In this document: positions 1 through 32,000 of the stretch, piece by piece | How positions within the stretch are numbered: the stretch's first letter is position 1 | How the letters are laid out: each line of letters starts with the position of its first letter | From: Trichodesmium erythraeum IMS101 | GTDB taxonomy: Bacteria > Cyanobacteriota > Cyanobacteriia > Cyanobacteriales > Microcoleaceae | DNA: 32,000 nt | Direction: 5' to 3' | Assembly (NCBI RefSeq): GCF_000014265.1 | Contig: NC_008312.1 | Location: forward strand, 450,001 to 482,000 | Program-made: the position numbers and the translations under genes | The notes under the pieces: generated by a model | What the model was told of the DNA's origin: nothing | Seen by the model: only the letters and a program-made list of their open reading frames with translations | The model's database searches: none

Positions 1-586
1 CCTTCTCTACTAATACTTCTGCTAATGCTTTAATTTCTGCTGGTTGATAAACCATCCCAGTTGGATTAGATGGCGAATTAAGCACAAATAATTTGGTTTT
101 ATCAGTAATACTTTGTCGCAGTTGCTCTGGTGTCACCTTATAACCAGTTTCAGGATCGGTAGTCAAAATTATTGGTTCCCCACCTGCGAGTTTAACCATT
201 TCTGGATAACTTAACCAATAGGGAGCCGGAATAATTACCTCATCTCCTGGTTCAATTAATGCTAACATCAGGTTAAATAAAGAATGTTTTCCCCCGTTAG
301 TAACAATAATATTTTCAGCTTTGTAGTTTAGGCCATTTTCTTGAGACAGCTTATGGGCGATCGCTTCTCTAAGTTTTGGTTCTCCGGCTGCTGGGCCATA
401 TTTTGTATAACCAGAGTCGAGCGCTTTTTGAGCAGCTACTTTTATGTGTTCTGGAGTATCAAAATCAGGTTCTCCGGCACTAAAACTACAAACATCTTTT
501 CCATCAGCTTTCATTGCTCTTGCTTTAGCTGAGATAGCTAAAGTTAGAGACAGTGGTACTTTGCCAACTCTTGCTGCTAGTTTCAT
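1..586 (-). CDS. Class I/II PLP-dependent aminotransferase (aspartate aminotransferase-like), N-terminal part; the 3' end lies beyond the window edge
   Basis: Not in the ORF track because it runs off the edge. My reverse-strand translation from the ATG at 586-584 reads [80 protein letters not shown]...[46 protein letters not shown]...LNSPSNPTG. These are typical AspAT-family motifs (SxGEPDF, PxPYW, NSPxNPTG). The + strand ORFs at 341-635 are antisense to it. Confidence 0.85.
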
Positions 587-1385
587 TTTTTATCTTTTTG
601 AGTTATTTAATCTTCCATTTTATGTTGAACAATAATTGGGTTCAACCTAGACTATTAGGAAATATTGACATTCAAAGTAATAATTTTAGCACTAGGCATT
701 CAGGGCACGGGCAACCTTAGAGTACTTGTCCCTAATATATTCAGTATATGCTTAGTCCCCTATTTTGCCCAGACAACAATGACTATTCATTGCCCTTCAT
801 ATCATGCCCCAGCCTATGGTACAAATACTATTTGCAGATCATTTATGCACCTCAAACTTAGTTAAATATAACTTTTGACTTTTATTATTTGACTTTTGAC
901 TTAGTTGTAGTATTGATTATTAGCTATTATAATAATTAAAGAATTTACGGAAAGACATTATATGTATATAGTGTTTACTACTCTGAAATATTGATCTATT
1001 TGGCAATCGGATAAAAAACAAAATATAAAAAACTTAAAATTTTAATTCAAGTTACTTGAGATTATTTGGTATGCTAATAGTTTAAAATAAATTATTTGTT
1101 TGTAAATACCTTAAAGATGAATTTTGATTATATAAAATATTGTCAGTATTTAATAATGTAGTCATAAAAATTACACCCTGACAAATCTTACTGACTATCA
1201 TCAAAAAAGTTAGCTACTATCAAATTAACAGTTATTTGAAAAAAATGGTAAATCTATAGGTGGAAATTTTTGATAAACTGAAACATCAATTATGGCAAAA
1301 TATAAACGTATCTGAGTTCAAATATCTGACTATTAAAATGACAGTTATTGAAGTTTTATAGATTTGTAAAAATCAGTAATAACGG

Positions 1386-1414
1386 GCGATCGCTATAAAA
1401 ATTTAAGCGATCAC
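1386..1414 (-). terminator. Candidate hairpin just downstream of the DUF89 gene stop
   Basis: GCGATCGCT (1386-1394) pairs with AGCGATCAC (1406-1414) at 8 of 9 positions around an 11-nt loop. A T-rich stretch follows on the - strand. The stem is built on a HIP1 site, so it may be coincidental. Confidence 0.3.
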
Positions 1415-1429
1415 CTAAATTGGTGGGCA

Positions 1430-2728
1430 CTATATGTAGTGTATTTGTGTAAGTCCTGAATTATTCAACTTCTCTGGTATTACAAACTGAATTACACCCC
1501 ACTGACCATTAGTTAACCACAGAGGGTCTTGTTCATTTAATATTTCGATTTGATCTGGTTCTAAACTGGTTGCTACTTCTGACTTGAGGGTACGCAAAGC
1601 GACAAATGGTGCGGGAAAATAATTAGCAATATCTGACAAAGGTGTAGTAAATAGCCAATGGCGATCGCCCAAAATACGCCGATAGTTAGCATCTCCCTTA
1701 ATTACAACTAAACTAGCCTTAGCTAACTCTTCCCTTAAAGACTCTGGCATTTCCCAAAAAGCTAGAGGAGCATTCCAGAAAAGGTTATCTTGACAAATTA
1801 AACAACCAGTAGCAATGTACTCCTGCAAACGAGCTGCCAAAATTCGGACATTTTCTGAGGTATCATTAGCTAACCTTTCTAGAGTGTAAAAGACATCCTG
1901 ATGTATAGCATCAGAAACAAAAGTTGGATATGCTTTCAAGTGTAGATAAACAGTATGAGCAGTTTGAGTAGATAAAAGGAAGTCTATCAAAAAAAAATCG
2001 CCAACTAACTCAAAACTTGCGTTATCTGTTATAATTAGATATATTCGTTGCCCTTGAATATTGCTTAAGTAGTTGAGTAGATTATAGGTATCATCTACTA
2101 AAATGTGAGTTTGTTGCTGTGTAAGATATCTATTAGTATTATCTCCTGCTATAGCTTGCCATAAAGTGAGATCAAATTGTTCACCCCATAAAACAGCTTG
2201 AAGCACAGTAGTTATAAAAGTTTGATAAGTCTGTTGTTCAGATTTTATAGTACTTAAAGTAGTCAAGGAATATTGCTGCGCCACCCTAACGCTATCACTT
2301 ATAAATCTAATAGCATCCATTGATTTTTCTAAACTCAAGCGTTTTTGATAACCAAATGGGTCTATGCCTTGCCAAATTCCAGGTACAAAATAATTAGTTG
2401 CCTCAAGCAAACGCCGGAAAAAATAAGCTTCAGCAAAATAAAATGGTAAATCAAACCAACTTTTCCCCTCAAAAGGTTTTAAATAGGATTCCCAGGCAAC
2501 TAAATCTGGCCCTTGATCATCTTTCAAAGGACGCACCCATCCTTCAAATAAGTCTGTTACTAAAAATTCTAATTCTTGCACAATGGGAGGAGGAAAATTA
2601 TTGTCTTTGATGACTCGTTCGATAACACCTGGTAGTCTACAAACAATTGTGTAATGGGCAAATGTATTTTCCTCTGAAGGCATTACTGGTAAAGGTAGTA
2701 AAAAATCAGAGGTTTCAAATTTATTCAT
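1430..2728 (-). CDS. DUF89 / ARMT1-like damage-control phosphatase family protein
   Basis: 432-aa ORF. It has the family-typical metal-site motif IITDNASFELVGDFFLIDFLL (DN-x-x-x-E) and the C-terminal KGDANYRRIL motif. Confidence 0.75.
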   Translation of the reverse strand: MNKFETSDFLLPLPVMPSEENTFAHYTIVCRLPGVIERVIKDNNFPPPIVQELEFLVTDLFEGWVRPLKDDQGPDLVAWESYLKPFEGKSWFDLPFYFAEAYFFRRLLEATNYFVPGIWQGIDPFGYQKRLSLEKSMDAIRFISDSVRVAQQYSLTTLSTIKSEQQTYQTFITTVLQAVLWGEQFDLTLWQAIAGDNTNRYLTQQQTHILVDDTYNLLNYLSNIQGQRIYLIITDNASFELVGDFFLIDFLLSTQTAHTVYLHLKAYPTFVSDAIHQDVFYTLERLANDTSENVRILAARLQEYIATGCLICQDNLFWNAPLAFWEMPESLREELAKASLVVIKGDANYRRILGDRHWLFTTPLSDIANYFPAPFVALRTLKSEVATSLEPDQIEILNEQDPLWLTNGQWGVIQFVIPEKLNNSGLTQIHYI

Positions 2729-2824
2729 ATATTTAAAAAAATCAGAAATAACCTAAAATATAACTATCAGGACTAACAGCACAATAACCATTGCTTTGTC
2801 CAAAAATATTAATAATTATACCAA

Positions 2825-5425
2825 ATGTCCAGTATTTACTCTGAAATTGAAAACAATTCCAAATCTTTTGAGTTACCAGGTGCGAGGCCACATTATAATC
2901 CTGACCGTCCAGGCCAAGTAGAACATATTTTCCTTAACCTAGAGCTTGATATTCCTAACAAAAGTTTTCAAGGGATCTGTATCATTAGCTTAAACCCCAT
3001 ACGGAGTGGTATTGATAAGTTAACTATTGATGCAGTTAATTTAGAAATTAAGTCTGTTAAAATTGAAAACATAGAACAAACTTTTGACTACGACGGCAAA
3101 CAACTAGAAATTTATTTACAAGTACCAACAACTGTAGGCCAACTAGTAAAAGTAGCGATCACATATAGTGCCAATAACCCGCAACGAGGCATCTATTTTA
3201 TTGCTCCTGACGAACATTATCCAGACAAACCAACCCAAGTATGGACTCAAGGGGAAGACGAAGACTCCCGTTTCTGGTTTCCTTGTTTCGACTATCCTGG
3301 TCAACTATCAACATCAGAAATTCGCGTCAAAGTCCCTAATAAGTTTATTGCTATTTCCAATGGTGAACTTATCCACACTGAAGAGAGTGAAGATAATAAA
3401 ATTTATCACTGGATACAAAAACAAGTTCATCCTACGTATTTAATGACCTTAGCAGTAGGTAAGTTTGCCGAAATTCAAGATGAATGGAATGGTATTCCTG
3501 TCACCTATTATGTAGAAAAAAAATACCAAGATCATGCTCGACGGACTATGGGCAAAACTCCTCAAATGATAGAATTTTTTAGTCAACAATTTGGCTATAA
3601 ATATCCTTATCCTAAATATGCTCAAGTTTGCGTCAATGATTTTATTTTTGGCGGTATGGAAAATACTTCCACAACTTTACTTACAGACAGATGTTTATTA
3701 GATAAAAAAGCTGCTTTAGATAACCGTAGTTCTGAGAGTATAGTTGCTCACGAACTCGCCCATCAATGGTTCGGAGATTTAATCGTAATTAAACATTGGT
3801 CTCATGCTTGGATCAAAGAAGGAATGGCATCCTATTCGGAAGTATTATGGACCGCAAATGAGTATGGTCAAGATGAGGCTGCTTATTACCTATTGAAGGA
3901 AGCTCGAAGTTATATTGTTGAAGATAAAGGTCGCTATCGTCGTCCAATTGTAACTAATATTTATCGGGAAGCGATTGAACTTTATGATCGTCATCTCTAT
4001 GAAAAAGGTGCTTGTGTTTATCACATGATTAAAACAGAATTAGGAGCTGAGTTATTTACTAAAGCAATTCATGATTTTGTGCAAGGTAATGCTCATAAAA
4101 CTGTTGAAACTATTGATTTATTAAGAGCAATTGAACAGACAACCGGGCGGAACTTATTATCCTTATTTGATCAATATGTTTTTCGGGGTGGCCATCCAGA
4201 TTATAAAGTTAATTATGCTTGGGATGGCAACAGTAAATTAGCCAAAATTACTGTCACACAAATCCTACCTAAAAATGACAAAAACGGTGATGTAAGCAAA
4301 GGATTATTTGACCTCAAAATTCCTATAGCTTTTGGTTATATCCAAGCTGAAAAACCAGAACTAATTAACTTTACTGTCCGCATACATGAACAGGAACAAA
4401 CCTTCTATTTTCCCCTCTCAGAAAAACCAAAATTCATCAGTTTTGATGTGGGTAATAATTATCTCAAAACAGTGAAACTAGAATATCCATTGGCGGAACT
4501 GAAAGCACAATTAGAATTTGATCCAGACCCTATATCTCGTATTTATGCTGCTGAAGCATTGGTGAAAAAGGGCGGTTTAGAAGTTGTGAAAGCACTTTCA
4601 CAAGCACTGATATCTGAACCTTTCTGGGGTGTGCGAGTTGAAGTCGCCAAGCAACTAGGAAAAATTAAATTAGACCAAGTTTTTGATGGTTTAGCTATAA
4701 GTTTAAAAGATGAGGATCCTCGTGTGCGCCGTGCTGTGGTAGAGGCTCTAACACAAGTAAAAACTCATAAAAGTTATAAGTTGCTCAAGTATCTAGTAAA
4801 AAATGGGGATCCCAGTTATTATGTTGAAGCTATTGCAGTTTCTGGTATTGGAGATATTGCTGCTGCTCATGCTAATTCTGATGAAAAACCTACTGAGGAA
4901 AAAGCAATTAAGTTGTTGAAATGGGTATTACAAAACAAACAGGGTTGGAATGAGGTAGTACGTGCTGGTGCAATATCAGGTTTGAGTAAAATGAAGACTT
5001 CAAAAACTGCTCTGAATCTGATCTTGAAATACACTGTTCCTGGTGTGCCACAAGGGTTACGTTTGAATGCTATCCGTGTTTTGGGAACTATTTCTACTGC
5101 TCAACCTCCTGTTAACTTGGAACGAATTTTGCAACGACTCACAGAATTGTCACGAGAAACGTTTTTCTTGACTCAGGTTTCTGTAGTTGCTGCCTTGTCG
5201 CAAATGCAAACTTCTCGAGCAATTGAAATATTGCAAAATTTAGCTAACCAAACTCCTGATGGCAGGGTTCGTCGTCGAGCTGAGGAAGCAGTACAGAAGG
5301 TGCAAAAAAATATTGGTTCTGACAAGGGGATAAAACAGTTGCGTGATGAACTGGATAAAGTGAAAAAGGAAAATCAGGAATTGAGGAGTCGTTTGGAAAA
5401 TTTGGAGGCAAAGGCTAAAGTTTGA
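2825..5425 (+). CDS. pepN: M1-family (gluzincin) aminopeptidase N with C-terminal HEAT-like repeats and a terminal coiled coil
   Basis: 866-aa ORF. It has the GGMEN exopeptidase motif. HELAHQWFGD is followed by Glu exactly 18 residues after the second His (WIKEGMASY), i.e. HEXXH-X18-E. The C-terminal third has repeated ...VR..a..aL... HEAT-type units (WGVRVEVAKQLG, DPRVRRAVVEALT, VVRAGAISGLS, LRLNAIRVLG). It ends in a K/E-rich heptad-like segment. Confidence 0.92.
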   Translation: MSSIYSEIENNSKSFELPGARPHYNPDRPGQVEHIFLNLELDIPNKSFQGICIISLNPIRSGIDKLTIDAVNLEIKSVKIENIEQTFDYDGKQLEIYLQVPTTVGQLVKVAITYSANNPQRGIYFIAPDEHYPDKPTQVWTQGEDEDSRFWFPCFDYPGQLSTSEIRVKVPNKFIAISNGELIHTEESEDNKIYHWIQKQVHPTYLMTLAVGKFAEIQDEWNGIPVTYYVEKKYQDHARRTMGKTPQMIEFFSQQFGYKYPYPKYAQVCVNDFIFGGMENTSTTLLTDRCLLDKKAALDNRSSESIVAHELAHQWFGDLIVIKHWSHAWIKEGMASYSEVLWTANEYGQDEAAYYLLKEARSYIVEDKGRYRRPIVTNIYREAIELYDRHLYEKGACVYHMIKTELGAELFTKAIHDFVQGNAHKTVETIDLLRAIEQTTGRNLLSLFDQYVFRGGHPDYKVNYAWDGNSKLAKITVTQILPKNDKNGDVSKGLFDLKIPIAFGYIQAEKPELINFTVRIHEQEQTFYFPLSEKPKFISFDVGNNYLKTVKLEYPLAELKAQLEFDPDPISRIYAAEALVKKGGLEVVKALSQALISEPFWGVRVEVAKQLGKIKLDQVFDGLAISLKDEDPRVRRAVVEALTQVKTHKSYKLLKYLVKNGDPSYYVEAIAVSGIGDIAAAHANSDEKPTEEKAIKLLKWVLQNKQGWNEVVRAGAISGLSKMKTSKTALNLILKYTVPGVPQGLRLNAIRVLGTISTAQPPVNLERILQRLTELSRETFFLTQVSVVAALSQMQTSRAIEILQNLANQTPDGRVRRRAEEAVQKVQKNIGSDKGIKQLRDELDKVKKENQELRSRLENLEAKAKV

Positions 5426-5474
5426 GTAGGGTTTGCTGAAAAAGTCTAAAGTTTTAGGCTCCGAGTCACTCATC

Positions 5475-5488
5475 AGGAGTCAGGAGTA
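5475..5488. repeat. STRR-like heptamer repeat AGGAGTC/AGGAGTA (2 copies)
   Basis: Direct reading: aggagtc aggagta immediately downstream of pepN. The same motif recurs at 30488-30508. Confidence 0.5.
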
Positions 5489-5689
5489 CCTAGGGACGTT
5501 GCAGACAACGGACTTAGGTAGAAATGAGAATTAATAGGAGGTAGTCGAATATATTTGTCCCTTGATTTTTGGGCAATTATTCGGCTCTTAATGCTAATAT
5601 CTATGAGCAAGAGTCACTGAAAAGCTGACACTTTTTTCGACCTAAAAAGCCTAAACCATTAGCAGAAAATTTCACAGGTCACACTAAAC

Positions 5690-6560
5690 CGGGGTGTCTG
5701 TGAAGTGTTTTTACACATTCTCTGATCATCACATCCCAAATTTTTAACGTACTATCCTCACTACTACTTACTAAAAATTGCCCACCTGAACTAAAAGCGA
5801 TCGCTCTCACATTATTTGTGTGCCCCTGTCAAGTTTGAAGAAATTCTCTAGTTCTAATGTCCCAAACTTTAAGAATGTGGTCATCACTACTCCTGGCAAG
5901 GTTTTGCCATCGGGGTTAAATGCTAACCTTTCAAACCAACTTTCATACCTTTCCCAAACAAGATAACTACTCGCATTCATATTCCAAATTTTAATATTTG
6001 CATCCTGACCTCCACTAGCTCAAATTTGACCGCAAGGACTAAAAGCTACCGTCCAAATTCCACCTTAATATTGTTGAGTAGGATATCGCCAAATTTGCCT
6101 ACGGCAAGATGCATTAACATCCCAAAGCATAATATTTTTATCATCACCACAACTAGCAATTTATTTACCACCCGGACTAAAAACCACTGCGAAAATTAAA
6201 CTAATATACCCCCTCAAATCTTGTATACACTCTCAAGTTTCCACATTCCATAACCTATTCCCTAAGCTAATAGCAGTGTCTAAATGACTGCTAGCAATTA
6301 GTTTCTAATTTAGACTAAGAGCAACAGAACAAACTGAATTAGTATAACCTGAAAAAGTTTTCAGGAATTTTCCCCCAAGAGTCTCCCATCATTTAATTAT
6401 CTGGTCATGATCATCTATTCACACAATTGTGTTATCGCGACGAAAAGCAATAGTTCGGATGGGAGCTTGATGTTCCTTTTCTGTTACTAAACATTCTCCA
6501 GTTTCCAAATTCCACAAGGGGAGAATGGCTTTGGTAGTCCTGTAGATATAGTGATACTTA
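5690..6560 (-). pseudogene. WD40-repeat protein gene relic with multiple stops and frameshifts
   Basis: No ORF of 60 aa or more lies in 5474-6753. Reverse-strand translation still gives serial WD40 units broken by stops and frame changes. Examples are LWNLETGECLVTEKEHQAPIRTIAF, DDHDQIIK*WETLGGKFLKTFSGYTNSVCSVA, LWNVET*ECIQDLRGY..AVVFSPGGK*IASCGDDKNIMLWDV, GGIWTVAFSPCGQI*ASGGQDANIKIWNM and SSSEDSTLKIWDV. Confidence 0.8.
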
Positions 6561-6753
6561 TAAATAAACCCTTTTCATGCTCAGGAGTCTAACTACAAAA
6601 ATCACTACTTGTACACCACTACCTAAAAAATAAAATTAATTATCGCACTTTTATTCATTAGTTTTTTTACCCTGCTTTGTACTCTCTTTTTTCCAGAGAT
6701 GTCTATTATTATATAATAATATTTACTTCTTTTTCCTGATTTTTTATTCAATT

Positions 6754-7272
6754 ATGAATATACCTAACTCAATTACTTTTTCTCGTCTTTTGGGAATACC
6801 TATTATTCTTTACACTCTCAAAACTCCAACTAATCAAAATCTTTGGATATCTTTAGTGATATTTTTAATGGCTTCAGCTACAGATTTTTTAGACGGTTAT
6901 TTAGCACGAAAACTCAACCAAGTGACTGACTTAGGTAAATTTTTAGATCCTTTAGTAGATAAATTATTAATTTTAGCACCTCTATTAGCATTAATTGAAT
7001 TAGGCAAAGTTCCGGCCTGGGGAGTATTTTTAATTTTAAGTCGGGAGTTAACTATAGCTGGTTGGCGTGTTAATCAAAGCAAAGTTTCAGGAGCTAATAT
7101 TTGGGGAAAATTAAAAACTGTAAGTCAAATTATCGCTGTTGCTCTATTAATTGCTCCTTTGCCTAAAACTTGGGCAACTTCAACAATAATTATATTTTGG
7201 GTTTCTGTTGCTTTAACGATCATTTCAGGGATAGTTTACTTATTACCTACTCAAGAAACTAGCAATACATAA
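6754..7272 (+). CDS. pgsA: CDP-diacylglycerol--glycerol-3-phosphate 3-phosphatidyltransferase
   Basis: 172-aa polytopic membrane ORF. It has the CDP-alcohol phosphatidyltransferase signature DFLDGYLARKLNQVTDLGKFLDPLVDK, i.e. D-x2-DG-x2-AR-x8-G-x3-D-x3-D. Confidence 0.9.
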   Translation: MNIPNSITFSRLLGIPIILYTLKTPTNQNLWISLVIFLMASATDFLDGYLARKLNQVTDLGKFLDPLVDKLLILAPLLALIELGKVPAWGVFLILSRELTIAGWRVNQSKVSGANIWGKLKTVSQIIAVALLIAPLPKTWATSTIIIFWVSVALTIISGIVYLLPTQETSNT

Positions 7273-7719
7273 TACCATTTATTAAAAAAAAATTTTACTT
7301 GGCTATTGACCTGGATAGGAAATTTGTAGACAACATTCTTACTGTCAAAGGAGTAATTTATACGCTTCTAGTTAATAATTAGAAAAAAGGTTATTATATC
7401 TGTGTTAATTACTTGATGATTGAAGTTTTACCTAAGTATAGTGTTCATCTATAGTAATTTGTATAAGTTGTATTTTTTTTAGTAATTTTTAATACCTATT
7501 AATCACTAAAATTATTTTTTTAATGAATAGATGGAGAACAAATTTATATAGTATAATAACTATATTTAAGTAAATATTCAGCTATTAGCTGATATTAAAA
7601 ATCATCCTTAAAATCAAATATTTTTTACAGCGTTTGCTTTAAGCTATAATTCATGTATAATCTAAATTATAGTTGAATTAGTTAAAAAAGATTATTGTTT
7701 TATAGTTGATCATAAAATT

Positions 7720-9648
7720 ATGAGTATGTTCACACTTCAATCAGTCAAAAAAGACTTTGGTATCAAAGAAATTTTAAAAGATGCCAGCTTCAGTTTAGAT
7801 CCTAAGGACAAAGTTGGTTTAATTGGTACAAATGGCTCAGGAAAATCAACTCTTTTAAAAATGATTGCTGGTTTAGAACCCACAGATAGCGGTGAAATTT
7901 TAGTTAATCAAAATGTGAGGATTATTTATTTGCCTCAACAACCAGATTTGAATGAAAATAATACTGTATTAGAACAGGTTTTTGCCAACAGTGGTAAACA
8001 AACGGCACTGATAAAAGAGTACCAAGAACTATCAGAAAAACTAGCTCATTATCCAGAAGATAGTCAGTTAATGGCGCGTTTTTCACAGGTAACTCAAAAG
8101 ATGAATTATACTAATGCTTGGGAATTAGAAACTAAGGCTAAAATCATCTTGAGTAAATTAGGAATTCAAGATTTTGAGGTTAAAGTTGGTAATTTATCTG
8201 GGGGTTATCGTAAACGAATTGCTTTAGGGACAGCCTTACTTTCTGAACCTGATGTTTTGTTAATGGATGAGCCAACAAACCATCTAGATGCTATGTCTGT
8301 AGAATGGTTACAAAGTTACTTAAAGACTTTTTCTGGAGCAATTTTATTAATTACTCACGACCGTTATTTTCTTGACCGGGTTACTAATAAAATTCTGGAA
8401 ATAGACCGAGGAGATATTTACACTTATTCTGGTAACTATTCCTACTATTTAGAAAAAAAAGCTTTAGCTGAAGAATCTATCGTAAGTTCTCAAAAGAAGC
8501 ATAAAGGTCTATTACGTAGAGAATTAGAATGGTTAAAACGAGGACCAAAAGCTCGCAGCACTAAACAAAAAGCTCGAATTCAACGCATAGAAGAAATGCA
8601 AGGAAGAGAATTCAAAGAATCTTTAGGAAAGGTAGATATTTCTACTGCTGGTCGTCGAATTGGCAAAAAGGTTATTGAGTTAGAAAATATTTCTAAATCT
8701 TATAATGGTAGAACTATAATTAAAGATTTTACTTATGAGTTTATCCCAGAAGATAGAGTAGGAATTATTGGTAGTAATGGTATGGGAAAATCAACCTTAA
8801 TGGATATTATTACAGGTAGGGTAAAACCTGATTATGGCAAAGTAGAAATTGGGACAACAATACATATAGGTTATTTTGACCAATATTCAGAAAACTTGCT
8901 GGATGCTGGGGCTGAAAATCAACGGGTTATAGATTATATAAAAGATGTGGCAGAATATGTTCAAACTGCAGATGGTACTCAAATTAGTGCTTCTCAAATG
9001 TTGGAAAGATTTATGTTTCCAGGTAATCAACAATATGCTCCTATCTATAAACTTTCTGGTGGGGAAAAAAGACGATTATTTCTGTTGAAAGTATTGATGA
9101 GTGCTCCTAATGTTTTGATTTTGGATGAACCAACTAATGATTTGGATGTACAAACTTTGGCGGTGTTGGAAGAATATCTCGAAGAGTTTAATGGTTGTGT
9201 AATTGTGGTTTCTCATGATCGCTATTTTCTTGATAGAACTGTAGATAGAATTTTTGCTTTTGAAGGGGTAGGAAATTTACGACAATATCCAGGAAATTAT
9301 TCACTTTATTTAGATTATAAAGAAGCAGAAGCAACAGCAAAAAAATTTTCAGAAGTTGAGGAAAAGCTAAAAGAAAGTCAGCCTAAACAACAAAAATCAG
9401 AAAGAGTTTCTCGTGATCAAAGGGGGCAAAGAAAATTATCATCAAAAGAGAAACGAGAATATGAGAACTTAGAGAAAAAAATTGCTCAGTTAGAAACTGA
9501 GAAAGCTGAAGCAGAAAATGAACTTTATAATTCACCTCCAACAGAGGTTAGTGAAGTTCAAAAACTTCATGAAAAGGTAGAAGGTTTAGGACAAGAAATT
9601 GATATTGCTACAGAAAGATGGTTAGAGTTAGCAGAGATAGATTCTTAA
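7720..9648 (+). CDS. ABC-F family ATPase (Uup-like, two ABC domains, no transmembrane domain, C-terminal coiled coil)
   Basis: 642 aa. Walker A motifs are GTNGSGKST and GSNGMGKST. ABC signatures are LSGGYRKR and LSGGEKRR. Walker B motifs are LLMDEPTNHLD and LILDEPTNDLD. A K/R-rich inter-domain linker and a K/E-rich C-terminal tail are typical of ABC-F translation factors. Confidence 0.9.
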   Translation: MSMFTLQSVKKDFGIKEILKDASFSLDPKDKVGLIGTNGSGKSTLLKMIAGLEPTDSGEILVNQNVRIIYLPQQPDLNENNTVLEQVFANSGKQTALIKEYQELSEKLAHYPEDSQLMARFSQVTQKMNYTNAWELETKAKIILSKLGIQDFEVKVGNLSGGYRKRIALGTALLSEPDVLLMDEPTNHLDAMSVEWLQSYLKTFSGAILLITHDRYFLDRVTNKILEIDRGDIYTYSGNYSYYLEKKALAEESIVSSQKKHKGLLRRELEWLKRGPKARSTKQKARIQRIEEMQGREFKESLGKVDISTAGRRIGKKVIELENISKSYNGRTIIKDFTYEFIPEDRVGIIGSNGMGKSTLMDIITGRVKPDYGKVEIGTTIHIGYFDQYSENLLDAGAENQRVIDYIKDVAEYVQTADGTQISASQMLERFMFPGNQQYAPIYKLSGGEKRRLFLLKVLMSAPNVLILDEPTNDLDVQTLAVLEEYLEEFNGCVIVVSHDRYFLDRTVDRIFAFEGVGNLRQYPGNYSLYLDYKEAEATAKKFSEVEEKLKESQPKQQKSERVSRDQRGQRKLSSKEKREYENLEKKIAQLETEKAEAENELYNSPPTEVSEVQKLHEKVEGLGQEIDIATERWLELAEIDS

Positions 9649-9719
9649 ATTATAGTATAATAAATAATATTTAGTAAAATATAATTCAGTTATTTCAGTT
9701 ATCAGGATAATTTAATGGC

Positions 9720-10340
9720 ATGAACTGTCAAGAACTCTTAAAAAAATACTCTGAACAATGGCAAGCAGCTACTGTACATCCATTTTTAAATGAATGTAAA
9801 TTAGGTACTATTAAACCTAAACAATTTAATACTTGGCTAGTACAAGATTATTTATTTGTTGTGGAGTTTACTCGAATGGTAGGTAGAATTTTAACCTATG
9901 CTCCAACTTCTCATTTTGATGTGATTCTTATGGGAATAAATGCTTTGCAAGATGAACTAAATTGGTTTCAAGATAAAGCCAGAGAAAGACAATTAAATTT
10001 GAATATTGAAAAACAATCTACTTGTGCAGAATACGGCATTTTTATGAATAAACTAACAGAAATGCCATACCCAATACAAGCAACTGCATTATGGGAAATT
10101 GAATTAGCTTATAATCAAGGTTGGCAATTACCAGGAGAAATGTTAATGCCTTATAATGAATTTGCCAATCGTTGGGGAAATCCAGAATTTACAAACTATG
10201 TTAAACTATTAGAGGCACAAGCTAATGATGTATTGGCAAGTGCCTCAAAAACAGTACAAAGTCAATCTGAAGCTACTTTTTTAAATGTCGCTAGACTGGA
10301 AAAAGATTTTTGGCAAATGGCGTATAATGCGACTAATTAA
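9720..10340 (+). CDS. TenA/THI-4/PQQC-family protein (thiaminase II-like, haem-oxygenase-like fold)
   Basis: 206 aa. The N-terminal [28 protein letters not shown] pattern is characteristic of TenA-type proteins. I did not see the LPC-type catalytic Cys context, so the subclass is unresolved. Confidence 0.6.
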
Positions 10341-10360
10341 ATTTAGGAGAAATTAAAAAA

Positions 10361-10780
10361 ATGACACGAGCTATCATGGAAACAGAGAAGGGGACAATTA
10401 ATCTAGAATTGTTTGATAATGATGCTCCTAATACTGTAAAAAATTTTGTTGAATTAAGTGAAAAAGGATTTTATGATGGCTTAAATTTTCATCGTGTTAT
10501 TCCTAATTTTATGATTCAAGGAGGTTGCCCAAAAGGTACGGGTACAGGTGGTCCTGGTTATAAAATCAAGTGTGAAATTAATAGTAATAAGCATTTAGCT
10601 GGCACTTTATCCATGGCTCATGCTGGTAAAGATACAGGTGGCAGTCAATTCTTTATTTGTCATGCTCCTCAACCTCATTTAGATGGCGTTCATACAACTT
10701 TTGGAAAAACTGAAGATATGGAGGTTGTCAATGCTATTGGTCAGGGTGATAAAATTATTTCTGTAAAGATTGAGAAGTAA
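10361..10780 (+). CDS. Cyclophilin-type peptidyl-prolyl cis-trans isomerase
   Basis: 139 aa. It has the [36 protein letters not shown] and LDG.HTTFG cyclophilin motifs. An AGGAG-type SD (aggaga) lies about 10 nt upstream. Confidence 0.92.
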
Positions 10781-11869
10781 TTTAAATCTACTCCATCTAT
10801 ATCTATAATTTTTGATGTAGATGGGGATTGTTTATAGAATTAGTTTGATGTCTATAGCATACAATTTTTGAATTTTAGGGAACAGAAAGCAGGAAAGAGA
10901 AAAAAATAGAATACTTTATTAATATGAGAAACTCTTTATAATTTAATTTTTTACAATTAATAAGGGCTGAGTTAAGTATTAGTTTTTAATGATTAGATAG
11001 CTATCAAATTAGATCTTTATTAAAGGAATAGATTGAAAGGATAGTATATTTTTCATAAATTCTAGATAATAAGGTGGTCATATTTTTTAAAACATTTAGT
11101 AATAAAAGTAGAGTTTTGATTTAAATGTCTATCTAAATATTTTACTGGGAGATGCTGGAGACGATCGACTTTATTTGAACTATTTTATTGTATTTACTCC
11201 CAGATAATACCTCAGACAAACAACGATTAAATAAGAAAATTGTTCTATATTTCTACTACAAATTACTAAATTAATATCAATATCTTAATCAGGTAAGGGG
11301 AGCTATTCAGCTAATTTTTGATAATAACCAAAGTTTTCATAATATATCATTACTGAGTAAAGAACAATTTCGATTAATAGGATATTCCATAGAATTAAAA
11401 ATGTATTTTTCTAAGTAATACTGCTCTTGATATTATCAGTAGGTGTAAGCATTCAGTTGTCAGCTATCAGCTAGAAGGAAAAATTAAAATCCTACAGGAA
11501 AAATATGATAAGCTTTACATAATTATTTGATTACTTTTATGTATCTTTTTCCGCAGCTAGACGGAGGAAAAACTCTGGAGCTGACTGCTAAGGTGCTGAA
11601 TTCTTGCTTTTTTTGACATCCTCCCCAAGCAAAAGGTATGGATATTTCTACTTAGCTAAAGCTCTTGGCTAGGGGTGAGCCCGAGAGATCCATATCTATT
11701 TTTTATCTCGGACTATCCCCCCAGGAATCATTAAGAAATTACTAAAATAGTATATAATATATAAAAAAAACTCAAAGGTCTCTACTTATGAGTGGGGCTT
11801 TAAACCAAGTTTTTAGGTCAAAATGTTAATAGAATAGAAATAACCATTTTTTTTAGAAAGAGGTCTCTG

Positions 11870-13597
11870 ATGGTAGCAATAACAGATCCAGTCAAAAATA
11901 GACTGACAATAGAGACAAATAAAATTGCCTCTGATACAATGGCCATTCGTTCTCTAGATTGGGACCGCGATCGCTTTGATATAGAATTTGGTCTACAGAA
12001 TGGTACCACATATAACTCCTTTATCATTCAAGGAGAAAAAACTGCTTTGGTGGATACATCCCATGGAAAGTTTCGCCAATTGTACCTAGATACTCTATTG
12101 GGTCTGATCAAACCTACCGAAATAGATTACTTAATTATTAGTCATACTGAACCCGATCATAGTGGTTTAGCTAAAGACATTATTGAACTAGCTCCACAAA
12201 TTACAGTAGTTGGGGCAAAAATAGCAATTCAATTTTTAGAAAATTTAACTCATATACCATTTAAAAAACAAATTGTCAAAAATGGAGATCAACTGGATTT
12301 AGGTAATGGTCACGTTTTAGAATTTGTTTCAGCTCCCAATTTACATTGGCCTGATACAATATTTAGCTATGATCGTAAAACCCAAACCCTATTTACCTGT
12401 GATGCTTTTGGGATGCACTATTGCTCAGACAAAACTTATGATGAAACTCTCAGTGATATAGAAGCAGATTATAAATTCTATTATGAATGTCTCATGGCCC
12501 CCAATGCTCGCTCAGTTTTAAATGCCATGAAACGCATGAAGGCACTGGGAGATATCAATACTATTGCGACAGGTCACGGTCCTCTCCTACGTCATAACTT
12601 AGTAGAACTAACAAACCGTTATCAGGAGTGGAGTCAAGCAAAAAGCAAAGCAGAAAAAACAGTAGCAGTATTCTACATTTCTGATTATGGTTATAGCGAT
12701 CGCCTCTCCCAAGCTATTGCCCATGGGATAATCAAAACAGGGGTAGCTGTAGAAATGATGGACTTAAAGTCTGCTGATCCCCAAGAGGTTAGAGAACTGG
12801 TAGAAATGGCCAAAGGAATTGTGATTGGAGCTCCTCCCAGTACAGGTCCTATCGCTACTACTGCGGAAATAGGCATCAGCACTATTTTAGCAGCAGCTAA
12901 TAAAAAACAAACATTTGGCTTATTTGAATCAGGTGGAGGGGATGACTTATCTATTTATCCTCTTGCTATCCAGTTTAAAGGACTAGGGCTCAAGCAAGCA
13001 TTTCCTAATATTACAATCAAAGAAACACCCTCAGAATTAACTTACAAGTTGTGTGAAGAAGCTGGAACAGATGCAGGACAACTTTTGAGTATCAAGGAAA
13101 ATATTAAGCAGATGAAATCCCTTGATAGTGGCCTGGATAAGGCTTTAGGTCGCCTGAGTGGAGGTTTGTATATTATTACTGCTAGTAAAGGTGAGGTTAG
13201 TAGTGCCATGTTAGCTTCTTGGGTAGTGCAAGCTAGTTTTAAACCATTGGGAGTTTCTATCGCAGTAGCAAAGGATCGAGCTATTGAGGCACTAATGCAA
13301 GTAGGCGATCGCTTTGTCTTAAATGTATTGCGAGAAGATAACTATCAATATTTGATGCGACATTTTTTGAAGCGCTTTAAACCTGGTGCAGACCGTTTTG
13401 CAGGGGTAAATACTCAAACTGCTAATAATGGTAGCCCCATTTTGAGTGATGCTCTAGCTTATTTAGAGTGTGAAGTGGCAACTCGGATGGAGGCAAGTGA
13501 CCATTGGATTATTTATGCGACTGTTGATAATGGGCGAGTTAGTGACTCAGATGTTTTGCCTGCAGTGCATCATAGAAAAGTAGGTAATCATTATTAA
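11870..13597 (+). CDS. Flavodiiron protein (cyanobacterial three-domain type: metallo-beta-lactamase-like, flavodoxin-like and flavin-reductase-like), Flv3/Flv4-like with canonical diiron ligands
   Basis: 575 aa. The canonical ligand motifs are present: SHTEPDHSG (H-x-E-x-D-H), NLHWPDT, TCDAFGMHY and TGHGP. The C-terminal flavin reductase-like extension (GLYIITASKG...VLNVL) is specific to cyanobacterial and plant Flv proteins. An aagagg SD lies upstream of the ATG. Confidence 0.9.
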   Translation: MVAITDPVKNRLTIETNKIASDTMAIRSLDWDRDRFDIEFGLQNGTTYNSFIIQGEKTALVDTSHGKFRQLYLDTLLGLIKPTEIDYLIISHTEPDHSGLAKDIIELAPQITVVGAKIAIQFLENLTHIPFKKQIVKNGDQLDLGNGHVLEFVSAPNLHWPDTIFSYDRKTQTLFTCDAFGMHYCSDKTYDETLSDIEADYKFYYECLMAPNARSVLNAMKRMKALGDINTIATGHGPLLRHNLVELTNRYQEWSQAKSKAEKTVAVFYISDYGYSDRLSQAIAHGIIKTGVAVEMMDLKSADPQEVRELVEMAKGIVIGAPPSTGPIATTAEIGISTILAAANKKQTFGLFESGGGDDLSIYPLAIQFKGLGLKQAFPNITIKETPSELTYKLCEEAGTDAGQLLSIKENIKQMKSLDSGLDKALGRLSGGLYIITASKGEVSSAMLASWVVQASFKPLGVSIAVAKDRAIEALMQVGDRFVLNVLREDNYQYLMRHFLKRFKPGADRFAGVNTQTANNGSPILSDALAYLECEVATRMEASDHWIIYATVDNGRVSDSDVLPAVHHRKVGNHY

Positions 13598-13693
13598 TTT
13601 AAGCCTATAAAACTGTAAAAATAAACACCAAAATATTTAGCTGCCACAGTTAAAATTGTCTTGTTTGATTCTGATTTGATTCTGAATATAGTT

Positions 13694-13728
13694 GCGAGTA
13701 TCTTCTATTATCTAAGGAAGATGCTCGC
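13694..13728 (+). terminator. Candidate rho-independent terminator after the flavodiiron gene
   Basis: GCGAGTATCTTC (13694-13705) pairs with GAAGATGCTCGC (13717-13728) at 11 of 12 positions around an 11-nt loop. It is followed by ACTTTATTT. Confidence 0.4.
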
Positions 13729-13871
13729 ACTTTATTTAGGGCTAGTTGATTAATTATCAAAGCCTTGACACAAGTTATGCAAAAATCCACACTTTGAATT
13801 TCAATAGGAACTTTTTTCCTTAAAGATTTATTTTAATGAGTGAAGTACATATTTTAAATAATAACATTAAT

Positions 13872-13894
13872 TAGGGTACGCAAAACGTACCCTA
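13872..13894. terminator. Perfect 9-bp hairpin between convergent genes (possible bidirectional terminator)
   Basis: TAGGGTACG-caaaa-CGTACCCTA. A T8 run lies about 12 nt downstream on the + strand. The hairpin sits between the flavodiiron gene (+) and the A2M gene (-). Confidence 0.35.
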
Positions 13895-14020
13895 AAAATA
13901 TAGGTTTTTTTTGTTAGATGAGGTCCCCTAATATTCTCCTTTTAAAGCTGGAATTTGAACTTCCAGGGACTTAAGGGGAATCAAATATCCGTACCTCACA
14001 AATTAAAAAAATTGCTATAA

Positions 14021-17000
14021 CTACTTCACAACCAACGTCGCCGTTGCCGATCGCCCAAATTCTTCGGGGGCATATTGTAACCGCGCTTCTGCTCCAGGCC
14101 ATATAAACGTTCCGGGAGTCACAGACCTAGCTAAATAGTGTAAGGTATATACCCCAGGCTTTAAACCCTCAGCGTAAGCTTCGATACGATCGCTATATAT
14201 CTGTTGATATTGTATTTGCCAACTATCAGCTTTTGCCTTCACAGCAGAAGTGGAAGTTTGAAAACTGGTATCAACTGCTTCTAAACCTGCTGGCAGTGGG
14301 TCCCTGATCACTACATGGTCTACAGGGTGGTCTACAATAATTTCGACTCCAATATCAAAGACTTGACCTGCAACAACATCTAATGTTGATGGAACCTCAG
14401 AGATATCCATCCGTTGCCATATTTCCTCTTCATTTGCCAGACTAATTTCACGTGCTACTCGCAGACCGTTATACTTTCCTGGCTGGTTTCCTGGGAGACG
14501 ATAACTATACTCAACTAAATAATGCAACTTCCCTTCCCCTGATTTTTCCAAGACTAGATCTGATTTACCTTTTGGCAACCCATCCATTGCCACATTCACA
14601 GATAGATTTTGATTTTCATAACCTTGAAAACGGGTAGTATCTAGCTGTTTACCAGATAAATTGGCGGTTGTGACAAAGTCTGGTGGGGTGGGTTGAGTAT
14701 TGCTATAAGTAACCAACGCCCTCAATGCTTCGGCATTATCATAAGTTGTACGCCAGGTGCCATCCCGCCGCAAGTTGAGCAAACTTTGTAATATTCGGTC
14801 TATTACTTCTGGTTTGGCGTCGCGGGTAATAAATAGTCGCAATGCTTGAGCTTGACTTGCGGTAGTTGAATTCATCCATCCCCAGGTAGGTGGTAAATTC
14901 AATGTGGCACTGCGCCCTGTTTCATAAACACTGTTCTGAATTTCCCTAAATATTTCTTCTGACTGCTGACGCCACTGGGGGAAACTAGATAAATAACGCC
15001 CTAGTCTAATTTGGTTGACTAGTGACAATTTTTCCCGTTGTTGATAAATATCTGACAGGAAATTCTTGCGGGTATAACCTAATTCTGACAATGCTATTAA
15101 GACATTTAACCGCACCTGATTTTTACAGGGTTGTTCGGTACAATAATCATATTTACCTGGGTTTGCTAATAGGTTGTTTAAGTAATTCCGTAGACCATTT
15201 AACATTGAGTCATTCACTAAATTTGGAAATGCTTTTTGGGCTTGAGCGATCGCCTCCCCGGCATAAGCAGTCAAATAAGGGTTAGAAATTTCCTGCCCTG
15301 GATAATAACCAAAACCGCCATCTGGCAGTTGTAACTTTTCTAATTTTTCTAATGTTATTTTTGCCTGTTCCTCTGGGTTAAAGTCTACAAATGCTTGCTC
15401 ATATTTTTTACCTAAAATTTGTAAATTAGAAGCGATCGCTAACTGACTAGCCACAGGTTCAAGAAATGGTAACTGGTCTTTTTTCAACACTGCTTTTGCC
15501 GGAGCAGTAATTTCTGGTATCAAGGTACTTGCCATAAATATTTCCAGACCTCCCACATCTGGCATCACATTCTCAGTAATATTCAGAGGAATTTGCACTT
15601 GAGACTCAGTTATACCAGACTCCACCACAGTTTCACTTGCTGCCAAAGACCGAACGGGTAAAGCAACTTCAAACCCATCAGTGTCAAGGTCATTCAAGCC
15701 AGTCCTAAACTGCACTTTTGCCTCGCCAGGTTGTTTTGCCTCCATGGGAAAGCGGTAAGCATTCGTGCCTGGGTCTGCTTTTATTTTTAGAGTTTCTGTA
15801 GTTTGGGAATTTTTAGTAAACAAAATATTCTGACTAACTTCCCCATTTATTTTTAGACTTCCTTTTTTGCCAGTATTATTCGTAACGGCTACACCACCCT
15901 CAAACTTGTCACCAATACGAGCAAACTGAGGCAACATAGCATTTGACATTAAAGGTTGAGTCGTAATAAAAGTCGCCTCTCCATTGCCAAAATGTAAATT
16001 CCCATCTGTGGCAACAGCCATTATACGCCAGGTTGTTAAATCATCTGGTATATTAAAACTTACCGTTGCTTTACCTTGATCATCCGTAAGAACAGACCCA
16101 TTATAATAAGCTAAAGACTGAAAATATTTCCGAATGCGAGTACTAACACCGCCAGATGATATCCCATCTCTAATATTCTCATTTGAACTTGATATGTAAC
16201 CTGTACTATTCGATCTTGCCATTGTCATTTTTCTTGCTTTGCAGTTATCATTGAAACGAGTAGATATTGCTTGCTGCGAGTAGCGGGTAGATATTGGTTG
16301 CTGCGCGTAGACAGTCTCAACCAAATTTGGTGGTCGATAACCACTCAGTTGTAACACCGCTTCATTCACTACCATCACTGTCAACTGACCTTTTATCGGT
16401 TGCCCTTGATTATTTTTCAGTGCCAACTCCACATTTTCCATTGCCCCTGGTTGTAACTCCAGACTTTGGGGTGTCACTTCCACCTTTAAGTATTTGTCCG
16501 TCAAATCAATTTTCAATGGAGTAAAACCAACTTTCATCAAATTTTCCACACACCCAGGTTCCACATCTGGCAGTGGTTGACCTTGCGGGACTAACACTGC
16601 CTCCACTGCAGCATTAGGTAACATATTTTCTGTAACTTGAAATTGAATTTCCGGTGCGCCACTTTTAACTTTGACAATTTTTTCATATAGAGGTTTATCA
16701 CGCACGACAGCAAAATATAATTCCCCTTCTGGATAGGGCGACTGAATTAAAGCAGTTGCAGTTTCCCCTACTTGGTAGGTGTCTTTATCGAATTTTATTT
16801 TTAGACGTTCTTCCTTCTGGCTTCCCCAATAAACTCGCCCTGCTCCCGTTGCCCAAACCTGAATATCAGTAGCAGTAATGTCATCCTCAGCATTGGCAAA
16901 GTTGGCACGAATGCGATAACTGCCTGGTTCTGGGGGTGTAAGGTTGACGGTCTTGGGTTTGTTGTTGCTTATAACTTTTTCGGTAGCAACAGTTTTGTAT

Positions 17001-19735
17001 TCTACTTGGGCGACAGCACTCTGGGTGACTGCACTGTATTCCATTTTTTGTAATTCCAGTAGAATATTTTCCCCAGAAAGTGCTTTTCCTTGAGAGTTAG
17101 TCACAATAATTTCTACTGGAAATTTTTTATTCGCATCAGCAACAAATTTACTTTTTAAACCTATTAACTTCTGACTTGTTAGAGCAGTAAATGTTTGAGT
17201 ATCTGCTACAGAAAGATTGGATATATCTGTTACTTCCAGATCTACTTGATAATTCATTGGATAAGGTAAATCTTTCCCAACTGTAAATATTTGATTATCG
17301 CCACCATTATTATCTAGTATTACATTTTTTGTCAGCACATTATTAGGAACATTTGGTATTTTTTCCGGCCAAAACCATTGACGACCAAAAGAAAATTCTT
17401 GCCAATTTTTTGGAGAAAATTCTGTTTTTGTACGAGTCAGATAATATTTAGCTTTTCCCCCTTGCAACGGGGAACCAAACAAATAATTACTTTCAGCTTT
17501 TACCCCAATTTTTTCACCAAGTAAAACAATTTGTTTATCAAGTTTCAAGTCAACTTGAAAATTAGGTGGTTGAAATTCAGCGACACGAAATAGTCCGTAA
17601 ATTTCTACACCATTTTCTCCTTTTGCTTTTACGGTGTAATAACCGAATAGCTGATTACTATCCAGAGGAATTTCGAGAGAAAAAGTACCAAATTTATTAG
17701 TTGTCTGAGTGCCTAAGTTTTTATTATTACCATCTGGATTTATCAGAGTAATTTGATAATCTGTATTTTTGGCTTGTTTCAAGTTGCCATTTTCCAAATA
17801 ATAAGCAGCTCCAGTCAACCAAACTTTTTCTCCTGGTTGATAAATTTTTCTATCTGAAAAAATAGTACCCCGCGATTTAGGTTTTCCACTATCCCAACCA
17901 TAATTAATGTCATAATCATAGTTTATACTATATTCTTTAGTTATAGTAAATGCCCAATCTTGATTTTCTTTAGCAATTACTAATAGTTCTGGTGGTTGAG
18001 AAAAAAGCTGACCGTTCATACATTTTTTTAAGTCTGTTTTAGTTAAATTTACCAGACCATTTTTATCAGTTTTTCCAGTAGCACAAGGAGTCGTTTGAGA
18101 TTGAGATTTAGAATTTAATTGCAATTGATAAATCTCCACATTTGCCACAACTGGAGAACCATCATCTAGATGATTTACTCTAATAATTCCCGACTCTGGA
18201 AACCACTGAGCAAATACTCTTAAATTTGTTAATTGTATTAATCCATAAAATTCTGGTTCTTGCCATTTTTCCTGACCGTTTTGTTCAGAAAAACTCGTCC
18301 GAGCTTGTACTCCATAAGCTAACATTCCGGTCTGACCACCCAATTTTTCTTGAAGGGGAATTGCTACTTCTGTTATTTTATTTTTTTCTCCAGAAACAGG
18401 ATATTTTTGCCACTTTTTATTTATCGGTAATAAGTTCTTCCGATTATTTATAGGATAGGCTGACTCTGTGTAAACTAAATCTGTTGGTTGTACAACTTTA
18501 TAGGTTGCTTTATATTCTGATTCTGGCAGATTTACTGTAGAAATTTTTAGTTGTAAATCTTGACTAGACGCGAAAATTTTTAACCCTGAAGGAACAGAAA
18601 TATCTCCTAATAAATCTCCTGTTTGATAATCTAAGACAACGGGCTTTCCTAGTATTTGCCCAAATTTATCTTTGGTATTAGAACCAATAGTAATTTTATA
18701 ATTTGTATCGGGTTCTAACAGCAAAGGATTAAGACGAACAATGTTATAGTTATTGTTAGCTTGAATCAGATTTTTAGTTTCTTTTGGTGCGGGCTCAATT
18801 GTAATATTTTTAACCGCTGAATCTTCTACAATTCCATGATTAAATTCTAATATAGGATTACCTTTAACAAATATACTCCTTCTCTCGGAAAATTTGAGTT
18901 GAGAAAATTCAAAATTAGAGTAGGTTTCTACTTCACTAATGAAAGGTGTTTGACTAGGTAAATTACCTTTCAATGTTTGAATACCTGAGTCAAATTCTAG
19001 CCGATATTTAGTACCTTTTTCTAGAGTTACTTGGGGAGTAATTAAATAATTCCATTGATGCCAAGAAGGGTCAAATTTTTCTCTGGGAGATTGTTCTTTT
19101 TCAGAATTTTCTAATTTTTCTAAACTAACTACAAAGGGTAAGCTTTCTGTCTTACCATCTGGCAAAAATTTTAATTTTTTTGTAATTGAATCTAAATCCA
19201 ATTCCACATTTGAGGTGAATTTTAAAGTTGGATTTATATTAATTGGTTCTTTTCTGCTACTCCTTGGTAAATTTGTTAGTTTGACTGGTTCAGTATTAAA
19301 AGTCCAGACTAAATCTTGATCTAATTGATGATTTTTTAAGTCAGATAAACCAGATTTTAGAGTAACTTTAAATCTGGTGGATTTTGGCAAGGCTTCTTCT
19401 GATTGAAAACCTACCATTTTCGGAGTCAAAAATCGGAATTGACCAGGTAATTCCGGGAAAATTTCAAACTGCTTTAATTTTTCCTGTTGTTCTAGAGAAC
19501 CTACAGTTTCCAAAGGAATTAAAGGTTCTTTAAACCGAATCAGAATTTGACTTAAAGATTTTGCTTCTCCCGTGGGAGTAATTTGTTCTATCCACTCGGG
19601 TAGTGGAGCAGTAATTATTAAGTCTACCATTGGTGATTTTTCCTGTTTTGAACTTAAGCTAAAGCTACTAAATATTCCTATGGTCAATACTAAGCATAAT
19701 CCTATGAGAAAATATTTCCAATATTTAAGAACCAT
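14021..19735 (-). CDS. Bacterial alpha-2-macroglobulin family protein, apparently thioester-less, with an N-terminal signal-anchor
   Basis: 1904-aa ORF with repeated Ig-like macroglobulin-domain character. It has the IPDDLTTWRIMAVA motif and an alpha/alpha-toroid TED-like region (LPDGGFGYYPG, RRDGTWRTTYDNAEALRAL). The N-terminus MVLKYWKYFLIGLCLVLTIGIFSSF is hydrophobic. The ORFs at 14452, 15022, 16294 and 18226 (+) are antisense noise. Confidence 0.9.
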   Translation of the reverse strand: MVLKYWKYFLIGLCLVLTIGIFSSFSLSSKQEKSPMVDLIITAPLPEWIEQITPTGEAKSLSQILIRFKEPLIPLETVGSLEQQEKLKQFEIFPELPGQFRFLTPKMVGFQSEEALPKSTRFKVTLKSGLSDLKNHQLDQDLVWTFNTEPVKLTNLPRSSRKEPININPTLKFTSNVELDLDSITKKLKFLPDGKTESLPFVVSLEKLENSEKEQSPREKFDPSWHQWNYLITPQVTLEKGTKYRLEFDSGIQTLKGNLPSQTPFISEVETYSNFEFSQLKFSERRSIFVKGNPILEFNHGIVEDSAVKNITIEPAPKETKNLIQANNNYNIVRLNPLLLEPDTNYKITIGSNTKDKFGQILGKPVVLDYQTGDLLGDISVPSGLKIFASSQDLQLKISTVNLPESEYKATYKVVQPTDLVYTESAYPINNRKNLLPINKKWQKYPVSGEKNKITEVAIPLQEKLGGQTGMLAYGVQARTSFSEQNGQEKWQEPEFYGLIQLTNLRVFAQWFPESGIIRVNHLDDGSPVVANVEIYQLQLNSKSQSQTTPCATGKTDKNGLVNLTKTDLKKCMNGQLFSQPPELLVIAKENQDWAFTITKEYSINYDYDINYGWDSGKPKSRGTIFSDRKIYQPGEKVWLTGAAYYLENGNLKQAKNTDYQITLINPDGNNKNLGTQTTNKFGTFSLEIPLDSNQLFGYYTVKAKGENGVEIYGLFRVAEFQPPNFQVDLKLDKQIVLLGEKIGVKAESNYLFGSPLQGGKAKYYLTRTKTEFSPKNWQEFSFGRQWFWPEKIPNVPNNVLTKNVILDNNGGDNQIFTVGKDLPYPMNYQVDLEVTDISNLSVADTQTFTALTSQKLIGLKSKFVADANKKFPVEIIVTNSQGKALSGENILLELQKMEYSAVTQSAVAQVEYKTVATEKVISNNKPKTVNLTPPEPGSYRIRANFANAEDDITATDIQVWATGAGRVYWGSQKEERLKIKFDKDTYQVGETATALIQSPYPEGELYFAVVRDKPLYEKIVKVKSGAPEIQFQVTENMLPNAAVEAVLVPQGQPLPDVEPGCVENLMKVGFTPLKIDLTDKYLKVEVTPQSLELQPGAMENVELALKNNQGQPIKGQLTVMVVNEAVLQLSGYRPPNLVETVYAQQPISTRYSQQAISTRFNDNCKARKMTMARSNSTGYISSSNENIRDGISSGGVSTRIRKYFQSLAYYNGSVLTDDQGKATVSFNIPDDLTTWRIMAVATDGNLHFGNGEATFITTQPLMSNAMLPQFARIGDKFEGGVAVTNNTGKKGSLKINGEVSQNILFTKNSQTTETLKIKADPGTNAYRFPMEAKQPGEAKVQFRTGLNDLDTDGFEVALPVRSLAASETVVESGITESQVQIPLNITENVMPDVGGLEIFMASTLIPEITAPAKAVLKKDQLPFLEPVASQLAIASNLQILGKKYEQAFVDFNPEEQAKITLEKLEKLQLPDGGFGYYPGQEISNPYLTAYAGEAIAQAQKAFPNLVNDSMLNGLRNYLNNLLANPGKYDYCTEQPCKNQVRLNVLIALSELGYTRKNFLSDIYQQREKLSLVNQIRLGRYLSSFPQWRQQSEEIFREIQNSVYETGRSATLNLPPTWGWMNSTTASQAQALRLFITRDAKPEVIDRILQSLLNLRRDGTWRTTYDNAEALRALVTYSNTQPTPPDFVTTANLSGKQLDTTRFQGYENQNLSVNVAMDGLPKGKSDLVLEKSGEGKLHYLVEYSYRLPGNQPGKYNGLRVAREISLANEEEIWQRMDISEVPSTLDVVAGQVFDIGVEIIVDHPVDHVVIRDPLPAGLEAVDTSFQTSTSAVKAKADSWQIQYQQIYSDRIEAYAEGLKPGVYTLHYLARSVTPGTFIWPGAEARLQYAPEEFGRSATATLVVK
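16257..16310. repeat. 27-bp (9-codon) tandem duplication inside the A2M gene
   Basis: cgagtagatattgcttgctgcgagtag (16257-16283) is followed by cgggtagatattggttgctgcgcgtag (16284-16310), with 24 of 27 positions identical. This encodes YAQQPISTR / YSQQAISTR on the - strand. Confidence 0.85.
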
Positions 19736-20524
19736 ATTTTTATGATTTAAGGATAATTTTTACTGACAATTATTAAAGGTCTAATGACTGAAAAGAATAG
19801 GCTATTTAATTTATTAATCTTAAACCATTATATCTCTAAGAGTTAAATACTCAAATAGTTGAATAGTTATTAAATCGTCAAGTCTAAACTATATAAATTT
19901 TAGCAGAAATAGCACAGATACTTTTTCGGAAATAGTCAGTCATTTTTTTTACTCCAGAACATAAGAGCGATCGCTTAATTGAATCATAACTGGAATTAAT
20001 TTTTTAGTCATAGGACATTAAATAAATTCCAGATTGTGGAAAATTTATAAAAAGTAAAACTCTAAACAAAAAAAACTAATAATTATGAAATATATAACAA
20101 TCATATTTTTATTTTTTCCAAAATTTTACCGCTTTTGGCGACAAGAACTTGGGTGTAATAGCTAAGAGCTTCAGAACAAATTACTTTAATTATTAAAGAA
20201 TAGCTTTTTCTCCGGTTATTTCTGTTTTTTGCCCTCTACTTCCTTCCTAACAGTCGCCAATTTTTTCACTTTTTAGATAGCATGACTATATTTAATAAAT
20301 TGATAAAAAATAAAAATTTATGGTTTAAATATCAAATGGTAAATAACTAGTTAATTTTTGTAGAGTAATAATTTATGATAATACCTAAAGCAAAATTTAA
20401 TATACTTTGCTCAAAAATGTTGATGTTAGAAAAGCGGCTCAGGATTTGAGCAACTTCTTTTGAGATATCTATTAATTTATATTTCTCATGAATGGAATAG
20501 TATCACTATTAAATAGTTTTAATT

Positions 20525-20850
20525 ATGGGTAAAGAGGCTGTAGTTTTTGGAATTAATTGTTATCCATTTTTGAAAAAATAAAAGTTAGGAGATTTTGATT
20601 TTAAAGCTCCTGTTAAAGATGCCGAAGGTATTACTAATATCTTGGAAAAATATGGTAAGTTTCGATTTCAACACTGGCCAAAGAAGGATGATGAGGAAGG
20701 TAAAAAAATATTTGGTTCTAAGGGCAAGGTTATAATTAATGACCTCTAATATTAGTAACTTCTTTGGAAAAAGATGAGATAGAGGAAGCAATTAAGAACC
20801 CAGCGGAATTAGTGGGAATGGCAGTAGAAGCTAAGTTAGTTACTCAAAAA
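20525..20850 (+). pseudogene. Relic of the 5' part of a caspase-like (peptidase C14-type) multidomain gene
   Basis: One frame reads MGKEAVVFGINCYPFLKK*KLGDFDFKAPVKDAEGITNILEKYGKFRFQHWPKKDDEEGKKIFGSKGKVIINDL*. The (A)VV(F)GIN.Y...L.aP..DAE.i...LekyG.F pattern matches, from memory, the N-termini of cyanobacterial caspase-domain proteins. There is an in-frame TAA and then a frameshift (..SNISNFFGK in another frame). The catalytic His/Cys part is absent. Confidence 0.5.
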
Positions 20851-21815
20851 ATTGACCTTGATACTAATACAAAAACCAGAGAAACAGACCCCCAACTTGT
20901 AGCCAACAAATTTGCTGCTCCTGCCAAAGTAAAAGAAGGTAAAAAATTAGCAAAATAGGGAAAAATAAAACAGACAATTTCTATCTTCAAAAAATCTCTA
21001 GAACTGGAACCAGAAATTGACCTTGATACTAATACAAAAACCAGAGAAACAGACCCCCAACTTGTAGCCAACAAATTTGCTGCTCCTGCCAAAGTAAAAG
21101 AAGGTAAAAAATTAGCAAAATAGGGAAAAATAAAACAGACAATTTCTATCTTCAAAAAATCTCTAGAACTGGAACCAGAAATTGACCTTGATACTAATAC
21201 AAAAACCAGAGAAACAGACCCCCAACTTGTAGCCAACAAATTTGCTGCTCCTGCCAAAGTAAAAGAAGGTAAAAAATTAGCAAAATAGGGAAAAATGGAA
21301 CCAGCAATTTCTATCTTCAAAAAATCTCTAGAACTAGAACCAGAAATTGACCTTGATACTAATACAAAAACCAGAGAAACAGACCCCCAACTTGTAGCCA
21401 AAAAATTTGCTGCTCCTGCCAAAGTAAAAGAAGGTAAAAAATTAGCAAAATAGGGAAAAATGGAACCAGCAATTTCTATCTTCAAAAAATCTCTAGAACT
21501 GGAACCAGAAATTGACCTTGATACTAATACAAAAACCAGAGAAACAGACCCCCAACTTGTAGCCAACAAATTTGCTGCTCCTGCCAAAGTAAAAGAAGGT
21601 AAAAAATTAGCAAAATAGGGAAAAATGGAACCAGCAATTTCTATCTTCAAAAAACCTCTAGAACTGGAACCAGAAATTGACCTTGATACTAATACAAAAA
21701 CCAGAGAAACAGACCCCCAACTTGTAGCCAAAAAATTTGCTGCTCCTGCCAAAGTAAAAGAAGGTAAAAAATTAGCAAAATAGGGAAAAATGGAACCAGC
21801 AATTTCTATCTTCAA
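20844..21815 (-). CDS. Repeat-encoded antisense ORF (hypothetical, probably not a real gene)
   Basis: 323-codon open frame made only of the 55-aa unit FLKIEIAGSIFPYFANFLPSFTLAGAANLLATSWGSVSLVFVLVSRSISGSSSRG. It has no ATG in frame (the ORF track start is TTG) and no upstream leader or SD. The composition mirrors the K/E-rich sense strand. Confidence 0.2.
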   Translation of the reverse strand: MKIEIAGSIFPYFANFLPSFTLAGAANFLATSWGSVSLVFVLVSRSISGSSSRGFLKIEIAGSIFPYFANFLPSFTLAGAANLLATSWGSVSLVFVLVSRSISGSSSRDFLKIEIAGSIFPYFANFLPSFTLAGAANFLATSWGSVSLVFVLVSRSISGSSSRDFLKIEIAGSIFPYFANFLPSFTLAGAANLLATSWGSVSLVFVLVSRSISGSSSRDFLKIEIVCFIFPYFANFLPSFTLAGAANLLATSWGSVSLVFVLVSRSISGSSSRDFLKIEIVCFIFPYFANFLPSFTLAGAANLLATSWGSVSLVFVLVSRSIF

Positions 21816-21881
21816 AAAAGCTCTAGAACTGGAACCAGAAATTGACCTCGTTCCTAATACAAAAACCAGAGAAACAGACCC

Positions 21882-24209
21882 TCAACTTGTAGCCAACAAA
21901 TTTGCTGCTCCTGCCAAAGTAAAAGAAGGTAAAAAATTAGCAAAATAGGGAAAAATGGAACCAGCAATTTCTATCTTCAAAAAACCTCTAGAACTGGAAC
22001 CAGAAATTGACCTTGATACTAATACAAAAACCAGAGAAACAGACCCCCAACTTGTAGCCAACAAATTTGCTGCTCCTGCCAAAGTAAAAGAAGGTAAAAA
22101 ATTAGCAAAATAGGGAAAAATGGAACCAGCAATTTCTATCTTCAAAAAATCTCTAGAACTGGAACCAGAAATTGACCTTGATACTAATACAAAAACCAGA
22201 GAAACAGACCCCCAACTTGTAGCCAACAAATTTGCTGCTCCTGCCAAAGTAAAAGAAGGTAAAAAATTAGCAAAATAGGGAAAAATGGAACCAGCAATTT
22301 CTATCTTCAAAAAACCTCTAGAACTGGAACCAGAAATTGACCTTGATACTAATACAAAAACCAGAGAAACAGACCCCCAACTTGTAGCCAACAAATTTGC
22401 TGCTCCTGCCAAAGTAAAAGAAGGTAAAAAATTAGCAAAATAGGGAAAAATGGAACCAGCAATTTCTATCTTCAAAAAATCTCTAGAACTGGAACCAGAA
22501 ATTGACCTTGATACTAATACAAAAACCAGAGAAACAGACCCCCAACTTGTAGCCAACAAATTTGCTGCTCCTGCCAAAGTAAAAGAAGGTAAAAAATTAG
22601 CAAAATAGGGAAAAATAAAACAGACAATTTCTATCTTCAAAAAATCTCTAGAACTGGAACCAGAAATTGACCTTGATACTAATACAAAAACCAGAGAAAC
22701 AGACCCCCAACTTGTAGCCAACAAATTTTCTGCTCCTGCCAAAGTAAAAGAAGGTAAAAAATTAGCAAAATAGGGAAAAATGGAACCAGCAATTTCTATC
22801 TTCAAAAAACCTCTAGAACTGGAACCAGAAATTGACCTCAATACTAATACAAAAACCAGAGAAATAGACCCCCAACTTGTAGCCAACAAATTTGCTGCTC
22901 CTGCCAAAGTAAAAGAAGGTAAAAAATTAGCAAAATAGGGAAAAATAAAACAGACAATTTCTATCTTCAAAAAATCTCTAGAACTGGAACCAGAAATTGA
23001 CCTTGATACTAATACAAAAACCAGAGAAACAGACCCCCAACTTGTAGCCAACAAATTTGCTGCTCCTGCCAAAGTAAAAGAAGGTAAAAAATTAGCAAAA
23101 TAGGGAAAAATGGAACAGACAATTTCTATCTTCAAAAAATCTCTAGAACTGGAACCAGAAATTGACCTTGATACTAATACAAAAACCAGAGAAACAGACC
23201 CCCAACTTGTAGCCAACAAATTTGCTGCTCCTGCCAAAGTAAAAGAAGGTAAAAAATTAGCAAAATAGGGAAAAATGGAACCAGCAATTTCTATCTTCAA
23301 AAAACCTCTAGAACTAGAACCAGAAATTGACCTCGATCCTAATACAAAAACCAGAGAAACAGACCCCCAACTTGTAGCCAACAAATTTGCTGCTCCTGCC
23401 AAAGTAAAAGAAGGTAAAAAATTAGCAAAATAGGGAAAAATGGAACAGACAATTTCTATCTTCAAAAAATCTCTAGAACTGGAACCAGAAATTGACCTTG
23501 ATACTAATACAAAAACCAGAGAAACAGACCCCCAACTTGTAGCCAACAAATTTGCTGCTCCTGCCAAAGTAAAAGAAGGTAAAAAATTAGCAAAATAGGG
23601 AAAAATGGAACCAGCAATTTCTATCTTCAAAAAAGCTCTAGAACTAGAACCAGAAATTGACCTTGATACTAATACAAAAACCAGAGAAACAGACCCCCAA
23701 CTTGTAGCCAACAAATTTGCTGCTCCTGCCAAAGTAAAAGAAGGTAAAAAATTAGCAAAATAGGGAAAAATGGAATCAGCAATTTCTATCTTCAAAAAAG
23801 CTCTATAACTAGAACCAGAAATTGACCTTGATACTAATACAAAAACCAGAGAAACAGACCCCCAACTTGTAGCCAACAAATTTGCTGCTCCTGCCAAAGT
23901 AAAAGAAGGTAAAAAATTAGCAAAATAGGGAAAAATGGAACCAGCAATTTCTATCTTCAAAAAAGCTCTATAACTGGAACCAGAAATTGACCTTGATACT
24001 AATACAAAAACCAGAGAAACAGACCCCCAACTTGTAGCCAACAAATTTGCTGCTCCTGCCAAAGTAAAAGAAGGTAAAAAATTAGCAAAATAGGGAAAAA
24101 TGGAACCAGCAATTTCTATCTTCAAAAAACCTCTAGAACTAGAACCAGAAATTGACCTTGATACTAATACAAAAACCAGAGAAACAGACCCCCAACTTGT
24201 AGCCAACAA
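21882..24209 (-). CDS. Repeat-encoded antisense ORF (hypothetical, probably not a real gene)
   Basis: 775-codon open frame across about 14 units with the same 55-aa unit as above. It contains no internal Met. It is bounded by stops created by single-unit substitutions (TGA at 21882-21884, TAA near 24210-24218). Confidence 0.2.
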   Translation of the reverse strand: MLATSWGSVSLVFVLVSRSISGSSSRGFLKIEIAGSIFPYFANFLPSFTLAGAANLLATSWGSVSLVFVLVSRSISGSSYRAFLKIEIAGSIFPYFANFLPSFTLAGAANLLATSWGSVSLVFVLVSRSISGSSYRAFLKIEIADSIFPYFANFLPSFTLAGAANLLATSWGSVSLVFVLVSRSISGSSSRAFLKIEIAGSIFPYFANFLPSFTLAGAANLLATSWGSVSLVFVLVSRSISGSSSRDFLKIEIVCSIFPYFANFLPSFTLAGAANLLATSWGSVSLVFVLGSRSISGSSSRGFLKIEIAGSIFPYFANFLPSFTLAGAANLLATSWGSVSLVFVLVSRSISGSSSRDFLKIEIVCSIFPYFANFLPSFTLAGAANLLATSWGSVSLVFVLVSRSISGSSSRDFLKIEIVCFIFPYFANFLPSFTLAGAANLLATSWGSISLVFVLVLRSISGSSSRGFLKIEIAGSIFPYFANFLPSFTLAGAENLLATSWGSVSLVFVLVSRSISGSSSRDFLKIEIVCFIFPYFANFLPSFTLAGAANLLATSWGSVSLVFVLVSRSISGSSSRDFLKIEIAGSIFPYFANFLPSFTLAGAANLLATSWGSVSLVFVLVSRSISGSSSRGFLKIEIAGSIFPYFANFLPSFTLAGAANLLATSWGSVSLVFVLVSRSISGSSSRDFLKIEIAGSIFPYFANFLPSFTLAGAANLLATSWGSVSLVFVLVSRSISGSSSRGFLKIEIAGSIFPYFANFLPSFTLAGAANLLATS

Positions 24210-24218
24210 ATTTGCTGC

Positions 24219-24785
24219 TTATGCCAAAGTAGAAGAAGGTAAAAAACTAGCAAAATAGGGAAAAATAAAACAGACAATTTCTATCTTCAAAAAATCTCTA
24301 GAACTAGAACCAGAAATTGGCCTCAATACTAATACAAAAACCAGAGAAACAGACCCCCAACTTGTAGCCAACAAATTTGCTGCTCCTGCCAAAATAAAAG
24401 AAGGTAAAAAATTAGCAAAATAGGGAAAAATAAAACAGACAATTTCTATCTTCAAAAAATCTCTAGAACTGGAACCAGAAATTGACCTTGATACTAATAC
24501 AAAAACCAGAGAAACAGACCCCCAACTTGTAGCCAACAAATTTGCTGCTCCTGCCAAAGTAAAAGAAGGTAAAAAATTAGCAAAATAGGGAAAAATGGAA
24601 CCAGCAATTTCTATCTTCAAAAAACCTCTAGAACTAGAACCAGAAATTGACCTCGTTCCTAATACAAAAACCAGAGAAACAGACCCCCAACTTGTAGCCA
24701 ACAAATTTGCTGCTCCTGCCAAAGTAAAAGAAGGTAAAAAATTAGCAAAATAGGGAAAAATGGAACCAGCAATTTCTATCTTCAA
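24219..24785 (-). CDS. Repeat-encoded antisense ORF (hypothetical, probably not a real gene)
   Basis: 188-codon open frame with the same unit, a TTG start only, and the same caveats. Confidence 0.15.
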   Translation of the reverse strand: MKIEIAGSIFPYFANFLPSFTLAGAANLLATSWGSVSLVFVLGTRSISGSSSRGFLKIEIAGSIFPYFANFLPSFTLAGAANLLATSWGSVSLVFVLVSRSISGSSSRDFLKIEIVCFIFPYFANFLPSFILAGAANLLATSWGSVSLVFVLVLRPISGSSSRDFLKIEIVCFIFPYFASFLPSSTLA

Positions 24786-24924
24786 AAAATCTCTAGAACT
24801 AGAACCAGAAATTGACCTTGATACTAATACAAAAACCAGAGAAACAGACCCTCAACTTGTAGCCAACAAATTTGCTGCTCCTGCCAAGGTAAAAGAAGGT
24901 AAAAAATTAGCAAAATAGGGAAAA

Positions 24925-25165
24925 ATGGAACCAGCAATGAATCTTTATAATCAAGCACAAAAATTAGATTCAGATGTCGAAATAGATACGAGTAATTTAG
25001 GATACTTATATTTTTTTTGCAGCTTAAATAATCAGGCTCAAGATATAATTTTTGCCTGTGAAAAAGCCGTTAAACTGGAGCCTAATAATAAAAAAAACTC
25101 AGTTTTATTGAGGTTTAGCAAGAGCATTAACAGGAGATTATTCGGGAGAAATTGAGGGTTTTTAA
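24925..25165 (+). pseudogene. Relic of the 3' part of the same gene (TPR-like C-terminal module), frameshifted and truncated
   Basis: The last array unit runs into MEPAMNLYNQAQKLDSDVEIDTSNLGYLYFFCSLNNQAQDIIFACEKAVKLEPNN. After an A8 run (about 25090-25097) the recognisable sequence continues in another frame as ARALTGDYSGEIEGF* (25118-25165). The pattern ...ACEKAV.LEP...RGLARALTGD..GAIEDF is, from memory, a recurrent C-terminal module of cyanobacterial caspase/TPR multidomain proteins. Confidence 0.5.
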
Positions 25166-25369
25166 GTATTAATATATTCTCTCAAATATTAGGTTTAAAA
25201 ATCCAGATTTTAGGTTAGGATATAAACTTTTACAAAAGGAGAAAAATCATTTAATTATGAGGTATTGAAGGAGTGGAAAAAAGAGGTAAATATACTAATA
25301 AATAGAAAGTCTTGAAAAGTCATATTAGGGAATCCCGTGCTGCCTCATAGGAGCAGCCTCGGGAGGATA

Positions 25370-26356
25370 TTAACCACCAATTTGTGACATAGTTCGACTA
25401 TAAATTCCAGTAGTGCCAGACTCTCTTTGCTTAAAATTAATTTCTGGTTTTAGACCTAATAAATATTCCACCTGCTGCCGTAACTCTTCCACAGAAATTC
25501 CATTACGCAAACTACTTTTTAAATCTATTTGACCGATTTCATTTAATAGACAAGGTCTTAACCATCCATCTGCAGAAAGACGCATTCTATTACAGCGATC
25601 GCAAAAGCATTCAGACATCTGACTAATAAACCCTAAAGTTCCTTTTGCTCCAGGAATTTGAAATATATCCGCCGGTCCATTTCCCGGGACAAAAGACTCT
25701 GTTAGCCCCCATTTTTTCCTAATTATTTGCCTTAATTCTTCAGAAGAAATCCAACCCTTATTATCAAACAATTTATCATTACCTATAGGCATAAATTCAA
25801 TAAATCGAATATGCCAATTACGGTTAATAGTTAAAGCAGCTAAATCTAAAACTTCATGATCATTAACCCCAGGAATAATAACTACATTAATCTTTAAAGG
25901 ATCAAAACCAACCTCATAAGCCGCTTGAATACCATTCCAAACTAGCTGCCAATGACTACGATTTTTATTTCCAATAATTAAATTAAAAGTATCTGAATCA
26001 AGAGTATCTAAACTAATATTAATTCTTCTTAAACCAGCTTTATATAAATCTTTTGCCATCTTTGATAGTAAAAAACCATTAGTAGTCATAGATAAATCTT
26101 TTGTTTCAGGAAAAGAAGCGATCGCCTCAATCAAACCTATAACATTAGGACGTAATAAAGGCTCGCCTCCAGTCAAGCGAAACCGAGTAAAACCTACAGG
26201 AATAAACACCTCTTTAAGCAGACTTAATAACTCATTATCAGTTAACAAATCTTGTTTTAAGATATAATCTATTTCTGCACCTTCTGGCATACAATATTGA
26301 CACCGAAAATTGCAACGATCTATCAGACTAATTCTTAGATAATCAACTGTGTTCAT
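25370..26356 (-). CDS. moaA: GTP 3',8-cyclase (molybdenum cofactor biosynthesis protein A, radical SAM)
   Basis: 328 aa. It has the N-terminal CNFRCQYC (CxxxCxxC) cluster in the [20 protein letters not shown] context. The second cluster is CDRC-x13-C ([20 protein letters not shown]). The protein ends in the C-terminal Gly-Gly typical of MoaA. Confidence 0.92.
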
Positions 26357-26658
26357 GTTAAAAATATTCTGTTAATATAATTTTAATTGTACTTTACCTG
26401 CTAGATATTTGCTAGTTATAGCCACTTTTTTGAAACTTTAATTTATCTCAATATTACTAATTTTAGAAAAAATATTCATAAAAGTATTGCTAATAGAGAA
26501 AGGTGTCAGTCTAGAAAGTCTAAAAAATAGACAATTGCATTACTTTTTTGGACATAATATGAAGTATATTCTCAACAAAAATAGATATAAAATTACAAAT
26601 AAAATAACAAATAAATGATATAATAGTAATTTTAAATAAACTTCACATACGTCCAATA

Positions 26659-27140
26659 GTGAGAGGAAAAACTAAAAAAAACACAGAATTTGGAGCAAAA
26701 CCTTGTGCAAGTTGTATAGAGCAATATGTATTTTTACATCGAATAAGTTGGGATAACTATAAAAAATCAGGAGATTTAAAAGTAACTGCAAAACGACACA
26801 GGCCGTCACCCAGAGTCGGCTGGTGCAGAGCAAGTTTACAGATCAGCAAGAAAATCTAAAATTCTGTCAAAAGAAAAGTATTTTATAGGAGCATTATTTC
26901 CCTGTGTTGACCACCCAAAAATATTGATCAAATAGAAATATTCTAGGTCAGGAGCGATCAAAAATTGCCTAACTATATTGAGGGTAAATTTTGGCCACTA
27001 CAAAAGAAGATTTAATCTAGGACAAGTGATGGCCAAACTTTCTGAAACTTCCACAACTTGGATAGAATAACCTTTAGCAGCGCGATCGCAATTACTTTTT
27101 TTAGTAATAACCTTTCTACCCTCTTAAAAGCAGCTTTTTC
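26659..27140 (+). pseudogene. C-terminal fragment of an IS4/IS5-superfamily DDE transposase, with frameshifts and stops
   Basis: Frame-hopping translation gives RGKTKKNTEFGAK...FLHRISWDNYKKSGDL, then ...PPKNIDQIEI...RSDQK..NYIEGKFWPLQKKI*S..., then ..GQVMAKLSETS...AITFFSNNLSTLLKAA. This matches the usual ...RGK..vEFGAK...lsWd.ynEs.dL...GRPPK...RN.IEGkFGq.KRrf.L.rvmAKL.eTS...I.i.flvmNL... C-terminal pattern. The N-terminal two thirds are missing and no inverted repeats were identified. Confidence 0.65.
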
Positions 27141-28265
27141 TCTTTTTTTGTACTTTTTTTTTTCAGTCTGTTTAACTATTTTTCCTTATAACTAAATGAA
27201 TATATAATAATAAAAAATTATCACTCTCTTTGAATAAGAAATCAACGATTTTCAGATTTATTCAGTCATCATAAATTAAGTCCATAATTTTTGTGAAAGA
27301 ACTCAAATGATATAGAGCTTAGGTAATTTTTTTTGTGTAGATCATCAAATTATCGTTCCTTTACTTGGGTTAGGTTGACCCCTCCAAATACTCTTCTCGT
27401 CCTTTCTGGGTGTCCCAGTTGCCCTTCTGTTTTTCCATAGCTGTAGTCCAGTTCCTTCTTAAGTGGGGCTTTTTCTCAGGGCTGGCCCAGGCCACTAGAG
27501 GTTAGCAATAATGAGATTTGAGGATTTTTATTCAGTTTTTCTATTACTTGTTACTATTGTCCAACGAGTTCAACTAGAGCATTCACCGACAGTAATTCTT
27601 AGTCTTTTCTCTCTTTTGGAATATCTGGTGGAATTCATTTCTCTACAATACTCAAGAGCTTTCCCTTTTTATTAGCTCCCTACCCTTCAATGCTTACCCC
27701 CTGGAGTATCTAAAAAATTCTTTGCCTTCCTATGATTAGCCAACTTTAAACCTAATTTTTTCTGTAATCAAGATTTACTAAAGTATGCCCCATATTTTTC
27801 TAATAGTAAACTCAGAAATTTAGCCGACTGGTTACCGACAAACCACTACAAAAAATAGAATAGTAGCTAGCCTAATTTGGGATTAATAATTGACAAAAAA
27901 TTAATCAAAATATATTAATATAATAAAAATTGTAAAGAAAATTCAAAAAAAGCAATGATCAAAACACATTAGTTGTTCATATAGCCTATCCCTGTCCAGG
28001 GATGAATTTGTCTAAAGCTTCCCAACTATTTGGGAGAGAACTAACAAAACCTGGCTAGCTAGATAGCTAAGTTGATCATAAAAAAAAGATAATATATATT
28101 ACGATATTTTAAGAGGTACCAGGATTTGAATACCAAATTAAAAGTATTAGTTTCTCAAAATACAGTTTTAATATCCATTGCACTCTTAGTCTGGAGTACA
28201 TAATCTTACTAGGAGCAACAGAAGCATTTTCCTATTTACTAAATAATTGGGAAATAGCCTTAACA

Positions 28266-29129
28266 ATGGTCTTTGGGTCAGCTATAGCTGGGGGTACAAG
28301 CTTGGGAGGAGGAGCTGTGGCATTTCCAGTTTTTACCAAAATTCTACACATTCCACCTTCTGATGCTAAAATATTCTCCCTTGCCATTCAAAGTGTAGGT
28401 ATGACTGCTGCTGCCACTACCATTCTTTTAACTGGAATTAAAGTAGAACTACGAGTAATTTTGTGGGGAAGTCTGGGTGGCTTTTTAGGAGTATTTGTAG
28501 GTTCAGCCTTTTTAGCGCCTTTTGTCCCCCCTGATGTGATTAAAATGTCTTTTACTGTTATGCTGACCAGCTTTGCTATTACCTTATTAAAATTAAACCA
28601 AAAGCCAAGAGAATTGTATCAAGTCATGCCAGTTTGGAGAGTGAAAGAGCAGAGAATTTGGTTAATAGTTGGTTTTCTCGGAGGAGTTATGAGTGGTTTA
28701 GTTGGTAGTGGAATTGATGTATTTACGTTTTCTGTAATGGTAGTTTTGTTTGGCCTTTGCGAAAAGGTTGCTACCCCCACTTCTGTCATTCTCATGGCAG
28801 TTAATGCTATAGCTGGATTTATTTTACAGGTCTTTGTCTTTCAGGATTTTATCGACCCAGTGCGTAGTTATTGGTTTGCAGCTATTCCAGTGGTTGTTGT
28901 TGGGGCACCTCTGGGGGCAATATGTTGTAACCTGTTACCTAGAGAAACCATTGCCAATATCCTGATAGGTTTAATTTGTATAGAAGTTATTTCCTCTTTA
29001 CTTGTGATTAACTTAACATTTATAGTTATCTACTCTAGCTTGATAGCTTTAGTGGTATTCTCTTGTTTGAATTACTGGATGTACCGCACAAAAATCTTTG
29101 CTCAAAATCAAAAAGAATATTATGGTTAA
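28266..29129 (+). CDS. TauE/SafE (TSUP, DUF81) family anion permease; the start codon is uncertain
   Basis: 287-aa polytopic membrane ORF. Gly-rich helices are typical of the family (AGGTSLGGGAVAFPVF, then LVGSGIDVFTF in the second half). The frame is open upstream to 28113 without any ATG, GTG or TTG. Confidence 0.65.
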   Translation: MVFGSAIAGGTSLGGGAVAFPVFTKILHIPPSDAKIFSLAIQSVGMTAAATTILLTGIKVELRVILWGSLGGFLGVFVGSAFLAPFVPPDVIKMSFTVMLTSFAITLLKLNQKPRELYQVMPVWRVKEQRIWLIVGFLGGVMSGLVGSGIDVFTFSVMVVLFGLCEKVATPTSVILMAVNAIAGFILQVFVFQDFIDPVRSYWFAAIPVVVVGAPLGAICCNLLPRETIANILIGLICIEVISSLLVINLTFIVIYSSLIALVVFSCLNYWMYRTKIFAQNQKEYYG

Positions 29130-29267
29130 TAACCTTCTAAATAAAAGTATTGAATAATTGCCATAGCAAAATTTCATCAGTATTGCCAATAGTTTTTGGA
29201 TGAGGAAATTACAGATCAAATTGTCACAATATGACCTTTTGTAACAGTTTTATGGAGCAGAAATGCA

Positions 29268-30356
29268 ATGACTATTAAACGTCAGTATAGTTTACCTAAC
29301 TGCAAATTGATTTTGCAAGGCTGGAGTGATACTGGAGAAACTCTTAATTTAAGTCCAGGGCAAGGGCAGGTATTATCTACATTAATGAGTGCTGAATGTC
29401 ATCTTCATGGCCAAGAGTCACCATTGACTGGAGGACGAGATTTTTTTGAAAGTTTGGTGAGAGAAGTTAGTAGCTATACTCAGGAATTTCTGAGTGGAAT
29501 ATCTAGCCCTAAACACCATAGTCAGAGTCCAGAGTTACTGCACTTACAAAAAATAGATGCCAATGTACACAGATTAACACTTTCTGATAGCAATATTTCC
29601 CCTAAAAAACACCAACAACCAGAAAGAATTATTGACTTAACCACAGTTGAATTATTTGATCTTGTTGAGGCGATCGACCAATTTATAGCTGATACTCTAA
29701 CTTTACCAGATTTTTCTTTGTCACTCATACCTGTTTCCCGAAAGCTGGCCAACTCAGGGGAACCTCTAGCTTCAAAGGTTATGCCTGCTGCTGTGGGAGT
29801 CTCCGGGCTAGCAATAGCAGCATTAGCTTTATTCTTTATACCTATTCCAGAAATACAACGTCCCAAAGATCCTCAACCAAAATCAAATGATAGCGAGAGC
29901 GTAGATAATTTAGAGACATCCCCTACCGGTACCCCAGAACCGGGTTTTAATCAGACTCCCACCCCGAAAAGTCGGGAATATTCTCCCGAGTCAACTACTA
30001 ATAATTCATATGAAAAGAAACTATCTGAAAAAAATTTAGAGTCATCTTTAACTACCAGTTCAGAAATTACTGATGCAAAAGAGATTGAAAGATTACAGAA
30101 TTTACTATCTAAAACAATTAATAATAATTGGAGAACAGAAATAAACACAAATTTGATTTATCGTGTCAAGGTCGCTGCCGATGGTTCTATTATTGGGTAC
30201 AAACCAATAAGTTCTACTGCGGCTGATGAAGTGGATAAAGTTCCTCTGCCAGATCTATTAAACCAACAAGCACTAAGTCGAGATAATAATCAATCTACGA
30301 CTGAGTTTAAGGTGTTGTTTACCAAACAAGGTTTCGTAGAAGTAGAACCCTGGTAA
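29268..30356 (+). CDS. DUF4335-like cyanobacterial protein (N-terminal conserved domain, one TM helix, S/T/P-rich linker, C-terminal domain)
   Basis: 362 aa. The N-terminus MTIKRQYSLPNCKLILQGWSD matches, from memory, the characteristic RxYSLPNCxLxLxG start of DUF4335 proteins. There is a central hydrophobic helix (AAVGVSGLAIAALALFFIPI). The antisense ORFs at 29522 and 29951 are rejected. Confidence 0.55.
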   Translation: MTIKRQYSLPNCKLILQGWSDTGETLNLSPGQGQVLSTLMSAECHLHGQESPLTGGRDFFESLVREVSSYTQEFLSGISSPKHHSQSPELLHLQKIDANVHRLTLSDSNISPKKHQQPERIIDLTTVELFDLVEAIDQFIADTLTLPDFSLSLIPVSRKLANSGEPLASKVMPAAVGVSGLAIAALALFFIPIPEIQRPKDPQPKSNDSESVDNLETSPTGTPEPGFNQTPTPKSREYSPESTTNNSYEKKLSEKNLESSLTTSSEITDAKEIERLQNLLSKTINNNWRTEINTNLIYRVKVAADGSIIGYKPISSTAADEVDKVPLPDLLNQQALSRDNNQSTTEFKVLFTKQGFVEVEPW

Positions 30357-30487
30357 ATATAGCTGAAGTCAGATGTTAAACTAGCAGCATCAATTAAATT
30401 TGAGAGCTGTGAAAATGTCTGTCTTAGTAATGGCGACTGATATATAGAAATCATTTGGTATTTTTGCCAACATTAAGTTTTTTGAGT

Positions 30488-30508
30488 AGGAGTCAGGAGT
30501 CAGGAGTA
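30488..30508. repeat. STRR-like heptamer repeat AGGAGTC x2 plus AGGAGTA
   Basis: Direct reading: aggagtc aggagtc aggagta in the intergenic region upstream of the OmpA-domain gene. The same motif occurs at 5475-5488. Confidence 0.55.
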
Positions 30509-30644
30509 GGGAAAAAAAGGGTTGGGTAAAGTGAGGAAGAAATTATGAAAGAGGAATTTTTTTCCTCAAAACTTATACTTAAAAAACTAATTTTCCCAAA
30601 ATCAGATCTAAAGCTAAATTAAAAATATCGCCAATAAAAAAACT

Positions 30645-31508
30645 GTGAGTAAATTGTCTCCTGATCGAATTCCCCCTAATTCTCCGGGGATAGGTGTGTT
30701 AATACTATCCTTGATATTTCGCTTGTTAGTGCTTGGGATAGCTAGCAGTTTTTCCTGGGTGCTGGGAATGGCGATCGCTTTTCAATATCCCTCTACTTCT
30801 CAAAAGGTACCCATAGCAGAAAAACTCCTTAATAATTTTAAGAGTAGAGTATCTGAAAAACAGTTGCCCCTAGTTTCAACTACTCCTCCTGCACCTATTT
30901 TAGAAACTATAAAACCCCGCGTTCAACTCACTGAGGCAGAAAAAATTGAGTTAGAAACAGAACTGAAACAATTACAAGCACAGCTCAAAACTCTTATTGT
31001 TCGTACTACAGCTATAGAAAATAAACTAAATATCACTAGAGGTGATATAGATCTAGAAACCAGGTTAAATATAATTGCTCAAGAGTTAGCTGCTCCCCCT
31101 TCTGCAAATAAAAATAAACAGAGAAATCAATATTCTTCACCAGTTTTGACTAAAGCTGACATGGTGACTCTTCCTAGCGATATTTTGTTTGAGTCGGGTA
31201 GTAATAAAATTCGTTTTGATGGCAGAGTTATTGTAGATAATTTAATTCGTGAATTGAGAAATTATCAAGATGTAATAATTAGCGTTTCTGGTTATACTGA
31301 TAATAGAGGAAAAGCAAAAGTCAATCTAGAAAAGTCATTTTTACAAGCTGAAGTAATAGCAGAATATTTATCAAAAAAATTAGGTCAGGGTTATCGTCTG
31401 TTAGCTATTGGTTATGGAGAGTCTCGCCCCATCGCAGAAAATGACTCTCAGACTAATAGACAACGTAACCGTCGCATAGAGGTGAAAGTACATCTGAGAA
31501 AAAGGTAA
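30645..31508 (+). CDS. OmpA/MotB-domain protein (N-terminal TM anchor, coiled coil, C-terminal peptidoglycan-binding OmpA-like domain)
   Basis: 287 aa with a GTG start. It has the TM helix GIGVLILSLIFRLLVLGIASSFSWVLGMAIA and a heptad-like segment LTEAEKIELETELKQLQAQLKTL. The C-terminal motifs are LPSDILFESGSNKI....VSGYTDNRG....N..LS..RA..V..YL....GYGES.P...N......NRRIEV. Confidence 0.8.
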   Translation: MSKLSPDRIPPNSPGIGVLILSLIFRLLVLGIASSFSWVLGMAIAFQYPSTSQKVPIAEKLLNNFKSRVSEKQLPLVSTTPPAPILETIKPRVQLTEAEKIELETELKQLQAQLKTLIVRTTAIENKLNITRGDIDLETRLNIIAQELAAPPSANKNKQRNQYSSPVLTKADMVTLPSDILFESGSNKIRFDGRVIVDNLIRELRNYQDVIISVSGYTDNRGKAKVNLEKSFLQAEVIAEYLSKKLGQGYRLLAIGYGESRPIAENDSQTNRQRNRRIEVKVHLRKR

Positions 31509-31594
31509 GGAGTTTGAAATATGAATTTATCCCACTAATACTAAAACGATGATATTATGATAAGCGTTACTAAGTATATGTAAATTGAAAGAAA

Positions 31595-31704
31595 ATGCCA
31601 GGTAGATTTAAGAATTAAGTAACATAGAATGGAAGTTATTTGAAGATATTTTTCCTATTTCACCAGAAAAAAGAGGTAAAGGTATGTCTCATCTCACGGG
31701 GTGA
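31595..31704 (+). pseudogene. Short 5' fragment of an IS5-family (IS427/IS1031-like, orfA-type) transposase gene
   Basis: MPGRFKN* is followed, after a frame change, by SNIEWKLFEDIFPISPEKRGKGMSHLTG*. The L-[ST]-[DN]-x-[EQ]-W-x-L-[FI]-E-x-[IL]-[FL]-P...RG+G pattern is typical of the N-terminus of these transposases. Nothing recognisable follows. Confidence 0.45.
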
Positions 31705-32000
31705 CAAGCAAGCTGGAAAATAGATGTATCAAAGTTTTTACAGGTTTAACTGAATAATAGTCCAAGTCAAATAGAAAACTGCTTGAGAGTATAGTAGCTT
31801 TTGGCTTGAATTATATGTTTTTTCTTAGATATTTTATGATGGTTTTATCCAAGAATGGGTAGAAAATTTAATGAGGCTAAATTATCATAAGTTACCCTAT
31901 TATAAAAAATGAATTCAAGCCATCTCAAAGATTAATACACTGTACAATTGTTGATTTTTTATGACTAATTAAAATTAATAAGAGTTACCTTTTTTCTAAT

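Follow-up and report, generated by a model that had tools for sequence, protein, structure and literature searches.

The locus lies in the finished 7.75-Mb chromosome of the marine cyanobacterium Trichodesmium erythraeum IMS101, and was analysed within a window of 32,000 nucleotides (NC_008312.1, positions 450,001 to 482,000), to which the coordinates below refer. Between the gene of an alpha-2-macroglobulin family protein (14021..19735, minus strand; GenBank ABG49782 is a shorter, 1869-aa call of it) and moaA, encoding GTP 3',8-cyclase (25370..26356, minus strand; ABG49785), there is a tandem array of about 4.1 kb composed of 165-bp units arranged head-to-tail, with the plus strand as the sense strand. 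Tandem Repeats Finder places the array at 20849-24938 with a period of 165, 97% matches, 0% indels and 24.8 copies, a number that derives from one Sanger-era assembly only. The sequence TAGGGAAAAAT occurs exactly 25 times, at positions 20956+165k, against a mean of 0.14 and a maximum of two occurrences in shuffled window controls; the size and regularity of the array are far above the level of chance. These results bear out the initial annotation in its description of a 4.1-kb array of approximately 24.8 units of 165 bp with no indels, and in its statement that this is not a CRISPR array, an IS element or a MITE and is not contained in any intact gene. Its estimate of about a dozen substitution sites was too low, as there are 23 variable sites with 24 distinct substitutions across the 24 full units, and its choice of the Nostocales as the group for comparison was mistaken, as T. 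erythraeum IMS101 is outside the Nostocales. The units form 18 distinct haplotypes with an average pairwise identity of 96.8%.

Read on the plus strand, each unit specifies a 55-residue module consisting of one TPR hairpin and a linker, GK(M/I)(E/K)(P/Q)(A/T)ISIFKKxLELEPEIDLDTNTKTRETDPQLVANKFAAPAKVKEGKKLAK, followed by a stop. A query of three units with TAG read as Glu matched the Pfam families TPR_8 (35.7 bits, cut-off 25.7) and TPR_1 (33.4 bits, cut-off 27.8). The best-matched stretches, residues 51-74 and 53-74 of this query, start just a few residues ahead of the stop position and cross the unit junction. Homologues of the unit are tails of WD40 proteins from Trichodesmium, Okeania, Hydrocoleum, Dapis and Hormoscilla, and on this homology the module can be assigned to the C-terminal tail of nSTAND1-WD40-TPR proteins, in agreement with the earlier proposal that the array is protein-derived. 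The closest system is found in the C-terminal TPR-like tails of nSTAND1-WD40 proteins in Trichodesmium, Okeania and Hormoscilla (P0061, P0062, P0068, P0179 and the 2081-aa protein of L024), which share both the module, in the form AISIFKxAxELxPEIDLDPxTExxETDPQLVANK....EGKxLAxxGxI, and the tail downstream of it, NLYNxAQKLDSDVEID...SLNNQAQD..FACEKAV. There, too, the module is repeated in frame: among the Trichodesmium and Okeania relatives it occurs once (P0179, P0066), twice (P0061, P0102), three times (P0062) or at least five times (P0068), suggesting that it is an expansion-prone protein repeat. The comparison of copy number among relatives proposed in the initial annotation thus finds one to at least five modules in intact proteins, a tandem repetition it had not recognized.

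The array differs from these tails in having 24.8 copies with an in-frame stop in each. The sense-frame TAG is present in 25/25 units (20956..24918, plus strand, one per unit), where it forms the first three bases of the anchor sequence on which the initial annotation was built. At this position homologous proteins have LAKEGK; contigs L012 and L034 have GAA (Glu) as the corresponding codon, and L033 has TAT (Tyr). Units 17 and 18 have an extra sense-frame TAA each (23806-23808 and 23971-23973, plus strand), created by a G>T substitution at unit index 150. Immediately upstream of the array, BLASTP identified 33 residues left over from an nSTAND1 NTPase domain, LILVTSLEKDEIEEAIKNPAELVGMAVEAKLVTQ (20752..20848, plus strand), with 76% identity over this length to residues 141-173 of an ORF in L022 (E = 7e-14), which itself matches nSTAND1 (PF20703, E = 3.5e-83) and also WD40 in Pfam. 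No sequence separates this remnant from the first unit; the remaining NTPase sequence and every WD40 repeat have been lost by deletion. It is preceded by a frameshifted 5' remnant (20525..20746, plus strand) whose translation reads MGKEAVVFGINCYPFLKK / KLGDFDFKAPVKDAEGITNILEKYGKF...GKVIINDL; no family match to it was found in Pfam, the PDB or the homologue search, and it may resemble a caspase. On the other side, three-frame translation and alignment with the intact tails of P0004, P0006, P0010 and P0012 identified a decayed 3' TPR-like tail (24939..25285, plus strand), MNLYNQAQKLDSDVEIDTSNLGYLYFFCSLNNQAQDIIFACEKAVKLEPNNKK and then GLARALTGDYSGEIEGF...FTKGEKSFNYEVLKEWKKE, that is frameshifted near 25095 and interrupted by several stops. 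Because of the TAG in every unit, the extra TAA codons, the fused nSTAND1 remnant and the frameshifted, stop-bearing tail, the host gene is a pseudogene, and the whole locus is a decayed nSTAND1-WD40-TPR gene, a remnant rather than a working member of the family. The initial annotation included neither the per-unit stop nor this identity of the locus.

GenBank and RefSeq annotate the array as hypothetical proteins on what we consider the wrong strand, a point also missing from the initial annotation. These minus-strand calls are Tery_0305 (323 aa, 20844-21815), Tery_0306 (775 aa, 21882-24209) and WP_155994220 (188 aa, 24219-24785), all judged spurious. If the minus strand were coding, Tery_0305 and Tery_0306 would be real repeat proteins built from a Ser/Leu/Phe-rich 55-residue repeat, as their long open frame and their annotation in GenBank, UniProt and RefSeq might suggest. 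However, the ORFs have only TTG starts and no ATG, their frame is interrupted three times by unit-variant stops, their only homologues are the array itself, and their Pfam matches are compositional with no match at the level of a domain. A stop-free antisense frame also arises in 42% of codon-shuffled units, while it is the plus frame that is homologous to real proteins across the unit and both flanks. The unit variants in the minus frame are 4 synonymous to 20 non-synonymous (random expectation 123:372) and those in the plus frame 5 to 19 (109:386), so that the variants in both frames match the neutral expectation, and in both frames they create stop codons. The evidence on starts, stops, variants and homologues effectively refutes the minus strand as the coding strand; we regard Tery_0305 and Tery_0306 as by-products wrongly called protein genes, and the chance that they are real is close to nil. 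The earlier remark that reading frames are preserved through the array holds for the register, but neither strand offers a clean ORF, with the sense frame closed by a TAG per unit and a TAA in two units and the antisense frame by its three stops. The antisense translation includes peptides such as DFLKIEIAGSIFPYFANFLPSFTLAGAANLLATSWGSVSLVFVLVSR.

The plus strand could alternatively contain a polycistronic battery of small genes, in which about 19 nearly identical ORFs of 52 codons (MEPAISIFKK...KKLAK) would share one transcript, and this is improbable on the evidence below. Of the 24 full units, 18 have the arrangement TAG-GGAAAA-ATG, as does the partial unit at the end of the array, with the ATG six nucleotides after the TAG and preceded by the purine-rich stretch GGGAAAA. 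Compared with the paralogues (IKQA, IKEA, IEQT), MEPA, the variant that creates the ATG, is a derived state that most units now have, and the 52-residue ORF is annotated by RefSeq (PGAP, WP_155994221) and in several MAGs. Against this, six of the full units have ATA instead of ATG (the AA.AGA block), two have the premature TAA, the array has no promoter-like site, and the ratio of 5 synonymous to 19 non-synonymous variants is that expected under neutrality. The peptide is a fragment of a larger domain, composed of half a TPR, the linker and half a TPR, and at least 11 amino-acid variants of it occur in natural populations. The MEPA change, moreover, resembles a templated copy of TGGAACCAG..AATT, which lies 39 nt further downstream within that unit, and does not resemble a selected start codon. 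The related proposal that re-initiation 6 nt past each preceding TAG would supply a high dosage of a TPR-hairpin micropeptide is similarly improbable. Tryptic peptides of the 52-residue ORF include SLELEPEIDLDTNTK and ETDPQLVANK.

That the array gives rise to non-coding RNA, or serves as a DNA element with a regulatory or structural role, was considered on the model of a published IMS101 array, and we regard it as improbable. IMS101 transcribes much non-coding DNA, and one tandem array gives rise to its most abundant RNA (PMC4143802); this ncRNA comes from seven repeats at 103-110 kb, each of approximately 970 bp (Pfreundt et al. 2014, PMC4143802), which are reported to include a duplicated segment of Tery_0080 and, apart from this, to resemble no other sequence of T. 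erythraeum (PMC4143802). Both arrays are tandem, lie in the same genome and derive in part from a duplicated gene fragment. A remnant promoter of the dead gene could drive read-through, and there is a weak promoter-like site at 20263-20292 on the plus strand. However, none of 13 predicted promoter-like sites and two predicted terminator-like sites falls within the array, an Rfam search found no family match, the predicted folds (z-scores +1.7 and +0.5) are no more stable than shuffled sequence, and the locus is absent from the 20 most abundant transcripts of the published primary transcriptome (PMC4143802). In the published array, by contrast, every repeat has its own TSS and expression is very high, and the units are of 736-973 bp rather than 165 bp; going by the paper's report that its repeat has no similarity elsewhere in the genome (PMC4143802), the two would be unrelated in sequence. 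Sequence analysis of the array thus gives no sign of selection on either frame, of a per-unit promoter or of a structured RNA, and we found no evidence at the locus for a structural role.

The initial annotation had warned that such a region is prone to misassembly, and every other assembly indeed has an N gap, an end within the array or an inconsistent collapse to one or two units. It is very improbable that the array or its size is an artefact of assembly and the true locus has only one to three units, as the short-read contigs spanning it with 1-2 units (L001-L004) would indicate at face value. These contigs disagree with each other, sharing an identical first unit followed by four versions of the second, and one reaches a third unit type. 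Two MAG scaffolds (L011, L025) have N gaps exactly inside the array, at least 12 contigs from different samples end within its first or last 100-300 nt, and populations contain at least 11 variants of the unit. The 18 haplotypes of the IMS101 assembly stand in a non-periodic order, a pattern that a collapse or expansion artefact would not give. Because other assemblies break, gap or collapse at this site, the array is real in nature, although its copy number rests on one assembly. L012, the sole contig with a single in-frame unit at the array site, is either chimeric or the product of recombination with a paralogue, and does not represent a clean ancestor.

In our best reading, the array is most probably the neutral expansion of an expansion-prone protein repeat in a pseudogene, and, with the same likelihood, it would represent non-functional, satellite-like DNA produced by runaway expansion of a 165-bp (55-codon) segment inside an already decaying gene. 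Homology shows that the parent was a STAND-type protein of the class nSTAND1 NTPase - WD40 - TPR-like tail. The tail of this class has two similar adjacent helical motifs, ...GEKxxIKQAISIFKKALELEPE... and ...LAKEGKIEQTINLYNQAQKLDSD..., spaced exactly 55 codons apart, and unequal exchange or replication slippage between them may have produced the first duplication; the junction GKIKQT|ISIF would combine the beginning of motif 2 with what is left of motif 1. Because all 25 units share the same TAG, this stop most likely arose before the expansion, or else conversion spread it. A large internal deletion put the NTPase fragment directly against the first unit; we infer the order of stop codon, duplication and deletion. 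Expansion to about 25 units probably proceeded by RecA-type unequal sister or inter-copy exchange together with gene conversion, which could have held the units at approximately 97% identity while mixing variants among them.

Exchange and conversion are suggested because variants are mosaic among distant units and across strains. The AA.AGA block is found in units 0, 1, 10, 12, 20 and 21 and the C.TC variant in units 6 and 23; units 0/1/10, 4/8, 7/9 and 14/19/22 are identical sets; and no lag or distance structure was found in variant sharing across the array. The unit 20 variant (AAYAKVEEGKK) is also present in other MAGs. The amplification and continuing homogenisation proposed in the initial annotation are therefore upheld by variant blocks common to non-adjacent units and by the same variant units in other strains. 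Trichodesmium is polyploid. Selection against extra DNA is probably weak in the IMS101 genome, which may have allowed the array to persist; only about 60% of this genome is coding (PMC4143802). The published 970-bp array shows that it tolerates kilobase-scale tandem arrays.

The repeats of bacterial surface proteins such as alpha C/Rib of group B streptococci and SasG/Aap are likewise long, near-identical intragenic tandem units with lengths that are a multiple of three and in perfect register, their number being kept and varied by recA-type unequal recombination. Those repeats form intact, expressed ORFs selected for copy-number variation, whereas in the present array each unit closes the frame with a stop and the sequence evolves neutrally. 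The novelty of the locus is lower than first implied because of its pseudogene origin, the known repeated TPR module and the existing annotation, and it is curious yet ordinary for the IMS101 genome. It resembles eukaryote-style satellite or macrosatellite DNA in being head to tail, non-coding and homogenised with mosaic variants, but differs from it as a single bacterial chromosomal locus derived from a pseudogene. As in the concerted evolution of satellites, the highest divergence is seen near the 3' end, in units 20 and 21, two of the last four, which differ from the consensus at 10 and 9 positions.

The array lies at 20849-24938 of the window, which is part of the finished 7,750,108-bp chromosome of T. 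erythraeum IMS101, among ordinary chromosomal genes, with an alpha-2-macroglobulin gene to its left (14021-19735, - strand) and moaA to its right (ABG49785; 25370-26356, - strand). Tandem Repeats Finder describes it as a single array with a period of 165, 24.8 copies, 97% matches and 0% indels, and the repeat anchor TAGGGAAAAAT occurs 25 times, exactly at 20956+165k, compared with a mean of 0.14 occurrences in dinucleotide-preserving shuffles of the window. The copy number and absence of indels reported in the initial annotation are thus confirmed in this sequence, while its estimate of about a dozen substitution sites was too low by a factor of about two: the 24 full units in register contain 23 variable sites and 24 distinct substitutions, which define 18 haplotypes with a pairwise identity of 96.8%. 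Higher-order periodicity was looked for among the units and not found. Each 165-bp unit adjoins the next with no spacer in between, so the array lacks the short repeats and unique spacers of a CRISPR array, in agreement with the earlier exclusion of this class. The array is also not the target of a diversity-generating retroelement, where variation is restricted to the adenine positions of the template repeat, as substitutions of all types are present (G>A, C>T, T>C, C>A, G>T, A>G and others).

The + strand of the unit encodes a hydrophilic 55-residue repeat, GK(M/I)(E/K)(P/Q)(A/T)ISIFKKxLELEPEIDLDTNTKTRETDPQLVANKFAAPAKVKEGKKLAK, followed by a stop; peptides within this frame include SLELEPEIDLDTNTK, ETDPQLVANK and FAAPAK. 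When a conceptual translation of three units with TAG read as Glu is compared with Pfam, it matches TPR_8 with 35.7 bits (cut-off 25.7) and TPR_1 with 33.4 bits (cut-off 27.8). The best-matched stretches (query residues 51-74 and 53-74) begin just before the stop position and span the unit junction, and the unit can be counted as a TPR repeat in the sense of a match to the 34-residue profile above the curated cut-off. All homologs of the unit are the tails of WD40 proteins, from Trichodesmium, Okeania, Hydrocoleum, Dapis and Hormoscilla. Best local alignments to twelve such proteins (P0001-P0012) show 53-94% identity for a two-unit query and 51-81% for the unit plus 3' tail; the array's 3' tail itself aligns to P0004, P0006 and P0010, and the 5' flank aligns to nSTAND1. 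By these alignments, the unit and both flanks descend from the nSTAND1-WD40-TPR tail family, whose full-length members, such as a 2081-residue Hormoscilla protein (L024), consist of an N-terminal domain, an nSTAND1 NTPase (PF20703), many WD40 repeats and a TPR-like tail. A comparison of copy number among relatives found the 55-residue module in frame once (P0179, P0066), twice (P0061, P0102), three times (P0062) or at least five times (P0068), which traces the 165-bp unit to a natural, expansion-prone protein repeat module.

The gene that hosted the module in IMS101 is dead. A TAG codon, formed by the first three bases of the anchor, stands in the sense frame of all 25 units, and two units carry an additional in-frame TAA; the codon homologous to the TAG is GAA in two related loci (L012, L034) and TAT in a third (L033). 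Directly upstream of unit 1, a 33-residue remnant of nSTAND1 (20752-20848) corresponds to residues 141-173 of an ORF in the related locus L022 (76% identity, E = 7e-14). This fragment is the sole survivor of the NTPase domain (PF20703), which is otherwise missing. It abuts unit 1, and no WD40-coding sequence is present between 20525 and 25285; the remainder of the NTPase and the entire WD40 region have been deleted from the locus. Further upstream is a frameshifted 5' remnant (20525-20746) without a match in Pfam, the PDB or the homolog search, which leaves a first impression of a caspase-like domain unsupported. Downstream, the 3' tail (24939-25285) is frameshifted near 25095 and interrupted by several stops. 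With 25 TAG codons, two TAA codons and the frameshift and stops after 25095, the tail has no uninterrupted frame, and the earlier statement that no intact gene explains the array holds, as domains have been lost in addition. Recoding or read-through of TAG cannot rescue the ORF, since two units also contain TAA and the flanks are frameshifted.

The substitutions among units show no departure from random mutation in either reading direction: five of 24 are synonymous in the + frame and four of 24 in the - frame, where random mutation of the consensus predicts synonymous shares of 22% and 25%, respectively, and nonsense variants occur among the units in both frames. In GenBank the array carries two hypothetical proteins on the - strand, Tery_0305 (323 aa) and Tery_0306 (775 aa), to which RefSeq adds a 188-residue ORF on the - strand and a 52-residue ORF on the + strand. 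When the codons of the unit are shuffled, 42% of the resulting versions have a stop-free antisense frame, and a single open unit suffices to leave the whole array open on the antisense strand; long antisense ORFs are by-products to be expected. The antisense ORFs Tery_0305, Tery_0306, WP_155994219 and WP_155994220 can almost certainly be dismissed as spurious, and the 52-residue ORFs are pseudogene fragments. A literature search for Tery_0305 and Tery_0306 found no paper mentioning either, and a "tandem repeat" match in PMC5776111 concerns calcium-binding proteins unrelated to the array.

Our reading of the array, held with good confidence, is that a TPR-linker module expanded neutrally into satellite-like DNA within a decayed nSTAND1-WD40-TPR gene. 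The main alternative is that a promoter left over from the dead gene drives transcription of the array, which then yields many 52-residue TPR-derived peptides by stop-restart translation, or unit-length RNAs. On that view, a genome known for abundant repeat-derived transcripts would have turned a repeat from a pseudogene into a means of amplifying gene dosage. We consider it improbable. The 13 promoter-like and two terminator-like sites in 19700-25400 all lie outside the array, and no unit contains a sigma-70-like site. No Rfam family matches the window, and two-unit RNAs from the two strands fold no better than shuffled sequence (z = +1.7 and +0.5). None of the 20 most abundant IMS101 primary transcripts (PMC4143802) maps near the array. 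The array is also distinct from the strongly expressed tandem-repeat ncRNA array that Pfreundt et al. 2014 described, a different locus made up of seven repeats of ~970 bp at 103-110 kb (PMC4143802).

The neutral expansion that we favor may have begun with a recombination inside a single-unit gene. Single-unit relatives contain two similar helical motifs exactly 55 codons apart, ...IKQAISIFKKALELEPE... and ...GKI(K/E)(E/Q)(A/T)INLYN.AQKLDSD..., and in the array's older junction variant, GKIKQT|ISIFKK, the start of motif 2 is joined to the rest of motif 1. Such a hybrid is the expected outcome of an unequal exchange between these motifs. The majority junction, MEPA (ATGGAACCAGCAATT, ATGGAACCAGCA), found at 20965-20976 and equivalent positions, differs from IKQT (ATAAAACAGACA) by five bases within eight. 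Its sequence resembles CTGGAACCAGAAATT (the TGGAACCAG..AATT segment) located 39 nt downstream within the unit (unit index 115-123 compared with 154-162), and thus has the look of a templated multi-base change; this resemblance suggests that MEPA may have arisen by template-switch mutation. An intermediate junction, MEQT (ATGGAACAGACA), persists in units 13 and 15. Since TAG is present in every unit, the stop codon is most likely older than the expansion, in which case selection on the protein would not have driven the expansion.

Variants are distributed among the units with little regard to position. An AA.AGA block is common to units 0, 1, 10, 12, 20 and 21, a C.TC variant is common to units 6 and 23, and four sets of units are identical (0/1/10, 4/8, 7/9 and 14/19/22). 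Unit similarity is independent of the distance between units, and the most divergent units, 20 and 21, lie near the 3' end. The pattern points to unequal exchange and gene conversion acting repeatedly, not to a single duplication burst, and the sharing of variants by distant units bears out the homogenization by these processes that had been proposed from the initial annotation.

The flanks of the array in other T. erythraeum-type assemblies are 99-100% identical to the window, and none of these assemblies resolves the array itself, its place being taken by a gap, a contig end or a collapse. In the GBRTRLIN201 and ALOHA_ZT_67 scaffolds (L011, L025) the array is interrupted by N gaps, and at least 12 contigs from different samples, entering it from one side or the other, end after 100-300 nt. 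Where short-read contigs cross the whole array, they retain one or two units, agreeing in the first unit and presenting four different second units. The 52-residue ORF occurs as eleven variants in populations, including the AAYAKVEEGKK variant of unit 20 in the window. The gaps, contig ends, disagreeing second units and population variants together indicate that a multi-copy array with shared variant units exists in nature. Scans of metagenome DNA gave no relevant match. The 24.8-copy figure for IMS101 comes from one assembly only, and the behavior of the other assemblies justifies the earlier caution that copy number is uncertain where assemblies collapse or expand.

One metagenomic contig, L012 (ERZ27252522 k141_553588), carries an open WD40-TPR-tail frame adjoining moaA (11202-12233, - strand of the locus) with a single unit, in which GAA replaces TAG, and might be taken in its simplest form for the unamplified ancestor. 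This is ruled out by its identity profile. Downstream of position 24953, which is the breakpoint, the contig agrees with the window at all 2,049 nt, and upstream the identity is ~83%; the contig's unit is ~83% like the array units and ~97% like that of a paralog in the ThiC neighborhood (L034). The break in identity and the paralog-like unit mean that L012 arose either by ectopic recombination between paralogous loci or as a chimera of the assembly, and it shows the single-unit state rather than the history of the array locus. Two further metagenome contigs, L003 (4100-8117) and L004 (4039-5782), share 99% identity with the window on the left side of the array and 95-96% on its right, where L003 falls to 85% and lacks the TauE gene. 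With their join at the array, the two contigs represent either mosaic or recombinant strains or chimeras between species. A paralogous gene in Trichodesmium MAG_R03 (L023, 1-1040) has a WD40 region in which matches to a single WD40 segment of L012 recur at ~123-bp steps with 87-91% identity, and this other internally repetitive part of the parent family likely breaks assemblies as well.

The array provides a clean, datable example of the growth of non-coding DNA in a bacterial chromosome, in which an expansion-prone protein repeat has continued to expand after the death of its gene into 4 kb of satellite-like DNA. Bacteria usually show a deletion bias, and growth of this kind runs contrary to it. 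The unusually large non-coding fraction of Trichodesmium has known contributors in IS elements, introns and ncRNAs, to which the array adds a further mechanism, the runaway of intragenic repeats in pseudogenes. The array is unusual for bacteria in general and in keeping with the IMS101 genome, which is reported to be only ~60% coding and to tolerate other kilobase-scale tandem arrays (PMC4143802). In practice, the locus systematically breaks Trichodesmium short-read assemblies and MAGs, and given long reads it could become a strain marker.

Several minor observations concern the neighboring sequence. The alpha-2-macroglobulin gene (14021-19735) encodes 1904 aa in the window and in several MAGs versus 1869 aa in the IMS101 GenBank and RefSeq records, a difference of 35 codons in the start. 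Between moaA and the TauE/SafE-family gene, 1.9 kb (26357-28265) is without long ORFs; one frame there reads ...RGKTKKNTEFGAKP...ISWDNYKKSGDL..., which resembles a decayed fragment of an IS-type transposase. Small tandem repeats at 1061-1123 (29-31 bp x 2.1) and 26587-26615 (12 bp x 2.4) are unremarkable. The TauE/SafE-family gene (28122-29129 in the window; 6019-7026 in the related contig L001) encodes 287 aa in the window and three related contigs (L013, L014, L016) versus 335 aa in five others (L001, L002, L011, L012, L025), so that its N-terminal 48 codons differ between strains through either a start-site difference or an N-terminal replacement.

Follow-up and report, generated by a model that had tools for sequence, protein, structure and literature searches.

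A minisatellite-like array of a TPR-type module in a caspase–nSTAND1–WD40 gene remnant of Trichodesmium erythraeum IMS101

We analyzed the tandem array in a 32,000-nt window of the T. erythraeum IMS101 genome and concluded that it very probably arose when one 55-codon module, derived from the 3' end of a dead gene, was amplified in a minisatellite-like manner. The locus is a dead caspase (Peptidase_C14)–nSTAND1 NTPase–WD40–TPR gene, nearly all of whose body has been lost in IMS101. Because a stop-bearing piece of this gene was copied ~25 times, the 52-codon ORFs of the plus strand are most likely by-products and not genes, as are the long ORFs of the minus strand. The same history, an amber codon arising once in a dead gene and then being amplified, was the option favored by the original prediction, and it is supported by homology, by the lesions of the locus, and by the sense codons of relatives. 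The feature is ordinary.

Array anatomy and junction codons

Tandem Repeats Finder (TRF) delimited the array at 20849-24938 with a period of 165, 24.8 copies, 97% matches, and 0 indels. There are exactly 25 occurrences of the string TAGGGAAAAAT, positioned at 20956 + 165k with the last at 24916, and the 24 full 165-bp units comprise 17 distinct haplotypes. Unique tail sequence starts right after 24938. The elements of the locus are listed below by position in the window, with asterisks for stop codons.

20525..20749, plus strand: remnant of a caspase (Peptidase_C14) N-terminus, MGKEAVVFGINCYPFLKK*KLGDFDFKAPVKDAEGITNILEKYGKFRFQHWPKKDDEEGKKIFGSKGKVIINDL* (translation; homology to L012)
20764..20848, plus strand: nSTAND1 NTPase remnant of 28 codons, LEKDEIEEAIKNPAELVGMAVEAKLVTQ (homology to L012)
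20849..20955, plus strand: first repeat unit, partial (unit positions 59-165), opening IDLDTNTK (start of the TRF array; equals the consensus from position 59 on)
20956..24915, plus strand: 24 full 165-bp units, each opening TAG GGA AAA AT[G/A] (unit alignment, ORF list)
24916..24938, plus strand: 25th junction, closing the repeat on the right, TAG GGA AAA ATG GAA CCA GCA AT (TRF; alignment to L002 and L018)
24925..25155, plus strand: 76-aa ORF, unique rest of the TPR tail, MEPAMNLYNQAQKLDSDVEIDTSNLGYLYFFCSLNNQAQDIIFACEKAVKLEPNN... (ORF list)
25112..25202, plus strand: further tail sequence, decayed and in the +1 frame, with nonsense codons, GLARALTGDYSGEIEGF*VLIYSLKY* (translation)
20844-21815, minus strand: antisense ORF Tery_0305, 323 aa (ORF list, annotation)
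21882-24209, minus strand: antisense ORF Tery_0306, 775 aa (ORF list, annotation)
24219-24785, minus strand: antisense ORF, 188 aa (ORF list)

All 25 junctions carry TAG. The following GGA AAA leads into ATG at 19 junctions and into ATA at the other six (copies at 20956, 21121, 22606, 22936, 24256, and 24421), so that TAG and ATG are spaced by 6 nt at 19/25 junctions, with a weak AGGGA element 4 nt upstream of the ATG. Sixteen mini-ORFs of 52 codons are intact (the first at 21295-21453 in the ORF list), and two more ATG-initiated ORFs are interrupted by GAA>TAA, at 23806 and 23971. The variable S/P/A site is distributed 13/7/4 among the 24 full units. The original prediction had given the same numbers of TAG, ATG, and ATA junctions, of intact and TAA-cut ORFs, and the same 76-aa ORF, all of which were reproduced, and its unit translation, S/P/A site, and two GAA>TAA changes were likewise as described. 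A 52-aa product of the array is annotated by NCBI (WP_155994221.1), and gene calls in several MAGs include this ORF as well; SLELEPEIDLDTNTK is an example of an array-specific tryptic peptide of this plus-strand reading, and FANFLPSFTLAGAANLLATSWGSVSLVFVLVSR is a peptide of the minus-strand reading. The TAG common to all junctions is no statistical surprise, because one founder unit appears to have been amplified. The array with TAG and ATG was found in several natural populations, the non-repeated allele was seen in one contig only (L002), and short-read assemblies break or collapse at the array.

The translated unit is a TPR module. When each stop was replaced by E before the search, the resulting polymer passed the Pfam gathering scores of TPR_1 (PF00515; 45.3 bits, cut-off 27.8), TPR_2 (PF07719; 40.3 bits, cut-off 27), and TPR_8 (PF13181; 40.7 bits, cut-off 25.7), and the best-matching stretch, residues 47-74, runs across the TAG position at residue 55. 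In natural family members the 55 residues occur once or twice in frame, and in-frame double units with sense codons are present in L009 and P0001. The AlphaFold2 model of the two-unit paralogue P0001 (pLDDT 88.8) consists of a helix (18-39), an EGK turn (40-42), a second helix (43-56), and a loop (57-72). Its best hits in the PDB were TPR proteins throughout (P58IPK, consensus TPR, Hip, OGT, and MamA), although the matches are modest (E ~1e-3, TM 0.3-0.45). The module is a 55-codon TPR-type helical hairpin with a 16-residue loop.

The gene remnant and its relatives

The parent gene locus lies between the alpha-2-macroglobulin gene (Tery_0304) and moaA, and it belongs to a caspase–nSTAND1–WD40–TPR-tail family with many copies in Trichodesmium. 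Three colinear segments of the locus correspond to residues 1-74, 455-482, and 1570-1602 of a 1608-aa homologue (L012:3345-8171). The caspase remnant shares 60% identity with residues 1-74 of this homologue, whose N-terminus matches Peptidase_C14; it is interrupted by an in-frame TAA (20579-20581) and ends with another (20747-20749). The frame changes between 20749 and 20764, and the nSTAND1 remnant that follows in this different frame shares 26 of its 28 residues with positions 455-482 of the homologue, inside the nSTAND1 match of the latter (264-665), and is fused directly to unit position 59. Compared with the homologue, ~380 codons are absent upstream of the nSTAND1 remnant and ~1090 downstream of it, the latter with every WD40 repeat. 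Downstream of the array, the 76-aa ORF ends prematurely, following a frameshift within an A-run at ~25090, whereas the paralogues run on as ...IRNYRGLARALTGNYQGAIEDFQVLV... in the family alignment. The disabling lesions of the gene are two large internal deletions, the frame change between the two 5' remnants, stops in the 5' part (TAA) and in the array (25 TAG and 2 TAA), and a frameshift plus nonsense codons in the tail.

The homologues of the unit are plus-strand TPR tails of caspase–nSTAND1–WD40 proteins, and they carry a sense codon at the TAG site. In L002, the syntenic allele contains a single, unrepeated unit that immediately follows WD40 repeats (...KIKQAISIFKKALELEPEIDLDPDTETRETDPQLVANKFIALGKIEKGKQLAEEGKIKEAINLY...). 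The codon corresponding to TAG is GAA there and the one corresponding to ATG is ATA, and the two 'GK-I-x-x-A-I' motifs of the allele lie exactly 55 codons apart. The locus-specific tail (TSNLGYLYFFCSL) adjoins this unrepeated unit directly. The L002 flank encodes an identical MoaA and has 99.3% DNA identity over 7.2 kb, and L002 is identical to IMS101 over the decayed tail (25112..25202). L002 is a metagenome contig truncated within the WD40 repeats; the 5' portion of its allele lies beyond the contig, and the decayed 3' end is shared with IMS101. It could conceivably be a chimeric join, despite the direct junction of tail and unrepeated unit. In L018, the nearest same-species paralogue (T. 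erythraeum GBRTRLIN201), the 3' part of the unit and the right flank are identical to those of IMS101, the exceptions being GAG in place of TAG and the few codons that follow it. The TAG-site codon is GAG also in L009 and CAG in L010 and L011, and GGA AAA ATA follows the sense codon in all relatives compared. Since the nearest paralogue reads GAG GGA AAA ATA, TAG is one G>T step away and the ATG is derived (ATA>ATG). A Tara contig (L022) has an intermediate ATG GAA CAA GCA at the right junction, and GCT (A), CTC, and CCT are among the ancestral states kept in some units.

Four points of the original prediction are borne out: that the plus strand is the protein-like one, that its motif is TPR-like (the Pfam-passing stretch includes the TAG position), that a Q, E, K, or Y codon would be expected at the stop, E and Q being found, and that an amber codon amplified with the unit of a dead gene ranks first among the explanations. 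As one half of its own test, it had asked whether relatives possess an unrepeated gene with a sense codon in place of the TAG, and L002, with GAA, is such a relative. The derived state of the ATG and the open, annotated minus strand (Tery_0305, Tery_0306) are additions to what it described.

The founder unit would first have mutated from GAG to TAG at the residue that opens the turn between the helices, and unequal recombination or replication slippage may then have multiplied it to ~25 copies, so that TAG was inherited at every junction. The 165-bp period is the same as the distance between two neighboring 'GK-I-x-x-A-I' motifs in the intact gene. Continuing unequal exchange and gene conversion could keep the copies at ~97% identity even as new variants spread along the array by drift, ATA>ATG being presumably one such variant, now at 19 junctions. 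The data show the array anatomy, the homology, the disabling lesions, the sense codons of relatives, and a substitution pattern that looks neutral; from these we infer the order of events (the stop before the amplification), the recombination mechanism, and the lack of function.

The differences among the 24 full units were examined as substitution events, 25 of which were identified. Read in the sense frame, 6 are synonymous, 18 non-synonymous, and 1 nonsense, with 22% synonymous expected; this pattern fits omega = 1 and rejects omega <= 0.3 (P about 0.01), the synonymous/non-synonymous test on the array being of limited power, and the dN/dS between paralogues on the unit segment is 0.4-1.05. 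In the antisense frame, 5 synonymous, 18 non-synonymous, and 2 nonsense events are again neutral. The unit differences look neutral in every frame, which fits relaxed selection on the remaining reading frame. Drift explains the derived ATG at 19/25 junctions, short of proof.

Alternative readings of the array

On the plus strand, the array might comprise 16-19 near-identical 52-codon ORFs in one polycistron, expressed by re-initiation or coupling as helix-loop-helix peptides, a reading that we regard as improbable. It draws on the 16 intact ORFs, the constant stop-start spacing with AGGGA before the ATG, the derived ATG now present in most units, the NCBI product and MAG calls, and the precedent of mycobacterial MIRU, repeat units with ORFs overlapping their neighbors in a polycistron (PMC3184786). 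As in a MIRU-like operon, a stop and a start follow in close succession (TAG, 6 nt, ATG at 19/25), but constraint on the peptide was not found: 18 non-synonymous changes and 1 nonsense change among 25 events and a three-allele S/P/A site leave no sign of purifying selection, six units have no ATG, and TAA cuts two of the ATG-initiated ORFs. Moreover, TAG GGA AAA AT represents merely the ancestral E/Q-G-K-I codons, the peptide would begin at the TPR hairpin turn and join helix B to helix A of the next repeat, and a promoter-like site is absent in or just before the units. The corresponding history, in which a dead TPR module gained a stop and then a start 6 nt downstream and was amplified to ~16-19 coupled 52-codon genes, is more doubtful still; if true, a de novo, pseudogene-born array would yield large amounts of one helix-loop-helix micropeptide. 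On the minus strand, Tery_0305 and Tery_0306 could be real repeat proteins and the plus-strand reading an artefact, since the frame is open for 323, 775, and 188 codons and both loci are labeled hypothetical proteins in GenBank and RefSeq. However, all unit homologues are plus-strand TPR tails in real multidomain proteins, 42% of codon-order shuffles of the unit also have an open antisense frame, the substitutions are neutral with two nonsense events already splitting the frame, all three ORFs (3/3) start with TTG, and their Pfam matches contain no stretch passing on its own. A literature search found no mention of Tery_0305, Tery_0306, or Tery_0307. We judged Tery_0305, Tery_0306, and the 188-aa ORF to be antisense annotation artefacts and consider real minus-strand proteins highly improbable. 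Least credible of all is programmed or leaky read-through of TAG into a long TPR polymer. The units would then form an unbroken TPR-type repeat above the Pfam thresholds, and two in-frame units do exist in natural paralogues, but 25 consecutive events would be required, the frame is also broken by two TAA codons, and upstream there are only scraps in different frames, with an intact start or gene body absent. TAG is an ordinary stop that ends the Band_7 (1430-2728) and alpha-2-macroglobulin (14021-19735) genes of the same window, and no tRNA was found in the window, which thus gives no indication of a suppressor tRNA(CUA) or of TAG reassignment.

A function at the RNA or DNA level, as an abundant repeat RNA from either strand or as a structural or recombination element, is unlikely, though less so than the coding alternatives. 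T. erythraeum transcribes much non-coding DNA, and its most abundant RNA comes from a tandem array built partly of a gene 3' end, the >6-kb array with the Tery_0080 3' part that accounts for 44.7% of primary reads in the same strain (PMC4143802). The moaA gene (25370-26356, minus strand) is directed into the IMS101 165-bp array, with no terminator-like site detected in the interval, so that antisense read-through transcription is plausible, and several populations retain the array. On the other hand, no promoter-like or terminator-like sites were found inside the array and the units have none of their own; no Rfam family was matched at gathering thresholds; the folding energy of two units was not better than that of shuffles on either strand (z-scores of +1.42 on the plus and +0.49 on the minus strand); the variation between units looks unconstrained; and a very close relative (L002) is without the array. 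Amplification of a dead-gene module remains our preferred explanation.

Comparison with known systems

The array resembles bacterial minisatellites/VNTRs that unequal recombination forms within repeat-containing genes and pseudogenes. Shared features are its head-to-tail units, 0 indels, period that is a multiple of three, concerted-evolution-like high identity with the founder mutation in every copy, and a period matching the distance between two similar motifs that the intact gene already had. In contrast to these, it is unusually long for bacteria (~4.1 kb, ~25 copies), and it lies inside a gene remnant, not in a working surface-protein gene. MIRU (Supply et al., 1997, cited through PMC3184786) are the nearest known analogue of a small-ORF battery, as both are tandem units with small abutting or overlapping ORFs. 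According to that account, however, MIRU are 40-100 bp long and occupy ~40-50 dispersed loci between working genes, with which they are co-transcribed, whereas the IMS101 array is a single, pseudogene-derived locus that lacks promoter-like sites and has an ORF with no sign of constraint.

Within the same genome, the Tery_0080 array (Pfreundt et al., 2014, PMC4143802) is likewise a repeat that includes a duplicated 3' part of a neighboring gene, with 7 copies that are >96% identical. It differs in its units of 736-973 bp, its own transcription start, and an RNA of ~260 nt detected by northern blots, while the 165-bp unit is wholly coding-derived and lacks a promoter-like site. The unit and both flanks are homologous to the Trichodesmium caspase (orthocaspase)–nSTAND1–WD40–TPR-tail proteins. 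Compared with these proteins, the IMS101 locus keeps ~100 of the ~1550 codons preceding the module and carries stops and ~25 copies of the module, with TAG in each.

Structure and annotation of the tandem array

Tandem Repeats Finder resolved one large array at 20849-24938 with a period of 165, 24.8 copies, 97% matches and 0 indels. The sequence TAGGGAAAAAT occurs exactly 25 times, at positions 20956 + 165k to 24916, and is followed by G (ATG) at 19 of the 25 sites and by A (ATA) at six. GAA>TAA changes are present in two units (23806 and 23971), the ORF list includes 16 of 52 codons each, together with the 76-aa ORF at 24925-25155, and unique sequence takes over 23 nt past the last TAG. Unit-by-unit comparison gave the translation stop-GKMEPAISIFKK-[S/P/A]-LELEPEIDLDTNTKTRETDPQLVANKFAAPAKVKEGKKLAK. 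The original prediction, which had read this unit translation, its S/P/A site, the TAG at all junctions and the same ORF and codon counts from the sequence, was thereby reproduced in every detail. Amplification of a single founder unit would make the TAG common to all junctions, and no statistics are needed to account for it. The 24 full units fall into 17 haplotypes with some two-unit periodicity. Unit position 40 (e.g., window 20995, 21655, and 21820), which directly follows an A6 run, carries three common alleles, with TCT in 13 units, CCT in 7, and the family-ancestral GCT in 4, encoding S, P, and A, respectively; either a mutational hotspot or the partial spread of variants could explain this.

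The window was placed in Trichodesmium erythraeum IMS101 by exact protein look-ups, and its 1904-aa ORF corresponds to the alpha-2-macroglobulin protein adjoining Tery_0305. This gene (14021-19735, minus strand) is annotated with 1869 aa in IMS101 versus 1904 aa, from an upstream ATG, in metagenome-assembled genomes (MAGs), and the longer ORF is open in the window. The following products are annotated over the array.

Annotated products overlapping the array
20844-21815, minus strand: Tery_0305, hypothetical protein, 323 aa (reference annotation, antisense to the array)
21882-24209, minus strand: Tery_0306, hypothetical protein, 775 aa (reference annotation, antisense to the array)
24219-24785, minus strand: WP_155994220.1, hypothetical protein (reference annotation, antisense to the array)
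Array, plus strand: WP_155994221.1, 52-aa product (RefSeq)

When the order of the unit's sense codons was shuffled, 42% of the shuffles had an open antisense frame, and the substitutions scored in the antisense frame (5 synonymous, 18 non-synonymous, and 2 nonsense) are neutral. The only Pfam matches of the minus-strand ORFs contained no stretch that passed by itself, and detectable homology of the array lies on the plus strand in every case. A chance-open frame, neutral substitutions and plus-strand homology led us to reject the minus-strand ORFs as evidence of a gene; the antisense hypothetical proteins appear to be artefacts of an antisense frame with few stops. We concluded that Tery_0305, Tery_0306, and the 52-aa RefSeq product are probably misannotations produced by a pseudogene-derived repeat. 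No mention of Tery_0305, Tery_0306, or Tery_0307 was found in the literature. Candidate array-specific tryptic peptides of the plus strand are SLELEPEIDLDTNTK, PLELEPEIDLDTNTK, and ETDPQLVANK, in place of which the paralogues have DPDTETR; peptides of the antisense product would come from FANFLPSFTLAGAANLLATSWGSVSLVFVLVSR.

Parent gene and its decay

A protein search with one read-through unit and the unique tail as the query returned 22 relatives, of which all named ones belong to Trichodesmium. The alignment column of the TAG is occupied by E in most sequences and otherwise by Q, G, or D. The full-length 1608-aa homologue (L012:3345-8171) combines a Peptidase_C14 (caspase) domain, an nSTAND1 NTPase, approximately 16 WD40 repeats, and a TPR-type tail, in this order. 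When its stops were replaced, the read-through polymer passed the Pfam thresholds of TPR_1, TPR_2, and TPR_8 in a segment extending across the TAG. In the AlphaFold2 model of a natural two-unit paralogue (pLDDT 88.8), the long helix of each 55-residue module is followed by an E-G-K turn, a short helix, and a 16-residue loop, and the TAG position corresponds to the E of the turn; the model's top PDB matches were all TPR proteins, with modest scores. Two in-frame units occur in the natural proteins P0001 and L009, and therefore the module is a genuine, expandable protein repeat.

The array itself belongs to this family as a pseudogene only. Two scraps of the parent gene precede it.

Gene remnants upstream of the array
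20525-20749, plus strand: caspase N-terminus, 60% identical to residues 1-74 of the full-length homologue
20764-20848, plus strand: NTPase-domain scrap of 28 codons, 26 of 28 residues matching positions 455-482 of the full-length homologue

The caspase scrap carries an in-frame TAA at 20579-20581, and the NTPase scrap, read in another frame, is joined immediately to unit position 59; the match then resumes at residue 1570 of the homologue. The gaps between these matches therefore correspond to the loss of approximately 380 and 1090 codons, including all WD40 repeats. Downstream, the TPR tail (window 25080-25202) has a frameshift in an A8 run and two nonsense codons relative to the paralogues, reading Y-stop-GLARALTGDYSGEIEGF-stop-VL, where GLARALTGDYSGEIEGF-stop-VLIY is the continuation in the other frame. 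We concluded that the gene in the window is dead. Lesions were also observed in paralogous tails on other Trichodesmium MAG and metagenome contigs, with a stop in ALELEP-stop-IDLY at approximately 1300-1400 of L010 and an apparent frameshift at approximately 1040-1060 of L021, and therefore decay seems common in the family.

Non-repeated allele and origin of the amber junction

Contigs with an identical MoaA protein were retrieved for comparison. Most of them break at the array or collapse it, and in L001 from T. erythraeum GBRTRLIN201 it is interrupted by a run of N. In contrast, the 123-kb metagenome contig L002 (ENA ERZ27252522, contig k141_553588) is without the array and shows 99.3% identity to the window over the 7.2-kb flank. 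Its WD40 repeats lead directly into a single unit followed by the same locus-specific tail (KNLAKTGEKTNIKQAISIFKKALELEPEIDLDPDTETRETDPQLVANKFIALGKIEKGKQLAEEGKIKEAINLYNEAQKLDSDVEIDTSNLGYLYFFCSL), with GAA at the TAG position and ATA at the ATG position. This contig ends within the WD40 repeats, and thus the allele is seen from there 3'-ward; among contigs with the alpha-2-macroglobulin protein, a search for its 5' half yielded only ones of the array type or ones ending beside that gene. The tail lesions (L002 11190-11290) are identical in the array and non-repeated alleles, which dates the 3' decay to before the array, and the parent gene may have been failing before the array arose. The IKQAISIF and IKEAINLY motifs of L002 are exactly 55 codons apart, which equals the array period, and the right edge of the repeat lies at GCAAT, where the two motifs coincide. 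This position fits a first illegitimate exchange between the two similar motifs, which would later have been followed by homologous unequal exchange.

The array unit is approximately 85% identical to the L002 copy and closer to the T. erythraeum GBRTRLIN201 paralogue L018. The latter adjoins glyQ, reads GCCAAAGTAAAAGAAGGTAAAAAATTAGCAAAA GAG GGAAAAATA GAA CAA ACA ATT AATCTTTATAATCAAGCACAAAAATTAGATTCAGATGTCGAAATAGAT, and matches both the right flank and the 3' portion of the window unit identically, except for GAG in place of TAG and the few codons after it. Other relatives have GAG (twice in L009) or CAG (L010 and L011), followed in all cases by GGA AAA ATA. Thus, a single G>T (or C>T) change separates the TAG from the family codon, and the ATG was derived by ATA>ATG. 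The junction variants can be ordered stepwise as follows.

Junction variants
ATA GAA CAA ACA: paralogue
ATA AAA CAG ACA: six units
ATG GAA CAG ACA: two units
ATG GAA CAA GCA: right junction of the Tara contig L022
ATG GAA CCA GCA: most units

A one-step micro-conversion of the MEPA variant (ATGGAACCAGCAATT) from CTGGAACCAGAAATT, located 36 nt downstream, is unnecessary because the intermediates MEQT (two units) and MEQA (L022) were found. The TAGGGA, noted in the original prediction as offering a weak Shine-Dalgarno-like element, simply represents the ancestral E/Q-G codons. When metagenomes were scanned for the junction with its first stop base left free, the GAG paralogue L021 and a chance match, L020, were recovered, and no further arrays. 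A genome-collection scan with the family alignment, which did not return the IMS101 locus itself, identified four paralogous loci in the Trichodesmium MAGs R02-R04.

Selection, possible functions, and neighbouring features

The 24 full units differ by 25 substitution events, of which 17 are transitions and 8 transversions; in the sense frame, these events comprise 6 synonymous, 18 non-synonymous, and 1 nonsense changes, with 22% synonymous expected. No frame compared was better than the sense frame; omega = 1 fits, and omega <= 0.3 was rejected (P about 0.01). This test is of limited power, since dN/dS between paralogues, meant as a positive control, was 0.4-1.05 on 45 codons of the same segment; the disabling lesions weigh more than the substitution ratio. 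Family-ancestral states are kept in some units (the A codon GCT at the S/P/A site and, among the LDP codons, CTC and CCT) and derived states have only partly spread, so that the variation looks like incomplete concerted evolution; units from other MAGs contain further amino-acid variants. Mutagenesis by a diversity-generating retroelement was rejected, as the substitutions are not adenine-specific and arise from all four bases. That the array serves as a store of silent cassettes for gene conversion of paralogues is unlikely, given the stop in every cassette.

The obtained results support the reading preferred in the original prediction, in which a single amber mutation in a dead gene was amplified along with the unit, and we consider it highly probable that the array is inert and pseudogene-derived. 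It behaves like a bacterial minisatellite originating inside a repeat-containing gene. Translation across the junctions would require 25 serial read-throughs in a frame interrupted by two TAA codons as well and lacking an intact 5' end, which is not credible. TAG terminates two well-supported genes of the window, Band_7 and alpha-2-macroglobulin, and a tRNA scan of the window gave no match, which therefore excludes reassignment locally. Expression of the mini-ORFs or of a repeat RNA is, for each, quite improbable as judged from the sequence. The nearest analogue of small-ORF expression is the mycobacterial MIRU (PMC3184786), although MIRU-like peptide constraint is not seen in the array. No sigma-70-like promoter or intrinsic terminator was detected in the array by a scan of 19700-25400, where site counts did not exceed those expected from shuffles; an Rfam scan of the window gave no family match, and the folding energies of two units on both strands were no better than those of shuffles. 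On the other side, moaA is directed into the array with no obvious terminator between them, so antisense read-through RNA would be possible, and a different tandem array of T. erythraeum, derived partly from the 3' end of Tery_0080, is expressed very highly (PMC4143802). The possibility of expression does most to temper our confidence in the inert reading.

The reading as an inert, pseudogene-derived array accounts for an unusual 4-kb stretch in the reference genome of a nitrogen fixer of ecological importance, and adds one more case to a Trichodesmium genome rich in repeats and pseudogenes (PMC4143802; PMC9950141). The non-repeated and 25-copy alleles form a clean before/after pair that is useful for studying repeat expansion and shows how this repeat-rich, 40% non-coding genome acquires non-coding DNA. 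Greater importance would follow only from expression of the mini-ORFs or repeat RNA; otherwise, the result is mostly housekeeping.

Elsewhere in the window, two short ORFs with WD40-like sequence (IAFSSGGQFLVSSSEDSTLKIWD and LAFNPDGKTL) at 5679-5980 on the minus strand, one of which is called with a WD40 Pfam match in L013, another contig, lie in the 1.3-kb gap between the Peptidase_M1 and CDP-alcohol phosphatidyltransferase genes and are probably another decayed WD40 gene remnant. The region of approximately 1.9 kb between moaA and the TauE-family gene (26357-28265) has no ORF of more than 66 codons and contains a small 12-bp tandem repeat at 26587-26615; the TauE gene call varies by assembly (287 or 335 residues). 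A small imperfect tandem repeat (period 29, 2.1 copies, 76% matches) is located upstream of the Band_7 gene at 1061-1123.
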